Part shown: positions 1 through 64,000 of the stretch, one piece after another
Layout: every line of letters begins with the position of its first letter
How positions within the stretch are numbered: position 1 is the first letter of the stretch
Origin: Tagaea sp.
GTDB taxonomy: Bacteria; Pseudomonadota; Alphaproteobacteria; CACIAM-22H2
Assembly: GCA_965279525.1 (NCBI GenBank)
Contig: CBDIIB010000005.1
Coordinates: 1,120,001-1,184,000, forward strand
Direction: 5' to 3'
Length of the DNA stretch: 64,000 nt
Notes under the pieces: generated by a model
Seen by the model: the letters and a program-made list of their open reading frames with translations, nothing else
Told to the model about the DNA's origin: nothing
Database searches by the model: none
Made by a program: the position numbers and the translations under genes

Positions 1-300
1 GCCGGCGGCACGGATATCGTGGCGGAAGATGCCGCCGAGCTGGTCGTCGCGCACGAGGCCGATATAGGCGGCCTTGCCGCCGAGGCTGGCGATCCCGGCG
101 ATCGTGTTGCCGGCCGAGCCGCCCGAGCTTTCGCGCCCCGGGCCCATCAGGGCGTAGAGCGCTTCGGCACGCGCCTCGTCGATCAGCGTCATGGCGCCCT
201 TGCCAAGGCCGTTGGCGGCGAGAAAGGCGTCGTCGGCGCGGGCGATCACGTCGACAATGGCGTTGCCGATGCCGAGCACGTCGTAGCTGGCGTTTGTCAC
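1..300 (-). CDS. PfkB-family carbohydrate/adenosine kinase (5' part; runs off the window edge)
   Basis: Manual minus-strand translation from GTG at 300 gives (M)TNASYDVLGIGNAIVDVIA...GGSAANT, the typical adenosine kinase/PfkB N-terminus; not in the ORF track because it is truncated. Confidence 0.85.
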   Translation of the reverse strand, partial: MTNASYDVLGIGNAIVDVIARADDAFLAANGLGKGAMTLIDEARAEALYALMGPGRESSGGSAGNTIAGIASLGGKAAYIGLVRDDQLGGIFRHDIRAAG

Positions 301-432
301 TTGCGACTCCGGTGGGGGGAGCTGGTTGGCGCGGAAAATAGCCATCCCTGTTGCGCCGCACAAGCGCCCATTCGCCGGGCGAATATGCCTGCCTTGCCAA
401 TGCCATAAAGGTCTGGCTCCCTGTCGGACACG

Positions 433-1140
433 ATGGGCATGTCCGATTCGCCGATGGGGGTGCTGCGCGCGGGCGCGCTGGCCGTAGGCCAGCTTGGCGA
501 TCCGCGTCTGCGCAAACCGCTGCTCAAGAGCCTCGGCCTGACGCTTGCCGCCTTCGCCGTCCTGTGGGCCGGCATCGGCTGGCTGCTCGCCAATACCCGC
601 TTCTTCGAGAACGGCTGGCTCGACACCGGGACCGGGGCGCTGGGCGGGATCGCGGCCCTCGTCCTGTCGATCGTCATCTTTCCCAGCGTCGTGGCCGCGT
701 TCCTGGGCGTGTTCCTCGAAGACGTGGCCGCGGCCGTCGACGCGCGCCACTATCCCGGGCTGCCCGCACCCCAGAAGCGCAGTGCCCTGGCCGAAATCGG
801 CGGGGCCTTGCGGCTCGTGGCCACGGCGGTGGCGCTCAACCTCGTGGTGCTGCCGCTCTACCTCGTGCCGGGGCTCAACCTCGTGGTGTTCCTGGCGACG
901 AACGGCTTTCTTCTGGCCCGCGAATACGTCACCATGAGCGCGGCGCGGCGGCTCGATTCGCACGATGCGCGCCGTCTTTGGCGCGACCGGCGGGGCCAGG
1001 CCTGGCTTGCCGGTGCGGCCTTTGCGGCGCTGTCGACGATCCCGGTCGTCAATCTCGCCGCCCCTGTCGTCGCGGTCGCGACGACGACGCATCTGATCGA
1101 AGCCTGGCGCCGCGCGCAAGCGGTCGGCCAGGACCATTGA
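433..1140 (+). CDS. EI24/CysZ-like membrane protein
   Basis: Several hydrophobic helices; FLEDVAAAVDARHYP, NGFLLAREY and IPVVNLAAP motifs. Confidence 0.8.
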   Translation: MGMSDSPMGVLRAGALAVGQLGDPRLRKPLLKSLGLTLAAFAVLWAGIGWLLANTRFFENGWLDTGTGALGGIAALVLSIVIFPSVVAAFLGVFLEDVAAAVDARHYPGLPAPQKRSALAEIGGALRLVATAVALNLVVLPLYLVPGLNLVVFLATNGFLLAREYVTMSAARRLDSHDARRLWRDRRGQAWLAGAAFAALSTIPVVNLAAPVVAVATTTHLIEAWRRAQAVGQDH

Positions 1141-1156
1141 GGAAGGAACCGGACTT

Positions 1157-1732
1157 ATGTTCCGTCGCAAGAAAGACGATACCGACGACTCGAAGCCTGC
1201 GGACGCCGAAGCCACGGGCACGTCGGCCGAGCCGGAAGCCGAGGCGATCCCGTCGCGTCCCTTCCCGCGCCCGAGCCCGCCGTCGCCCGGCGCGCTCGCG
1301 CGCTCCGTCGCCGGCCCCATCGCACCCACGGCAACCCGCACCACGGCCGTGACCGCGCGCGTCGCCAGCGATCCGGTCGAAGGCCGCAAGCTGATCGTCG
1401 GGCGCGAGATCGTGCTCTCGGGCCAGATCACGTCGTGCGAACGGCTGGTCGTCGAGGGCCGCGTCGAGGCCTCGCTGTCGGAAAGCCGCTTCATCGAGAT
1501 CGCCGAGAGCGGCGTGTTCAAGGGCATGGCCGAGATCGAGCACGCCGAGATCGCCGGCACCTTCGAAGGCACGCTCACCGTGCGCCAGAAGCTGTGGATC
1601 CGCTCGACCGGCAAGGTCACGGGCACCGTGCGCTATGGCCGGATCGAGATCGAGGAAGGCGGCCAGATCGCCGGCGAGGTCCAGGTCGACACGAGCAAGC
1701 TCGACAAGTCGGACGCCAGCGACGGTGGCTGA
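1157..1732 (+). CDS. Bactofilin (polymer-forming cytoskeletal protein)
   Basis: Pro-rich N-terminus followed by LIVGREIVLSGQITSCERLVVEGRVE...TGKVTGTVRYGRIEIEEGG beta-helix. Confidence 0.9.
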   Translation: MFRRKKDDTDDSKPADAEATGTSAEPEAEAIPSRPFPRPSPPSPGALARSVAGPIAPTATRTTAVTARVASDPVEGRKLIVGREIVLSGQITSCERLVVEGRVEASLSESRFIEIAESGVFKGMAEIEHAEIAGTFEGTLTVRQKLWIRSTGKVTGTVRYGRIEIEEGGQIAGEVQVDTSKLDKSDASDGG

Positions 1733-1747
1733 GATCGGCGGCTGAAA

Positions 1748-2185
1748 TTGACTGCGTTTCATCGCATGGCGGCATCCGCGCTTGCGGGTGCCGCCATTTC
1801 GATTCTGGGGGCCTGCGCCGGCAGCCCGCCGCAACCCGTCGCGGTCGCGGCCCCGCCGGCGGCTGAACCTGCCGCCGCACCGCCGCCGGTCGCCGGCGGT
1901 CCGCCGCAGGCAGCTGCCGTACCCGCCGCGACGGGTGCGCGCGCCCTGATCGGCCTCACGCGCGAGGATGTGACCGCACGCTTCGGACCGGCCGGTTTCG
2001 TGCGTCGCGACGGCCCGGCGGAAGTCTGGCGCTATCGCGCGACCGAGTGTTTCCTCGAACTCTTCATCTATCGCGATGCCGACAGCAGCCAGCGCGTGGC
2101 GCATGTCGACGCGCGCAATTTCGCCGGCCGGCCGGCCTCGGCCGACACGTGCCTGACGCGCCTCGTCGCGGAAAAGCGCGGCTAG
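1748..2185 (+). CDS. Hypothetical lipoprotein (SmpA/OmlA-like C-terminal motif)
   Basis: Lipobox-like ILGAC, Pro/Ala linker, LIGLTREDVTARFGPA...EVWRY...C motif; start uncertain. Confidence 0.65.
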   Translation: MTAFHRMAASALAGAAISILGACAGSPPQPVAVAAPPAAEPAAAPPPVAGGPPQAAAVPAATGARALIGLTREDVTARFGPAGFVRRDGPAEVWRYRATECFLELFIYRDADSSQRVAHVDARNFAGRPASADTCLTRLVAEKRG

Positions 2186-2186
2186 G

Positions 2187-2831
2187 TCAGTCGCCGACCG
2201 GCTTCGATTTCGGCCGGTAGGCGCAGATCGACGCCACGGTGCAGCGCCAGCATTCGGGCTTGCGCGCCTTGCAGACATAGCGCCCGTGCAGGATCAGCCA
2301 GTGATGCGCGTGGCGGCGGAATTCGTCGGGCGTGTCCTTCACGAGGCCGTCCTCGACCTCGCGCGGCGTCCTGCCTTTGGCAAGGCCGGTGCGGTTGCCC
2401 ACGCGGAAGATGTGCGTGTCGACCGCGATGGTCGGCTCGCCGAACGCGACGTTGAGCACGACGTTCGCGGTCTTGCGGCCCACGCCGGGGAGCGCTTCGA
2501 GCGCTTCGCGCGAGCGCGGGATTTCGCCGCCATGCTCGCGCACGAGGATCTCGGAGAGCGCGATGACGTTCTTCGCCTTGGTGTTGAACAGCCCGATCGT
2601 CTTGACGTGCTCGCGCACGGCTTCAAGGCCGAGGGCGAGTATCTCGGCCGGCGTCTTCACTTTCGCGAACAGCGCGCGCGTCGCCTTGTTGACGCCCACG
2701 TCCGTCGCCTGCGCCGACAGCACGACCGCGACGAGCAGCTGGTAGGGATTGCCCCATTCGAGCTCGGTCTCCGGCTCGGGCGTGCGCGCGGCGAGGCGGA
2801 CGTAGAATTCCTGGATGTCGGCTTTCTTCAT
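2187..2831 (-). CDS. nth: Endonuclease III
   Basis: LSAQATD, HhH LPGVGRKTANVV, VDTH and CxxxxxxCxxCxxxxxC Fe-S loop. Confidence 0.97.
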   Translation of the reverse strand: MKKADIQEFYVRLAARTPEPETELEWGNPYQLLVAVVLSAQATDVGVNKATRALFAKVKTPAEILALGLEAVREHVKTIGLFNTKAKNVIALSEILVREHGGEIPRSREALEALPGVGRKTANVVLNVAFGEPTIAVDTHIFRVGNRTGLAKGRTPREVEDGLVKDTPDEFRRHAHHWLILHGRYVCKARKPECWRCTVASICAYRPKSKPVGD

Positions 2832-2894
2832 CGTCCTTGGCGATACGGCGCCGGCGTTTCGCGGTCAAGCGGAACGCGCTATCCTCGGCACGCC

Positions 2895-3374
2895 ATGACC
2901 GCCCCGCTCCTCGATCTCACGCTGCGTCCGCACCGCTCTTTGAGCCGGCGCGGCTTCGCGATCCTGATGGGGCTGCTGGTCGCCGTCAGCTTTGCGGCAG
3001 GGGCCGCGTTCGTCGCCGTGGGCGCATGGCCGGTCGTCGGGTTCCTGGGCCTCGACGTGCTGCTGGTGTGGATCGCGTTGCGCGTGAGTTTCGCGCGCGG
3101 CCGGGCGCGCGAGCGCCTGACGCTGCACGCGGACCGCTTCGAGATCGAGCGCACCGACCGCTGGGGACGACGGGAACGCCGCCAGCTCGAACCCTACTGG
3201 CTCAAAGTCGAACTGGCCGACCAGGGTGCGGGCGCCCCGCTCGTGCGCCTGCGCAGCCACGGCAAGTCGACGGTCGTGGGTGCGTTCCTGGGTGCGGGCG
3301 AACGCACGCAACTTGCCCGCACGCTCGAAGAAGCGCTCAAGCACTGGCGTCAGGGAACGCGCAGTTCCTCGTAG
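2895..3374 (+). CDS. DUF2244-family membrane protein
   Basis: MTAPLLDLTLRPHRSLSRRGF...GAWPVVGFLGLDV...VGAFLG; commonly divergent from nth in alphaproteobacteria. Confidence 0.85.
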   Translation: MTAPLLDLTLRPHRSLSRRGFAILMGLLVAVSFAAGAAFVAVGAWPVVGFLGLDVLLVWIALRVSFARGRARERLTLHADRFEIERTDRWGRRERRQLEPYWLKVELADQGAGAPLVRLRSHGKSTVVGAFLGAGERTQLARTLEEALKHWRQGTRSSS

Positions 3375-3991
3375 GATATCATCACGTGTTCGCGGAATGC
3401 CGCGCGCTGTGCGAGCCGGTCATAGTACCGGCGCAGGGCCGGAAACGCCGGGCGCGCGATGTCGATGTCGTAATAGCGGTAGAGCACGTGGCCGAACTGG
3501 ATATCGGCCAGCGTGAAATCCGGTCCGGCGAGGAACGCGTCCTTCGCCAGCCGCGCTTCGGCGATCGCGAGTTTCTTTGCAAGTGCTTCGACCGCAAGCG
3601 CGATGGCGGCCGGATCGCGCTTCGCGGCCGACGTGCGCACGACGCGCCAGAAGACGGGCGCCGTAAAGCCGAGCGTGATGTTGATCTTCGCCCACTCGGC
3701 CCACATGTCGACCTGCGCGCGGGCAATTCCCTCGGCCGGCCAGAAAGGCGCTTTCGCATGGCGCGCGCACAGATGGCGCAGGATGGCACCGGTTTCCCAC
3801 AGCGGCGGATCATCGCCGTCGACCAGCACGGGCACCGTGCCGTTCGGGTTCATCGCAAGGAACTCCGGCGTGTCGACCACGCCGTACGTGAAGCCGGCAT
3901 CGATGCGCTTCACCGGCAGGCCAAGCTCGCCGATGCACCACATCAGTGCCTGCACGTTGGATGAGGAGGCGCGGCCCCAGACGGTCAGCAC
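3350..3991 (-). CDS. Glutathione S-transferase (GstB-like)
   Basis: TVWGRASSSNVQ, MNPNGTVPVL, LWETGAI, FTLADI; GTG start just after the dapB stop. Confidence 0.9.
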   Translation of the reverse strand: MLTVWGRASSSNVQALMWCIGELGLPVKRIDAGFTYGVVDTPEFLAMNPNGTVPVLVDGDDPPLWETGAILRHLCARHAKAPFWPAEGIARAQVDMWAEWAKINITLGFTAPVFWRVVRTSAAKRDPAAIALAVEALAKKLAIAEARLAKDAFLAGPDFTLADIQFGHVLYRYYDIDIARPAFPALRRYYDRLAQRAAFREHVMISYEELRVP

Positions 3992-3993
3992 GA

Positions 3994-4797
3994 TCAGAGC
4001 CCGAGCACGTCGCGCATCGAATAGAGGCCGGGGCCCTTGCCGGCCGCCCACAGGGCGGCGCGCACGGCCCCCTTGGCATAGACCTGCCTTCCCTGCGCCT
4101 TGTGCGCGATCTCCAGCCGCTCGCCGTCGCCCATGAACATCACGGTGTGCTCGCCGATTTCCGAACCGCCGCGCGCGACCGAAAAGCCGATGGGGCCCTG
4201 CGGCCGTGCACCGGTGTGCCCGTCGCGGCTGCGCACCGTGTCCTTCGCGAAATCGAGCCCGCGGCCCTTGGCGGCCGAACGGCCCAGCGACAGCGCCGTG
4301 CCCGAAGGCGCGTCGACCTTGTGCTTGTGGTGGGCTTCGAAAATCTCGATGTCGTAATCGGGCCCGAGACGGCGTGCTGCTTCCTCGACCAGGGCGAAGG
4401 CGAGATTGACGCCGAGCGAGAAATTCGTCGCCTGAACGATGGTCGCCGTCTTCGCCGCCGCGTCGATCTTCTTCTGGTCGTCGGCCGAAAGACCCGTGGT
4501 CCCGAGCACGAGGATCTTCTTGCCGGCCGCCGCGAATCCGGCATGCGCCACGCTCGCCGCCGGTGCCGTGAAATCGATCACGGCATCGCACGCGGCGAAC
4601 AGCGACGCGGGATCGGCGCCCAGCTTCGACTGAAGTGCTCCCAGGCCCGCGACCTCGCCCGCATCGCGGCCGAGCGCAGGGCTCGACGGGTTTTCCGTGC
4701 CGCCGCCGAACGCGGCCCCTTGCGTGGCGACGATCTCGCGCACCAGCATCTGGCCCATGCGCCCGCCCGCCCCGACAACGCCGATCCTGATCGCCAT
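3994..4797 (-). CDS. dapB: 4-hydroxy-tetrahydrodipicolinate reductase
   Basis: GAGGRMG, IDFT, GTTG, NFSLG, EAHHKHKVDAPSGTA. Confidence 0.97.
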   Translation of the reverse strand: MAIRIGVVGAGGRMGQMLVREIVATQGAAFGGGTENPSSPALGRDAGEVAGLGALQSKLGADPASLFAACDAVIDFTAPAASVAHAGFAAAGKKILVLGTTGLSADDQKKIDAAAKTATIVQATNFSLGVNLAFALVEEAARRLGPDYDIEIFEAHHKHKVDAPSGTALSLGRSAAKGRGLDFAKDTVRSRDGHTGARPQGPIGFSVARGGSEIGEHTVMFMGDGERLEIAHKAQGRQVYAKGAVRAALWAAGKGPGLYSMRDVLGL

Positions 4798-4817
4798 GCC
4801 GCCCGTCCCCTGTCCCG

Positions 4818-5561
4818 TCAGATGTTCAGCTTCTTGAAGATGCGTTCCGGGATGTGCCGGATGATCGTCATGATGCCCCACCAGAACAGCGGCGCATAGA
4901 CGATGTCGCGCTTCTTCGCCACCGCCGCCAGTGCTGCCTGCGCGATCGCTTCGGGCGGTGCCACGAGGAACATCCCCGGCAGGCCCCACGTCATCGCGGT
5001 ATCGACGAAGCCCGGCTTCAGCGTGACGACATGCACGCCCTTGCGGACCAGCCGCGCGCGCAGTCCTTGAAGATAGGCATGCAGGCCGGCCTTGGCGGCA
5101 CCATAGACATAGTTCTTGAGCCGGCCGCGATCGCCGGCGACCGAGCCCAGCGCCACGACCGCACCCGACCCTTGCGCTTCCAGCACGGGCGCGAGGCGAT
5201 GCAGGATCCCGGCGGCGTTCGTGAAATTCGTCGCCACCGTCGGGCCGATCAGCGCCGGGTCGGCATCGATCGCCGCCTGCTCGGGCATCGCGCCGAAGGC
5301 GAGGAACACGCTGAGGGGTGCGCCGGCGGCGAATTCCAGCACCCACGCGACGAGCTCGGCGTGGGCGTGCGTGTCGCTCGCGTCGAACTTGACCGCTTCG
5401 CAGCGCTGTCCCGTGCGCAGCGCGATGTCGGCGGCCGTCGCACTGGCATCGTCGAGATCGCGCGCGGCGAGCAGCACGTCGGACCCGCCTTTCGCGGCCG
5501 CACGCGCGAATTCCCGCGCGATGGCGGACGTGGCACCCAGCACGATCCACACGCCGCTCAT
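4818..5561 (-). CDS. SDR oxidoreductase, DprE2-like
   Basis: GATSAIA, SVAGDRGR..NYVYGAAKAG, VKPGFVDT-type motif; overlaps the FAD oxidase stop by 4 bp. Confidence 0.85.
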   Translation of the reverse strand: MSGVWIVLGATSAIAREFARAAAKGGSDVLLAARDLDDASATAADIALRTGQRCEAVKFDASDTHAHAELVAWVLEFAAGAPLSVFLAFGAMPEQAAIDADPALIGPTVATNFTNAAGILHRLAPVLEAQGSGAVVALGSVAGDRGRLKNYVYGAAKAGLHAYLQGLRARLVRKGVHVVTLKPGFVDTAMTWGLPGMFLVAPPEAIAQAALAAVAKKRDIVYAPLFWWGIMTIIRHIPERIFKKLNI

Positions 5562-6910
5562 ACCGGCCTCCGCCCGATGCCGAGCCGGCGCGACTGGTCG
5601 GACGCGAACGCGCCTTGCGGATCGTATTTCGCGAGGGCGGACTCGAAATCCGGCAGCCCGGGATATGTGGCCGCGAACGTGTCGGCCGACATCGTCGCGT
5701 CCTTGGCAAGATAGATGCGCCCGCCGGCATCGCGCGCGATCCGTTCGAGGCGGGCCATCAGTTCGTCGGCACCCGACGCGCGCGGAATGTCGAGGGCGAG
5801 TGTCACGCCGCGCATCGGGAACGAGAGATGCCCGCGCCCTTCCCCGCCCAGCGTCTTCAGCACGGCAAGGAACGAGGCGTTGCCGCCGGCGGAGATCGCG
5901 TCGAGCATCGCGCGCGTGGCAGCATGGGCACCCGCATCGGGCACCACCGACTGGAACTGGTAGAAGCCGCGCTTGCCGTAGAGCCGGTTCCAGCCCGAAA
6001 GACTGTCGAGCGGATAGAAGAACGCGTCGAGGCCACGCGTCGATTCGCGACCCGCAGCGGGCACGCGACGGAAATAGATCTCGTTGAACACGCGGATGCT
6101 GGCCGACGAAAGCGCGAAACCGGGCAGGTCGAACGGCACGGGCAAGGGCTTGCGCGGTTGCGGTACCGCTCCGGCGGTGGGCATGAATTCGGCCGTCTCG
6201 AAAATGCCGCGGCCCAGGTTTTTCCCGCGCGCCAGCGCGTCGACCCAGCCGACCGAAAAGGTGCTGGCGGCGCGCGCCTCGGCGAACGCGGCGAAGAAGC
6301 CGTCGAGACCGGCGATGCGCCGCGTGCGCACGGCAAGCCGGCCCGTGCCCGGCAGCATCCGGAACGCGGCACGCACGACGATGCCGTTCAATCCCATGCC
6401 GCCGATCGTGGCGCGGAAGAGATCGGTGTTGTCCTTCATCGATGCGCGCAGCGTGCGGCCGTCGGCCAGCATCACGTCGAGCCATTCGACATGGTCGCCG
6501 AACGAGCCGTGGCGGTCGTGGTTCTTGCCGTGCACGTCGGCGGCGATGGCCCCGCCCACGGTGACCCACGCCGTGCCCGGCGAGACCGGCGGCACGAAGC
6601 CGCGCGGCACGAACGTGTCGACGAGCGCCCGGAACGTGACCCCCGGCTCGCATTCGAGGATGCCGGTCGAAGGATCGAAGGCCAGCATCCGGTCGAGGCG
6701 CGCGGTCAGGATCGCGCGGCCGCCGGCGGGCCTTGCCGCATCGCCATAGGCGCGCCCGGCCCCGCGCGCCAGCACGACGCTGCCGGCGGCACGGGCGGCA
6801 GCAAGCGCTTCGCCCACGCCGGCCCGACGCTCCGGACGTGCGGCAAGGCCGGTGGCAGCGGTCCCGCGTCCCCAGCCTTCGAGCCCGATTTCCTTCCAGC
6901 GCACGGTCAT
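5558..6910 (-). CDS. FAD-binding oxidoreductase, DprE1-like
   Basis: GWGR, RGAGRAYGDA, PGTAWVTVGGAIAADVHGKNH, WNRLYGKRGFYQFQ, GGRIYLAKD. Confidence 0.9.
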   Translation of the reverse strand: MTVRWKEIGLEGWGRGTAATGLAARPERRAGVGEALAAARAAGSVVLARGAGRAYGDAARPAGGRAILTARLDRMLAFDPSTGILECEPGVTFRALVDTFVPRGFVPPVSPGTAWVTVGGAIAADVHGKNHDRHGSFGDHVEWLDVMLADGRTLRASMKDNTDLFRATIGGMGLNGIVVRAAFRMLPGTGRLAVRTRRIAGLDGFFAAFAEARAASTFSVGWVDALARGKNLGRGIFETAEFMPTAGAVPQPRKPLPVPFDLPGFALSSASIRVFNEIYFRRVPAAGRESTRGLDAFFYPLDSLSGWNRLYGKRGFYQFQSVVPDAGAHAATRAMLDAISAGGNASFLAVLKTLGGEGRGHLSFPMRGVTLALDIPRASGADELMARLERIARDAGGRIYLAKDATMSADTFAATYPGLPDFESALAKYDPQGAFASDQSRRLGIGRRPV

Positions 6911-7767
6911 GCGTAGATCAGATAGCCGAAGACGGCGATCCAGCCCAGCACGCAGACGAGAAGAAACCGGTCGCCGACGGCAAGGTCGGTGGGCGAGCCC
7001 GCGCGCTCCTCGACCAGGGCGATCTGCAGGTAGCGCAGCACGCCGGCCACGACGAACGGTACGGTCAGATAAAGGCGGTCGGTGCCGTAGCGCCGGATCA
7101 CGTTGGCGTCGGTCGTGTAGATCACGTAGCTGACGAGCAAGGCGCCCAGCACGACGCCAAGGGCCGTGTCGACGAAGCGCAGGTTGTAGCCCGCAAGCGA
7201 CTTGCGGTGCGCCACGTCGAGGGCCCCGGTCAGATCGTCGCGCCGCTTGGCAAGTGCCAGGAACAGCGCCAGCAGCCCCGTGCACACGACGATCCACACC
7301 GTCGGCACGATGCCGATCGCCGCCGCCCCCGCCTCGACGCGCAGCACGAAGCCCGCCGCGACGATCAGCACGTCGAGCAGGCTCACGTGCTTGAGCCAGG
7401 TCGAGTAGACGAGATTGAGCACCACATAGAAGGCCAGCAGCTTCTGGAAGTGTGGCGGCAACGTCAGTGCTGCCGCCACGCAAGCCGCCGCCAGAAGCAA
7501 CGCGAAGGCCAGGGCGGCAGCCCCCGTCACGGCCCCCGACGCGATCGGCCGGTGGCGCTTTTCCGGATGCAGCCGGTCGGCGGTCCGGTCGAACCAGTCG
7601 TTGACGACATAGATTGCCGACGCCGCGAGACAGAATGCGGCGAATGCCAGCGCCACGGCCTGCAGGTTCGCCGCATTGAGCGCGCCCGGCGTGAAGAACA
7701 GCGGGGCGACGACGAAGGCGTTCTTGATCCAGTGCTTGGGCCGCGCGAGGCGGATCAGGGCGAGCAT
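6907..7767 (-). CDS. UbiA-family prenyltransferase (polyprenyl-phosphate phosphoribosyltransferase-like)
   Basis: RPKHWIKNAFV, YVVNDWFD..ADRLHPEKRHRPIASG, LAKRR; alternative start at 7839. Confidence 0.88.
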   Translation of the reverse strand: MLALIRLARPKHWIKNAFVVAPLFFTPGALNAANLQAVALAFAAFCLAASAIYVVNDWFDRTADRLHPEKRHRPIASGAVTGAAALAFALLLAAACVAAALTLPPHFQKLLAFYVVLNLVYSTWLKHVSLLDVLIVAAGFVLRVEAGAAAIGIVPTVWIVVCTGLLALFLALAKRRDDLTGALDVAHRKSLAGYNLRFVDTALGVVLGALLVSYVIYTTDANVIRRYGTDRLYLTVPFVVAGVLRYLQIALVEERAGSPTDLAVGDRFLLVCVLGWIAVFGYLIYA

Positions 7768-7858
7768 GGCCAGCCAATAGCATGCCGGTGCCGGGACGGC
7801 GACCGGATCGCGCGGGAAGAACGGCCATCCGGCCGCCATAATTCCCGCCGGACGGCCC

Positions 7859-9133
7859 TCAGTACAGCAAGTCGCGCAGCGCCAGCGAGATCGACGGCAC
7901 GTAGGTGATGACCATCAGGCAGGCAAGGATCACCAGCACGAAATGGCCGAGCGATTTGGTGATCTCGTTGAGCGAGATGCGCGCCACGGCACACGCCGCG
8001 AACAGGTTGACGCCGAAGGGCGGGGTGATCATGCCCAGTGCCAGGTTGACCACCATCACGAGCCCGAAATGCACCGGATCGATGCCGAGCTGGGCGGCGA
8101 CGGGTGCGAGGATGGGTGCCAGCACGATGATCGAGGCCGACGTCTCGATGAACATGCCGATGATGAACAGGAAGGCGTTGACCGCCAGCAGGAACGCCCA
8201 GCCTTCGTCGAAATTCGCCACGATCCAGGCGCCGATCTGCGCCGGGATGCCCGCGCGGGTCAGCAGGAAGCTGAACAGGCCGGCCATCGCGATGATGAAC
8301 ATGATCACCGCCGACGAGATGACCGACTTCTCCAGCACCGCATAGACCTGGCGCAGGCCAAGCTCGCGGTAGACGAAGCAGCTGACGAACAGCGCGTAGA
8401 ACACCGCCACGATGGAGGCTTCGGTCGGCGTGAAGATGCCGCCATAGATGCCGCCCAGGATGATGACCGGCATCAGCAGTGCCAGCCCCGCCCGGCGCGT
8501 GGCGAGCAGCAGCGGCTCGCGGCCCTCGGCATCGCGCATGCCGTAGCCGCGCAGGCGGCACCAGACATAGACGAACGCCATCAGCGCCCCGCCGATCAGG
8601 AAGCCGGGGCCAAAGCCGGCGACGAACAGCTCGCCGATCGACACTTCGGCCGCCACGCCGTAGAGGATCAGCGGGATCGACGGCGGGATGATGACGCCAA
8701 GTTCGGCAGCAGTCGCCTGCAGCGAGGCGGCGAACGACACCGGATACCCGTGGCGCACCATCGCCGGGATCAGGATGGCGCCGATGGCGAACGTCGTCGC
8801 CACGCTCGATCCCGACACGGCGGCGAAGATCATGCAGGTGAGGATGCAGGTGCAGGCAAGCCCGCCCTGCACGCCGCCCACCAGGCACTTGGCGAAGTCG
8901 ACCAGCCGGGCCGAGATGCCGCCCTCGCCCATCAGGTTGCCCGCCAGGATGAAGAACGGCACGGCAGCGAGCGGGAACTTGTCGAGGGCGGCGAAGGCCT
9001 GCTGCGCCACGAGGATCATCGGCAGCGACGTGAAGGCACCCATGCCCGCGATGGCCGCAAGCCCGATCGAGATCGCGACCGGGATCGACAGCATCAGCAG
9101 GACGCACATCGTGATCAGCATCGTGGGGGCCAT
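7859..9133 (-). CDS. TRAP transporter large permease (DctM)
   Basis: LAAVPFFILAGNLM, SGSSVAT, IIPPSI, GGIFTPTEAS, TPPFG. Confidence 0.95.
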   Translation of the reverse strand: MAPTMLITMCVLLMLSIPVAISIGLAAIAGMGAFTSLPMILVAQQAFAALDKFPLAAVPFFILAGNLMGEGGISARLVDFAKCLVGGVQGGLACTCILTCMIFAAVSGSSVATTFAIGAILIPAMVRHGYPVSFAASLQATAAELGVIIPPSIPLILYGVAAEVSIGELFVAGFGPGFLIGGALMAFVYVWCRLRGYGMRDAEGREPLLLATRRAGLALLMPVIILGGIYGGIFTPTEASIVAVFYALFVSCFVYRELGLRQVYAVLEKSVISSAVIMFIIAMAGLFSFLLTRAGIPAQIGAWIVANFDEGWAFLLAVNAFLFIIGMFIETSASIIVLAPILAPVAAQLGIDPVHFGLVMVVNLALGMITPPFGVNLFAACAVARISLNEITKSLGHFVLVILACLMVITYVPSISLALRDLLY

Positions 9134-9145
9134 CGTGCGACTCCC

Positions 9146-9664
9146 CTAGACCGCTGACTCGAGGTCTTCGCGCCTGGGATCGAAATAGTGCGCGAGGACG
9201 GCGAGGATCGAGATCGCGGCACCGGTCGGGATCGCTGCGTAGGCCCAGCTCACCGGCACTTCAAGGCCCGCGAGCGTCTGGAAGCGGACGCGTCCGGTGA
9301 GGATCGCGCCGTACCAGACGAGGATCGCGAGCAGGGAAAGCGTGGAAAGCGTGATCGCGGCCTCGAGCACGCGGCGTGCCCTGCCGCGGCAGGCCTTGTA
9401 GAGGACGTCGACCGAGACGAGTGCGCCCGCCCGCATGGCGCCGCACAGGCCCAGATACGCCATCCAGATCAGCAGCACGCGCACCGCCGTTTCCGACCAG
9501 GTGACCGGCTCGGCCAGCAGGAAGCGCGCGAGCACCTGATAGAAGCCGACGGCCGCGGCGGCTGCCAGAAGGCAGCACGCCGCGAACACGCTGGCCCGGG
9601 TGACCGCGCGCTCGACCGCCAGCAGCAGCCGGACCGCCGGGGCGGCCACGACGGCTTTTGTCAC
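9146..9664 (-). CDS. TRAP transporter small permease (DctQ)
   Basis: C-terminal part of the 9146..11512 ORF from GTG at 9664; four TM segments, TWSETAVRVLLIWMAYLG. Confidence 0.88.
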   Translation of the reverse strand: MTKAVVAAPAVRLLLAVERAVTRASVFAACCLLAAAAAVGFYQVLARFLLAEPVTWSETAVRVLLIWMAYLGLCGAMRAGALVSVDVLYKACRGRARRVLEAAITLSTLSLLAILVWYGAILTGRVRFQTLAGLEVPVSWAYAAIPTGAAISILAVLAHYFDPRREDLESAV

Positions 9665-10644
9665 TTGTGGTCCTTGATGCGGGTGATCGTCGCTTCGCCG
9701 AAGCGCTTGGCAAGATCGGCGAAGGTCGGGGCAAGGACGGCCTGGAACTTCGAGGTGTCGACCTTCTCGACGACCTGCATGCCGAGGCCGCGCAGCGTGT
9801 CCACGCCGGTCTTCTCCACCTTGGCGACCTCGTCCTTGCACACGGCCATCGCCGCGGTCGCCTCTTCCTGGAGCACCTGACGGTCGGCCGGCGAGAGCGA
9901 AGCGAACGCGGCAGGCGAGATCACGAGGGCTACCGGCGTGAAGGCGTGGTTGGAGATCGTCAGGTACTTCTGCACCTGGCCGAAGCGGTTGTTGATGATG
10001 GCGCCGATCGGGTTTTCCTGGCCGTCCATCACGCCCTGCTGGAGGGCCGTGAAGACCTCGGGGATCGCCATCGGCGTGGGCTGGGCGCCGAGTGCGCGCC
10101 AGACCTGGATGTGGATCGGGTTTTCCTGCGTGCGGATCTTGAGGCCCTTCACGTCGTCGACGCCGGTGACCGGACGCTTGCTGTTGGTGAGCTGGCGGAA
10201 GCCGATGCCGCCCAGCGCCAGCCCCTTGAAGCCGCGCGCGTCGAACTTGGCGAGAAGCTCCTTGCCGAACGCGCCGTCGAGCACGCCCTGCGCGTGGTCG
10301 AAATCGCGGAACAGGAACGGGATGTCGAGCACCTGCACGTCGGGCACGAAATTGGCGAAGATCGAGGTCGACGAGATCGTCATCTCGACCGTGCCGATCT
10401 GGACGCCCTCGATCACCTCGCGGTCGCCGCCGAGCGCGCCGCCCGGATGCAGGCGGATGTCGACGCGACCGGCCGTGCGCTGCTTGACCTTCTCGGCCAT
10501 CGACGTCAGCGCGATGCCTTCGGGCGCCGTCTGGCGGCCGACGAAACCGAGATTGAGGACCTTGGGCGCCTGAGCCGCTGCTTCCTGCGCGAACAGGATT
10601 CCGGCTGCGAGCATCGCTGCCGCGAGATAGCTTGTTTTCGACAT
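9661..10644 (-). CDS. TRAP substrate-binding protein (DctP)
   Basis: Signal peptide; GLKIRTQ, ALGAQPTPM, ALQQGVMDGQENP. Confidence 0.95.
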   Translation of the reverse strand: MSKTSYLAAAMLAAGILFAQEAAAQAPKVLNLGFVGRQTAPEGIALTSMAEKVKQRTAGRVDIRLHPGGALGGDREVIEGVQIGTVEMTISSTSIFANFVPDVQVLDIPFLFRDFDHAQGVLDGAFGKELLAKFDARGFKGLALGGIGFRQLTNSKRPVTGVDDVKGLKIRTQENPIHIQVWRALGAQPTPMAIPEVFTALQQGVMDGQENPIGAIINNRFGQVQKYLTISNHAFTPVALVISPAAFASLSPADRQVLQEEATAAMAVCKDEVAKVEKTGVDTLRGLGMQVVEKVDTSKFQAVLAPTFADLAKRFGEATITRIKDHK

Positions 10645-10686
10645 GTGGGTTTCCTCCGGTTTGTTTTTTTGAACGGTCGGGCGGCG

Positions 10687-11847
10687 CTATTGCACCGTCC
10701 AGCTTTCGACGAGATGGGGGGCGAATCGTTCGGGGCCGAGCTCGAGTCCCAGTCCCGGTCCGTCGGGAACGGCGACCGTTCCGGCATCGTCGACCGGGCA
10801 GTCGCCGCACATCGTGCGCAGCGGGTTGTACGAGGAGTCGTACTCGAACAGCGGGCAAGGCATCGCGTGGCCCGGGCGGCCGGGCAGGATCGAAGCGAAG
10901 TGCAGCGACGCGTTGAAGTTGACGGCCGTCCCCCACACATGCGGCACGAGTGCGATGTCGAAGGCCTCGGCGAGGGCGGCGATCTTCAGCCCCTCGGTGA
11001 TGCCGCCGCACAAGGCCAGATCGGGCTGCAGATAGCCGAGGACGCCCGCTCCGACGACATCGCGGAAGGCCTGCACGCCGAACAGCGACTCGCCGCCGGC
11101 AAGCGGGATGCGCACCTGGTCGGCAAGCCGGCGATATGCTGCGATGTTGTCGTGGGCCATCGGCTCTTCCAGCCAGCGCACGTCGCATTCGACGAGGCGG
11201 TGTGCGAGGTCGGCGGCCGGGCCGAACGTGAAGCCCTGGTTGAGATCGACCATCAGCGGCATTTTCGCGCCGATGCGCTCGCGCACGCGGCGCGCGATCG
11301 CGCCGTCGATTTCCGGCGACGTGCCCAGCCGCAGCTTGATCGCGCGGAAGCCGGCAGCGAGATAGCCGTCGATGTCGGGGAAATAGTCGCGATAGGGATC
11401 GGCCCCCGGCTTCAGGAACGGACCGCTGACATAGGCGAAGACGCGCTCGCGCACCGCACCGCCGAGGTAGGCGTGCAGCGGCTGGCGCGCGGTGCGCGCG
11501 GCCGCGTCCCATGCCGCGATGTCGAGGGCACTGACCGCCATCAGCGGCACGCCATGGCGCTCGGGCAATCTGCGCATCATCAGGTCGTGCAGGCGGCGCG
11601 GGGCCGACGCGTCCTGGCCGACAAGATGGGGGGCGAGCTGCCTTCGCACGATGTCGGACGCGGCCCCCGGATAGGCCCAGGTCTCGCCCCAGCCGGTGAC
11701 GCCTTCGCGGGTCGTGACGGCCACGAGAAGGGCCCCGCGGCTTTCAAAAAATCCGCGCGAATTCCCGATCCGTTCGGGGAGCGGGCAGGACAGTTCATAG
11801 CCGTCGATTCGGACGATCTGGGACGCAAGCGGGGAAGCCATCGGCAC
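10687..11847 (-). CDS. Mandelate racemase/muconate lactonizing enzyme family protein
   Basis: GVTGWGE, SALDIAAWD, KLR, LMVDLN, WLEEP, GGES, QPD..CGGITE, PH. Confidence 0.92.
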   Translation of the reverse strand: MPMASPLASQIVRIDGYELSCPLPERIGNSRGFFESRGALLVAVTTREGVTGWGETWAYPGAASDIVRRQLAPHLVGQDASAPRRLHDLMMRRLPERHGVPLMAVSALDIAAWDAAARTARQPLHAYLGGAVRERVFAYVSGPFLKPGADPYRDYFPDIDGYLAAGFRAIKLRLGTSPEIDGAIARRVRERIGAKMPLMVDLNQGFTFGPAADLAHRLVECDVRWLEEPMAHDNIAAYRRLADQVRIPLAGGESLFGVQAFRDVVGAGVLGYLQPDLALCGGITEGLKIAALAEAFDIALVPHVWGTAVNFNASLHFASILPGRPGHAMPCPLFEYDSSYNPLRTMCGDCPVDDAGTVAVPDGPGLGLELGPERFAPHLVESWTVQ

Positions 11848-11901
11848 GCACGGGCTGGAAGTCGCTGACAGGCCGTTGACTTAGCTCCGGTAAATACTGC
11901 A

Positions 11902-11915
11902 AATCCAATTGGATT
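11902..11915. promoter_or_regulatory. Perfect 14-bp palindrome AATCCAATTGGATT between the divergent enolase and LysR genes (candidate operator)
   Basis: Read directly; sits in an AT-rich divergent intergenic region. Confidence 0.45.
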
Positions 11916-11943
11916 ATTCAACGTCGATACATTAAAAAAACCT

Positions 11944-12846
11944 ATGCGTCTGACGCTGGCACAGCTCGAAGCGTTCCTGTGGGCGGTCGAACTCGGCTCG
12001 GTCCAGGCGGCGGCACGCCAGCTCCATCTGGCCCAGCCGACCGTGTCGCTGCGCCTGCGCGGTCTCGAGGAGGCGCTCGGCGTGCAGGTCTTCGAGCGCG
12101 CCGGGCGCGGCATCCGGCCGACCGCCAGTGGTCTCAGCCTGCTCGCGCGCGCCAAGACCGTGCTGCGCGAGGTCGACCGCATCCGCGAGCCGCCCGCCGG
12201 CCAGGCGCCGGTCGCCGGCGTCGTGCGCGTGGGCTGCGCCGAAGGTGTCGCGATGGTGTGTCTTGCGCCGCTGATGGGGGCGTTGCGCGCCGACTATCCG
12301 CACCTGCGCCCCGAGTTCGCGGTGGCGACGACGGCGGCACTCGAGCCCGAACTCGCCCGCCACAATCTCGACCTTGCGATCCTCGTCAATCCGGTCGGCC
12401 ATTCGGGCGTGCGGCTGCTGCCGCTCGGCCTCCAGCCGACCTCGTTCATGGCAGCGCCGGCGTGGGGCCTTTCGGGCCGGGTGCGGCCGGCCGATCTGCG
12501 GAACATCCCGATCGTGTCGAACCCGCCGCCGTCGGCGATGTTCCGCCAGACGCAGGACTGGTTCGCGACCGCCGGCATCGAGCCCGCGCGCGTCGACATG
12601 TGCTCGAGCGTCTCGGTCTCGGCGCACCTGATCGCGTCGGGCGTGGCGGTGGGCGTGCTGCCGCACAAGATGGTCGAGCCGCAGCTCGCCGACGGCTCGC
12701 TCGTGATCCTCGAGACCGATCCGCCGGTCGAATACGGGCGCGTCTATGTCGGGTTCCGCGACGGCGACGAGAGCCGCGCCATCGACGCGATCCTGCACTG
12801 CCTGCGCGGCGTGCTGTCGTCGATGGACTATCTCGTGGTGACGTAA
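11944..12846 (+). CDS. LysR-family regulator
   Basis: LAQLEAF..GSVQAAARQLHLAQPTVS HTH; about 300 aa. Confidence 0.95.
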   Translation: MRLTLAQLEAFLWAVELGSVQAAARQLHLAQPTVSLRLRGLEEALGVQVFERAGRGIRPTASGLSLLARAKTVLREVDRIREPPAGQAPVAGVVRVGCAEGVAMVCLAPLMGALRADYPHLRPEFAVATTAALEPELARHNLDLAILVNPVGHSGVRLLPLGLQPTSFMAAPAWGLSGRVRPADLRNIPIVSNPPPSAMFRQTQDWFATAGIEPARVDMCSSVSVSAHLIASGVAVGVLPHKMVEPQLADGSLVILETDPPVEYGRVYVGFRDGDESRAIDAILHCLRGVLSSMDYLVVT

Positions 12847-12935
12847 GGCGCGAGGGTCCCGTCGTGCCGGTCGACCCGATTCCTCGGGCATGCGAGTTGA
12901 ATTCGATATGCCGGATCGGCGACAATTCCCGCACG

Positions 12936-13571
12936 ATGACCGATTTTCCACCCACATCCCTGTCGGCCGACCATATCTGGAGCCCGAGGATGCGCGCCTT
13001 CGGCGCCTTGTGGGCGGCCAAGCGCGATGGCCAGCCGATCCTGTCGCGCGACCGGTTCCACCCCGAAGAATGGGGTCGCTGGTGGTCGAACATGCTGCTC
13101 TACAGCATCGAGCCCGATACCGAAGGCAAGCGGCCGCGCATTTTCCGGATGACCTATCAGGGCGACGATGTCGAATACACCGACGGCGGCTCGAAGATCG
13201 GCAAGCGCCTCGAAGAGATCGCGCCACCCGACCTGCTGGCGCGCACGCTGGCGGTCTATGACCGCGTGGCGAGTGCGCGCGTACCGGTCTATTCGATCCG
13301 CGTCGGCGTCTGGGGGCGGGTCCGACCCGTGGCGTTCGAACGCCTGCTGCTACCGGTCGGCCCCGCGTCGGGCGACGCGACATCCGTGCTTGGCCTCATT
13401 CTCGATCACGGGCTCGACGACAATTGGAAGCGAGGCGATCTGTTCGCGCAATCGCCCACGCTCGACAAGCGGTCCTATGCGATCAGCCAGATCGATCCCG
13501 ACAGTTTCGCGGGCTGCGATCTGGAGCGCGTCGGCAAGGGTATCGGCCTGACCATGCCGACGCCGGACTAG
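12936..13571 (+). CDS. PAS-like (PAS_5/DUF1457-type) domain protein
   Basis: W..KR.G..I.SR..F.P pattern and FERLLLP C-terminal motif; overlaps the dnaJ stop by 4 bp. Confidence 0.65.
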
Positions 13572-14719
13572 CCGCGCAGGTCGTCCCACAGTTCCTTCAC
13601 CTTGGCGAAGAAACTCGCACTCTCCGGGCTGTGGCTCTTGTTGCCGCCGCCGCTGCCTTCGAAATCGCGCAGCAGGTCCTGCTGCTTCTTGGTGAGGTTG
13701 ACCGGCGTTTCGACCATCGATTCGATGAACATGTCGCCGCGCGCGGCACTGCGCAGCACCGACATGCCCTTGCCCTTGAGACGGAACTGCTGGCCGGTCT
13801 GCGCACCGGCCGGGATCGTCACCTTCGCGCGCCCGCCGTCGACCGTCGGCACTTCGATCGAGCCGCCGAGTGCCGCCGTCGTCATCGGGATCGGCACGCG
13901 GCAATAGATGTCCGAGCCTTCGCGATGGAAGAGCTTGTGCTGCTTGATCGAGAGGAACAGGTAGAGGTCGCCCTGCGGCGAGCCGCGCATGCCCGCCTCG
14001 CCCTCGCCGGCAAGCCGGATGCGCGTGCCGTCCTCGACGCCCGCCGGGATGTTGACCGACAGCGTGCGCTCCTTGCGCGTGCGGCCCTGGCCCTGGCAGG
14101 TCTTGCACGGCTTCTCGATGATCTGGCCGGCGCCGCCGCATTGCGGGCAGCTGCGCTCGATCGTGAAGAAGCCCTGCTGGGCGCGCACCTTGCCCTGGCC
14201 GCGGCAGGTCGGGCACGTCGCGGGCTTGGAGCCGGCTTCGGCACCCGAGCCATGGCACGTCTCGCAGGCATGCAACGACGCGACGCGCACCGTGGCCTGC
14301 TTGCCGTGATAGGCGTCTTCGAGCGAGATCTCGAGATTGTAGCGAAGATCGGCGCCGCGCTGCGGGCCAGCGCCGCGCCGCCCGCCGCCCATGAACTCGC
14401 CGAACATCTCGTCGAAGATGTCGGCGAAACCGCCGGCACCGCCGCCGCCGAAATCGAAACCGCCGGCGCGTCCGCCCGGGCCGCCAGCACCGCCCTCGAA
14501 GGCGGCATGGCCGAAGCGGTCATAGGCCGCGCGCTTCTGGTCGTCCTTCAGGACGTCGTAGGCTTCGCTGATTTCCTTGAACTTGGTCTCGGCCTTCTTG
14601 TCGCCCGGGTTCTTGTCCGGGTGGAACTGCATGGCGAGCTTGCGATAGGCCTTCTTGAGGTCGTCGGCCGACGCCCCCTTGGCCACTCCCAGCAGCTCGT
14701 AATAATCCTGCTTCGCCAC
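13568..14719 (-). CDS. dnaJ: Chaperone DnaJ
   Basis: J-domain HPD, G/F region, four CxxCxGxG repeats. Confidence 0.98.
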
Positions 14720-14797
14720 GCCGCGGATCTCCGATGGTCAGGCTAAGGCTGCAGGCGATGCGAAATCCGCACCGCCCGCGCCCCGAAGCCCGATCCT

Positions 14798-16735
<1,938 letters not shown>

Positions 16736-16857
16736 GAAATCCTCGCTTTGCAGCAGTCTCTTGTGGCCGACCCGTTGAGGCATCGGCACGGGGAGACCCC
16801 GTCTTGGGTTGGTCGCTCGACGTAAGGCCTTCCCGGAAGACCCTACCTTCGACAGCG

Positions 16858-16886
16858 ATATAGGCAGGTGCCCGCGGCTTCGCAAC
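16858..16886 (-). promoter_or_regulatory. RpoH (sigma32)-type promoter of dnaKJ
   Basis: Minus strand GTTG-N18-CCTATAT, close to the alphaproteobacterial RpoH consensus CTTG-N17/18-CCTATAT. Confidence 0.65.
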
Positions 16887-16941
16887 GGTCAAAGCCGAAT
16901 TCCGGCCGGTGCGGGGCTGGCCAGGCATTCAGTAAAATTTC

Positions 16942-16970
16942 TTGACTTACTTGCGCAGGCTGCCTATAAA
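16942..16970 (+). promoter_or_regulatory. Promoter TTGACT-N17-TATAAA upstream of orphan ORF 17071
   Basis: Near-consensus sigma70 hexamers at 17-bp spacing; TTAACCAT motif at about 17010-17017. Confidence 0.6.
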
Positions 16971-17070
16971 GACCGTGAGGAATTCTCGGTTGCAGTGCTT
17001 CACGTTCCGTTAACCATGACGGAAGCTGCCGCCGGGCCCCTCAGAACTTCGAGAAGCGAGGTTCCGTGTT

Positions 17071-17511
17071 ATGACGACCGTTCAGAATGTCGGTGTTGTG
17101 CCGCCTTCGCCCCTTGTGGGTGAAAGCCGTCCTCCGTTGAGCCTTCCGGGCCAGCGGACGTCGCAAGCGCAGAACTCGACCACGACAGACCAGGTAAAAA
17201 CCCAGGCGGCGGAATCCGCCCGGGCAGCCGAGGCTTCGCGCGCCCAGCGGGCGCGTGCGGACCGCGACGAGGTCTCCGTGGCCGAACCGCGCCAGCTGGC
17301 GACGAAATCCGGCTTGATCCAGGGGACGTTCGACGCGTTCGTGGATGTCGTTGATCCGCGCTACCAGACGCGCATCGCGCGCATCTTTGGCCCCGCTTCG
17401 GGTGCCACGGCTGCCGAGCTTGCGCCGAGCCTGGTCCCCAGCGTGGTCAGCAAGGCCTACGAACCGATCGATGTGGGTGGCAAATCCGGCGCGTTCCGCC
17501 AGAGCGCGTAA
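17071..17511 (+). CDS. Hypothetical protein, weak FlaG-like resemblance
   Basis: 146-aa ORF with upstream GAGG; AFVDVVDPRYQTRIARIFGP segment. Confidence 0.55.
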   Translation: MTTVQNVGVVPPSPLVGESRPPLSLPGQRTSQAQNSTTTDQVKTQAAESARAAEASRAQRARADRDEVSVAEPRQLATKSGLIQGTFDAFVDVVDPRYQTRIARIFGPASGATAAELAPSLVPSVVSKAYEPIDVGGKSGAFRQSA

Positions 17512-17581
17512 GGGCACCGTATAGAGCTTCAGACCCGCGCCGGGGCGCCATGCCTCCGCGCGGGCGAAGCCGTTTGCGCGT

Positions 17582-18160
17582 TCAGGCGGTCGTGTCGATG
17601 CCGGCGGGCGGCGCGCCCTTGGCGACCGTGACCATCGCCTCGCGCAGCAGCCTTCCGTGGATCGTGTAGCCGGGCTGGAAGACCTGCACGACGCTGCCGG
17701 CGGCAACGCCCGGCGCATCGACCTGGGCCACCGCCTGATGCAGGGCCGGATCGAACGGCTTGCCGGCGGCATCGATCTTCATCACGCCGTTGCGCTCGAA
17801 CGCGGCGAGCAGCTCGCGCTCGGTAAGCTCGACGCCCTCGGCAAGTTTGGCCAGATGCGGATCGGCCGCGCGCGCTTCGGCCGACACGGCATCGAGTGCC
17901 CGACGCAGATTGTCCGAAACAGCAAGCAGCGCCTTGGCGAAACTGCCGACCGCGTATTTCTCGCGATCGACGATCTCGCGATCGGCGCGCTTGCGCATGT
18001 TCTCGGCGTCGGCCATCGCGCGCAGCGCCGCGTCCTTGGCCTTCGCCGTATCGGCTTCGAGGGTAGCGATCTTCGCCAGTGCTTCGGCCAATGGATCGGC
18101 CGGGGCCGGCGCTTCGGCCGCCGGAGTCTCGGGAATCGGTTCGTTGGTCGGCTCGGTCAT
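17582..18160 (-). CDS. grpE: Nucleotide exchange factor GrpE
   Basis: LRAMADAENMRKR, DNLRRAL, FDPALHQAV, GYTIHGRLLREAMV. Confidence 0.97.
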   Translation of the reverse strand: MTEPTNEPIPETPAAEAPAPADPLAEALAKIATLEADTAKAKDAALRAMADAENMRKRADREIVDREKYAVGSFAKALLAVSDNLRRALDAVSAEARAADPHLAKLAEGVELTERELLAAFERNGVMKIDAAGKPFDPALHQAVAQVDAPGVAAGSVVQVFQPGYTIHGRLLREAMVTVAKGAPPAGIDTTA

Positions 18161-18231
18161 CGGGTGCGTTCCATCATCATTCGTTCCGCCCGGCATTTGG
18201 GCGAAATCCCGCGCGGACGCAAGGGTTGATT

Positions 18232-19359
18232 TCAGCCGACCAGCCGGCCGACGACGCGCGCCGTGTAGTCGACCATCGGGATGATGCGCGCATAGTTGAG
18301 GCGCGTGGGCCCCACGACGCCGATGGCGCCCACGATGCGCTCCTGCGCGTCGCGATAGGGGGCGACGATGGTGGTGCAGCCCGACAGGCCGAACAGCTCG
18401 TTCTGCGCGCCGATGAAGATCTGCACGCCTTCGGCCCCTTGCGCCTGTTCGAGGATGCGCGCCATCGACTGGTGCTGTTCGAGCGCTTCGAACAGCCGGC
18501 GGATGCGCTCGAGATCCTCCATCGCGTGGACGTCCTCGAGCAGCTTCGCCTGACCGCGCACGATCAGATAGCCCTCGGTGCCGACCGATTTCTCGGGTGT
18601 GGACCACACGGCGAGGCCCTGTTCGACGACCTTCTGGGAAAGCTGGTCGAGCTCGGCGCGCGACTGCTCCAACCGCTTCAGCACGTCCTCGCGCGCTTCC
18701 ACGAGCGTGCGCCCGGTGAGCTGGGCGGACAGGAAGTTCGAGGCCTGCACGAGCTGCTGCGGCGTCAGGCCAAGCGGCGTTTCGATGACGCGGTTCTCGA
18801 CGAGACCGCGCTCGGTCACGAGCACGACAAGCGTGCGCCCCGGCCCGAGCGGCACGAACTCGACATGCTTCAAGGGCGCATCCGACTTGGGCGCGATGAC
18901 GAGGCCGGCTCCGCGGCCCAAGCCCGCAAGCAGCGTGCTCGCCTGTTCGAGCACCTGGCCGACCGCGCGCCCGCCGGCCGCGCACTGCGCTTCGATCTTC
19001 TCGCGCTCGTCGCTGGAAAGCCGCCCCACTTCGAGCAGCCCGTCGACGAACAGCCGCAGGCCAAGATCGGTCGGCAGCCGGCCGGCCGACGTGTGCGGCG
19101 AATAGAGGAGCCCCAGATCCTGCAGGTCGGCCATCACGTTGCGGATCGTGGCGGGCGAGATCTGGTCGGGAAGCTGGCGCGACAGCGTGCGCGAACCGAC
19201 CGGCTCGCCGGTCTCGACATAGGCTTCGACGATGCGCCGGAAGACCTCGCGCGAACGCTCGTCCATCGCGGACACCGCACTCTGCGCGCGTTCGCTTGTG
19301 GCGGCGGCGGCGGCGGAAACGGGCTTGCGCTCGAACGGGACGATCGGAGAACGGCTCAT
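18232..19359 (-). CDS. hrcA: Heat-inducible repressor HrcA
   Basis: YVETGEPVGSRTL, SPATIRNVMADL, PHTSAGRLPT, GVVGPTRLNY. Confidence 0.97.
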   Translation of the reverse strand: MSRSPIVPFERKPVSAAAAATSERAQSAVSAMDERSREVFRRIVEAYVETGEPVGSRTLSRQLPDQISPATIRNVMADLQDLGLLYSPHTSAGRLPTDLGLRLFVDGLLEVGRLSSDEREKIEAQCAAGGRAVGQVLEQASTLLAGLGRGAGLVIAPKSDAPLKHVEFVPLGPGRTLVVLVTERGLVENRVIETPLGLTPQQLVQASNFLSAQLTGRTLVEAREDVLKRLEQSRAELDQLSQKVVEQGLAVWSTPEKSVGTEGYLIVRGQAKLLEDVHAMEDLERIRRLFEALEQHQSMARILEQAQGAEGVQIFIGAQNELFGLSGCTTIVAPYRDAQERIVGAIGVVGPTRLNYARIIPMVDYTARVVGRLVG

Positions 19360-19381
19360 GGGGAATAGCTAGTCACCGCCC

Positions 19382-19525
19382 GCCTTGCGTGTCAACGCGC
19401 CCCCGATCCGTCATGCCCGGGCTTGACCCGGGCATCCACGACTTCGATTGCGAAGCAAGTCGTAGACCCCCGGGTCAAGCCCGGGGGTGACGAGTGGGAC
19501 GATGCCTTGCGTGTCAACGCACCCC
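19382..19525. repeat. REP-like palindromic element (19410-19491) flanked by 22-bp direct repeats (19382-19403, 19504-19525)
   Basis: GTCATGCCCGGGCTTGACCCGGGCATCCAC...GTAGACCCCCGGGTCAAGCCCGGGGGTGAC arms; flanks GCCTTGCGTGTCAACGC(G/A)CCCC are 21/22 identical. Confidence 0.85.
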
Positions 19526-19575
19526 GGACTAGGTTCCGGCCCGTCGAACCCCCTTCCCGCCGAAAGAGATCTCCC

Positions 19576-20307
19576 ATGCGCCCTTCGGGCCGTCCTGCCG
19601 ACCAGATGCGTGAAGTCAGCCTCGAGCCGGGCTTCGCCAAGCACGCGGAGGGATCGTGCCTCGTGCGCTTCGGCGACACGCACGTGCTGGTCACCGCCTC
19701 GCTGGAGGAGAAGGTGCCGCCGTTCCTGCGCAACTCCGGCCAGGGCTGGGTCACGGCCGAATACGGCATGCTGCCGCGCTCGACCCACACGCGCACCGAC
19801 CGCGAGGCCGCGCGCGGCAAGCAGTCGGGCCGCACGCAGGAGATCCAGCGCCTGGTCGGGCGTTCCTTGCGCTCCGTCACCGACATGAAGATGCTGGGCG
19901 AGCGCCAGATCAAGATCGACTGCGACGTGCTGCAGGCCGATGGTGGCACGCGCACCGCCGCGATCACCGGCGCGTGGGTCGCGTTGCATCAGGCGATCTT
20001 CCCGCTGGTGAAGGCCAAGGGGCTTGCCGGATTCCCGATCCGCGACCATGTCGCGGCCGTGTCGTGCGGCATCTCGAAGGGCAAGAGCGTGCTCGATCTC
20101 GACTATGCCGAGGACAGTGCGTGCGACGTCGACGCCAATTTCGTGATGACCGGCGACGGCAAGCTCGTGGAAGTGCAAGGGACCGCCGAGCGCGATCCGT
20201 TCGCCGAAGAACAGCTCCTCGCGATGCTGGCACTGGCGCGCAAGGGCGTGACCGAACTCGTCGCCCTCCAGAAGAAGGCGGTGGCCGCATGGACCGGCGC
20301 CGTCTGA
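19576..20307 (+). CDS. rph: Ribonuclease PH
   Basis: [47 protein letters not shown]. Confidence 0.98.
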
Positions 20308-20888
20308 CGGGCGACAAGCTCGTCGTCGCCACGCACAACAAGGGCAAGCTTGCCGAGATGGCCGACCTGCTGCGGCCCTTCGGGCTCGACTGCGTTTCGG
20401 CCGCCTCCCTCGGCGTTTCCGAACCCGACGAGACCGGCACGACCTTCGAGGCGAACGCGGAACTGAAGGCCCGCCACACGGCGACGGCCACCGGCCTGCC
20501 TTCCCTGGCCGACGACAGCGGCCTGTGCGTGGCCGCCCTCGACGGCGATCCGGGCGTCTACACGGCGAACTGGGCGGGACCCAAGCGCGACTGGGCGCGC
20601 GCCATGCGCATGGTGGAAGCGGCCCTCGACGGGGCCGCCGACCGCAGCGGGCGTTTCGTTTCGGTGCTGTCGATCGCTTGGCCCGACGGGCATGCCGAGA
20701 CGTTCCGCGGCGAAGTGCGCGGCACGCTGGTGTGGCCGCCGCGAGGGGTCCTGGGCTTCGGCTACGATCCGGTCTTCATGCCCGACGGCGAGACGCTGAC
20801 CTTCGGCGAGATGGACCCGGCGAAGAAGCACACGATGAGCCACCGCGCCATCGCGTTCGACAAGTTCAAGGCCGCCTGCCTGCCATGA
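20289..20888 (+). CDS. rdgB: dITP/XTP pyrophosphatase
   Basis: [25 protein letters not shown]. Confidence 0.96.
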
Positions 20889-20901
20889 ACCCGGTGGGCC
20901 C

Positions 20902-22052
<1,151 letters not shown>

Positions 22053-22053
<1 letters not shown>

Positions 22054-22274
22054 TTGACGGACGTTGACGGACGTTGACGGCAGTTGACCGTCAACACGCC
22101 AAGTCGTTGACCTGCTTGGATCTCGTGTTGACGTTGACGGAAAACGAAAGCCGTCAACCAAACTTTGCTGCCGCAAAAAAGACGAGACGGTAACGTTACC
22201 GTCTCCTCGCCAAATGCTTGATCCACCTGCGACATGTCGATGAGACGGAGACATCACCTGCATTCGAGGAGACG
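22053..22274. repeat. Non-coding repeat/palindrome array: GTTGACGG module plus GAGACG module
   Basis: GTTGAC at 22053, 22063, 22073, 22083, 22127, 22133; CCGTCAAC at 22088 and 22151; perfect 22-bp palindrome 22184-22205; GAGAC repeats at 22242, 22248, 22269. Confidence 0.85.
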
Positions 22275-22342
22275 CGAATTTTGCGGAAACACGGCATCTC
22301 GTCCGGCCTCGACCTGCCGGCATGGACGCAGCATATTCACCG

Positions 22343-22399
22343 TTTCAAAGAGCACGCGAAACCTGCGGGGAATATATAAAAGCACGCGCCGGTTGTCAA
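22343..22399 (-). promoter_or_regulatory. Strong sigma70 promoter (TTGACA-N17-TATATT) followed by a boxA-like antitermination site (TGCTCTTTGAAA)
   Basis: -35 at 22394-22399, -10 at 22371-22376, boxA-like at 22343-22354, all on the minus strand. Confidence 0.7.
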
Positions 22400-22426
22400 G
22401 AAAATAGACCTGTCACGCTCTCTTTA

Positions 22427-23142
22427 GCCGTCATGCCCGGGCTTGACCTGGGCATTCAAGACTTTGAGAAAGCGCGAGGCCGCAATGCTTCGGCCCCGCC
22501 TACTTCTCAATTCTTCTGCACTATGCCGAAGCACTCGGATACGGCGCATCGGCACGCTCGTCTCTTCGCAAGCATTGTTTGATCTCGATAGCGGCATCCT
22601 TAAACATCGTCGGCATGAGTTGAAGCGTTGCCGTGAACTGACCTGACGACTTCACCAACAGTCTGGGAAAGCTGAGTCCAGTGAAACTCACTATACTGTT
22701 GACCGAATATGGGATCAGCACAGAGCCTTTGACGCGCCAACGTTGAGCTATGATCTGCATTCTTTAATGTTTTGGAAATCGATTGTGCGTCTAGCAATTT
22801 GTACTCGGCGAAGAGAATCAATCTCGTGCGACAGAGCTAAATCGACCATCGGCCTCAACCTTCGTAACGAGATACCTTTCCTTTAATCTCACCACCGCCC
22901 ACAAGCCAAGCATTCTGAAATCGGATGAGGCGATTAGCGCTGGTCCGCCACCTCAGTCACGCGACTGCCCATAAACTTATTGCAGTTTCTGCGCATAGTC
23001 ATTCAGATGGAAAATTTAGCTCTGACAATCAAAGGGCCGCTATCGCCTTGATGTTTTGCCAGTAATGAGACTGACTAATTGCATTGTTACACAAGCACTC
23101 AGGTTTGATCTCCCGCCCAGTCAATTTCCCGGGCATGACGGC
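22427..23142. repeat. Split REP-like element: 15-bp perfect inverted termini around an AT-rich insert of about 650 bp
   Basis: GCCGTCATGCCCGGG (22427-22441) and CCCGGGCATGACGGC (23128-23142); same family as the 19.4-kb element. Confidence 0.7.
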
Positions 23143-23266
23143 ACTATCGATGGCACTATAGTTCCAGAGATCGTGCCCATCCCCAGCAGACACGTCCCGA
23201 CCGCTTCCATGAACGGCTGAAAATGTTCTTCCTTCTTATGTCCTCCATGATGCGGCCCCTCCGCCC

Positions 23267-23715
23267 TCACCCCGGTATCTCCGGCTCCACCAGATGCGCA
23301 AGTTGGCTCCAGCGATTCCTGCCAGCCGAGGTAACACATCTCGGTGGGGATCGCTTCGGGGATGCCCTCCTGCACGGCGGTAAGGTCCGTGCCGCACAGC
23401 ACCGGCTTCAGCGTGATCGTGACGGTCATCTCGCCGGGCAGGTTGGGGTCGTCGAAGCGGTCGGTGTAGCGCAGGCGTTCGCCCGGCACGAGTTCGAGAT
23501 ACTCGCCGCCGAAGGAATGGCCGTTGCCGCTGGTGAAGTTGATGAACGTCATGCGGAAGCTGCCGCCGACCCGGGCATCGATCCGGTCGACCTTGCACAG
23601 GAAGCCGTAGGGCGGCAGCCAGCGCGCCAGCGCGTCGGCATCGAGGAACGCGCGATAGACCTTCGCAGGGCTTGGCGCGCAGCACGCGGTGGAGGCGGAC
23701 GGTTCCGGTCGGCAT
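23267..23715 (-). pseudogene. SRPBCC/AHSA1-family protein with two +1 frameshifts (possibly sequencing errors)
   Basis: MPTGTVRLHRVLRAKP / KVYRAFLDADALARWLPP...MCYLGWQESLE / QLAHLVEPEIPG* lie in three frames; extra C near 23669 and near 23306. Confidence 0.8.
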
Positions 23716-23728
23716 CCTGGAGCTCCCT

Positions 23729-25072
23729 TCAGTTCGTCGGCGCTTCGAACGTCTCGGGTGCGGGTGCCAGCAGCCGTGCCCCTTCGCGCCGCACTTCGAG
23801 CACGGCAAAGCCGCGTTCGACGATTCCACCGGGGTTGAGACGGAAGATGCCGTCCACGCCGGCGAAGCCGGAATTGGCGGTCAGCGTTTCGAGCGAGAAA
23901 TCCGCCCCGGCCGGGCCCTTGCCGTGCGCCAGGATCGCGGCGAGTGCCACGCCGTCATAGGCAAGGCTCGCCACGCGCGGAGCCGGGCGGCCGAAGGCAC
24001 CGCGATAGCGGTCCTCGAACACGAGGCGCGCGGGCTGTGCGGTGTTGGCGAACCAGGCGCCCTGCAGCGAGGATTCGCGCAGCGTGCGCGGATCGTCCCA
24101 CAGCGGGATCCCCAGATACTTGACGCGCGCGGGGTCGATCTCGTGCCCGTGCAGCTGGGCCACGACCTGGATGAGCCGGTCGCCGAAATCGGGCAGCAGG
24201 ACCGCTTCGAAATCGAGATCGGGCGGCGGCGGGCCCACTTCGCCGCGCGCCAGGCGCGGCGGCGGGCCGGCAAGCTGGCCGAGCCGGCGCACGGCGGGCG
24301 CGAAATCCAGCGCGCTCGCGTCGTAGCGTTCGATGCGCACGAGCTCGCCGCCCGTCGCCGCCAGCGACGTGCGCAAGCGAACGTTCGGCCGCACTCCCCA
24401 GCGCGTTGTTGGGCAGCAACGCGGCGAACCGTTCGAGGCCGCGCGCGCGCGCATATTCGATCGTGCGCGAAATCGCGTCCTGCGGGGCGATGCCAAGCGT
24501 GAACACGCCGGGGGCCGCGACCGCGCGGTCATTGGAAAGGCTGAGAAGGGCGATGCCCGCCGCGCGCGCCGCCGGTGCGACGGCCGCCGTCTCGGCCCCC
24601 AGCAGCGGACCGATGACGAGGCGCGCTTCCTGCGCCAGTGCCCATTCGAACGCGGCCAGCGCCCCTTGCGGCGTGCCGGCGGTGTCGCGCACGAGCAGCA
24701 CGAAATCCTCGTCGGCGACGTCGAACACGGCCTGCGTGGCCGCATCGAGCAGGGCGGCACCCACTGCCGCGTTGGGTCCCGTCAGCGGCAGCAGCAATGC
24801 GACGCGCGGCGCGCCGGTGCGTGCCAGGCGCGCGGCCTCGGCGGCGGCGGCCGGATCGATTGCGGTCGCGACCGGCGATTGTGCGGCGGGCGGTGGTTCC
24901 AGCTGTTCGGATTGCGCGTGGCGGGGTCGCGGCGGGCGGTGGCGGCGTCGGCAGCCGGCTGGCCCTGACCGAAAATGCCCGTTACCCTCTCCTTGAGCGC
25001 GCCGGAATTCTCGCATCCGCCCAGCAACAGGGCGGCGGCGGCGGCGACAATGAAAAGCGGAACGGAACGCAC
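23729..25072 (-). pseudogene. Penicillin-binding protein activator (LpoA/LppC-like lipoprotein) with two frameshifts (possibly sequencing errors)
   Basis: Lipobox LLLGGC; VALLLPLTG..GAALLDAA; IGPLLG; LAYDGV; GFAGVDGIFRL; frame changes near 24920 and 24375. Confidence 0.8.
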
Positions 25073-25136
25073 GATGACGGCTCCCGAAATGATGGGCCCT
25101 GACGACGACGCGGACGATGCGTTCGAACCTAGCGAG

Positions 25137-26009
25137 ATGGCCGCAGACAATCCAGCGCCCATCGCGATGGCACCCGGTCTCTATCTCGTCGGCACGCCGA
25201 TCGGCAATCTGGGCGACGTGTCGGCGCGCATGCGACTTGTTCTCGCCGCCGCATCGGTCATCGCGGCGGAAGACACGCGCGTCGCCCGCCGGCTGCTGTC
25301 GGCTCTTGCCATCCCGGCGCCCAAGCTCGTGCGCTGCGACGAGCGTGCGAGCAATGCGATGGGCGCCAAACTCGCCGACGCGGCGCGGACACGCGTCGTC
25401 GCGTTCGTGTCGGATGCCGGCATGCCGGGCATTGCCGATCCGGGAGCGGCCCTCGTGCGCGCGGCCGAAGCGGCGGGCGTGCCGGTCACCATCGTGCCCG
25501 GCCCGTCGGCCATCGCGACGGCAGTGGCGTTGTCGGGCCTGCCGGCCGAGCCGTTCCTGTTCCTCGGATTCCTGCCGCCGAAGACCGGCCCGCGCGCGCG
25601 AAGGCTGGCCGAGTTCCGCGACGTGAAGGCGACGCTGGTGGCGTTCGAAGCCCCGCACCGCACGGCCGAAACGCTGGCGGCGATGGCCGAGGTGCTGGGC
25701 GACCGGCCGGCCTGCGTGTTGCGCGAGCTCACCAAGCGGCACGAGGAACGGCGCGCGGGCTCGCTCGCCACGCTTGCCGCGCACTATGCGGCACACGAGA
25801 CACTGGGCGAGGTCGTGCTCGTCGTCGGTCCGCCGGGCGAAACCACACAAGGCGAACCCGATCCGGCGCTGCTCGACGCGAAGATCCGCGAAGCGCTCGC
25901 CACGCTGGGCGTGCGCGATGCCGCCGACCGCATCGCCGCGGCGACCGGCCTGCCGCGCCGGCAGGTCTATGCGCGCGCCCTCGAACTTTCGGGCAAATCG
26001 AAACGATGA
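25137..26009 (+). CDS. rsmI: 16S rRNA (C1402-2'-O)-methyltransferase
   Basis: LYLVGTPIGNLGD, AAEDTR, VSDAGMPGIADPG, RELTK.HEE; start uncertain (25074-25167). Confidence 0.95.
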   Translation: MAADNPAPIAMAPGLYLVGTPIGNLGDVSARMRLVLAAASVIAAEDTRVARRLLSALAIPAPKLVRCDERASNAMGAKLADAARTRVVAFVSDAGMPGIADPGAALVRAAEAAGVPVTIVPGPSAIATAVALSGLPAEPFLFLGFLPPKTGPRARRLAEFRDVKATLVAFEAPHRTAETLAAMAEVLGDRPACVLRELTKRHEERRAGSLATLAAHYAAHETLGEVVLVVGPPGETTQGEPDPALLDAKIREALATLGVRDAADRIAAATGLPRRQVYARALELSGKSKR

Positions 26010-26386
26010 AGTCGGCCCGGCACGTCGCCGCCGCGCGGCGCGGCCGGCTGGCCGAGACGCTGGCGGCGTGGCGGCTGCGCCTGGCCGGCTGGCGGATCGT
26101 GGCGCGCGACCTGCGCCTGCCGGCGGGGCAGGTCGATCTCGTGGCCCGGCGCGGGCGCACGCTCGCCTTCGTCGAGGTGAAGGCGCGGAACAATGCCGAC
26201 GATGCGGCCGAATCGCTACACCCTGCCCAATGCGCGCGCATCGAACGCGCGGCAGAACAGTATCTTGCCGCGCGCCCTCAATTCGCCGCATTCGAGATTA
26301 GATTCGACCTGGTGCTGGTGGCCCCCGGAAGCTGGCCCCGGCACGTGAAAGATGCTTGGCGCGACTCGCGCCGGCACCCTAAATAA
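26006..26386 (+). CDS. yraN: YraN-family protein
   Basis: GRLAE, GQVDLVA, FVEVKAR, RFDLV. Confidence 0.9.
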   Translation: MKSARHVAAARRGRLAETLAAWRLRLAGWRIVARDLRLPAGQVDLVARRGRTLAFVEVKARNNADDAAESLHPAQCARIERAAEQYLAARPQFAAFEIRFDLVLVAPGSWPRHVKDAWRDSRRHPK

Positions 26387-26420
26387 AGGGGAATCCCTAA
26401 ATGAAAAAGGCTCAGGGAGC

Positions 26421-27080
26421 ATGCACATGACAGCACGGACCCGATTCCATCGTCGCGTTCTGGCGGCCGGCCTCGTGGCGGGCGGCTTGATGCTGCAGGG
26501 CTGCGTGGGTGCGGCCGTGGGGGCCGGTGCCGCCGTCGGCGGGGCCGCCATGCAGGACCGCGGCGTGCGCGGTGCGGTCACCGACAACGGCATCGCGCTC
26601 GAGATCAACCACTACTGGTTCCAGGAGCGCTCCAACACCGAGATCTTCTCGTCGATCTCCACGCAGATCTACGAAGGCCGCGTGCTGCTGACCGGGGCCG
26701 TGACGAATCCCGACACGCGCGCCGAGGCCGTGCGCCTGGCGTGGAAGGCCAGCGGCATCCGCGAGATCATCAACGAGATCGAAGTGACCGACGCCGGCGG
26801 CGTCAAGGCCTATGCCAAGGACGTGTGGTCGGCCAACGAGCTGCGCTCGCGCCTGCTGTTCGCCAAGGGCATCAATTCGGCCAACTACACGGTCGAGGTC
26901 GTCAACGGCACGGTCTATATCCTCGGCGTGTGGGCCGACCAGGCCGAGCTCGACCGCGTGCTCAGCGTGGCACGCAACCTTGCCAATGTCCGGCGCGTGG
27001 TCAGCCACGCGATCGCCCGCGACGATCCGCGCCGCTTTCGCGCACCCCCCGGCGCCGACGCAGGCCCCGCCGCGTCGTGA
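26421..27080 (+). CDS. Dual BON-domain lipoprotein (YraP/DolP-like)
   Basis: Lipobox LQGC, EGRVLLTG, NGTVYILG. Confidence 0.88.
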   Translation: MHMTARTRFHRRVLAAGLVAGGLMLQGCVGAAVGAGAAVGGAAMQDRGVRGAVTDNGIALEINHYWFQERSNTEIFSSISTQIYEGRVLLTGAVTNPDTRAEAVRLAWKASGIREIINEIEVTDAGGVKAYAKDVWSANELRSRLLFAKGINSANYTVEVVNGTVYILGVWADQAELDRVLSVARNLANVRRVVSHAIARDDPRRFRAPPGADAGPAAS

Positions 27081-27934
27081 ACCCGCCCTATCGCCTGGTC
27101 GCCGGTGCGCCGGCCGAGGCCGAGCGCACGCTGGTGCATGCGGCGCGCGCGGGCGAGCAGGACATCGCGCTCGCCGACACGGCCCTTGCCCTTTCGGCCG
27201 CCGCCCGCCCGCAGCTCGACCTTGCCCCCTATCGCGCGCACCTCTCCGAGATCGCCACGTGCGTGGCGGCCGAAGCGCAGGGGCGGCCCGACAATCTCGC
27301 CGCGCGCGTGGCGGCGTTGCGCGAAGCGCTGGTCGAGCGGCTGGGCTATCGCGGCGACCGCGATTCCTACGACGACCTGCGCAATGCCGACCTTGCCGGC
27401 GTGATCGACCGGCGGCGCGGCCTGCCGGTCGCGCTCGCGATCCTGTGGATCCATGCCGCGCGTGCACAAGGCTGGGCGGCATCGGGCCTCGCGTTCCCGG
27501 CGCATTTCCTGATCCGCGTCGACGGGCCGGACGGGCGCGCGATCCTCGATCCGTTCAACGGCGGGGCGACGCTGGAAACCAAGGCGCTGCGCGGCCTGCT
27601 CAAACGCCTCGAAGGGCCGGACGCCGAGCTGCAGAACCACCATTACGCGAGCGTGCCCGACCGCACGGTGCTGCTGCGCCTGCAGAACAACATCAAGATG
27701 CGCCTGATGAAAGCCGAGGATTTCCGCGGCGTGCTGGCCACGCTCGAGCGCATGCTGATGCTCGCCCCCGCCGATCCGGCCCTGTGGCACGAGGCCGGCT
27801 TCGTGCATGTCGGACTCGACAATCTGCGCGCCGGCGTGATGTGTTTGGAGCAGGCTCACGCCCTTGTCGGGGCCACCGGTGCGAAGGACCGCATCGCGAT
27901 GGAGATCCAGGCGCTCAAGAGCCGCCTGAACTGA
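27077..27934 (+). CDS. SirB1/transglutaminase-like TPR protein
   Basis: [42 protein letters not shown]. Confidence 0.88.
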
Positions 27935-27947
27935 AGGAACAGCTTAC

Positions 27948-28889
27948 ATGTCGCGCGTGTGTGCCGTGCAGATGGACCCGATGGGTCCGATCAACATCGA
28001 CGGGGATTCGAGCTTCGCACTGATGCTGGAAGCGCAGGCGCGCGGCTACACGCTCTACCATTATCTCGTGCGCCACCTTTCCATGCGCGGCAAGGAGAAG
28101 ATCTACGCGAAGGCGCATCCGGTGACCGTGCGCCGCGAGAAGGGCAACCATTTCACGTTCGGCGCCCCCGAGACGATCGACCTTGCCAAGGTCGACGTGA
28201 TCCTGATGCGCCAGGACCCGCCCTTCGACATGGCGTACATCACCGCCACGCACATCCTGGAGCACATCCATCCCAAGACGCTGGTCGTCAACGACCCGGC
28301 GCATGTGCGCAATTCGCCGGAAAAGCTGTTCGTCACGCATTTCCCGCACTTGATGCCGCCTACGCTGGTGACGTCGGACACCGCCGAGATCCTCGAGTTC
28401 CGGAAAGAGTTCAAGGACATCATCGTCAAGCCGCTGTTCGGCAACGGCGGGGCCGGCGTCTTCCGCGTCAAGCCCGACGACGAGAACCTGACGGCGCTGA
28501 TCGAGATGTTCACGCACGCCAGCCGCGAACCCTTGATGATCCAGCGCTACGAACCCGCCGTGCGCCAGGGCGACAAGCGCATCATCCTGGTCGACGGCAA
28601 GGCGGAAGGGGCCATCAACCGCGTGCCCGCCGCCGGCGAGGCGCGCGCCAACATGCATGTCGGCGGCACGGCCGTGAAGACGGCGCTGACGAAGCGCGAG
28701 ATGGAAATCTGCGAGACGATCGGGCCGGAGCTGAAGAAGCGCGGCCAGATCTTCGTCGGCATCGACGTGATCGGCGAGTATCTCACCGAGATCAACGTCA
28801 CCTCGCCCACCGGCATCCAGGAAGTGAAACGCTTCGACGGCACCGACCTCGCCGCGTCGATCTGGAACGCGATCGAAGCGAAGCTCTAG
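27948..28889 (+). CDS. gshB: Glutathione synthetase
   Basis: [34 protein letters not shown]. Confidence 0.98.
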
Positions 28890-30001
28890 GGGCAGGCCGC
28901 CTTCAGCGCGCGCCAGTCCGGCCCGTCGATCTCCCATTTCGGCCGGGTCGAAGCCGGTGCCGCCGCGGCCGCCGCCATGCGCTCGGCCGTCGGCGGATGC
29001 GTCGACAGGTGCGCAAGCAGCCCCGACGTCGGGATGCCGGCGGCTTTTTCCATCCGCACGAGGATCGCGCCGAGCGGTGCCGACGGCACGCCCAGGCCGG
29101 CGAGAAGCTCGAACGCGCGCGCGTCGGTCGCGGTCTCCACTTCGCGGCTGTAGCTGATGCCGATATAGAGCGTGGCGAACGCGGCGGCCGACGAGAAGAA
29201 GATCGGATCCCCGAAGACAAGGCCGACGATGGCACCGGTCGCCACGCTGCGGATCATGCCGCGCATCGGGTCGCGCCGCTCGGCGTGCGCCACTTCGTGC
29301 GCGAGCACGCCGATCAGTTCTTCGGGTGACTGCGCGAGTTCGAGCAGGCCGCGCAGGATGACGATCTGGCCGCCCGGACCCGTGAACGCGTTGATGACCG
29401 GCGAGTCGACGATGCGGATGGTCAACCGCCCGCCAAGGTCCGCCCGGTCCTCGAGGCGTCGCGCGATCTCGGCCAGCAGCGGGGGCGGCGAATTCCCGGC
29501 GCAGAACGGCTTCTTGCGGTCGCGCGCGATCGAGCCGGCGAGTGCGTCGACCACCTCGGCGCCGAAGCGCCGCTCGAAATCCGCCGGGATCAGCGCGACC
29601 AGCCGCTCGGCCGCCAGCGGAATCGCGACGAACAGCACGAACAGGATGCTGGCGACGGCGCCGCCGGTCCACAGCGCGACCTGGCGGGCGACCGGCCAGT
29701 CGATCCGCCCGAGCCAGCCCCGCCGCGGCGTGGCGGCTTCGAGTGCCGCGACGAGCGACGGATCGGCGAACAGGATGCGCGCCGACGTGTCCGGATCGGG
29801 CGCCAGCACGCCGGGCAGCGCGCCGTCGGGCGTTTCAAGCACGCGCACTTCAATAAGGGGCCAGTACACTGTGCCGGTGTCGGTACCGGAAAGCTCGAGC
29901 CGGCCCCCGGCGATCCGCGCGCGCGCTTCGTGCGGGGCCGCGCGCACGCCGTCCAGATAGCGGACCGGCCAGTCCTCGGAGGGTTCAGGCGATGCCGACA
30001 T
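28886..30001 (-). CDS. M48-family metallopeptidase
   Basis: [15 protein letters not shown] (HExxH), YSREVE..D, STHP. Confidence 0.9.
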
Positions 30002-31208
30002 CGAACGAATCGGCGAGGCCCTCGCCGCGCGTGAGGTTGTCTTGCGCGCCGGCGGCGACCGCATCGAGCGCCCCGGCATTCTCGACGGCCAGCGTCGAGA
30101 TGAAATGGCGGATGATCGACGGTTCGATCCAGGCGCCCCGGATGACGGCGGCGCACAGGTAGAGCACGAAATAGACAATCGCGACCGCGCCGAAAATCAA
30201 TAAGGTGAGAATATCTCCATCTCTCGGGAACTGCGTGTTGCCGACTATCAGATATGTGGCATAGAGCAGCCCGACGATGATCGCCGCGCAGGCCAGCAGG
30301 ACGGCCACGATCCCGAGAGCGATGCGCCCGCCGACCGCCAAAGGACGGGCGCGCGAGGCGAAGCGGACATCACCGAGCCCCAGTCCGCCCGCCACGACCC
30401 GGAATTCGGCGACACGGTATGCGAGGTAGCCACAAATGATCGTCGCGACGGCCACCGCCAGTGGCCACCAGACGATCTCTGCCGCCGCTGCAGCCCGCTG
30501 CTGGGCGTCGAAAAGTCGTGAAATTTGGTCGCTGTACGCGCCGGCGTAGCCGAGGCAGGCGAGATATCCCAGCCAGACGACCGCCCAGCGCACATACAGG
30601 GGCATCATCTCGTCGATTTCGCAGGTGAACCGGCGGTTCCCGAAGCTCGTCATCGACATGAGCCGCTTGCGAAGCAGAATTCGGTACATGGGGTACATTA
30701 TGAAGCCTGTCCCGATCATCCAACCGAGCGCCTGAGCGATCGTCGACAGGTAGCTCCGGAATGTCCCGTCGAAGCCGAACCGGATGCCGCGCCAGGCGGT
30801 CCGCGAGACGCGGTATTTCCAGGCATAGAACTGCGCGGTCATTGCCAGGAAGCCGAGGACCGGGACCGTCAGGTAACTCGAGTGCGCTCCCAGGAACTCG
30901 CCGAAGACATTGACGCCGATCAGCACCGGCGCCACGACTGCCATTGCCACGAGGAATCCCTTGAACAGTTCGAAGCCGGTGCCGTGATATTCGAGCGGAT
31001 CGCCGCGCAGCAGGATGCTTCCCCAGATCTGCCGGCGCCAGCGCGTGCGCGCCCAGAAGCGGTAGAAATACAGTGTCAGGACATTCAGCAGCGTCGCGAC
31101 GACGACGAGCCGGAAGAGTCCGGCTCGCGGCACGTAGCGTAGCGCAGGTTCGACGGCGGCGGGGTCGGACACGACAGCGTCATCGGGCGGCATACAAAAC
31201 TCGTCCAT
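29985..31208 (-). CDS. YjgN/DUF898-family membrane protein
   Basis: LNVLTLYFYRFWARTRWR, LEYHGTGFELFKGF, SRTAWRGIRFGF, C-terminal [11 protein letters not shown]. Confidence 0.88.
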   Translation of the reverse strand: MDEFCMPPDDAVVSDPAAVEPALRYVPRAGLFRLVVVATLLNVLTLYFYRFWARTRWRRQIWGSILLRGDPLEYHGTGFELFKGFLVAMAVVAPVLIGVNVFGEFLGAHSSYLTVPVLGFLAMTAQFYAWKYRVSRTAWRGIRFGFDGTFRSYLSTIAQALGWMIGTGFIMYPMYRILLRKRLMSMTSFGNRRFTCEIDEMMPLYVRWAVVWLGYLACLGYAGAYSDQISRLFDAQQRAAAAAEIVWWPLAVAVATIICGYLAYRVAEFRVVAGGLGLGDVRFASRARPLAVGGRIALGIVAVLLACAAIIVGLLYATYLIVGNTQFPRDGDILTLLIFGAVAIVYFVLYLCAAVIRGAWIEPSIIRHFISTLAVENAGALDAVAAGAQDNLTRGEGLADSFDVGIA

Positions 31209-31265
31209 TGCGTGTACGGGATCGTGCGTACTTATCGAAGATTGATTGGAAATTGAAGCAGGATT

Positions 31266-32009
31266 TCAGGCAAGCCCGCGCGCCATCAGATAGAGCCCCA
31301 GCGCCAGCAGCCCGATCAGGAACCAGCGGCGGAAGCCTTCGGCTGGCAGCTTGTGGCGCAAGGCCGTGCCGAGCCACATCCCGCCGAGGGCCGGCAGCAG
31401 CGCTGCGGCCGAACCGATGACGTTCGCGGTGTCGAACACGCCGTCGTTGGCAAGCCCGAGCCCCAGCGCCACGGTCGAGACGAGGAACGACAGGCCGAGC
31501 GCCTGGATGAGGTCTTCCTTCGCAAGCCCGAGCGACTGGAGATAGGGCACGGCCGGCAGCACGAAGATGCCGGTCGCCGCCGTGACGAGACCGGTCGCGA
31601 GGCCGACGGGCGCACCCAGCCATTTCTCCAGATGCGGCGGCACATGGAAGCGGAACGCCGTCAGGCTTAGCGCCGCATAGGCCGCCACGCACAGGCCGAG
31701 TGCCACGCGTGCCGCCAGCGCGTTCTCGCCGGCAAGCCAGCCGCCGCCAAGTGCCACGCCCACGCACACCGCCGCCATCATCGGCCACAGCCGCGCGATC
31801 AGTGCGCGGAAATCGGGGCCCGCCCAGAGCTGCCACACGTTGGTCACCAGCGACGGCACGACAAGCAACGCCGCCGACTGCGCCGGGGCAAGGGCGAGGC
31901 TCAACAGCCCCATCGAGATCGTCGGCAGGCCGAGGCCCACCACGCCCTTGACGAATCCGGCAAGCGCGAAGGCGCCGAGAACGAGGAGGATCAGGGAAAG
32001 GTCGGGCAT
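31266..32009 (-). CDS. TauE/SafE-family sulfite exporter
   Basis: AGFVKGVVGLGLP, PSLVTNVWQ; multi-TM. Confidence 0.88.
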   Translation of the reverse strand: MPDLSLILLVLGAFALAGFVKGVVGLGLPTISMGLLSLALAPAQSAALLVVPSLVTNVWQLWAGPDFRALIARLWPMMAAVCVGVALGGGWLAGENALAARVALGLCVAAYAALSLTAFRFHVPPHLEKWLGAPVGLATGLVTAATGIFVLPAVPYLQSLGLAKEDLIQALGLSFLVSTVALGLGLANDGVFDTANVIGSAAALLPALGGMWLGTALRHKLPAEGFRRWFLIGLLALGLYLMARGLA

Positions 32010-32101
32010 GGGCGCGACATTGCCCGCCGCCGCGCAATCGGACAATCTGGAAGTTGCGAACCGAGCCTTCGGCCAGACCGAAGGCACGAGGGAGGACCCG
32101 G

Positions 32102-32983
32102 ATGCGCTTCGATCTTGCCGACCTGCGCCTGTTCGTCGCGGTTGCCGACGCGGGCTCGATCACGTTGGGGGCGAAGCGCGCGGGCCTCGCGCTCGCATCG
32201 GCCAGTGCACGCATCGCGGCAATGGAAGCCGACGCGAAGGTGGCGCTGCTGACGCGCGGCCGGCGCGGGATCGCCCCCACCGACGCGGGCCTTGCCCTGC
32301 TCCACCATGCGCGCGGCGTGCTCGACCGGATGGAAGCCTTGCGCGCCGCGGTCGGCGAGCATGCCGGCGGTCTCAACGCGCGCGTGCGGCTGGCCTGCAA
32401 CACCGCGGCCTTGACCGAGTTCCTGCCCGAGGTGCTGGCACGCTTCCTTGCCACGCACCCGCGCATCGATGTCGCCATCGAGGAAGCTGCCAGCTACGCG
32501 ATCCCGACGATGGTGGCGCAAGGCATCGTCGATCTCGGGATCGCGGCCGACTCGGTCGATCTCGGCAGCTTGCAGAGGCACCCCTTCCGCATCGACCGCC
32601 TCGTCGCGGTCGTTCCGGCAGCCGACCGGCTCGCGCGCCGCAGGAAGCCAATGTTCGCCGACGTGGCGGCACGGCCCTTCGTGGCGCTCGCGACCGACGC
32701 GGCGCTGAGCACCTATATCGGCCAGTACGTCGCGCGGGGCGGCCACACGCCGCGCTACCGCGCGCGCGTGCGCGATTTCGACGCCGTGTGCCGGCTGGCA
32801 GGTGCGGGCGTTGGCGTGGGCATCGTGCCGGTCACCGCCGCGCGCCGCTGCCAGCGCGCCGCGCGCATCGCCATCGTGGAACTGGGCGACGCCTGGATGG
32901 TCCGCCACCTGACCCTATGCGCGCGCGACTTCGCCGGCCTGCCGGCGGCGGCAAGGGCGCTGGCGGATGCGCTTACGCGTTGA
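32102..32983 (+). CDS. LysR-family regulator
   Basis: MRFDLADLRLFVAVADAGSIT..ALASASARI. Confidence 0.93.
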   Translation: MRFDLADLRLFVAVADAGSITLGAKRAGLALASASARIAAMEADAKVALLTRGRRGIAPTDAGLALLHHARGVLDRMEALRAAVGEHAGGLNARVRLACNTAALTEFLPEVLARFLATHPRIDVAIEEAASYAIPTMVAQGIVDLGIAADSVDLGSLQRHPFRIDRLVAVVPAADRLARRRKPMFADVAARPFVALATDAALSTYIGQYVARGGHTPRYRARVRDFDAVCRLAGAGVGVGIVPVTAARRCQRAARIAIVELGDAWMVRHLTLCARDFAGLPAAARALADALTR

Positions 32984-33973
32984 CTAGGACGGTTGAGTGG
33001 TGTCTCGGCGCGGTATTTTTTCGAGACGGACATGATCCAGAATGTAGGCGACTTTCCATGGTTCCAGCCAAGCCTCTCGAACGATTGCCCGTACCGTAGC
33101 GGTGATGGCGACGACGACACCGAACACGCTGATCCGCGCTGTCGGCGTATGTGGAAGCAGATCGGCGAGATGCGAGGCCGTGAACAGCAGTCCAACGAAA
33201 GTCGCGATGATCGCAATCGAAGCCGCAGTCGAGACCGTGACATACGCTGTGATCGGGACATTCACGACCATTCGCATGTCGCCATAACGAGATGCCTGTG
33301 AGCTTGCGCATCGACTGGAGAATTCCAGCGTATTGAGTGCAATGCAGATCAGGCCAAATGCGAAGTGGCACAGCATCATTCCAGGCACAGGTGTCCCGGA
33401 GAATGGCGACATCAGGAAGAAAAGGCGGACTACGCCCTCGCTGCCATAGGCGAAATACCAGTCGGCAATAAGGAGGTATCCAACAGCAAGTGCAAGGTAG
33501 CCACAGATCCAAATAGCTGCCACGACACCGGTGCGCTCCGTCCTGCGCTCCGACTTTTCCAGCAATGATACCGGCGAGTTGCGCCACGTCGTTTCCGAAG
33601 TGGAGAAATGCAGGATTGAATTTTTTATCGCGTTGCCAAGTGCAAGGACGCCGCCGAGATAGATTGCCCAGCCGAGCGGGTCGGGCTGTCCCATCGGGTC
33701 GAGCAGGAGCGAGCTATTGTCCGGGCTCAAGAATCCGCCAACGAGTGCAGTCCAGAAAACGCTTACGCGCGCGACGTACTCAGCGGCGGAGCCGCGATGC
33801 ACAAGCGGATCACCCAGTATTCGGATTGCTCCGAATATCTCGCGATACCATGACAGCCAGGCCCACGGTCGATAGAGCCCCAGTGTCACAAGACTGAGCA
33901 GCGCGCCGCGGATGACCAGCCGGGTCAGGCCTTCCGGCGGTTCGAAGGTCGGGGCCGTCGATGTTTCGGTCAT
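32984..33973 (-). CDS. Divergent YjgN/DUF898-like membrane protein
   Basis: N-terminal LLSLVTLGLYRPWA and GDPLVHRGS motifs; SETTWR; AWLEP near the C-terminus as in the 29985 paralog. Confidence 0.65.
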   Translation of the reverse strand: MTETSTAPTFEPPEGLTRLVIRGALLSLVTLGLYRPWAWLSWYREIFGAIRILGDPLVHRGSAAEYVARVSVFWTALVGGFLSPDNSSLLLDPMGQPDPLGWAIYLGGVLALGNAIKNSILHFSTSETTWRNSPVSLLEKSERRTERTGVVAAIWICGYLALAVGYLLIADWYFAYGSEGVVRLFFLMSPFSGTPVPGMMLCHFAFGLICIALNTLEFSSRCASSQASRYGDMRMVVNVPITAYVTVSTAASIAIIATFVGLLFTASHLADLLPHTPTARISVFGVVVAITATVRAIVREAWLEPWKVAYILDHVRLEKIPRRDTTQPS

Positions 33974-34061
33974 GGTCGCTCGCCTGGCGGGAAACGAGAC
34001 ACGACCATAAGGTGCACAAATCAGGAAAACAATACATCCAATAGTAGTTGGTAATTACCTT

Positions 34062-34742
34062 TCACGCATCGCACTTCTTGAACCTTCCGATGTCGAGATG
34101 CAGGTGGTTGGCGTGGGCGGCGTCGGTCTTGGGCGTCAGCACGATGTTGAAGTGGCGGCACGCCCCTTGCGCCACGTCGCGCAGGAAAGCGCCGCGCGAG
34201 CCGCGGTCGGTCCAGTGCTGGCGCACGTTGACCATCGTCTTGCCCTCCAGCTCGAAGCCGCCGACATCGAGGGCGCGGCCGAACGCGTGTTCGGACAGGC
34301 GGCTGGCACGCCCGGTCTGCGGCTTGCACACGTAGCTGCCGTAATGGACGATCTGCACGACCGGCTTGCCGAAATGGCGCATCGCGGCGGGCTGCACGAT
34401 CTCGCGCTCGAACGCGAGGAGTGCGTGCGCCAGCGGGCAGGTCATCAAGGCGGGCCGGCTGAGCGGGATGGTGGCGCGCTCCAGCATCACCGCTTCGTCC
34501 ACGCGGCAGCCTTCGCGCGTCTGCACGGTGTTCCGGCGCTCGAACGCGGCACCGGTACGCTCGAGGGCGGCAAAGCAGTCCAGTGCGGGATCGGCCGCGG
34601 GCGGCGGTGGCGGTGGCGGCTCGACCGGCGGGGGCAGGCGCGGCGCGCACGCCGCCATCGACAGGGCAACGAGCCCGATCGCGGCGAGACGGTACGGCAG
34701 ATTCCGGAACAAACGGCTCAGGGGGCGACTCCAGCCCCGCAA
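34062..34742 (-). CDS. Extensin-like C-terminal domain lipoprotein
   Basis: GSYVC, SEHAFGRALDV, HANHLHLD; start uncertain. Confidence 0.85.
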   Translation of the reverse strand: MRGWSRPLSRLFRNLPYRLAAIGLVALSMAACAPRLPPPVEPPPPPPPAADPALDCFAALERTGAAFERRNTVQTREGCRVDEAVMLERATIPLSRPALMTCPLAHALLAFEREIVQPAAMRHFGKPVVQIVHYGSYVCKPQTGRASRLSEHAFGRALDVGGFELEGKTMVNVRQHWTDRGSRGAFLRDVAQGACRHFNIVLTPKTDAAHANHLHLDIGRFKKCDA

Positions 34743-35678
34743 CTATACGCGCGAAGTGCCTTTGCGTGAATCGCGCCCCGACTCGCGCGTGGCCTTGGCG
34801 AGGGCCGCGCCCAGCAGCTCGAACTCCGCCCGGCGCGACGTGCCCTTGCGCCAGACAAGGCCGAGGTCGCGCGCCGGATCGTCCTCGACCGCGACCGACA
34901 CGAGATCGGTACCCTTCAAAAGTCCCGCATCGATCGCCATCTGCGGCAGCAGCGTGACGCCGAGACCGTTGTCGACCATCTGCACGAGCGTGAAGAGCGA
35001 CGTGGCGGCGAACGGGTCGGGATCGCGGCTGGCGCGCAGGCCGCACGCGGCGAGCGCATGCTTCTTCATGCAGTGGCCGTCGGCGAGCAGCAGCAGCTTC
35101 TGTGCGCGGATCTCGCGCGTCGGGACGGTGCGCTTGCCGGCAAGTGCATGGTCGCGCCGCACGATCAGGCGGAACGGGTCGCGGCCCAGCGGATAGCTGT
35201 CGTTGGGGCCGCATTCGCACGGCAAGGCGAGCAGGGCCGCATCCAGCGTTCCATTCCCCAGCTTCTCGACCAGCCGCTCGGTCAGGTCCTCGACCAGATA
35301 GAGCTTCAGCTTCGGGTAGGCCTTGCGCAGCGCGGGCAACGCCTGCGGCATCCAGAACGGGCTGACGCTGGGGATGACGCCCAGACGCAGCTCGCCGGCC
35401 AGCGGCTCGCCGGCCCCCCGCGCTTCCAGCGCCAGCTCCTCGGCATCGGCCAGCACGCGGCGCGCGCGCACGAGGATGCGCTCGCCCAGCGGCGTGAGGT
35501 CCACGCGCCGGCGCGTCCGGTCGACGAGGGCGGCACCCAGCGTCGCCTCCAGCTCCTGCAGGCTTGCCGACAGCGTGGATTGCGTGACGTTCGCCTGGCG
35601 TGCGGCACGCCCGAAATTGAGCGTGTCGGCAAGGCAGGCGAAATGGCGGAGCTGGCGCAGCGTGGGCAGGTGGATCAT
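34743..35678 (-). CDS. oxyR: Hydrogen peroxide sensor OxyR
   Basis: PTLRQL, VTQSTLS, DGHCMKKHALAAC with both redox cysteines, ATSLFTLVQMV; divergent from ahpC. Confidence 0.92.
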   Translation of the reverse strand: MIHLPTLRQLRHFACLADTLNFGRAARQANVTQSTLSASLQELEATLGAALVDRTRRRVDLTPLGERILVRARRVLADAEELALEARGAGEPLAGELRLGVIPSVSPFWMPQALPALRKAYPKLKLYLVEDLTERLVEKLGNGTLDAALLALPCECGPNDSYPLGRDPFRLIVRRDHALAGKRTVPTREIRAQKLLLLADGHCMKKHALAACGLRASRDPDPFAATSLFTLVQMVDNGLGVTLLPQMAIDAGLLKGTDLVSVAVEDDPARDLGLVWRKGTSRRAEFELLGAALAKATRESGRDSRKGTSRV

Positions 35679-35723
35679 CGTTTTCCTCGATAATTGAGGA
35701 CAGTTTAATGCGTTGGACCGATC
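35677..35723. promoter_or_regulatory. Candidate OxyR operator
   Basis: ATCG-N7-CGAT and ATGC-N7-CGAT LysR-type boxes between oxyR and ahpC. Confidence 0.5.
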
Positions 35724-35800
35724 AGACGCAAGCTGCGAGTTTCCGCCTCGCCGGGCACCCAGAATCAACAGGCCGCCCGAAACCCTACGGAGATCATCCC

Positions 35801-36340
35801 ATGCTGACCATCGGCGACAAGTTCCCCGAATTCGACCTCAAGGCCGTCGTCTCGACGGACCCGAAGACCGCCTTCACCCAGGTCAATTCCCAGTCCGACA
35901 AGGGCAAGTGGAAGATCGTGTTCTTCTGGCCCAAGGACTTCACGTTCGTCTGCCCGACCGAGATCGCCGCCTTCGGCAAGCTCAACAAGGACTTCAACGA
36001 GCGCGACGCGGTCGTCTACGGCGTGTCGATCGACAGCGAGTTCGTCCATCTCGCCTGGCGCCAGAACCATGCCGACCTCAAGACCCTGCCCTTCGCGATG
36101 CTGGCCGACGTCAAGCGCGAGCTGTCGACGGCGCTGGGCGTGCTCGACAAGAACGAGGGTGTCGCGATGCGCGCCACGTTCGTCGTCGATCCGGAAGGCA
36201 TCATCCGCTTCGTGTCGGTCAACGACCTCAACGTGGGCCGCAACCCGGCCGAGGTGATGCGCGTGCTCGACGCGCTGCAGACCGACGAGCTGTGCCCGTG
36301 CAACTGGCAGAAGGGCGAAGACGTCCTGAAGGCCGCCTGA
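35801..36340 (+). CDS. ahpC: Peroxiredoxin AhpC
   Basis: [14 protein letters not shown] and DELCPCNW. Confidence 0.96.
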
Positions 36341-36363
36341 ACTATCCGCACCGGAGAACGACA

Positions 36364-36912
36364 ATGACGATCGAGAACCTGAAGTCGGCCCTGCCCGACT
36401 ATGCCAAGGACCTGAAGCTCAACCTCTCGTCGCTCGCGGCCGAGACGGCCGTGTCGCCGGAGCTTCGCGCCCTGTTGTTCGTCACCGCGGGGCTGGCCGT
36501 GCGCCAGCCCCAGGTGCGCGATGCGCTGCTCGCCGAGTTCGGCCCGTCGCTGACGGCCGAACAGCTCGGCGCGGCGAAGATCGCGGTGTCGCTGATGGGC
36601 ATGAACAACATCTACTACCGCTTCACGCATCTGGTGTCGGCGCCGGACTATGCGACGATGCCGGCCAAGCTGCGCATGACCGCGATGGCCAAGCCCGGCA
36701 TCGCGCATGCGGAGTTCGAGCTGCTCAGCCTTGCCGTGTCGGCCATCAACGGCTGCGGCATGTGCATGGACAGCCACGAGAAGGCCGTGCGCCTGGGCGG
36801 CATCGAACCCGCCGCGATCCAGGCCGCCGTGCGCATCGCCGCCGTCGTGCATGCGGTCGCGGTGACGCTGGATGCGGAAGAAGGAGTGCCGGCGCTGGCA
36901 GTCGCTGCTTGA
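36364..36912 (+). CDS. ahpD: Alkyl hydroperoxide reductase AhpD
   Basis: [33 protein letters not shown]. Confidence 0.95.
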
Positions 36913-36918
36913 AGAACG

Positions 36919-36948
36919 GGCGGCGGCCGTCAGGCCGCCGCCTTCTTC
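36919..36948. terminator. Hairpin between convergent ahpD and the HD-GYP gene
   Basis: GGCGGCGGCC-GTCA-GGCCGCCGCC followed by TTCTTC; GAAGAA upstream suggests bidirectional use. Confidence 0.7.
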
Positions 36949-38491
36949 AAGGCGTGTCCGGATAGATCTCGCGGATCGCGGCGAAGCGGTCGAGATTGTC
37001 GACGAACAGCCGTACCAGCCGCGGATCGAAATGCCGGCCCGCTTCCTTGGCGATATGCTCGGCCGCCTGTGCGGCCGGCCACGCCGCCTTGTAGCAGCGC
37101 GCCGACGAGAGCGCGTCGAACACGTCGATGAGCGCCACGATGCGCCCGAAAATGTGGATGTCCTCGCCGGCAAGGCCGGCCGGGTAGCCGCTGCCGTCCC
37201 ATTTCTCGTGGTGCTGGAGGGCGATCGTGGCGCCCGCGCGGAAGAACGGCCCGTCGGATTTGGACAGCATGTCCGCCCCGGCGGCGGCGTGGGTCTTCAT
37301 CGTCTCCCACTCGGCGGGGTCGAGCTTGCCGGGCTTGGTGAGGATCGCGTCCGGAATCGTGATCTTGCCGATGTCGTGCAGCGGTGCCGCCACTTCGAGG
37401 GTCGCCTGGTCGGCCGGCGAAAGGCCCGCCAGTTCCGCCAGCAGCCGGGAGCCGTGCGCCACGCGGCGCACGTGGTTGCCGGTCTCGCGCGAGCGCGCCT
37501 CGATCGCCTCGGAAAGGACCAGGACGAGCTGGCGCTGGGTTTCGGCGATCGATTCGTTGAGCCGGATGTTGGAAAAGGCGAGGCCCATCTGGCGCGCGAA
37601 CACCTCGACCAGCCGCCTGTCGACGGCGTCGACCGGCCCGTCGACTTCCAGATGCAATATCGTGTTCTCGGTCCCGCACATGGCGCCGACGGCAAGCCAG
37701 CCGTCGCCGACGATCGCCCCGGCCGCCCCGTCGGCCAGCCGCAGCCCGTCGACGATGCGCGCGGGCAGCGTTTCGCGCGCGGACTTGCCGACCGAATGGC
37801 GGTAGTCGCCGATGCCGGCGAGCACCTCGTAATCGGCCGAGCGCCGGACCAGCGCCATCGCGCGGCCCTTCACGTAGACGGCGCTGTTCTCCGAGCGGAT
37901 CATCGCCATCAGCTGCTCGAGCGCGCCGGACGCGAAGGAACCGAGCGAGCGCGCGTCGAACAGGTCGGGCGTGGCCATCAGGATATGTTCGAGGCCGCGC
38001 CGGCCGCGCTCGAGCGCCACGATGTCGCGATAGGCGCGCAAGGACGCCAGCACGGTCGTGAACAGGCGCTGGGCGGACAGCTCGGTCTTGGACTTGTAGT
38101 CGTTGATGTCGTAGCCGGCGATCACCGCGCGCTCGGGCGCACTGCCGGGCTGGCCGGTGCGCAGGCAGATCCGCACGACCGAGTTCTTCATCTCCTCGCG
38201 CACGAAGCGCACGAGATCGAGCCCGGCATGCTCGGTTTCCATGACGACGTCGAGCAGGATCAGCGCGATCCGGTGCCGCCGCTCCGAGCGCAGGAATTCG
38301 CGGGCCTCGGCGGCGGAATGGACGGACAGCAGCTCGATCGGCATGCCGTCGAACTCGAAGCCGCGCAGCGCCAGCTCGGTGACGGCATGCACTTCGGGAT
38401 CGTCGTCGACGACGAGCACGCGCCACGTCCGGCCCGACGCATTGCGCGACGGCCCGGGATCGAGCGCTTCCGGTGCGAACAGCTCGTCCAA
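36947..38491 (-). CDS. Response regulator REC-DUF3369-HD-GYP (c-di-GMP phosphodiesterase)
   Basis: VLVVDDD, LLDVVME, RTGQPG, ETGNHVRRV, LHDIGK, HHEKWDGSGYP; TTG start with a GAAGGAGA RBS. Confidence 0.93.
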   Translation of the reverse strand: MDELFAPEALDPGPSRNASGRTWRVLVVDDDPEVHAVTELALRGFEFDGMPIELLSVHSAAEAREFLRSERRHRIALILLDVVMETEHAGLDLVRFVREEMKNSVVRICLRTGQPGSAPERAVIAGYDINDYKSKTELSAQRLFTTVLASLRAYRDIVALERGRRGLEHILMATPDLFDARSLGSFASGALEQLMAMIRSENSAVYVKGRAMALVRRSADYEVLAGIGDYRHSVGKSARETLPARIVDGLRLADGAAGAIVGDGWLAVGAMCGTENTILHLEVDGPVDAVDRRLVEVFARQMGLAFSNIRLNESIAETQRQLVLVLSEAIEARSRETGNHVRRVAHGSRLLAELAGLSPADQATLEVAAPLHDIGKITIPDAILTKPGKLDPAEWETMKTHAAAGADMLSKSDGPFFRAGATIALQHHEKWDGSGYPAGLAGEDIHIFGRIVALIDVFDALSSARCYKAAWPAAQAAEHIAKEAGRHFDPRLVRLFVDNLDRFAAIREIYPDTP

Positions 38492-38601
38492 CCTGCAATC
38501 TCCTTCCGGGCTGGCGGTGCTCGCCAAAATGGCGGGGGGTGCGCCGCGGTTCCGGACCGGTGTTGAACTACGAAAGTAGGTCGTCGCGGATGAAGATCGT
38601 G

Positions 38602-40212
38602 TTAACGGCCGGCCGGTCCGGCGGCCGCCGTCTCGCCCGCCGGCACCGGCGCCGATCGCGGCAGAAGGATTTCGATTTCAAGGCCTTGGCCGGGCGCGCT
38701 GCGCATCGACATTGTCCCGCCCAGACGGTGGGTGACGAGATTATGGACGATCGTCAGGCCAAGACCGGTGCCGCCGGTCCCGCGCCGGGTCGTGAAGAAC
38801 GGTTCGAGGACCCGCCCGAGCGTGCGCGCGTCGATGCCGCAGCCGTCGTCGCGATAGACGATGCGCGCGTCCGCGCCGCGCCAGTCCACCTCGAACGCGA
38901 TTGCGCCCGGCGTGTCGCGCCCGTCGAAGGCATGCATCAGCGCGTTGGTGACGAGGTTGGTCGCGATCTGCGCCAGCGCACCGGGATAGGAGTCGATGGC
39001 GACGTCGCCCAGCCCTTGCACCTCGACGCGGTGCGCGGTGCGCTTGATCGCCGGCTGGAGACTTCCCACGACGTCGGCCAGATAGTCCTTCACCGCGAAC
39101 CGGCGGCGCTGGTCGCCGGTCTGGTCGGCCGACACCTGCTTGAAGGTCTGGATGAGCTCGGCCGCACGGCGCAGGTTGCGCCCGACGAGGTCGAGGGTCT
39201 GGACGCCGCGCGCGAGGAATTCGTCGAAACGCGACCGGGCGAGCTGGTTGGCCTCGAAGACGCGGCGCATCTCGGCGAACTGCTCCTGGTGGAGCGACAC
39301 GCCCGTCATCGCCACGCCCAGCGGGGTGTTGACCTCGTGCGCCACGCCGGCGACGAGCGAGCCGAGCGAGGCCATCCGTTCGCCGCGCGCAAGCGCCTCG
39401 CGCGTCTCGGCAAGCTCGCGCCTGGCGATCAGGCTTTCCTTGAAGACGTCGAGCGTGCGCGCGATATGGCCGATCTCGTCGTTGCGGTCGGTGCCCTCGG
39501 GCACGACATCCGTGTCGCCGGCGGCCAGCCGCCCGATCGTCGCGTCGAGCCGTTCGAGCGGTGTCGCGATGTGGCGCTTCGCCAGCAGCAGGGCCGCGAA
39601 GAGCCCGACGCACAGCAGGCCGAACGAACCGCCGACGATGAGCGGCAGCCGCGTGCGGTAAAATTCGGAAAGCGCCATTTCGAGGCGCGCGATCTCGGCA
39701 AGGTCGATCGCCGCGACCTGCTGGATGAAGCTGTTGAGCCGGCGCCGGTTCACGCGGTTGGCCTCGTTGTCGCCCAGCTCGCGGCCTGCGGCGGCACCCA
39801 CCTCGGTGCCGAGGCGCGCCAGCTCGGTGCGGAATTCGTGGAACCGCCGCGTTTCCGCGCGGACCTCGGCGAAGGTCTCGCGCTGTTCGGGCGTGATCGA
39901 CAGCGACCAGCGCTCGATCTCCGCGTCCAGCAGCCCGAGCGTGTGGACGATGGCGGCGGAATAGGCTTTCGACTCGTCCGGCGTCAGCGACATGTAGACG
40001 CCGCGCGATTCCATCACCACGGCGTTGATCAGGCCGTTCACCCGCTCGGCAGCGGTGGCGCGGCGCGAGGCGCTGACCAGCGCCTGGTTGAAGCCGTTGT
40101 AGGTGCGCATCGTGTCGACCGTGACGAACGCGATCGCGACGACGACCAGCGCCATGAAGCCGGCGAGCGCCAGGATCTTCGTGGCGATCCTGAAATTCCT
40201 GAAGTCGACCAT
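38602..40212 (-). CDS. HAMP sensor histidine kinase
   Basis: Two TM segments, HAMP (RNDEIG), AGVAHEVNTPLG H-box, NLVTNA, DDGCGI, PFFTT, GTGLGL. Confidence 0.93.
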   Translation of the reverse strand: MVDFRNFRIATKILALAGFMALVVVAIAFVTVDTMRTYNGFNQALVSASRRATAAERVNGLINAVVMESRGVYMSLTPDESKAYSAAIVHTLGLLDAEIERWSLSITPEQRETFAEVRAETRRFHEFRTELARLGTEVGAAAGRELGDNEANRVNRRRLNSFIQQVAAIDLAEIARLEMALSEFYRTRLPLIVGGSFGLLCVGLFAALLLAKRHIATPLERLDATIGRLAAGDTDVVPEGTDRNDEIGHIARTLDVFKESLIARRELAETREALARGERMASLGSLVAGVAHEVNTPLGVAMTGVSLHQEQFAEMRRVFEANQLARSRFDEFLARGVQTLDLVGRNLRRAAELIQTFKQVSADQTGDQRRRFAVKDYLADVVGSLQPAIKRTAHRVEVQGLGDVAIDSYPGALAQIATNLVTNALMHAFDGRDTPGAIAFEVDWRGADARIVYRDDGCGIDARTLGRVLEPFFTTRRGTGGTGLGLTIVHNLVTHRLGGTMSMRSAPGQGLEIEILLPRSAPVPAGETAAAGPAGR

Positions 40213-40276
40213 CCTGGTCCCCCTCGCCCGCCGGTCGCGGCTTGCCGCCCACCGTCGCGCCGTTCGTCTCGGGGCG

Positions 40277-42097
<1,821 letters not shown>

Positions 42098-42331
42098 TTC
42101 CGGGGTCCTGCGCGATGTGGAAGAAACCGGATTCTCGCTCAATTCGTTAAAGAAAGCGTTAGCCGTGATGCTTGCTGACGCGCCGGGGTACCGCGATCTG
42201 CACGTTCGATGCGATGCCGCACGCCGGCAACCGCCTGCCGGCGCCCGATCCGGGATCCTGCGCGGTTTGTTGTCACGTCACATCTGAAATTGTAGAAACG
42301 ATCCTCTGCAATTTCTGGACGGCAAATTTGT

Positions 42332-43182
42332 ATGGTCGCGCGCGTCGGCACGGTTGCGTTCCACGGGGTCGAGACGGTTGCCGTCGACGTGCAGGTGCAG
42401 GTCGCGTCGGGGGCCCCTGCCTTCGCCGTGGTGGGGCTGCCGGACAGTGCGGTCAAGGAAAGCAAGGAGCGCGTGCGTGCCGCCCTTGCGGCGATCGGGC
42501 TCGCGTTGCCGGGCAAGCGCATCACCGTCAACCTCGCCCCCGCCGACCTTGCCAAGGAGGGTGCGCACTTTGATCTTCCCATCGCCCTTGGCCTGCTCGT
42601 CGCGATGGGCGCGGTCGCGGCCGAGCAGGTCGCTCGCTACGTCGTGCTCGGCGAACTGACGCTTGACGCGCGCATCCTGCCCGTACCCGGCGTGCTGCTC
42701 GCGGCGATGGCGGCACACGGCCGCGATCTGGGGCTCGTGTGCCCGGAAGCCTGCGGCGGCGAAGCCGCGTGGGCGGCCGACGCGCGCGACTTCGAGATCG
42801 TCGCCCCGCCCACGCTGCTGTCGCTGCTCAACCATCTGCGTGGTGCCCAACTTCTGGCCCGCCCGCAGCCGCGCCATGGGGTCGCGCGCGTGCCCGGCCC
42901 CGATCTTCGCGACGTCAAGGGACAGGAGACCGCCAAGCGGGCCCTCGAAGTGGCGGCCGCCGGCGGCCACAACCTCTTGATGGTCGGCCCGCCGGGGGCC
43001 GGCAAGTCGATGCTGGCGCGCTGCCTGCCGGGCCTGCTGCCGCCGCTGACGGCGGCCGAAGCGCTGGAGATCTCGACCGTGCAGTCGCTTGCGGGCCTGC
43101 TCGGCGACGGGCGCATCGCGAGCAGCCGCCCGTTCCGCGACCCGCACCACACCGCCAGCCACGTGGCGCTGATCGGCGGCGG
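42332..43182 (+). pseudogene. comM: ComM/YifB Mg-chelatase-like ATPase, 5' fragment interrupted by an insertion
   Basis: VVGLPD.AVKES.ERV, NLAPADLAKEG..FDLPIA, GPPGAGKS, RPFRDPHHTAS..ALIGGG, then abrupt AT-rich sequence; Walker B half missing. Confidence 0.93.
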
Positions 43183-43251
43183 TGGAAACGGACAAAGATA
43201 TTGCCCGAAATCCTATATTGATGCCCGAAATAATTAATAACATATCGAAAT
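43183..43251 (+). repeat. Transposon end with 20-bp-period repeats (candidate TnsB sites)
   Basis: TGGAAACGGACAAAGATATTG, then CGAAAT at 43206, 43226 and 43246 (TGCCCGAAAT twice). Confidence 0.65.
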
Positions 43252-43282
43252 ATAATGGCTAAATAATCGATCTATTAGACAT

Positions 43283-45151
43283 TTGTCTCCTGAACTTAAT
43301 TGTCGAGTCGATTTTTCGAACGTTTTCAGTATTCTTCCGATAGTTGTGTCCTGCGAGATCGGAACGGGGCTGGCATTGCTGAAGTATAAGGTCGATTGGA
43401 ACGGTCGCACTGGCAAGCGGTGGGAGCTGATGTTCTTGGGCAAGATTTATTCAATGCCCAAAGGCGGTTCTCAGCACATGGTCGACGCGGTGTTTTCGAG
43501 CATAGACGCCCGAAGGGGCCAATATGAAATTCACACCAAACGAATAGGAATTGGCGAACTTCCGTACTTAATTCCTGGCAGCATTTGGGTAAGCAAGATT
43601 CGGGCGGGCGAACACTTCATCCAGATCATTAATCCTGTCGAGTTTGGCGAAAAGGAAATCAACACACTCAATTTGTTCAATGCGGAAACTGTTCCCCAGA
43701 TCGAACTGGCGGATTTCGAAAATTTCAAAGACCCCCTGAGGCTCTTTCGATCCCTCAGGGCCTATTCACGGATGCCAGTGTTCAGTATCGACATTAAGAA
43801 CAATCCGAATTTCAAGATTTTCATTCCGCCTATAGAGCTCTTTCGATTTACGTTCGCGAAGACAACTCGTCTTGCCGTCAAAATTACGCATCGGACGATG
43901 GATGATCTGGCCACTCACGTGCGGTCTCAGGATATCGACGGCAAACGGGTCGTAACGCTGAGATCGTCGGTTCCAAAATCGAGATCACTGACGACCGATG
44001 AGGCTCAAGCTCTTGCAACGGCCTATGACACCGGTCTGGCTTCAGAGTTTTCGCAAAGCGGTTGGAGCGCCGTTCGGCGATCTGTCGATGAGTACGGCGA
44101 ACCGATTAAAGATGGGGAATTTCTCAAAGGCAAATTTTTCTGGAAGACCGGCGATAAGTTTCGGTCGATTGGCCACATGTTGGATCTTGGAAATAAAGTG
44201 TATGCGTTTTTCGTGCAGGGGATACTCGAAACGAATCATCACCCTTCGTTCAACAGGATCGATATTCTCGAGTGCCAAAGCATCAAGAGGCAAACTGACT
44301 ACGATCAACGCAAGAACATGTATCCGGGTGCCGTTACTGCTACCATCGGCGAAGAGATCGAATCGGTAGAAGGGCCCAAGACGGCGCGCGCTTCGGCGAA
44401 ATATACAGTTCAGCTTCCGGAGCCAGAATTGGGGGTTGCTAAGATCGAGGTCTTAAAGATCGAAGAATCAACCGACGACTACGAAACCGACAACAAGAAG
44501 GTTATCGGAGGAGATAAGCCGAAAGCATCTTCGACAGGAGAGGCGGTAGGCAATAACGGAAGGATCTCTGGGTTGGAAGTAGATCAGGCTGATAATCAGG
44601 AATTCGATTCTTTGCGGGAAATTAAAATTCTCTGGGATGCTGCCCTGAAGATACAAGAGGATTTGAAATTCGAAGTTTGCTCGGTGAAATCGGATAGACC
44701 CGCCGCATCGGGCGTAAGGCGCGGCGATAAGACCGCTCAACTATGTCAGTTCTATCCCAAGTCCGGTGAAGCGCGGCACAAATGGTCGACGAAAAGGATT
44801 CGGGGGAAAACGTTCGTTCGTCGCGCACTATGCGTGCAGTTCAAAAATAATAAAAAATTTGCGTACGCGATCGAGGTTGAGCGGTTTTCTGAGAACGACA
44901 ATTATTGCCTTTTCACGTTCAGTTTGAACAGCCAGGCTGAGATCAAACCCGAAATGCTAGATCAATTTCTCTTAATTCTTGCGAACTCGGAAAGTCGCCG
45001 ACTCGCAAAAGATTTGCCGAACAGCCTCGGATTGACGTCACTCAAATTTCCCCATTACGAGACACGGCAAAGCGTAGATGGTCTTGCCAACGCAATTGGC
45101 CCATTCCTTTTCAACAATCTGGATGGACTGATGTTGGATATACGGAAGTGA
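43283..45151 (+). CDS. TnsE-like Tn7 target-selection protein
   Basis: Colinear motif similarity to E. coli Tn7 TnsE as recalled: IFIPPIELFRFTF, acidic linker, SSTGE, RRALCVQF..AYAIEVE, FPH..DGLANAI; true start may be 43376. Confidence 0.65.
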   Translation: MSPELNCRVDFSNVFSILPIVVSCEIGTGLALLKYKVDWNGRTGKRWELMFLGKIYSMPKGGSQHMVDAVFSSIDARRGQYEIHTKRIGIGELPYLIPGSIWVSKIRAGEHFIQIINPVEFGEKEINTLNLFNAETVPQIELADFENFKDPLRLFRSLRAYSRMPVFSIDIKNNPNFKIFIPPIELFRFTFAKTTRLAVKITHRTMDDLATHVRSQDIDGKRVVTLRSSVPKSRSLTTDEAQALATAYDTGLASEFSQSGWSAVRRSVDEYGEPIKDGEFLKGKFFWKTGDKFRSIGHMLDLGNKVYAFFVQGILETNHHPSFNRIDILECQSIKRQTDYDQRKNMYPGAVTATIGEEIESVEGPKTARASAKYTVQLPEPELGVAKIEVLKIEESTDDYETDNKKVIGGDKPKASSTGEAVGNNGRISGLEVDQADNQEFDSLREIKILWDAALKIQEDLKFEVCSVKSDRPAASGVRRGDKTAQLCQFYPKSGEARHKWSTKRIRGKTFVRRALCVQFKNNKKFAYAIEVERFSENDNYCLFTFSLNSQAEIKPEMLDQFLLILANSESRRLAKDLPNSLGLTSLKFPHYETRQSVDGLANAIGPFLFNNLDGLMLDIRK

Positions 45152-45394
45152 GAACTGAGCCTGAGTCGGTTCCGATTTTCTAATCGGCGGCGAGATCGAG
45201 AAGCCCGCGCGCCTCGGTGACCGTAATTCCCGCGCAGCCTGTGATTTGCCGAAATGGCCGCGCCGGCTCGCCGCCGCATAGCGATAAAGCCATTCACTAG
45301 GCCAAAAGCCTTGTGCCGTGTCGATGCGCGTTTCACGAATTCCTTAAGTTTGTTCGCTCGTGAATTACGAGACGTATATATATAAATCCAATAA

Positions 45395-45440
45395 AATCAA
45401 TGCCTTGACTCTTTCGGCGAGTTGAGAACATATAGCGAAC
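45395..45440 (+). promoter_or_regulatory. SOS (LexA) box GAAC-N7-GAAC overlapping a promoter, with an IHF-consensus site
   Basis: GAACATATAGCGAAC at 45426-45440; TTGACT at 45405-45410; AATCAATGCCTTG at 45395-45407 matches WATCAANNNNTTR. Confidence 0.75.
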
Positions 45441-45484
45441 AATCAGATCTAAATTGGATGCCCCCTCATTGTCGGGAGCCAAAA

Positions 45485-45760
45485 GTGACCGTGACCTGCC
45501 AGACCTGCCGCAACTGGGAACCGAATGAAACCGGCACTCGCGGCCTGTGCCGATATGCGCCGCCGCGCAGCCAGATCGTCCTCTTTGGGTCGGACGACTT
45601 CGAGCTCAAAGCAGTCTGGGCAACGACCTCCCGCGAGGATCGCTGCGGAGCCTGGGTCAGCACACACCTACTCAATCGGGCGTCCAGTTGGCCTCCCTCA
45701 GGCACCAAACACCCCTTCAAAGAGAGGGCGCATGACAAGCCCTCCGATATGGAGAAGTAG
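45485..45760 (+). CDS. Small Cys-rich hypothetical protein (phage-type motif)
   Basis: CQTCRNW...GLCRYAPP...WATT..DRCGAW; stop lies 1 bp before the ATPase ATG; start uncertain. Confidence 0.6.
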   Translation: MTVTCQTCRNWEPNETGTRGLCRYAPPRSQIVLFGSDDFELKAVWATTSREDRCGAWVSTHLLNRASSWPPSGTKHPFKERAHDKPSDMEK

Positions 45761-45761
45761 C

Positions 45762-47138
45762 ATGTACATCCCGCACTACGAATCCGACTTCGTGAGGTTT
45801 GCCTACTGGGTCCGCCCGCCCAGCATCAATGAAATTGGCATCATGCGAGCCCGCCACTTTGGGCGGGCGCTCATGGACCACCCGTCACTGGCCGGCATCG
45901 AGGTATTTGACGACGAGGCCAAGACGCTGGAGCGGGCGCTCGAGTTCCGCAAAGCCAATCGCCCAGGACTCTATATCGCCTGCCTTGTCTATCTGGCGCT
46001 CCAGAACAACCCAATCGCTTGCCTCACCCTGGCAGGGATCCTCATGCAGCGCGCGCAGTTCAAGGACCCGCCGAACCAGCGCATGCTCCTCCTGCGGGCG
46101 ACCGGCTGGCTCAAAGCGGCAGATTCCATGAAATTCAATGAGAACTTTGGCTTCCCGCAAGAAGCGCTCTCGCGGATCGAGAAGGCCTCGAGTGCGGCCG
46201 ACAATGGGAAAATCTCCGAAATACGCCGTCAGATCGAGCGAAACGAGCGGAGAGTGACCCTCATCGAGAGCGTACTCCCGAAGTGGAAGTCAGAGAACGG
46301 AAGCTCCGACAAGTATCGGTGCCTGACGGAGCCCCTCCAGCTTCAGGGAGACCTGACTCCGAACCATGCCAAAGCGCTGCTCGATGCCCTTCGATCCGAA
46401 TATCCGTGGGCGGACGACCTGCTCACGGACATCGAGACCGCATTGACCCTGTCTATTGCCTCCAATAAGCCGTGGCTGTCGCTACCGCCCCTGCTACTGG
46501 TCGGGTCACCTGGAATCGGAAAGACCCGCTTCGCCCGGCGCCTGGCGGAACTCACCGGTGTGCCGATCCGGATCGTCAATACCGGCGGCTCGACTGACAA
46601 TCGGGATTTCTCCGGGACAGCGCGCGGCTGGAACACAGCCCATCCGGCCCGCGTCATCGAGATACTTCGTGAGACGGAAGTGGCAAACCCGATCGTCCTG
46701 CTCGACGAGATCGACAAAGCAGGTGGTGGCTATCGGAATGGCCGGATCACGGCAACGCTTCTGACGATGCTGGAGCCCGAGACACGGGCCCGCTTCTACG
46801 ACGAAGCTCTAACCACGAATGTCGACCTCTCCTACGTGAACTGGATCCTCACAGCGAATGACGTCCAGCTCCTCGGACGGCCGCTTTTGTCACGTCTACG
46901 GGTCATCCATATGCCGCCACCACCGGTCTCCGCGGCGCGGCAAATCGTCGAGACAGTACTCAAGGACCTGGCAGCTCGCTATGGCTGGCCGGAAGGGGCA
47001 ATGCCGACGCTGGAGCCTGAAGTCCACACGGCACTCATTAATGCAATGTCCAAAGGTGCGTCCCCGCGGAACATCTCTGTGATGGCCGAGCAGGTCCTGG
47101 CGATCGAGCTGAAGTGGCGACGTACTGCTCTGAACTGA
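45762..47138 (+). CDS. Lon-like AAA+ ATPase without a protease domain
   Basis: LLLVGSPGIGKT (Walker A), NPIVLLDEIDKA (Walker B), LLTMLEPE, VDLSYVNWILTAN, PLLSRL; ends shortly after the lid; alternative start 45732. Confidence 0.88.
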   Translation: MYIPHYESDFVRFAYWVRPPSINEIGIMRARHFGRALMDHPSLAGIEVFDDEAKTLERALEFRKANRPGLYIACLVYLALQNNPIACLTLAGILMQRAQFKDPPNQRMLLLRATGWLKAADSMKFNENFGFPQEALSRIEKASSAADNGKISEIRRQIERNERRVTLIESVLPKWKSENGSSDKYRCLTEPLQLQGDLTPNHAKALLDALRSEYPWADDLLTDIETALTLSIASNKPWLSLPPLLLVGSPGIGKTRFARRLAELTGVPIRIVNTGGSTDNRDFSGTARGWNTAHPARVIEILRETEVANPIVLLDEIDKAGGGYRNGRITATLLTMLEPETRARFYDEALTTNVDLSYVNWILTANDVQLLGRPLLSRLRVIHMPPPPVSAARQIVETVLKDLAARYGWPEGAMPTLEPEVHTALINAMSKGASPRNISVMAEQVLAIELKWRRTALN

Positions 47139-47195
47139 CGCAACTCATGTGTGCTGCCGCACATTTGCGATCGGCATGAAGATTGGAGACTCAGT

Positions 47196-47804
47196 ATGCT
47201 CAAACGCCCGCTTCCAACGCGCGACTGCGGCGCCGGCTGGAACAAACTGATCGATACGCTCATTGCCGATCTTGATGTCATAACGGGTAGGCGAAAAGTC
47301 GAGGTCGTGCAAATCAAGGAGAAGTTCGGTGCATTGCGATTCTACCTCGCGGGCAAAACTAAGCTGCCGTCCGAACTTCTGGGCCGCATACAAGCGCGCA
47401 TCGGCGAAGCAGAAAGAAGTTCCGCCGTTATCTGCGAAGAATGTGGAGAACCGGGGATGATCCATACGTGGGACGGCAGAGGGTACTACTGCGCCCGCTG
47501 CCAGCGACATGCGCGGGAGATCGCGCGAACGAACCTCACGAATTATCGCGGGCAAGATTGGAATCTCGACCGAAACTGGCGTCTGGTCGATAAAAGCGGG
47601 GTCGCACTTTCTGAGAAAATCATTAGTGGATTGGACATGGCCGCAGCTCAGTCCATTGCACAAATCGCGGAGGACTCGAAACGCCTAGCGGACGGGATGG
47701 CCAACGCCATCCGACAGAGGGCTGGGATAGTTCCGAATGTGCGAGTCCACATGCCGGCGGACGCAGCACATCATTGGCAAGCCGCGCGATTCCTAGCGGA
47801 ATAG
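47196..47804 (+). CDS. Hypothetical protein with QIKEKFGALRFY motif and CxxC...CxxC
   Basis: CGAGW, VVQIKEKFGALRFYL, CEECG, CARC; GGAGA RBS. Confidence 0.75.
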   Translation: MLKRPLPTRDCGAGWNKLIDTLIADLDVITGRRKVEVVQIKEKFGALRFYLAGKTKLPSELLGRIQARIGEAERSSAVICEECGEPGMIHTWDGRGYYCARCQRHAREIARTNLTNYRGQDWNLDRNWRLVDKSGVALSEKIISGLDMAAAQSIAQIAEDSKRLADGMANAIRQRAGIVPNVRVHMPADAAHHWQAARFLAE

Positions 47805-47915
47805 CCCCACATGGTCGGATTCAAGTGATCAGCACGGAGTCATTGTAAGCGCAATCAAGCGGACGGAACGACGAATTGGGCCGAGCAACGACTAAGGCAT
47901 TCAGAAGAGATTCGC

Positions 47916-48587
47916 ATGGTCATCATCGATATAGAAGTTTCATCGTTGGTGGACGGATACCCGATCGAGATTGGCTGGGCACGCTCAGACGGAGAATGTC
48001 GTGCCTATCTAATAAGGCCGACCGATGAACTGATCGCTCATACGAAATGGGATCCTGTTTCCCAGAGCATCCATGGCATATCACGTGAGCTTCTTGAGCA
48101 GCGGGGAATGCCAATCGACGAGGTTGTCGCAAATCTCAATAGGGATCTCGACGGTGAGAGAATCCTTTCGGATGCCCCTTCACATGATTGGCAATGGCTG
48201 ATGGTCCTCCTCGAGTTCTCGAGTGTCGAGCGGTTTACCTTTGAAATGCTGAAAATGCCGGTTGATTCTCTCTTGCTACGCGAAGCAAATGAGCACGGCA
48301 TAAAAGGTACAGATCTTCGCTATGTGCTCGAAAAGCAGGAGCGAGCGCATGTTCATGCAGCGGCACACGATGCGGCAAGCTGGGCTGCGGCCGTAGAGGC
48401 CATTTCGGCTGCGAGTCGCGGCGATACCGCCGCTGTTGCCAGTATATTTGAGACCTGGCGGTCTCGTGCAACTGCAGCAGCACCGTGGCGGGAGAGTTCA
48501 AGTGGCAAAGAAAAAGGTGGCCAAAAGAGTGACACGAAGGAGCAAGCCCGCAAGGCAGAAACCCAAAATGAGCGGAAGGACGCTTAA
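47916..48587 (+). CDS. DEDDh (DnaQ-like) 3'-5' exonuclease
   Basis: IDIE (ExoI), PIEIGW, IHGI, SDAPSHD (ExoII), H.A..DA (ExoIII). Confidence 0.82.
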   Translation: MVIIDIEVSSLVDGYPIEIGWARSDGECRAYLIRPTDELIAHTKWDPVSQSIHGISRELLEQRGMPIDEVVANLNRDLDGERILSDAPSHDWQWLMVLLEFSSVERFTFEMLKMPVDSLLLREANEHGIKGTDLRYVLEKQERAHVHAAAHDAASWAAAVEAISAASRGDTAAVASIFETWRSRATAAAPWRESSSGKEKGGQKSDTKEQARKAETQNERKDA

Positions 48588-48639
48588 TGCCGAGAAGGGA
48601 TTCGGCTAATGGCTGCTCGAAACCGCCGACACACCGGAT

Positions 48640-48928
48640 ACTGTTCGAGAACTACTTTGCCCGGTGATCTCGAAGTCAAGATCGGCTGCTTGGTCGATCA
48701 CTACAACCACTGCCGATACCACGAAAGCCTCGGCAACCTCACGCTGACCGACGCCCACACGAGGCGCGGGCAGGCCATTCTGGAAAGGAGGGAAGCGATC
48801 AAGCGCAGGACCATCGAGTACCGCCGCTTGCTGCACCGGCAAGCGACCGCCTAAACTGCCAACCCAGATGTACCGAAGCCTCTGTTAGCAGCAGCCTCAA
48901 ACTGCCCCGATTGTTCTGCCGACGGACA
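48640..48928 (+). mobile_element. IS3/IS481-type transposase C-terminal remnant with terminal repeat
   Basis: LPGDLE..I..VDHYNH.RYHESLGNLT..RGQAILERREAIKRRTIE; end sequence ...TTCTGCCGACGGACA. Confidence 0.8.
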
Positions 48929-49026
48929 GTCTCTTTCAACCGTGACGATGAGTCGAAAACCCTCCATTACGCAAACTGCTCAGGCTGTCGTATGGGCGCT
49001 GACGGGGGACAGGACGCTTCGCTCGC

Positions 49027-49971
49027 TCATGCGCCGCGTCCTGAAGACCGCGCCTTGCCGGCGCCGAGCCCGAGCGTGGCGACATCGTTCTTGAGCGCCG
49101 ACAGTATCATACGAACCGGCGCAAGCGTTCGCATTGACGCGCGATACGTCACGCCGCTGCGGATTGTCCAGTCATAGCCGCGCACGTTCAACGCCTGCAA
49201 GCCGGGGGTGACGCTGGGGCGGAGTAGTGGCTTGGGCAGGCTTGTCAGGAATCCATCGTTGCGCACAAGCTTCAGCGCCAGGTCGAGCGACTCGGTCGTG
49301 ACCGTGTCGCGTGGCGGCGTTATGCCGTTGGCGCTGAACACCCGTTCGATTTGCGCACGCGTGAGCGTATCATAGCTGAGCATCACCCAAGGCCTGCGGG
49401 CGATCTCGCCCAACGGCGCTTCGGCTAAGCGTGCGAGCGACGATTGCCGCGCGGCGACGACGCAATTGGCTTGATCGTAGAGGAACAATTCGTCCAGCCC
49501 TTCGCCCGATATCGGCTCCTTAGCCAGGCCGCCGGCATAGAGGCTGATCTCCCCCGCATGTAGAGCGGGAAGCAACAGCGCGCCGACGCCGATGCGCACC
49601 GAAACGTGCAGATTGGGATAGTCGCGCGCCAGCCGCGCCAGAATGCTGGGCATGAACACCGACGCATAGGTGGGGCCGATGCCGATGCGCAGTTCGCCAC
49701 GTGCGCCGTCGCGCGTGGCGGTCAGTTCCATCAGCGACCCGTTCCATTCGCCCTGAATCGTGCGCGCGCGTCGATAGAAGACCTGCCCCATCTCGGTCAA
49801 CACAACCCCGCGCGCGGAACGGTCGAACAGCGGCGTGCGCAAATGTTCTTCGAGCAGTTGCAATGACTTCGACAGTGCAGGCTGGCTGATGTTCAGCCTG
49901 CGCGCGGCACCTTGCACGCTCCCATGCTCCGCGACCGCCAGGAAATGCTGGATGCGCCAAATCTGTTCCAT
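49027..49971 (-). CDS. LysR-family regulator
   Basis: FLAVAEHGSVQGAARRLNISQPALSKS; divergent from the sulfatase operon. Confidence 0.93.
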   Translation of the reverse strand: MEQIWRIQHFLAVAEHGSVQGAARRLNISQPALSKSLQLLEEHLRTPLFDRSARGVVLTEMGQVFYRRARTIQGEWNGSLMELTATRDGARGELRIGIGPTYASVFMPSILARLARDYPNLHVSVRIGVGALLLPALHAGEISLYAGGLAKEPISGEGLDELFLYDQANCVVAARQSSLARLAEAPLGEIARRPWVMLSYDTLTRAQIERVFSANGITPPRDTVTTESLDLALKLVRNDGFLTSLPKPLLRPSVTPGLQALNVRGYDWTIRSGVTYRASMRTLAPVRMILSALKNDVATLGLGAGKARSSGRGA

Positions 49972-50057
49972 CGATTTCAGTTATATCTCATATCGACGAA
50001 AATATTACCCAAATCTGGCCGGGCGGCTAGAAAAGGAGCGTCCTGGGAGGGACGCCG

Positions 50058-51572
50058 ATGCGCGCCGTTTTCGTGCTTTTCGATTCGCTCAATCGACTTG
50101 CGTTGGGCTGCTATGGCGGCACGCAGATCGCCACGCCGAATTTCGACCGGTTCGCGCGCCGCGCGGCGACGTTCGACAATCACTATGCCGGGTCGCTGCC
50201 GTGCATGCCCGCACGCCGCGACATTCATACCGGGCGGCTCAACTTCATGCACCGCTCCTGGGGGCCGTTGGAGCCTTTCGACAATTCGCTGCCCGAGATC
50301 CTGAAGAAGGCCGGAATATACAGCCATCTGATAAGCGACCACTTCCACTACTTCGAGGACGGTGGCGCCACCTATCATAGCCGCTACAACACTTGGGAAT
50401 TCGTGCGCGGCCAGGAGAACGATCCCTGGGTCGCGATGGTCAAGCCGCCGATCGAGCGCTTCAAGGAAAAATATTCCGATCATCACTACAACGCACCCGG
50501 TGACTTTGTGCGCCGTCAGAACCAGATTAACCGCGAGAAGATCGTGGCGGAGGCGGATTTTCCCGGCCCGCAATGTTTCGAGCGTGCCTTTCGCTTTCTT
50601 GACGTGAATCGCGGCGCCAATGATTGGATGCTGCATCTCGAATGCTTCGATCCGCACGAACCGTTCCACGCGCCCGACCGATTCAAGGAGGCGTATCGTA
50701 CCGCCTATAACGGCCCGATCCTCGACTGGCCGAAATATGGGCCAGTCCGGGAAAACAAACTGGAGATCGCGGAGATCCGCGCGAATTACGCGGCCCTGGT
50801 TGCAATGTGCGACGCCTATTTCGGCAAGCTGCTCGACTATTTCGACGCGCACGACATGTGGAGGGATACGTGCCTGATCCTGACCACGGATCACGGCTTT
50901 CTGCTCAGCGAGCACGATTGGTGGGGTAAGAACCAGACGCCCTACTACGAGGAAATCTCTCATATTCCGACGATCGTCCATCATCCGGATCATGAGGCGC
51001 GTGCCGGCACCCGTGTGCGGGCGCTCTCGCAGACGACCGATCTGATGCCGACGATTCTGGACATCTTCGGCCTTCCCAGTCCACCCGAAACGACGGGAAG
51101 TTCCCTGCTGCCGCTGATCGCTGGGGCTCCGGGTCGCGAGGCCATCATTTTCGGCATGTTCGGCGGTCCGATCGGCATCACCGACGGGACGTACAGCTAT
51201 TTCCGCTATCCGCGTGACCTTTACGACGAGACGCTGGGAGAATACACGCTGATGCCAACGCATCTGGCTGGGTTCTTCAACGCCAACGAGTTGAAGACGG
51301 CAACGCTGGCCGGGCCGTTCGATTTCACCAAGGGTCTGAAACTGATGCGCTACAGCGCGCTCAACGAAGCGCGACGGCCGCCGGGCGCGAACAGCCGTAG
51401 CCAAGCGGGTTTCAAATCGGCGATCTACGACAACGCACGCGATCCCAGCCAACTGAACCCGATCGACCTGCCGCCGGTCGAAACGAAGCTGAAGGAAGCC
51501 GCGATCCGGCTGCTGCGCGCGCATGATGCGCCGCGGGAGTATTTCGAGTGGTTGGCGCTTGCGGCTGAATAA
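50058..51572 (+). CDS. Sulfatase (Cys-type, formylglycine-dependent family)
   Basis: FDSLNR, TPNFDRFA, CMPARR..HTG (CxPxR), DPHEPF, TTDHG. Confidence 0.93.
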   Translation: MRAVFVLFDSLNRLALGCYGGTQIATPNFDRFARRAATFDNHYAGSLPCMPARRDIHTGRLNFMHRSWGPLEPFDNSLPEILKKAGIYSHLISDHFHYFEDGGATYHSRYNTWEFVRGQENDPWVAMVKPPIERFKEKYSDHHYNAPGDFVRRQNQINREKIVAEADFPGPQCFERAFRFLDVNRGANDWMLHLECFDPHEPFHAPDRFKEAYRTAYNGPILDWPKYGPVRENKLEIAEIRANYAALVAMCDAYFGKLLDYFDAHDMWRDTCLILTTDHGFLLSEHDWWGKNQTPYYEEISHIPTIVHHPDHEARAGTRVRALSQTTDLMPTILDIFGLPSPPETTGSSLLPLIAGAPGREAIIFGMFGGPIGITDGTYSYFRYPRDLYDETLGEYTLMPTHLAGFFNANELKTATLAGPFDFTKGLKLMRYSALNEARRPPGANSRSQAGFKSAIYDNARDPSQLNPIDLPPVETKLKEAAIRLLRAHDAPREYFEWLALAAE

Positions 51573-51594
51573 AACCCGAATGGGAGGAGAAGCC

Positions 51595-52935
51595 ATGTTG
51601 GTCGAAAAATTCAAGGCCGTCTTTGGTGCCGTGACGCGGCGCGGCGCGCTGGCGGGTACGTTGGCGCTCGCCGCCGGATCGGCGTTCGCGCAAAACCAGC
51701 CGCCCATCACCATGGCGATCAATCAATCGCCCTGGCTCAAATCATTCGTCGCGGAAGTCGACGCCTACGAAAAGGCGACCGGCAACAAGGTCAAGCTCGA
51801 CGTGCTGCCATTCGGCGGCTTGCTTGAGAAAATCCGCAACTCTGTGCGCGGTCCGCAAGGCGAATACGACATCGTCAATATCAACTCGCTGTGGCTCGCC
51901 GAGATCTACTCGGGCGGATTCTTGGTGCCGCTGACCGACATTCGCGCCGGCTACAAGCTGCCGGAGGGCGTTCTGACGTTCGGGAATACCACCCATTGGA
52001 GCGCCTCGACCGGTACATTTTCCGCGAACGGTGCGCTTATGGGCGTGCCGGTCAACGGCAATGTCCAAGTCCTCTTCTACAACGTCGATGCCTATGCAGA
52101 GCGCGGCCTCAAGCCGCCCAAAACGTGGGACGATCTCGTCGCGAACGCGCAGGCGATCCATAAAGGCGGCAAGTACTATGGCTTCACGCCGCGCGCCGCC
52201 CGCGATTCGATCGTCTACAACTTCACGCCCTATCTATTCAGCCACGACGCCGCCTTCGTGAATATCATCGGCGCCGGCAAGGCGGAGGTTGTCGTCAACA
52301 GCCCAAAGGCCCTGAAGGCGCTTGAAGTCTACGTGAAGCTCGCGACCGAATCCGGACCGCCAGGGCCGGGGAATATCGCGCAGGGCGAATTGATCCAACT
52401 TTTGGCGACCGGTCGGACCGCCCAGGCGATTGCCGTCATCGCGGCATGGGGGCAGCTCGAGGACCCCAAGGCATCGCGCGTCGTGGGCAAGATCAATGCG
52501 GCGCTTTTGCCTTCGGGTCCGAACGGCACGGTCGCGTCCAGTGCCGGACATTGGATCGCCGGCGTGCCAAAGAACGTTACGCCGGAGAAACAGAAGGCCG
52601 CTTTGGCGTTCCTCGACTGGTTTGCGGCGAAGCAGCGACAGGTGGACTACGTGCGCGCCGGCGGTGTGCCTGTGCGCGGCGACATCTCCAGCGCCGATCT
52701 GGGCGGCGGCGACGCGTTCCGCTTCATAGAAGCTTTCTCGCGCAACGCCGAGCATGCGGTGATGGGGCTGCCCTTCGCTCAGGCGGTCGAAACCTCGGAT
52801 GCGATGGCGCTGAGCCTCAACCGCGCGGTGATCGGAGAAATGACGCCAGCCAAAGCGCTCAACCAGGCGGCGTCCGACCTCGCGCGAATTCTGGAACGCG
52901 GCGGCTTCGCCGTCACTCGCCTTCCGGAGTTGTGA
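51595..52935 (+). CDS. Carbohydrate-type ABC transporter substrate-binding protein
   Basis: Tat-like TRRGAL leader, YDIV, LFYN, PKTWDDL. Confidence 0.9.
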   Translation: MLVEKFKAVFGAVTRRGALAGTLALAAGSAFAQNQPPITMAINQSPWLKSFVAEVDAYEKATGNKVKLDVLPFGGLLEKIRNSVRGPQGEYDIVNINSLWLAEIYSGGFLVPLTDIRAGYKLPEGVLTFGNTTHWSASTGTFSANGALMGVPVNGNVQVLFYNVDAYAERGLKPPKTWDDLVANAQAIHKGGKYYGFTPRAARDSIVYNFTPYLFSHDAAFVNIIGAGKAEVVVNSPKALKALEVYVKLATESGPPGPGNIAQGELIQLLATGRTAQAIAVIAAWGQLEDPKASRVVGKINAALLPSGPNGTVASSAGHWIAGVPKNVTPEKQKAALAFLDWFAAKQRQVDYVRAGGVPVRGDISSADLGGGDAFRFIEAFSRNAEHAVMGLPFAQAVETSDAMALSLNRAVIGEMTPAKALNQAASDLARILERGGFAVTRLPEL

Positions 52936-52939
52936 TGGT

Positions 52940-53914
52940 GTGGAAACCGGATCGCCCCCGCGCCCGCGACTCGCGCGCGATGGATACCTCCTCATGAATT
53001 CCAAGCGACTCACTGAGAAAGCCGCGCGCAATAGGCGCTGGATCGCAATCTCGCTGACGCCGGTCGTACTGCTTTTCGTCGTCCTGACGGCGTTTCCTGT
53101 CCTCAATCTGCTGGGTTTGAGTCTATTTCACGTCGAATGGAAGCAAGGCGCCTCGAATTTCGAGTTCGTCGGCTTGGAGAATTTCCAGCGTTTGTTCCTG
53201 GCGGAGCAGATTTTCTGGGACGGTGTGCGCAATACGCTGATTTTCGCCATGGTCGCGGTCGGGTTCCAGATGGTCATCGGATTCTCGATAGCTCTGGCCG
53301 TCAAGACTTCGGGGGTATTCGGACGTTCCGCCTTGACCGCGATCTTTCTTCTCCCCATCGTCGTGCCGCCGATTGTCATTGGCACGATGTGGCGCTTGAT
53401 CATGGGGCGCGAGTTCGGGCTTGGGAATGCGCTGTTGGGCTTGCTGGGTTTCGGTCCGGTCGACTGGTTGGGTAATCCGAATTTGGCGCTCGCCTCCGTG
53501 ATTTTCGTCGATATCTGGCACTGGACGCCTTTCGTTTTTCTGCTAATGCTCGCCGGGCTCGAATCCCTCGACGAGGAGGTATTAGAGGCGGCGCGAATGG
53601 ATACGCGTTTGCGCTGGCAGGAAATACGTCATGTCATATTGCCGATGATGATGCCGACGATTGTCGTGACGCTGCTTTTTCGTATAATTCTGACTTTTAA
53701 GGTGTTTGACGAAGTCTATCTGTTGACATCAGGCGGACCGGGAACGGCTACCGAAGTCGTCAATTTTTCGATCTACCGTACTTTCTTCCGTCAAGATCAG
53801 GTCGGCTACGGCTCCGCGATGTCGATCGTGACGCTGTTCGCGATCAGTTTGATCATCATTCTCGCCCGCGGCTATGCCCAACGCCGTGCCACGAAGAAAG
53901 CGGCGTCGATATGA
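52940..53914 (+). CDS. Sugar ABC permease (MalF-type)
   Basis: FVGLENF, DIWHWTPF, EAARMD; start may be 52994. Confidence 0.92.
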   Translation: METGSPPRPRLARDGYLLMNSKRLTEKAARNRRWIAISLTPVVLLFVVLTAFPVLNLLGLSLFHVEWKQGASNFEFVGLENFQRLFLAEQIFWDGVRNTLIFAMVAVGFQMVIGFSIALAVKTSGVFGRSALTAIFLLPIVVPPIVIGTMWRLIMGREFGLGNALLGLLGFGPVDWLGNPNLALASVIFVDIWHWTPFVFLLMLAGLESLDEEVLEAARMDTRLRWQEIRHVILPMMMPTIVVTLLFRIILTFKVFDEVYLLTSGGPGTATEVVNFSIYRTFFRQDQVGYGSAMSIVTLFAISLIIILARGYAQRRATKKAASI

Positions 53915-54738
53915 AATCCCGTCTCGGCACGCGCGCGCTCGCCAACATGGCCGCGTGGGGCTATGCGCTCGTTATCTTGGGACCGACGCTGTGGGTCTTG
54001 TCGAACGCGTTCAAATACAAGATCGACATAATCACGGGCGCCACGCTTTCGCCTCTGACTCTGGACAATTTCGAGGAATTGCTGTTTTCCCGCCAATCAG
54101 AGTTCCTCGTCAATTTGTTCAACAGCACGCTGATCGGACTCCTCTCCACGGCGATCGTAATCGTGATCGCGACAATGGCGGCATTCACGCTCGCGAGCCT
54201 GGAGGTCCGTCCCTGGGTGCGCTGGGCCGTGCTGGGATGGGCGCTGATGTTCCATATGTTACCCACGCTAACTTTCGTCGGGTCGTGGTATCTGATGTTT
54301 TCCTCGATCGGTCTGCATGGCACCTATGCCGCGCTCGTCGCGACGCACGCCGTCCACAACCTGCCGATGGCGCTGTTCCTGATGATGAGTTTCGTCGGCG
54401 CTCTGCCGCGCGAGCTGATTCAGGCGGCGCGGATGGATGGATGCACCAACGCGCAGATATTCTGGCGGATCGCGTTTCCGCTGGTGCGCGGCGGCATGAT
54501 CGCGGCGACGGCGCTGACCTTCATCTTCTCCTGGAGCGACTTTGCGATCTCATTGACGCTTTCGTCGCGCGCGACGATGACAGTGCCGGTCGCGATCTCT
54601 ACCTTCGCACAGGAATACGACATCAAGTATGGCGAGATGGCCGCTGGCACAATGCTGTCGATCGTGCCGGCTCTGATCCTGATCCTCGTCGGCCAGAAGT
54701 TCATCGTGCGCGGCCTTCTCGCGGGTGCCGTGAAATGA
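53911..54738 (+). CDS. Sugar ABC permease (MalG-type)
   Basis: TLDNF, LPRELIQAARMDG, FIFSW. Confidence 0.92.
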   Translation: MKSRLGTRALANMAAWGYALVILGPTLWVLSNAFKYKIDIITGATLSPLTLDNFEELLFSRQSEFLVNLFNSTLIGLLSTAIVIVIATMAAFTLASLEVRPWVRWAVLGWALMFHMLPTLTFVGSWYLMFSSIGLHGTYAALVATHAVHNLPMALFLMMSFVGALPRELIQAARMDGCTNAQIFWRIAFPLVRGGMIAATALTFIFSWSDFAISLTLSSRATMTVPVAISTFAQEYDIKYGEMAAGTMLSIVPALILILVGQKFIVRGLLAGAVK

Positions 54739-54780
54739 GACGGCCGCACAAATTTACCCTAGCGCTTCCAGGTGTCGCTG

Positions 54781-55860
54781 ATGTCTGATCTTTCACTCCG
54801 AGAGCTCCGGAAGTTCTACGGTGGATTCGAAGTGATTCCGCCGCTCGATCTGGATATCCGCAGCGGCGAATTCGTAGTGCTCGTGGGGCCGTCGGGCAGC
54901 GGAAAGTCGACGTTGTTGCGGATGATCGCGGGGCTCGAAAGGATCGACGGCGGCGCGGTGAGTATCGACGGAGAGGATGTGACGGCTCGCGACGCTGGCG
55001 ACCGAGATATGGCAATGGTGTTCCAGTCCTACGCGCTTTACCCACATATGACGGTCGCGGAGAACATGACTTTCGCGCTGCGCATGCGTGGCACGCCTGA
55101 AGCCGTGGTCCGTGAGCGGCTCTCGAACGCACTACGGATGCTCTCGCTCGAAGGTCTCGAAGGGCGAAAGCCAGGACAGCTTTCGGGCGGTCAGCGCCAG
55201 CGGGTGGCGATGGGTCGTGCGATTGTACGCCAGCCGCGCGTCTTCTTATTCGACGAGCCCTTATCGAATCTTGACGCCAAGCTACGCGCGCGCACGCGTC
55301 TCGAGTTGCGCGAATTGCACGATCGATTGAAGGCGACGTCGATTCTCGTGACTCACGACCAGATCGAGGCGATGACGATGGCTGATCGCATCGTGCTGCT
55401 CGATCGGGGACGGATTCAGCAGATCGGCGCGCCGCGCGAGATATACGAACGGCCGAAGAACCGGTTCGTCGCGACGTTCATCGGGTCGCCCGAAATCAAC
55501 ATTTTCGATGGCCTTGCGGCCGTTCGGGACGGCCGGTGCTGGTTCGGTGATCTGGAGCTGCCGATGGCGGGTGCGGGCTACGAAAAGGCGACCGCGCTTG
55601 GGGCACGTCCCGAAGCATTCGAATTGCTTTCTGGCCCTGCTCCGGGCGCGTTGGCCGCGACCGTCGCCGCTGTCGAGTATACCGGGTCCGACGCCTATGC
55701 ATTGGCGAGGGCCGGCGCTTGGCAATTGGTAGTCAAACTTCCGGCCGATCTGAAAGTCGAAGGACATATCGTCGCGACCGGCGACAAGCTCCATATCCGC
55801 CTCGGATCGGAAGGCTGGCACCTGTTCGATGCGGCCGGCGCGCGCATTGAACGGCAATAG
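54781..55860 (+). CDS. Sugar ABC ATP-binding protein (MalK/UgpC-type)
   Basis: [39 protein letters not shown]. Confidence 0.95.
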   Translation: MSDLSLRELRKFYGGFEVIPPLDLDIRSGEFVVLVGPSGSGKSTLLRMIAGLERIDGGAVSIDGEDVTARDAGDRDMAMVFQSYALYPHMTVAENMTFALRMRGTPEAVVRERLSNALRMLSLEGLEGRKPGQLSGGQRQRVAMGRAIVRQPRVFLFDEPLSNLDAKLRARTRLELRELHDRLKATSILVTHDQIEAMTMADRIVLLDRGRIQQIGAPREIYERPKNRFVATFIGSPEINIFDGLAAVRDGRCWFGDLELPMAGAGYEKATALGARPEAFELLSGPAPGALAATVAAVEYTGSDAYALARAGAWQLVVKLPADLKVEGHIVATGDKLHIRLGSEGWHLFDAAGARIERQ

Positions 55861-55862
55861 CG

Positions 55863-56840
55863 ATGCGGGGCGAACATACGCCGCGCGATTTCGTTGGCGA
55901 TCCGCGCCAAATCGCGTCGGTCCGCCGCATCGTGCTAGCCGATGGCGCGGAATCGGGCGTGGAGGCCTTGGCGTTCTCGACGGGCGGTGGCCTCGATTTT
56001 TGGATATTTCCGGGTCGATTGCTCGATATCGGCACGCTGTCCTGGCGCGGTGCGCAGATCGCTTGGCAAAGCCCTGCCGGGTTTCGGCCGCTGCTGTCGC
56101 CGACGCGCGGCGGGCGCGATTTCGGCCGCGCCTTTGGCGGATTCCTTAATACTTGCGGCTTCGATCATATCCGCCAGCCTGCGGACGGCAAGCCGATGCA
56201 CGGTTCCGCGCCGTTTATGCCAGCCCGCTTGATCGGATACGGCGAAGCTTGGGACGCAACCGAGCCAATTCTCTATTGCGAGGGCGAGGCGGTGGTCTGG
56301 GCGTTCGGCGCAGGCGGCCATCGGGTACGCCGACGGATCGAGGCGCCGATCGGCGGTGCAACGATCCGTATCGTCGATCGCGTCGAGATCGTCGGCCCGA
56401 CACCGCTGCCGATCATGACGCTCTATCATTTTAATCTGGGCTATCCGCTCCATCGCGCGGGCACGAGCATCCTATTCGACGGTGCGGATGTATCAGGGCG
56501 GTTGCCGCAACGAGAATCTGCGGCGTTGCCGTCGAAACTGTATCCGGCGAAAGGCGATCGCGCCGCCTGCGGTGTGAGGGGCGGCGGCGGGATCGAGATA
56601 GAGTTTCGTTGGAACGCGACGACTCTGCCTTGGCTCCAGCTTTGGCGCGATCTTCGTCCGGGAAACGGCGTGCTCAGTGTCGAGCCATGCTCGACGGGGC
56701 GCAATCCGGACGGGACGAATGCCGAAGTTCAGCCGACGGCGACGGGCGACGGGATTACGTTCGAAGTCGAAATTTGCGTCGGCGATGCGCCGGATGCAGA
56801 GCCGGGGGACAGCGTTCGGCGCGACGACGACACCCGCTAG
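55863..56840 (+). CDS. DUF4432/aldose 1-epimerase-like protein
   Basis: R.LDIG, GFLNTCG, PMHG, LYHFNLGYP, VLSVEP. Confidence 0.8.
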   Translation: MRGEHTPRDFVGDPRQIASVRRIVLADGAESGVEALAFSTGGGLDFWIFPGRLLDIGTLSWRGAQIAWQSPAGFRPLLSPTRGGRDFGRAFGGFLNTCGFDHIRQPADGKPMHGSAPFMPARLIGYGEAWDATEPILYCEGEAVVWAFGAGGHRVRRRIEAPIGGATIRIVDRVEIVGPTPLPIMTLYHFNLGYPLHRAGTSILFDGADVSGRLPQRESAALPSKLYPAKGDRAACGVRGGGGIEIEFRWNATTLPWLQLWRDLRPGNGVLSVEPCSTGRNPDGTNAEVQPTATGDGITFEVEICVGDAPDAEPGDSVRRDDDTR

Positions 56841-56877
56841 CCAGCGAGAGCGACATCGCGTTTCCAAACGAAGGCGT

Positions 56878-56905
56878 TGGCCTGCCCCGGGTTTCGTGGA
56901 CACCT
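56878..56905. mobile_element. Orphan IS3-family-like terminal inverted repeat
   Basis: TGGCCTGCCCCGGGTTTCGTGGACACCT resembles IS3-family ends as recalled; no transposase attached. Confidence 0.55.
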
Positions 56906-57016
56906 GCACAAGAGTGACACTCAAACTGGTATTCGATCACAGGAACGGTGATTCCTTGGTGCTTGCTCGACAGAGGAAGGAGTGAGCCGAGGTTCTGGCC
57001 TGCATTCGTTAGAATC

Positions 57017-57832
57017 TTACCCAATATGCCCTCTAAGCCAATCGACAGCATCGGAAATTGCGTCATCAGCTCGTCGATCCACACTCCAGTTATTGATAAA
57101 TCCGTGTTCGCGTCCGGGGATGACCTGAAGACGAGATGAATTACCTGACGCAACTGCTCGGCGATAGACGGTCAGGCTATCCGCGAGAAGTGGATCATGG
57201 TCACCGCAGGCAATCCAGAGCGGGGATAATCCACTTAGATCCGCAAGTGTGAGATCGCCGTATCGCTGGTCGTCTGCTTGCGCAACTCCGTAGGCGGCAA
57301 TGCACTCACGCATATAGTCTGTTGTAAGCGTCGTTGAACCATTGCCATAGAGTCGGTGCGTCTCGCTGTCTGTCGACATCGCGAAGGCACCATTGAAAAA
57401 CACCGCCGCACGCGGAATAGGCGAGCTCAAATCCCGAAGCTTCATCATCGCAGCAAGTGCAATCTGCGCACCTGCACTTCCACCAATAATTCCCGCAAGC
57501 CGATCTTCGGATGACAGGGCATTGCAGGCCAAAACCACGTCGTTTATCGCGGCCGGATAAGGTTTTTGAGGTGCCAGTGCATACTCGACGGAGAGAACTG
57601 GTCGTTTTGCTTGTAGCGCTATCCGACAGGCGACAGCGCGGAAGTGCTCCGGTGAGCCACCGATCCAACCTCCACCATGGACAAATATGAGTGGCTTTTC
57701 CGAGTCTAACTCAGGTGGCGTAATCAAAAGGCCACGAACACTACTTGATCCTTGCCGGAGAGTTACCCAACGTTCGGTACCGTCACCGAGCGCCGTTGCA
57801 TGGTTCTCACCAGCCTTTTCGACATTCCTCAC
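57017..57832 (-). CDS. Alpha/beta hydrolase (HSL-type esterase)
   Basis: HGGG, YALAP..YP, GGSAG, DPL, HGF. Confidence 0.9.
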   Translation of the reverse strand: MRNVEKAGENHATALGDGTERWVTLRQGSSSVRGLLITPPELDSEKPLIFVHGGGWIGGSPEHFRAVACRIALQAKRPVLSVEYALAPQKPYPAAINDVVLACNALSSEDRLAGIIGGSAGAQIALAAMMKLRDLSSPIPRAAVFFNGAFAMSTDSETHRLYGNGSTTLTTDYMRECIAAYGVAQADDQRYGDLTLADLSGLSPLWIACGDHDPLLADSLTVYRRAVASGNSSRLQVIPGREHGFINNWSVDRRADDAISDAVDWLRGHIG

Positions 57833-58827
57833 GAAAACAAATTAACTGCTTGCGCCGACGCATCGGTCAAGGTGAAAGGAAAATGGCAGGCCGCCAGTGC
57901 GTCTGAGCTTGGTTGCGTAACAAGCTCCGGGCGCTCCTGCTTGCAGACTGCCTCGCATTTCCAACAACGAGGGTGGAACGCGCATCCGGAAGGTGGTGCG
58001 CTTGGATTTGCGACATCTCCGGCAAGTACTATGCGGGATGAGGTGCCGGATTCGACGCGCGGAACTGCGGACAATAGAGCCTTCGTATAGGGATGCGCAG
58101 GAGACGAAAAGATCGTCTCGACAGGCCCCATTTCTACGATGCGGCCAAGATACATCACGGCCACCATGTCACAGATATGCCGGACCGCGCTCAGGTCGTG
58201 GGAAATGAAGATGTAGGTCAGTTTGAGGCGTTGCTGCAGTTCGCGCAGAACATTGATGATCTGAGCCTGGATACTTACGTCCAACGACGCGACCGGCTCG
58301 TCCAATACCAACAGCTCGGGTTCCAACGCCAACGCCCGCGCGATGCCGATGCGCTGCCTCTGGCCGCCAGACAATACTGCGGGCCGCCGTTGCATCAGGT
58401 CCGGCGAAATTCCCACCAATTCGAGCAGTTCCTTGACGCGCTCTCGACGGGATTCACGTGTCCCGATTCGCTGCACGTTTAGTGGTTCGGCGACCAGACT
58501 TTCGACATTCATTCGCGGATCGAGCGATGAATACGGATCCTGGAACACCATCTGAACGGACCGACGAAAGGCAGCGAGCTCTTTGCCGCGCGCCCGGATC
58601 ACATTCTCACCCTTCAGCTTGATTTCGCCCTGATCAGGCTCAATCAGGCCGACAATCATGCGGCCGAGCGTAGTCTTCCCGCAACCTGACTCGCCAACGA
58701 GCCCGACGGTTAGGCCCTTTGGAATCGATAGATTCACATCGGAGACCGCCCGCACGACACGGCCACCGCGGCCACGGATTGGAAAGCCCTTTGTGAGATT
58801 GCTTACTTTTAAAAACTGCTCGGTCAT
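57829..58827 (-). CDS. Peptide/nickel ABC ATPase (OppF-type)
   Basis: [28 protein letters not shown]. Confidence 0.95.
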
Positions 58828-59885
58828 AACGCGCCCACCTTCTTCGTCGACGCAACAACACCGTCGACCAGCTCATGGGCGAAATGACATGCAGTGGAGC
58901 TCTGCAGTCCGGGGACCGTCCTTAGTTCTGGGACTTCACGTGCACACAGCTCGCGACCTTTAGCCAAGGTACACCGGGGATGGAATGGACATCCGGGAGG
59001 CCTACTGCCGAGCGACGGCGGTCTACCCGGAATGGTCGCCAGAAACTCCTCCTTGCGGTCGAGCTTGGGCCGCGCATCGAGTAGAGCACGTGTGTAGGGG
59101 TGCGCCGGCCGCCGCAGGACCATGGCTGCCGGCCCGACTTCCATCGTCCGGCCGGAATAGAGAACGAGTATCCGGTCGCAATTCTCCGCGATCAACCCGA
59201 GATCGTGTGAAACCAAGATCATCGAACGCCCATTCTGGCGGCCGATCTTCCGAAACAGCTCCATCACCTGTGCCTGGATCGTGACGTCAAGGGCGGTGGT
59301 CGGTTCATCCGCGATCACCAAGGCCGGTGAATTCGCGATCGCCATTGCGATCATCACGCGTTGCCGCATGCCGCCCGAGAATTCGTGCGGATACTGATCG
59401 ACGCGTGTTGTCGGATCAGGAATTCCGACTGCGCCGAACAATTCGATGACTTTCCGTCGGCGTTCATCACGCGTGAGATCGCTGTGTATTCGGAGCATTT
59501 CGTCGATCTGGTCACCGCATCTCTGCAGGGGATTCAAGGATGCCAACGGATCCTGAAAGACCATACCGATACGGCCGCCGCGCACATTCTTCAAATCCTT
59601 CGATCGAAGCGTAAACAGATCATTGCCTTCGAAGATTGCCTGGCCGCGCGTGACTTTCAGGGGCGCCGCGATCAATCCAATGAGAGAGCGAACGGTCACG
59701 CTTTTGCCAGAGCCAGATTCACCCACGATTCCGAGGACCTCGCCGGCCGATATGTCGAACGAGATTCCGTCCACTACAAAAGCGCCTTGGGAGGAACCGA
59801 GATCGACACGAAGATTTTTGACCGTCAATACGGGATCAGACTTCGTCGCGGGATCATTCGCTTGTGCTGAAATGATCGCGTTCAT
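58824..59885 (-). CDS. Peptide/nickel ABC ATPase (OppD-type)
   Basis: [32 protein letters not shown]. Confidence 0.95.
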
Positions 59886-60775
59886 TGCATCGAACCTGGG
59901 ACGTCGCCGACGTCGAGAACATCGCGCAATGCGTCTGCCAACAGGACAAGACCGACGAGAAATATCGTCAGCGCGACCCCAGGGGCGATCGCAAACCAGG
60001 GCGCAAAGTCGAGGAATGCTCGGCTCTCATTAAGCATCAGGCCCCAAGACGCCGTCGGCGGCTGAATGCCGAGACCAAGAAACGACAACGTCGATTCCAG
60101 AAGTACCGAAACGCCGACGACCAGACTTGCTTGCACGAGTATCGGGCTGGCACTGTTTCGCAATAGATGCGTGAGCATGATCCTTGGGCCGGAGGATCCA
60201 AAGAGTTTCGCCGCCAACACATATTCCTGAGAACGGAGCTGGAGAACACTTGCTCTTGTCAGGCGTCCAAAAATGGGAATCGCGCTGGTTGCAAGCGCCA
60301 AGCTCACTGTAACCGTGCCAGCCCCCATGATCACGACCAGCAGTAACGCTAGAAGTACGCTCGGGAAGGCAAGGATGATGTCGAGGCTACGCATGATGAT
60401 CGCATCGGCAGCACCGCCGTAATAACCTGCAAGCAGGCCGATCAGTACCCCGACTATGCCACCGATTAGTGCAGCCGATCCACCGACGACAATGGCGATT
60501 CGTGTACCGAAGACTACTCTGGACAGGATGTCCCGACCGTATTGGTCCGTGCCAAACCAATATTCCGCAGACGGCGGCATCAGCTCCGAGGCCATGTCCT
60601 GGAATGCGGGATCGTAAGGCGCAACAAACGGTGCAAAAATCGCTAGCAACACAGCCGATGCTACGACAAAGAAACCGACGCTTCCAAGGCGATGGCGTAG
60701 CAGCCGAGCGATCGTGTGGTCGGAATACTGTTTACGAAGACTCGAGCTGCCCGAAGAAAGCCAATTGAATATCAT
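59882..60775 (-). CDS. Peptide/nickel ABC permease (OppC-type)
   Basis: GTDQYGRDILSR, LSFLGLG..PP..SWG. Confidence 0.93.
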   Translation of the reverse strand: MIFNWLSSGSSSLRKQYSDHTIARLLRHRLGSVGFFVVASAVLLAIFAPFVAPYDPAFQDMASELMPPSAEYWFGTDQYGRDILSRVVFGTRIAIVVGGSAALIGGIVGVLIGLLAGYYGGAADAIIMRSLDIILAFPSVLLALLLVVIMGAGTVTVSLALATSAIPIFGRLTRASVLQLRSQEYVLAAKLFGSSGPRIMLTHLLRNSASPILVQASLVVGVSVLLESTLSFLGLGIQPPTASWGLMLNESRAFLDFAPWFAIAPGVALTIFLVGLVLLADALRDVLDVGDVPGSMQ

Positions 60776-61725
60776 CCCGGACTCCCAATCCGGATACGCG
60801 GATCAAGCCAAGCGTAGAGCAGGTCGGCAACCAGATTGATGACGATGAAGGAAATCACGAGCAACAACATGGCGCCTTGGATAACCGTGTAGTCGCGTGC
60901 CCGGATTGAGTTGACAAGGAGGCCGCCAAGTCCTGGCCATCCGAATAAGGCTTCGATTACTACGGTCGACCCGAGCATCTGACCGAACTGAACGGCTAGA
61001 ATAGTGATCACCGGGACAAGAGCGTTCGGCACGATGTGAAGGAGTATGACTCGCCATTCGGGCAAGCCTTTAGACCTTGCCGTCCAGACAAATTCATTAC
61101 GCGAGACATCTAGAACAGCAGCTCTGGCAAACCGAGCAATTACGGCCGTAGGGCGCGTAATCAGCGCAAGGATGGGCAGAATCAGATGATGCAGGGCCAA
61201 GCTCGGGTTCTCGAGTGTCGAAACATAGCCGCCCGGAGGTAGCACCCCTAGCCAAACCGCGAAGAACAGGATCCCGATCGTGGCGAGCCAATAGTCGGGG
61301 ATGCTGATCATGAGCGCCGACGCGACGGTGATCGATGCGTCGACACGTGTTCTGGCATTCACCGCTGCTGTGACTCCCAAAAGGGTGCCCAATGTGGCGA
61401 CCAGGAAAATCGCCAAGGCCGCCAGTTCCAATGTTGCCGGCAGCCGCTGGAGGATAAGGCCGCCAACGGGCGAACGGCTGATGAACGATTGCCCAAGATC
61501 GCCAGTTACCGCGAGCTCCAGCCAGCGGACGAATTGCTCGAACAAAGTTCCACTCAGACCGAGTTGGACACGGACTGACTCAATCTGCTCGGGAGATGCA
61601 TCGATTCCTGCTCTGATCTGGGCCGGATCACCGGGGACCAGTTTCAAGAGCAGGAATACGATGAACGACGAAACCAGAACCACGGGCAGTGATTTCAAGA
61701 GTCTCGAAAGTATGTACCGTGTCAT
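60772..61725 (-). CDS. Peptide/nickel ABC permease (OppB-type)
   Basis: PGDPA, GDLGQS, TARSKGL, FGWPGLG. Confidence 0.93.
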   Translation of the reverse strand: MTRYILSRLLKSLPVVLVSSFIVFLLLKLVPGDPAQIRAGIDASPEQIESVRVQLGLSGTLFEQFVRWLELAVTGDLGQSFISRSPVGGLILQRLPATLELAALAIFLVATLGTLLGVTAAVNARTRVDASITVASALMISIPDYWLATIGILFFAVWLGVLPPGGYVSTLENPSLALHHLILPILALITRPTAVIARFARAAVLDVSRNEFVWTARSKGLPEWRVILLHIVPNALVPVITILAVQFGQMLGSTVVIEALFGWPGLGGLLVNSIRARDYTVIQGAMLLLVISFIVINLVADLLYAWLDPRIRIGSPG

Positions 61726-61743
61726 CTGGCCCTTCTGCTCGCT

Positions 61744-63276
61744 CTAAGTGCCCGACACTACATCCGCAAATGAGATCTGACCGCCAACCCGGAAACTAGG
61801 CCCGCTCACACCTGGTGCCATGACCAGCAGGGGAACGCGACGGGATATGGCATTCGTGCAAACTGCCTCATTCATGAAGAATGCGGTGATCGCCTTCACT
61901 CGATTTAGACGAGTGGCGGCATCAGGCTCGACAAGTGCTTCACCGATCATCTGGGTCAGTTCATCGCTTTGGAACTCGGACATGTTGTTCTCGACCCGCC
62001 ACGGGGCTGCCATCGCGAACAGTGATTCCGGGCTGTAGCCGGAGAATCCGAATGCGCCGGTCCAGATACTGGCTGAATGCTCCCGGAGAAGCCGTTGCGA
62101 CCACCGGCCGATGTCCACGACCTCGAGTTCGAGCGTAACTCCGATCTGGGCCAAATCGGCCTGATACTGCTGAGCTTGTTCGAGCAGCGGCGGCCATGCT
62201 GTGCAGACCATCATGGTCGCCTTGATGTTGCTGACGCCGGATTCCTTGAGCAGGATTCGTGACTTCTCGAGGTCGAATCCGTAAGCATCCCGCGATGCCG
62301 GATCATACGCGGGAGACTGAGGCGGCCACGGTGCAGCGGTCGCCTCACCGAAGCCACGCAGTGTCGATTCCACGAATCGCTTCCGGTTCAAAGCGTAGGT
62401 GAATGCCTGACGGACCTTCTTATTGTCGAACGGGGCCGCCTTGACGTTCATGCCCATGTAATAGAATTCGGGGCCCAGATCGTTGCGAACGATCTTGTAT
62501 TTGTTGTCGCGCTGGAAGAGCGAAACGGCGCGTTCGTCGAGGCCCTGGGCGCAGTGAATGGCGCCCGACCTGAGCTGGGCCGATAGCGCCTGCGCGTCCG
62601 AGATTACCTGGCATACGATCTTCTCCGGGCCCATGGCTGTGGCCCAATGGTCCTGATAGCGGGCCAGATCGTAGCCCTGTCCTGGACGCCACTGGGTCAC
62701 TTTGTAGGCCCCGGTGCCGCTGACATTTTTCGCTGGGTCGCCCTTCGCCAGCACGACGCTGTCGGCGATATACATCAGGCTGAGCGCGTCCATGAAGTTC
62801 GGTCGCGGCACATGGAAATTGAGAATGAGCGTGTGCGGGTCAGGCGTTTCCGTGTTCTTGACCCACTTCGACATTGCAACCAATTGACCGGAACCGATGG
62901 CGGGGTTCTGGACACGCTCGAGCGTGAAAATGACGTCGGCGGCGGTGAACGGATTACCGGAGTGGAACTTGATCCCCTGGCGAAGCTTGAGCGTCAGTTG
63001 GGTTTTGTTGGCATTCCAGGTCCAGCCGGTCGCAAGAGCCGGCTGGATGTTCAACGCGGCGTCATACCGAATTAGCGGATCGAACACGTTGTCGGTAAAT
63101 GGAAACTGCGCAACCGTGATGATGTTGGGATCCGGCGCAACAATATCCGTCACGCATCCGACAACAAGCTGGCTCATGCGCGTCGCGGATCGCGCTCCGG
63201 CACTAAAGCCCAGCATTCCAACTGCTGCCGTTGCCACAGGCAGGATCAAGCTGTCCCGACGTGTAAGTGCGCGCAT
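61744..63276 (-). CDS. Family-5 ABC substrate-binding protein
   Basis: Tat-like TRRDSL leader, LRQGIKFHSG..FTAADV, GTGAY, PFDNKKVRQA. Confidence 0.92.
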   Translation of the reverse strand: MRALTRRDSLILPVATAAVGMLGFSAGARSATRMSQLVVGCVTDIVAPDPNIITVAQFPFTDNVFDPLIRYDAALNIQPALATGWTWNANKTQLTLKLRQGIKFHSGNPFTAADVIFTLERVQNPAIGSGQLVAMSKWVKNTETPDPHTLILNFHVPRPNFMDALSLMYIADSVVLAKGDPAKNVSGTGAYKVTQWRPGQGYDLARYQDHWATAMGPEKIVCQVISDAQALSAQLRSGAIHCAQGLDERAVSLFQRDNKYKIVRNDLGPEFYYMGMNVKAAPFDNKKVRQAFTYALNRKRFVESTLRGFGEATAAPWPPQSPAYDPASRDAYGFDLEKSRILLKESGVSNIKATMMVCTAWPPLLEQAQQYQADLAQIGVTLELEVVDIGRWSQRLLREHSASIWTGAFGFSGYSPESLFAMAAPWRVENNMSEFQSDELTQMIGEALVEPDAATRLNRVKAITAFFMNEAVCTNAISRRVPLLVMAPGVSGPSFRVGGQISFADVVSGT

Positions 63277-63384
63277 TTGCGAGCCTCCCGATCTGAAATG
63301 CCCGATTTGTACGGGCTCTGACTTGAGTCGGGCATGGCCCGAACTGCGCCACCTTTAGCGATATGGTGATGGCCAGTCAATAAA

Positions 63385-63468
63385 CTTTGATCAAACATTA
63401 ATTCAATAGGTAAAATAGCCTCATTAGAAGCAAGATATAAGCGGCGCATAAAAATGGTTTGATCAAAG
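63385..63468. promoter_or_regulatory. Pair of TTTGATCAAA palindromes (candidate GntR operators)
   Basis: CTTTGATCAAAC at 63385-63396 and its exact reverse complement GTTTGATCAAAG at 63457-63468 in the divergent intergenic region. Confidence 0.65.
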
Positions 63469-63494
63469 CTGCAGATTTCGATAATCCTAATTTC

Positions 63495-64000
63495 ATGTTC
63501 CAAATCAATCGAACAGCCGAAATCGATATCGGTGATCGTATCCGCGACCAGATTCTATCGGGTGAATTGCCGCTAGGCAGCCGGCTGACCCTCGATTTGC
63601 TGGCATCGCGCTATGACGCTGGCCACATGCCAATTCGGGAAGCACTCCGGCGCCTGGAGGGCGAAGGCCTCGTGGTTTTGACACCGAATCGGGGCGCGCG
63701 CGTGAGGGGCGTCGATGTTGATTTCGTCCGCAATGTCTTCGATGTGCGGGTCGCAATCGAATCGATGCTTGTCCGCCGTGCGGCAGAGCGGATCGAACCC
63801 CATCAGATCGTCGAGCTCAAAGCGGTTCAAGCTACCTACGAACGCGCGATCGCGGCCAAAGACTACAAGGGCGCCCTCTCCGACAATCACGAATTCCATC
63901 GGATCATAAATTCTGCGGCCGGGAATCCCGAAGCTTCGGAAATCTTGGACCGTCACTGGGGTCTGATAATTGCCCTGTGGAACAAGTACGAATACGGCGA
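63495..64000 (+). CDS. GntR (FadR/FCD-type) regulator, runs off the window edge
   Basis: Manual translation: RIRDQILSGELPLGSRL..LASRY..GHMPIREALRRLEGEGLV...NHEFH. Confidence 0.9.
   Translation, partial: MFQINRTAEIDIGDRIRDQILSGELPLGSRLTLDLLASRYDAGHMPIREALRRLEGEGLVVLTPNRGARVRGVDVDFVRNVFDVRVAIESMLVRRAAERIEPHQIVELKAVQATYERAIAAKDYKGALSDNHEFHRIINSAAGNPEASEILDRHWGLIIALWNKYEYG

Follow-up and report, generated by a model that had tools for sequence, protein, structure and literature searches.

A lone gene for a highly divergent TnsE-like protein inside the left end of a Tn7-like element that splits comM of Tagaea sp.

We found that a gene lying directly inside the left end of a Tn7-like element in Tagaea sp. 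encodes a protein whose homology to TnsE is almost full-length and whose two-domain plan is the same, as profile alignment and a structural prediction show. In Tn7, TnsE directs insertion towards plasmids that are being replicated. The gene and the left part of the element are located in the window, as we call the whole stretch of 64,000 nucleotides that was analysed. Most probably (at about 80% in our estimate), the gene encodes a highly divergent TnsE, which would provide this Tn7-like cut-and-paste element with a second target selector of the structure-specific type.

The gene reads inward from the left end, where it stands alone, far from the core genes. The mechanical call is an open reading frame (ORF) of 622 aa at 43283..45151 on the forward strand with a TTG start, and the earliest start codon available to it lies 100 bp in from the left end. 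We place the gene at 43346..45151 on the same strand. The start is uncertain; the candidates are GTG at 43346 (601 aa), which is the start called in the protein collection, TTG at 43376 (591 aa) and ATG at 43430 (573 aa). Since 'G..WEL' is conserved before Met50, one of the two upstream starts is favoured. A preliminary description, made from the letters alone, had reported a low-GC ORF of 622 aa starting within about 200 bp of a transposon end. The ORF, the low GC content (0.52 and 0.49 over 43001-45000 versus 0.69 in 42001-43000) and the end were all confirmed, and alignment with homologues places the likely start 163-247 bp inside the left end.

The relationship to TnsE is hardly visible in ordinary searches. 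Pfam gave no match to the protein at E <= 0.1, PF18623 (TnsE_C) included, and neither PADLOC nor NCBIfam gave a match. The NCBIfam result is uninformative because that library also misses L012, a bona fide TnsE relative. PDB sequence searches did not return TnsE; the protein gave one irrelevant match (E 1.8) and the family profile A2 gave two pilins (E of about 0.45). The family is tiny, with 8 clusters among 1.84 billion representatives, and word-indexed searches for homologues, whether by the protein or by A2, recovered 3 close sequences only. PF18623 was matched, below its threshold, by one of the ten family members: P0010, the most distant one, reached 14.6 bits against a cut-off of 26.7 (E 0.029), and this weak match falls in the region of the C-terminal domain.

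Profile-profile alignment gave a different picture. When A2 was aligned by hhalign with seven PF18623-bearing TnsE proteins, the probability was 98.96% with an E-value of 8.8e-18 over 454 columns, spanning positions 61-570 of the query and 57-542 of the template, at an identity of only 14%. Alignment with three TnsEs well above the Pfam cut-off gave 98.2% and 5.7e-14 over 474 columns, and alignment with four left-end TnsEs of another Tn7-like clade gave 96.8% and 2.2e-10 over 484 columns. As controls, the reversed profile gave an E-value of 0.43 and column-shuffled profiles gave at least 0.47 in 19 of 19 cases. L012, which serves as anchor, shares 47.6% identity with proteins that stand beside TnsD on A. 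baumannii plasmids and are annotated as TnsE. In the preliminary description three motifs had been paired with motifs of E. coli Tn7 TnsE. All three were aligned by hhalign, here with L012 as the anchor instead of the E. coli protein: IFIPPIELFRFTF with VHIPQIEFARVLF, SSTGEAVG with LSTDEATIDG, and VRRALCVQF..YAIEVE with RRSVLEVIV..VILEID.

The AlphaFold model of the protein, built on a 10-sequence alignment, has a pLDDT of 68.8, with 116 residues under 50; a version built on 3 sequences (pLDDT 28) was discarded. The predicted plan consists of residues 1-283, a low-confidence stretch at 284-392, and residues 392-569, which matches the plan of E. coli TnsE (N-terminal domain 1-331, linker 332-380, C-terminal domain 381-538; PMC12153342). 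The C-terminal domain, residues 392-569 (44603..45136, forward strand), is predicted to have the dsDNA-binding fold of the TnsE C-terminal domain. VIA-align placed it with 5d17_H (Z 10.3, rmsd 3.6, 142 of 156 residues aligned), 5d16_A (Z 10.1) and 9d5l_A (Z 9.6), the last of which is the TnsE C-terminal domain bound to DNA. These TnsE matches align 142-149 residues at an rmsd of 3.6-3.8, and the next unrelated entry scores 6.7. Foldseek ranked the TnsE C-terminal domain (5d17) at positions 1-4 with a probability of 0.94-0.96, although at an E-value of only 0.05. Thus TnsE heads both structural searches and the hhalign comparison is nearly full-length, and the TnsE identification of the preliminary description holds on profile as well as on predicted fold.

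The N-terminal domain (43430..44278, forward strand; residues 1-283 of the 573-aa form) is beta-rich with OB-fold-like parts, and its blocks are mostly at pLDDT 70-93. Over model residues 73-271, VIA-align matched it to PriB 5wqv_B (Z 6.5, rmsd 2.9, 76 of 91 residues aligned) and to SSB 1se8 (Z 6.1). Both are below the tool's caution level of 8, under which a match may mean just a common arrangement. These OB-like matches at Z of about 6 agree with a statement in excerpts of Faure et al. 2023 (PMC10293859) that the TnsE N-terminus consists of two PriB-like domains. The most conserved block of this domain, IFIPPIELFRFTF (43817..43855, forward strand), has P133, E136 and R139 invariant or nearly so in alignments A2 and A3, and its IPPIELFRF aligns by hhalign with the conserved TnsE block IPQIEFARVLF / IPQIEFARV (P-x-x-E-x-x-R). 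This P-x-x-E-x-x-R block is a candidate for the beta-clamp-binding motif that Parks et al. reportedly described for TnsE in 2009. A conserved N-terminal motif of TnsE binds the processivity factor (PMC4678854).

The Tn7-like element is 43,290 bp long, from window position 43183 (TGGAAAC...) to C5:1206472 (...GTTTCCA), and splits comM. The 5' part of comM, truncated by the insertion, is located at 42332..43182 on the forward strand and belongs to a YifB-family Mg-chelatase-like AAA ATPase. It matches Pfam ChlI (6.8e-38), Mg_chelatase (1.4e-39, profile positions 1-96 of 207) and TIGR00368 (8.8e-82, positions 5-285 of 499, at window 42356-43189). The 3' part is 43.3 kb away at G000:C5:1206473-1207135 and covers TIGR00368 positions 282-499. 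The 5-bp target-site duplication GGCGG abuts the left terminus at 43178..43182 and the right terminus at L008:10474-10478, and the same duplication also borders the element of the Tagaea MAG. In-silico removal of the element and one GGCGG yielded a single open comM frame of 509 codons. The frame is split at codon 284, and the codons for LFLDE (Walker B) begin 52 bp past the right terminus. Eleven of the 12 other genomes of the genus have an intact comM.

The left end (43183..43251, forward strand) consists of the terminus TGGAAAC and, after it, three direct repeats that each close with CGAAAT and are spaced 20 bp apart (43197-43211, 43217-43231 and 43237-43251), and TGCCCGAAAT is present twice exactly within it. 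Counted from the termini, repeats are located at +24, +44 and +64 on the left side and at +24 and +48 on the right; these sub-terminal repeats are presumed to be TnsB-binding sites. The termini form an imperfect inverted repeat, TGGAAACGGACAAAGATATTGCCCGAAAT versus TGGAAACTCCCAAAGTATTCGCCCGAGAT, that is perfect in its outermost 7 bp, and the terminal sequence of the element includes TGGAAACNGACAAAG. The termini start with TGG, not the usual TGT; non-TGT ends of Tn7-like elements have been noted in the literature.

The assignment to Tn7-like elements is based on the presence of TnsA and TnsB, a TnsC/TniB ATPase, a TniQ-family selector, a 5-bp duplication, and inverted ends with repeats. The tnsA, tnsB and tnsC genes are at the window equivalent of 82.9-86.3 kb (PF08722, 2.5e-12; Mu-transpos_C/rve; TniB, 9.5e-42); together with tniQ they occupy the right end and face the Walker B side of comM. 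Because the Tn7 core is beyond the window, the earlier remark that no transposase genes occur in the window was correct for that core. The order beyond the window is transport and sulfatase genes, a CD-NTase/Cap15 CBASS, tniQ, a type II CBASS, tniB (tnsC), tnsB and tnsA, with the type II CBASS sitting between tnsC and tniQ. TniQ is 396 aa long. A Pfam-based search, which a very divergent or short form could escape, found a TnsF-like gene beside tniQ neither in this element nor in that of the Tagaea MAG; all other ORFs of at least 300 aa in the element carry different Pfam assignments.

Cargo on the forward strand adjoins the TnsE-like gene. The first cargo gene, at 45525..47138 (probable start 45762), encodes an AAA+ ATPase with a Lon-like ATPase module and without the protease domain (Pfam AAA, 3.8e-15; TIGR00763, the ATPase part of lon only, 102 bits against a cut-off of 608). 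It is 53% identical to L020:13594-15114, is absent from L024, and in the protein atlas falls in generic AAA ATPase clusters only. The second, at 47151..47804, encodes a 217-aa protein that has only a weak zinc-ribbon match (E 0.018) and 29.5% identity over 132 aa to L024:10862-11224. The third, at 47916..48587, encodes a DEDDh-type exonuclease-like protein (PADLOC DEDDh model, 5.5e-09) that is 71% identical to L020:15147-15740. From 49027 to 64000 Pfam identifies metabolic cargo, namely a LysR regulator, a sulfatase, two ABC-transporter sets and a hydrolase, and the cargo continues to C5:1206472.

In each of the three recovered contexts (the window, L020 and L024), no other gene separates this one from the left end; the end and its position in comM are shared, and the distance to the terminus is 163-193 bp. 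These contexts were recovered with the narrower alignment A4, whose peptide patterns reach close members only and not the more distant contexts of P0006, P0008, P0010, P0002 and P0003. The three TnsE-like proteins are only 25-28% identical and the adjoining cargo differs: L024 has AbiE and other genes as neighbours, without the AAA+ or exonuclease gene. Therefore, the sole constant partners of the gene are the transposon end and the core. In both elements whose far end could be reached, tnsA-tnsB-tnsC-tniQ is at the right end beside the 3' half of comM, so that homologues of the gene are associated with split comM and with an opposite-end Tn7 core, the two associations for which the preliminary description had proposed a survey. 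Between the two complete elements TniQ is 61% identical and the TnsE-like protein 25%, TnsA and TniQ being about 60%.

The closest published counterpart is Tn6022. The comparison uses published descriptions of Tn6022, whose TnsE is Orf4. Excerpts of Faure et al. 2023 (PMC10293859) report that the comM-targeting Tn6022 encodes a distant TnsE opposite its core genes, likewise weakly detected by PF18623. According to excerpts of a 2024 NAR paper (PMC11014353), this distal TnsE was described and tested and supports TnsABC+TnsE transposition into the F plasmid, the pathway being detectable only after overnight induction. Both elements interrupt comM close to its Walker B codons and are flanked by a 5-bp duplication, have the core at one end, and carry near the left end a lone remote TnsE homologue barely visible or invisible to PF18623. 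For Tn6022, comM homing plus plasmid targeting has been proposed in the excerpted parts of PMC10293859 and PMC11014353. The comM selector of Tn6022, however, is TnsF, a tyrosine-recombinase-like protein of about 498 aa that shares an operon with tniQ, whereas the element in the window has no TnsF-like gene by the Pfam-based search and its tniQ is parted from tnsC by the type II CBASS. It differs further in its alphaproteobacterial host, of the same genus as the Tagaea MAG, and in its termini, TGG/TGA instead of TGT. No PLSDB sequence exceeds 37% identity to its TnsB.

Canonical Tn7 TnsE (5d17, 5d16, 9d5l; PF18623) resembles the protein in length (521-595 aa in the aligned relatives versus 573-601 aa), full-length profile homology, predicted C-terminal fold, a putatively OB-like N-terminal domain, a predicted disordered linker and the P-x-x-E-x-x-R block. 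In contrast, identity is about 14%, the protein is below the Pfam threshold, and its gene is alone at the left end reading inward, whereas tnsE of Tn7 is the last gene of the right-end tnsABCDE operon. A PF18623 search of 81 genomes of G111's family found canonical TnsEs only. Another clade with left-end TnsEs (G065 and G085; L021-L023) shares the layout, with tnsA-tnsB-tniB-tniQ at one end, an inward TnsE at the other and defence cargo between, but its elements adjoin a ribonucleotide-reductase/TSCPD gene instead of being in comM. Its left-end TnsEs reach 23-24 bits with PF18623, just under the cut-off, and are no closer to the present family than canonical TnsE is; that of L023 had no match in PLSDB. 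Canonical and G065/G085 TnsEs match each other over 140 C-terminal columns only (92.6%, E 4.6e-7), whereas the present family matches both groups full-length. It is conceivable, though we put it forward only tentatively, that the family is a third deep TnsE lineage bridging the operon-type Tn7 TnsEs and the left-end TnsEs, within an undescribed alphaproteobacterial clade that homes into comM without TnsF.

If the gene encodes a divergent TnsE, the element may work as follows. TniQ would direct homing into comM, as the Tn7 and Tn6022 literature suggests. The TnsE-like protein would recognise replication structures, i.e. 3'-recessed ends and, through the P-x-x-E-x-x-R block, the sliding clamp, and would then recruit TnsC and TnsAB. 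The host's sliding clamp, DnaN, is encoded at L025:1495-2628. Rare transposition into conjugating plasmids would then be possible, and with it horizontal spread of the element. We infer plasmid targeting and clamp binding by analogy; no copy of the family was found on any of the 72,556 PLSDB plasmids, so that use of the plasmid pathway stays at that level. The preliminary description had proposed a split, two-pathway element. The split is real, with the selector at the left and the core at the right, and the two-pathway part is reasonable, because the profile and structure matches and the association with a Tn7-like core agree with it. Neither outcome that the preliminary description had named as refuting, a missing profile or structural match to TnsE or homologues unconnected with Tn7-like cores, was observed. 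Neither idea is new, since excerpts of PMC10293859 and PMC11014353 report the same for Tn6022.

A descendant of TnsE might have been repurposed, either helping the 396-aa TniQ to recognise comM or selecting a DNA structure or site other than replicating plasmids. This would fit the apparent lack of TnsF, the comM selector of Tn6022, beside tniQ in either complete element, the strict co-occurrence with comM insertion in the three contexts and the absence of a plasmid-borne copy from PLSDB. [quoted passage not shown] The TnsE C-terminal domain, moreover, binds duplex DNA without sequence specificity (PMC12153342). That the three proteins are so dissimilar despite a common insertion site may be taken as a sign of repurposing, but TniQ is far better conserved between elements than the TnsE-like protein, as one would predict were TniQ the protein that recognises the common comM site.

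The same fast divergence, against about 60% identity for TnsA and TniQ, together with the extremely small family, could also indicate an inactive relic, a tnsE gene carried at the left end and no longer part of transposition. Decay is, however, not what the family looks like: frames of 573-603 aa are intact in 8 of the 10 collected members, with conserved blocks across both domains, P0002 (87% identical) is untruncated, and the distance to the transposon end is conserved in all three contexts, so we regard a relic as very unlikely. No RNA run containing the stretch is listed, which is neutral on this point. Hardly credible at all is a cargo role apart from transposition, such as membership of a defence module formed with the AAA+ ATPase and the DEDDh exonuclease, in which case the likeness to TnsE would be that of a shared DNA-binding fold only. 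The homology to TnsE covers both domains rather than one fold and PADLOC has no match for the protein, even though the two genes adjoin it in two of the three elements and defence cargo abounds in the left-end parts of Tn7-like elements, as stated in excerpts of Benler et al. 2021 (PMC8649781). A divergent TnsE acting as target selector is thus the reading we prefer.

The distal-TnsE arrangement itself is not new, as it is already described for Tn6022-type elements in the excerpted parts of PMC10293859 and PMC11014353. Our picture of Tn7 targeting is therefore unchanged, the Tn6022 architecture being known and its TnsE pathway having been tested experimentally. What is new is a TnsE lineage in an alphaproteobacterial genus, in an element where no TnsF was found by the Pfam-based search and a CBASS lies between tnsC and tniQ. 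The clade may already figure among the 552 TnsEs of Faure et al. 2023. It adds an alphaproteobacterial, TnsF-less example of comM-homing Tn7-like elements, with a second selector at the opposite end, and informs the evolution of TnsE. If the bridging lineage is true, a TnsE at the left end, away from the core, would be an ancient trait of Tn7-like elements that has been widely missed, and TniQ alone would account for one more origin of comM homing. TnsE-type selectors reach past the detection limit of Pfam-based surveys, and 'hypothetical' genes at the left ends of Tn7-like elements may be target selectors, which is of value for annotation.

The public run X3 contains both the occupied and the empty comM site: the element is present as a separate contig of 43,355 letters, and another contig passes from window position 43183 directly into the 3' flank of comM. 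Because both sites occur in one sample, the clade may be active now, and the activity of the element can be tested in this run.

The gene directly inside the left end of the Tn7-like element that splits comM is a 622-codon ORF from TTG at window position 43283 to 45151 on the forward strand. The GC content around it is 49-52%, right after host DNA of 69% GC. The preliminary description regarded it as a lone TnsE-like gene just inside the transposon end, and the layout read across the whole element agrees; this observation is confirmed, and the interpretation of the gene as TnsE is supported. There are three candidate starts. The protein collection entry has 601 aa from GTG 43346, the homologue P0002 (87% identical) starts at the position equivalent to TTG 43376, and the homologue P0003 starts at the position of Met50, which is ATG 43430. 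Because a 'G..WEL' motif just ahead of Met50 is kept in more distant members of the family alignment, an upstream codon 163-193 bp from the terminus is more likely than ATG 43430. In two other contexts, a Tagaea sp. MAG (L020) and a JGI metagenome (L024), the distance from the start ATG to the terminus is 183 and 180 bp.

The protein had no match in Pfam or NCBIfam at E <= 0.1 and none in PADLOC, and PDB sequence searches with the protein or its profile did not recover TnsE. The NCBIfam blank carries little weight, because the same library also misses a bona fide TnsE relative (L012). The family is tiny, with just 8 proteins at E <= 1e-3 when 1.84 billion cluster representatives were searched exhaustively in HMMER with a profile of 3 sequences. 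The family alignment contains 10 sequences, 8 of them of 573-603 aa. One member, P0010, has a sub-threshold match to PF18623 (TnsE_C; E 0.029, 14.6 bits), in the very region that the preliminary description had aligned by eye.

For profile-profile comparison, 401 genomes from the same phylum were searched for PF18623; 8 had a match, 5 of them above the cut-off, and seven matching proteins were aligned. The best of the PF18623 proteins, L012, is 47.6% identical to the annotated 'Tn7-like element transposition protein TnsE' of A. baumannii plasmids, where these annotated relatives adjoin TnsD. In hhalign the family matched the seven proteins with a probability of 98.96% (E 8.8e-18, 454 columns; query 61-570, template 57-542). 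As controls, the reversed template gave E 0.43 and column-shuffled templates gave E >= 0.47 in 19 of 19 valid shuffles. The family also matched three clearly PF18623-positive proteins (98.2%, E 5.7e-14, 474 columns) and four TnsEs encoded at the left end of elements from a different clade (96.8%, E 2.2e-10, 484 columns), while these two groups matched each other in the C-terminal part only (92.6%, E 4.6e-7, 140 columns). The family therefore appears to be intermediate between the two kinds of TnsE already known.

The AlphaFold model (pLDDT 68.8, 10 sequences) predicts a beta-rich N-terminal part (residues 1-283) and a C-terminal domain (392-569), joined by a stretch of low confidence (284-392). 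A matching domain plan is given for E. coli TnsE in PMC12153342 (residues 1-331 for the N-terminal domain, 332-380 for the linker and 381-538 for the C-terminal domain). In Foldseek the four highest-ranking PDB matches all came from 5d17, the structure of the TnsE C-terminal domain, as separate chains (probability 0.89-0.96, E 0.05-0.15). VIA-align gave Z scores of 10.3 (5d17), 10.1 (5d16) and 9.6 (9d5l, the TnsE C-terminal domain on DNA) over 142-149 aligned residues; the next entry, which is unrelated, scored 6.7. The N-terminal part matched PriB and SSB with Z of about 6, which is weak alone; these matches are in line with Faure et al. 2023 (PMC10293859), who describe the TnsE N-terminus as composed of two PriB-like domains. 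Thus, the profile comparison and the predicted fold both bear out the preliminary assignment to TnsE.

Window positions 42332-43237 encode the first 285 profile positions of the YifB/ComM Mg-chelatase-like ATPase and then break off. The rest of the profile, positions 282-499, was located by a search of the organism's own genome and lies 43.3 kb further downstream (G000:C5:1206473-1207135). Both junctions were read, and they delimit an element of 43,290 bp from window position 43183 to C5:1206472. Its termini are TGGAAACGGACAAAGATATTGCCCGAAAT... on the left and, in reverse complement, TGGAAACTCCCAAAGTATTCGCCCGAGAT... on the right, and a GGCGG duplication adjoins both. Repeats ending in CGAAAT occur three times at the left end (+24, +44, +64) and twice at the right (+24, +48), counted from the respective terminus. 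Removal of the element and one GGCGG copy in silico yielded a single 509-codon comM frame, whose Walker B codons start 52 bp past the right terminus. The terminal letters are TGG at both ends of this element and at the left end of the MAG element, and TGA at the right end of the latter, the usual terminus of Tn7 being TGT; the positions in question are window 43183, L008:10473 (on contig C5 beyond the window) and L026:4139. Non-TGT ends and convergent comM targeting are mentioned among Tn7-like elements in PMC9881144.

The preliminary description had noted that transposase genes are absent from the window; the Tn7 core was found at the right end of the element, beyond the window. From that end inward come tnsA (PF08722), tnsB (Mu-transpos_C, rve) and a TniB-type tnsC, followed by a complete type II CBASS composed of patatin CapV, a DncV-like CD-NTase, E1/E2 Cap2 and JAB Cap3 (L008:2456-6903, window-equivalent ~78.4-82.9 kb), and then by tniQ (396 aa). 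The CBASS between tnsC and tniQ splits the core operon, and this is peculiar to the present element of the two whose far end was reached. A second, minimal CBASS, a CD-NTase with AGS-C sensor and a Cap15-like effector, lies directly downstream of tniQ (L007:10468-12578, window-equivalent 74.5-76.6 kb). Cargo genes for sulfatases, ABC transporters and regulators then fill about 25 kb, and at the left end lie a DEDDh exonuclease-like gene, an unknown gene of 217 aa, an AAA+ ATPase gene and, outermost, the TnsE-like gene. An 81-codon ORF (48609-48854, forward strand), in which Pfam gave nothing at E <= 1e-4, ends in a '...YNHCRYHESLGNLT...'-type sequence of the kind seen at the C-terminus of rve-type IS transposases, and probably represents what is left of an IS where the left-end module meets the metabolic cargo.

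Peptide patterns from a narrower alignment of close members (two patterns, one genome per species) found one relative, in the Tagaea sp. MAG, and a JGI metagenome scan found one more. In both, the 5' half of comM breaks off at ...ATCGGCGGCGG, after which comes TGGAAAC(A/C)GAC..., and the first gene inside is TnsE-like, 25% and 28% identical to that of the window. The 3' half of the MAG comM lies on a separate contig after ...TTTTCA|GGCGG. This far-end contig has tnsA (60%), tnsB (47%), tnsC (45%) and tniQ (61%) in an unbroken row, with tnsC adjoining tniQ. With the window included, the adjacency to split comM holds in 3 of 3 recovered contexts, and the arrangement with the TnsE-like gene left and the core right in 2 of 2 elements whose far end is reachable. 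Within one genus, G000 (the present genome) and G485/G401 carry two clearly different members of this element clade (TnsB 47%, TnsE-like protein 25% identical), inserted at one and the same point of comM and flanked by GGCGG in either case. The AAA+ gene, a Lon-like ATPase module without protease, and the DEDDh exonuclease-like gene form a pair (window 45525-47138 and 47916-48587; L020:13594-15740) that may be a common cargo or defence module. They are 53% and 71% identical between the window and L020, against just 25% for the TnsE-like proteins; L024 has AbiE and other genes as neighbouring cargo and lacks both. The MAG island ends after ~7 kb at a transposase-like remnant (L020:16350-17020), followed by a PEP carboxylase gene, the explanation being either a join made at an IS during assembly or a rearrangement. 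In an unrelated family (G065, G085), tnsA-tnsB-tniB-tniQ occupy one end and TnsE the other, at a different site; this TnsE is just under the PF18623 cut-off and adjoins a ribonucleotide reductase/TSCPD gene (L021-L023, on G065:C1 and G085:C15). That clade occurs in low-GC genomes, with Dnd-like and other defence cargo between the ends.

Homology, position, element anatomy and the modelled fold are established. In homing, TniQ would bind comM on the side of the Walker B codons and recruit TnsC, and TnsAB would insert the element 52 bp upstream of the Walker B codons, right end nearest. The TnsE-like protein would provide a second, low-frequency route, in which its C-terminal domain binds duplex DNA and its N-terminal domain reads 3'-recessed ends and the sliding clamp, leading to entry into conjugating plasmids. 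The IPPIELFRF block, conserved in the family, aligns in hhalign with the conserved IPQIEFARV block of TnsE; the latter block is presumably the motif that Parks et al. 2009 reported to bind the clamp. PMC4678854 states in general terms that TnsE binds the processivity factor through a conserved motif in its N-terminal part. Relatives of the family were found on 0 of 72,556 PLSDB plasmids, which counts against plasmid entry.

The split architecture proposed in the preliminary description is supported at this locus, yet it is a published feature, since a distal TnsE is described for the comM-targeting element Tn6022. Faure et al. 2023 report that Tn6022 TnsEs are weakly detected by PF18623 and confirmed by AlphaFold, and PMC11014353 (2024 NAR) names the distal protein TnsE(Orf4) and shows that, with overnight induction, TnsABC+TnsE mediate transposition into the F plasmid. 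Tn6022 has the comM selector TnsF, whereas no TnsF-like gene was found in the present element or the MAG element, either beside tniQ or, by Pfam assignment, among the other ORFs of 300 aa or more. What this locus adds is a TnsE lineage invisible to Pfam; an alphaproteobacterial clade apparently without TnsF, which supplements of published surveys may already list; a core operon interrupted by CBASS; and signs that the insertion site is currently polymorphic.

As to this polymorphism, comM is intact in 11 of 12 other genomes of the genus that were searched, the twelfth being the Tagaea MAG. In run X1, a 16-kb contig spans the junction of comM and the left end unbroken. In run X3, another sample with the same organism label and study, the element is a contig of its own (43,355 letters from window position 43154, depth 13.6), and a second contig passes from 43183 straight into 30 letters after the right-hand GGCGG, joining comM 5' to 3'. 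Run X3 holds an empty as well as an occupied comM site. The bubble in this assembly falls exactly at the boundaries (window 43154-43183), so the element limits are independently confirmed. Part of the population carries the insertion and part does not, owing to recent insertion, to loss or to a mixture of strains. A groundwater-metagenome contig (X5) has this junction and gene as well, with 15 differences in 2,286 letters.

Follow-up and report, generated by a model that had tools for sequence, protein, structure and literature searches.

What conserved unit underlies the genes behind a LexA box at the left end of this transposon, and what could it do for the element that carries it? The initial annotation had proposed, within the window (the whole stretch of 64,000 nucleotides that was analysed), a DNA-damage-inducible system of four genes. 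The four co-oriented ORFs are indeed present at 45485-48587, with short gaps of 1, 57 and 111 nt; however, the conserved unit is not the four genes but TTGAC, the LexA box, a 4-Cys micro-protein and a protease-less ATPase. The features of the locus are as follows.

43183..43400, + strand: left end of the element, starting with TG; 5-bp target duplication GGCGG within comM
43430..45151, + strand: probable distant TnsE; context gene outside the cassette, with homologues in two other comM elements
45405..45410, + strand: -35 element TTGACT; all 8 aligned promoters share its TTGAC
45426..45440, + strand: LexA box GAAC-N7-GAAC, overlying the expected -10 region
45485..45760, + strand: 4-Cys micro-protein (CxxC...C...C), 91 aa, GTG start, GGAG upstream; cassette core
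45762..47138, + strand: protease-less LonA-type AAA+ ATPase, 458 aa; cassette core
47196..47804, + strand: QIKEKFG/Zn-ribbon-like protein, 202 aa; accessory insert, from an unnamed family found mostly in phages
47916..48587, + strand: DEDDh 3'-5' exonuclease, 223 aa; optional partner

The conserved unit and its promoter

The cassette of Cys ORF and ATPase was found at nine loci, whereas the gene-neighbourhood search recovered all four genes together only at the window locus (one of the eight loci with a readable downstream side). A close relative joins the ATPase directly to the DEDDh gene without a QIKEKFG gene, which marks the latter as an insert at the window locus, and a fixed four-gene system was rejected on both counts. 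Each of the three partners is nevertheless linked to the ATPase family at other loci. The exonuclease proposed earlier has an intact motif, with the catalytic set D5, E7, D91, H147 and D152 (ExoI D-x-E, ExoII D, ExoIII H-x4-D) invariant in 6/6 sequences and a match to the generic DEDDh model of PADLOC (E 5.5e-9); it is a frequent but optional partner, as no DEDDh gene follows the ATPase in six of the eight readable cassettes. Family-wide, both genes occurred in 4 of 400 sampled genomes, in no case side by side (26 and 31 kb apart at the closest). The QIKEKFG protein had no Pfam, PHROG or PDB match of weight; its gene lies behind related ATPases on 4/32 plasmids, and of 85 QIKEKFG loci (80 viral) a single one gave an AAA match, which was weak (E 3.6e-7), and no locus carried a member of the DEDDh or Cys family. 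Downstream enzymes vary between loci and include calcineurin-like phosphoesterases at some.

The perfect LexA box GAACATATAGCGAAC at 45426-45440 begins 15 nt downstream of TTGACT, where the initial annotation had placed it, and its alphaproteobacterial type is borne out by the host lexA gene, which has the same GTTC-N7-GTTC box 146 nt upstream. The 4.35-Mb genome contains 73 perfect boxes, 22 of them intergenic, so that any particular 60-nt promoter stretch would contain one with a chance of about 1-in-300 to 1-in-1000. A perfect box follows the same TTGAC in 6/9 homologous promoters, and in the other three cassettes it is eroded with the genes intact. An IHF site had also been noted against the -35 element: the consensus match exists (45395-45407, sharing the TTG of the -35), but it is not kept at the corresponding place in the other seven aligned promoters, and a conserved IHF site was rejected. 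A sigma-70 scan did not call the cassette promoter. The conserved box over the -10 region suggests that LexA represses the cassette and that DNA damage induces it.

The two core proteins

The ATPase comprises a helical N-domain (residues ~1-165), then a three-helix bundle and an AAA+ module (166-458), and its closest match in both fold and sequence is LonA (residues 166-458 against a Lon structure: Z 18.8, rmsd 4.0, 277 aligned). The motor residues, namely Walker A K254, pore-loop W290, Walker B D315/E316, sensor-1 N366, Arg finger R378 and sensor-2 R436, are invariant in 31/31 ATPases and align with those described for LonA; the pore-loop-2 aromatic is not conserved among them. The chain stops at residue 458, covering Lon only to about residue 563, and has no Ser-Lys protease domain and no Lon_C match; TIGR00763 gave 102.5 bits against a cut-off of 608. 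It is thus not a LonA protease, as the first reading of a protease-less Lon-like ATPase had held. A true or frameshifted Lon was ruled out, because about 30 full-length homologues span 455-469 aa and the host has its own 800-aa Lon. Residues 1-183 of six homologues had no Pfam match, and the N-domain, Sel1-like in look as an impression only, had none in Pfam or the Atlas. In the tree, the cassette ATPases form a single clade (support 100/99) almost restricted to one genus and joined to the host Lon by a long branch. The intact motor and pore-loop residues point to a hexamer that would perform ATP-driven unfolding and translocation.

The micro-protein belongs to an unnamed family of 1,877 representatives. 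Its four cysteines (C4, C7, C21 and C53) are invariant in 126/126 aligned members, with dN/dS of 0.12-0.25 for its gene. The first Cys lies 4-7 residues from the start in eight aligned cassette ORFs, leaving no room for a signal peptide, and so the protein is not an exported periplasmic carrier like a classic HiPIP. The best fold match of its model had Z 4.6 (rmsd 1.8, 42 aligned) and HiPIP 1isu had Z 4.1 (rmsd 1.6, 43 aligned); 10 of the 11 fold matches listed were HiPIP or HiPIP-like, at low Z (2.6-4.6). The best Foldseek E was 0.14, and Pfam HIPIP was matched at E<=0.01 by 14/126 family members, below the Pfam cut-off. The model therefore favours a HiPIP-like fold, which the initial annotation had overlooked; the protein probably carries a [4Fe-4S] cluster or, less probably, Zn.

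Linkage to mobile DNA

The cassette rides on a Tn7-like element of 43,290 bp inserted in comM, whose right end (C5:1206472) lies beyond the window. The location proposed earlier is secured by the hallmarks tnsA-B-C-tniQ, TG...CA ends and a 5-bp duplication, where tnsC was typed by Pfam TniB, TnsB by homology to Pfam-typed TnsB, and tnsA and tniQ by inspection. The tns genes are at the far (right) end of the element, opposite the cassette. The product of 43430..45151 is probably a distant TnsE, according to its hhalign match to Tn7 TnsE (E 0.02, score 26.2, with 30 shuffles at <=21.5; E 0.067 in another run); it did not match Pfam TnsE_C. Wherever cassette and tns genes are both assembled (the element of the window, C5:687537-757059 and a pair of G045 elements whose tnsC lies 12-14 kb downstream), the cassette reads inward from, or from close to, the end opposite tnsABC. 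Copy numbers of tnsC and the Cys ORF are equal in four genomes of the genus (2/2, 2/2, 2/2 and 1/1), and neither is found in 15/21 genomes (Fisher p 0.004, related genomes counted as independent). The cassette is common to two Tn7 families with TnsB 33% identical, and its genes are under purifying selection (dN/dS 0.07-0.25 at dS up to 1.8). In this genus the core of box, Cys ORF and ATPase follows Tn7-like elements nearly one for one, a linkage that the earlier reading had missed. The L007 cassette has no tns genes nearby, clade members in G035 have no Cys ORF, and fragments and broken copies exist. Defence cargo, including CBASS-like, type I RM and AbiEii genes, is abundant in the cassette-bearing elements.

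The wider ATPase family was found only on mobile DNA, integrative (integrase/relaxase) elements and plasmids included, with a patchy distribution (13/21 genomes in the genus and 15/401 sampled in the class). In two other families related ATPases directly precede tns genes: 12 nt upstream of tnsA-B-C-tniQ in G076 and, with a LexA box before the ATPase, upstream of tnsB-C-tniQ in G228. A second LexA-boxed ATPase clade occurs with DUF6634, for which no literature was found. Family-wide SOS control is unsupported, since TTGAC plus the box is absent within 1.3 kb upstream at ~36/45 loci. Neighbours of the family include imuABC, umuDC-like genes and UvrD. Most of what a metagenome scan retrieved was true Lon or other AAA proteins, with one cassette among 32 loci, and 50,697 phage records gave nine weak ATPase matches and no DNA match, on which a phage origin of the ATPase was rejected.

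Possible roles and known systems

We consider it a realistic possibility, somewhat short of even, that the cassette gives the element an SOS-induced unfoldase of its own, which would take protein-DNA complexes apart during mobility, a task that host ClpX performs for Mu and CAST. LexA would hold the cassette off until DNA damage switches it on, and the products would be a hexameric LonA-type unfoldase without a protease chamber and a small HiPIP-like [4Fe-4S] protein, probably an adaptor or redox switch. The motor would most likely dismantle stable protein-DNA complexes of the element machinery, for example the post-transposition complex; its clients on integrative elements and plasmids may be integrase or relaxase complexes. 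The exchangeable genes of the downstream slot (DEDDh, calcineurin-like phosphoesterases, QIKEKFG) may encode end-processing functions that clean the freed DNA ends. This role is supported by the terminal position, the matching tnsC and Cys ORF copies, the two Tn7 families, the related ATPases beside tns genes, the invariant motor residues, the Lon fold match, the purifying selection and the ClpX precedent in CAST; the cassette-Tn7 linkage likewise favours the accessory machine for mobility that the initial annotation had listed as one option. In the available part of PMC10055298, CAST integration is boosted by ClpX unfolding without ClpP, and in human cells ClpX raises it about 100-fold. Counting against this role, Tn7 and Tn6022 transposition needs no such ATPase gene, according to the part of PMC11014353 available; the cassettes of this clade lie outside the tns operon; the box is missing at most family loci and eroded in some cassettes; and the exceptions at L007 and G035, the variable pore-loop-2 aromatic and the defence-rich elements also weigh against it. 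A Tn7-specific client could not explain the whole family, which occurs on integrase/relaxase elements and plasmids too. It is more doubtful that a Lon-derived, SOS-induced, Fe-S-gated unfoldase forms a hitherto unrecognised core part of Tn7-like mobility, taking transposition or recombination complexes apart, passing ends to exchangeable cleaners and freeing the element from host ClpX, and that it serves other proteobacterial mobile elements as well.

Four other explanations deserve weighing. A defence or abortive module, in which SOS or phage damage induces the genes and the ATPase, by sensing or unfolding a partner, releases a DEDDh or phosphoesterase effector, would suit the ATPase-nuclease layout with variable downstream enzymes, the defence genes in the same elements and the near absence of the family from phage records. 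It is unlikely, as the core is without an effector in most readable cassettes, its constant place at the element end and its one-to-one match with tnsC are not what exchangeable defence cargo would show, and nothing specific favours the anti-phage reading raised at first: no system model of PADLOC or NCBIfam matched beyond generic AAA and DEDDh. Lon limits several transposases, and a protease-less subunit could mix into or compete with host Lon during the SOS response, so that transposase or SOS factors are shielded or substrates are diverted; such modulation fits every class of mobile element and the closeness to LonA itself, yet we hold it improbable, given a fully conserved motor and pore loop that a decoy would not need, the long branch to host Lon and end-processing neighbours left unexplained.

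No more probable is cargo that benefits the host through damage tolerance, whereby the unfoldase and the exonuclease or phosphoesterase would clear DNA-protein crosslinks or 3' ends that are blocked and the Fe-S protein would sense oxidative damage. LexA control in two clades, the imuABC, umuDC-like and UvrD neighbours and the retention of the cassette at L007 speak for it; the patchy confinement to mobile DNA, the tie to element ends and the lack of the box at most family loci speak against it. Least probable is a hitch-hiking left-end piece, inherited with the elements and without an element-specific role: the ATPases are one clade in almost a single genus, and broken copies occur, but the low dN/dS, the kept promoter and the carriage by two unrelated Tn7 families are hardly those of a passenger.

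The cassette seems undescribed. System-specific models of PADLOC 2.0 and NCBIfam gave no full-length match to its proteins, and the residual matches were Walker-A-sized (TRIP13/IetA models), generic AAA or generic DEDDh, in agreement with the earlier statement that the set is not a named system. No description was found in the literature searched, which lay mostly outside subscription journals, and the supplements of the Tn7 cargo survey PMC8649781 may list the family as cargo; the main text of three Tn7 surveys does not mention Lon, LexA or SOS. Whatever its client, a widespread protease-less Lon family on mobile DNA and a large, unnamed HiPIP-like micro-protein family appear without a description. 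Taking the post-transposition complex apart is a recognised limiting step for Tn7-family tools; an element-encoded protease-free motor at Tn7 ends or in tns operons would make the completion of transposition and its SOS coupling directly testable, and might serve as a matched accessory factor in engineering such tools.

Compared with known systems, the window element resembles the Tn6022 family (comM-targeting, Tn7-like, with a distal TnsE) in being inserted in comM with a 5-bp duplication and in carrying its tns genes and a probable TnsE-like gene at opposite ends. The cassette, for its part, also rides on an element beside a gyrB-like gene. BREX BrxL, IetAS and other ATPase-nuclease defence systems likewise place an AAA+ ATPase by a nuclease on mobile DNA; however, no model of these systems passes for the cassette, which has no protease partner and no brx genes seen nearby. 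The micro-protein shares four Cys and the CxxC-W and C-x-x-W spacing with HiPIP and with BssB/BssC and MasC, [4Fe-4S] subunits of glycyl radical enzymes, which regulate their large partner enzyme according to the available part of PMC12590467; it differs in its predicted partner, an AAA+ motor, and in having no signal peptide, at low Z and with a cluster that is only predicted. The ATPase has in common with LonA the three-helix bundle, AAA+ module, Walker A/B, pore-loop-1 aromatic, sensor-1, Arg finger and sensor-2, whereas its 458 aa include an apparently different helical N-domain and no Ser-Lys protease domain, and it sits on mobile elements alongside a complete host Lon. With ClpX, which remodels the post-transposition complexes of Mu, Tn7 and CAST in the sources as far as available, it would share the proposed job of ATP-driven unfolding without proteolysis; ClpX comes from the host and belongs to a different AAA+ clade, whereas the predicted motor here is element-encoded, LexA-boxed and accompanied by a probable Fe-S micro-protein.

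The LexA box and a conserved two-gene core

The locus had been annotated as an SOS-box-controlled operon of four genes, and it comprises four same-direction ORFs behind the box, with gaps of 1, 57 and 111 nt:

45395-45407: IHF consensus, overlapping the -35
45426-45440: LexA box GAAC-N7-GAAC, 15 nt after TTGACT
ORF 1, 91 aa: four-Cys micro-protein (Cys ORF)
ORF 2, 458 aa: protease-less LonA-type AAA+ ATPase
47196-47804: ORF 3, 202 aa, QIKEKFG protein
47916-48587: ORF 4, 223 aa, DEDDh exonuclease

The annotated LexA box is present as claimed, and a perfect copy also lies 146 nt upstream of the single-copy lexA of G000 (the genome holding the window), so the motif is in use by the host. G000 contains 73 perfect boxes, and our own rough gene calls place 22 between genes; a near-identical promoter pair with TTGAC and the same box precedes further genes at C5:282540 and C5:1007253. 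Among eight aligned cassette promoters TTGAC was kept in all, and the box was perfect in five, as it was in a ninth, and eroded in one three-member sub-clade. The IHF site proposed at the -35 is not retained at that position in the other seven. We infer induction of the cassette by damage.

The Cys ORF was found immediately upstream of the ATPase at nine loci: two in G000 and one on a metagenome contig, with four further genomes of the genus contributing six (L001, a likely duplicate, was omitted). The Cys, ATPase and DEDDh genes are all under purifying selection (dN/dS 0.12-0.25, 0.07-0.23 and 0.10, respectively), and their similar dS between the window and genome G040 (1.65-1.80) is consistent with joint inheritance. 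The two-gene core is real and conserved, with exchangeable partners, and apparently undescribed. PADLOC and NCBIfam returned no system match, in line with the initial annotation, and full-text literature searches found no description of the cassette. 'Lon' and 'SOS' are absent from the main text of three Tn7 surveys (PMC11014353, PMC10293859, PMC8649781), and 'LexA' from that of two of them.

In the modelled structure of the ATPase (pLDDT 82), residues 166-458 match LonA (Z 18.8, rmsd 4.0, 277 aligned), the match stopping at the expected start of the protease domain. K254, W290, D315/E316, N366, R378 and R436, unchanged in 31 sequences, align with the Lon Walker motifs, pore-loop Tyr, sensor-1, Arg finger and sensor-2; searches with the N-domain gave no family match. 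The Cys protein belongs to an unnamed family (P0137-P0286) with 1,877 representatives, mostly of 60-90 aa with four Cys. The model of the Cys protein matched 12 chains at Z>=2, and 10 of the 11 listed were HiPIPs or HiPIP-like glycyl radical enzyme subunits (Z 2.6-4.6); weak sequence matches to HiPIP point in the same direction. The Z values are low, so a [4Fe-4S] cluster in this protein is no more than likely.

Optional partners and the wider ATPase family

Each partner proved to be a real associate of the ATPase, but the four-gene set is not fixed, DEDDh and QIKEKFG being optional. The DEDDh gene, with all five catalytic residues in the window, follows the ATPase in the window, in G040 and, on integrative elements, at three sister loci whose ATPases belong to a separate clade; six of eight readable cassettes lack it. 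Across 400 other genomes of the class, the DEDDh family occurred in at least 17 and the ATPase family in at least 14 (lower bounds, with eight and four candidates, respectively, scored per genome), both in four and never adjacent. At L137 (G249), a same-family DEDDh forms a gene row next to an integrase together with a Swiss-Army-Knife HAD and two calcineurin-like phosphoesterases, 31 kb from a family ATPase. An insertion-sequence remnant (48609-48854; rve_3, E 3e-4) directly follows the window's DEDDh, and IS pieces trail many ATPase-family loci.

A groundwater contig links 47138 to 47916 via 22 other bases, with the window's version in the same run; a close relative without QIKEKFG exists. 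The QIKEKFG family is one of phages (at least 564 viral matches; Atlas clusters mostly viral). Among bacterial genomes it occurs in 2 of the 50 examined for the order and 4 of the 401 for the class, adjoining the ATPase in the window only. By motif, its commonest neighbours look like HAD and calcineurin-like phosphoesterases; related neighbours were typed. Plasmids carry it 0.07-0.45 kb downstream of a family ATPase in at least 4 of 32 records (three Methylobacteriaceae, one Polaromonas) among the 60 of 80 ATPase matches listed, and the two are 3-6 kb apart in L006 and G045. In the comM element of G045 (L069/L158), umuDC-like genes are followed by a QIKEKFG gene; the element also has an AbiEi/AbiEii pair and two tandem tnsA.

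Related ATPases occur next to relaxases and tyrosine integrases, where a divergent XRE-type gene precedes them, and on plasmids; in Microvirga (next to imuABC), Sphaerotilus and Polaromonas, metallophosphoesterases come after the ATPase. Small integrase/relaxase elements (L070-L072, L075-L081, G000:C3:372342, G000:C4:288763) hold other ATPase clades behind a divergent XRE gene, either with DUF3223 encoded upstream or with DEDDh and an 80-aa protein encoded downstream. Two other families of Tn7-like elements also have a family ATPase, which lies 12 nt upstream of tnsA-B-C-tniQ (G076) or, as DUF6634-ATPase, ahead of tnsB-C-tniQ (G228, L155). TTGAC then GTTC-N7-GTTC, upstream of DUF6634, faces the ATPase at three DUF6634-clade loci (L152, L154, L155; G278, G228), so that LexA box, small partner and ATPase are combined a second time; the literature searched yielded no paper on DUF6634. 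Of 45 family loci checked, TTGAC plus box occurred within 1.3 kb at nine, one doubtful, and most lack it; some loci (e.g. L143, L145, L156) have no recognisable mobile context.

Tn7-like host elements

A 43,290-bp element interrupts the window's comM at position 43183. Its ends are TG...CA, GGCGG is duplicated, and its far end, beyond the window, carries tnsA, B, C and tniQ. The same far end holds, at C5:1194471-1202899, two CBASS-like clusters, named by inspection: nucleotidyltransferase with membrane protein, and nucleotidyltransferase with E2/E1-like and patatin proteins. At the distal end, ORF 43430-45151 aligned weakly with Tn7 TnsE (E 0.02, score 26.2; 30 shuffles <=21.5) and is probably a very distant TnsE. 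Two other comM elements carry homologues, and three further relatives were found.

The second G000 cassette starts ~260 nt from the left end of another Tn7-like element (G000:C5:687537-757059; 69.5 kb, ATAGA duplication), which also carries a nitrate reductase operon. The TnsB proteins of the two elements share 33% identity. The second element is inserted shortly beyond the 3' end of a gene named gyrB-like by motif; parE is the described site. Stray 3' pieces of the ATPase gene occur at G000:C5:723286-723477 and L068:12420-12521, each in an element with a whole copy too.

In G045, tns genes follow both cassettes at a distance of 12-14 kb. Of the 21 genomes of the genus, five have tnsC, five have the Cys ORF and 15 have neither; the four with both have equal numbers of strong copies (2/2, 2/2, 2/2, 1/1), G039 having one extra weak Cys match elsewhere. 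G031 has tnsC only, its contig stopping before the element's far end, and G033 (580 contigs) the cassette only. Co-occurrence gave Fisher p 0.004, or 0.011 with G035 counted, for kin that are not independent. Against such tracking, G035 holds clade members that lack Cys ORF and box, and L007 has an element end and cassette without tns genes.

Possible roles and known systems

The cassette's sequence, conservation, position and domain content are direct observations. Ranked first, tentatively, is an element-encoded remodeller of transposition complexes: once induced by damage, the ATPase would act as an unfolding hexamer, the Fe-S protein could serve as its adaptor, and transposition complexes may be the client. 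A defence module seems unlikely; modulation of host Lon and damage tolerance are each somewhat less probable again, and hitch-hiking cargo is the least probable.

In the proposed remodelling role the cassette would work much as ClpX does for Mu and CAST (PMC10055298). The ATPase shares the LonA-type AAA+ module of the Lon protease family, although it is not a member. PMC11014353 describes a distal TnsE in Tn6022; the ORF at the distal end of the window's element is a weakly matching candidate for one.
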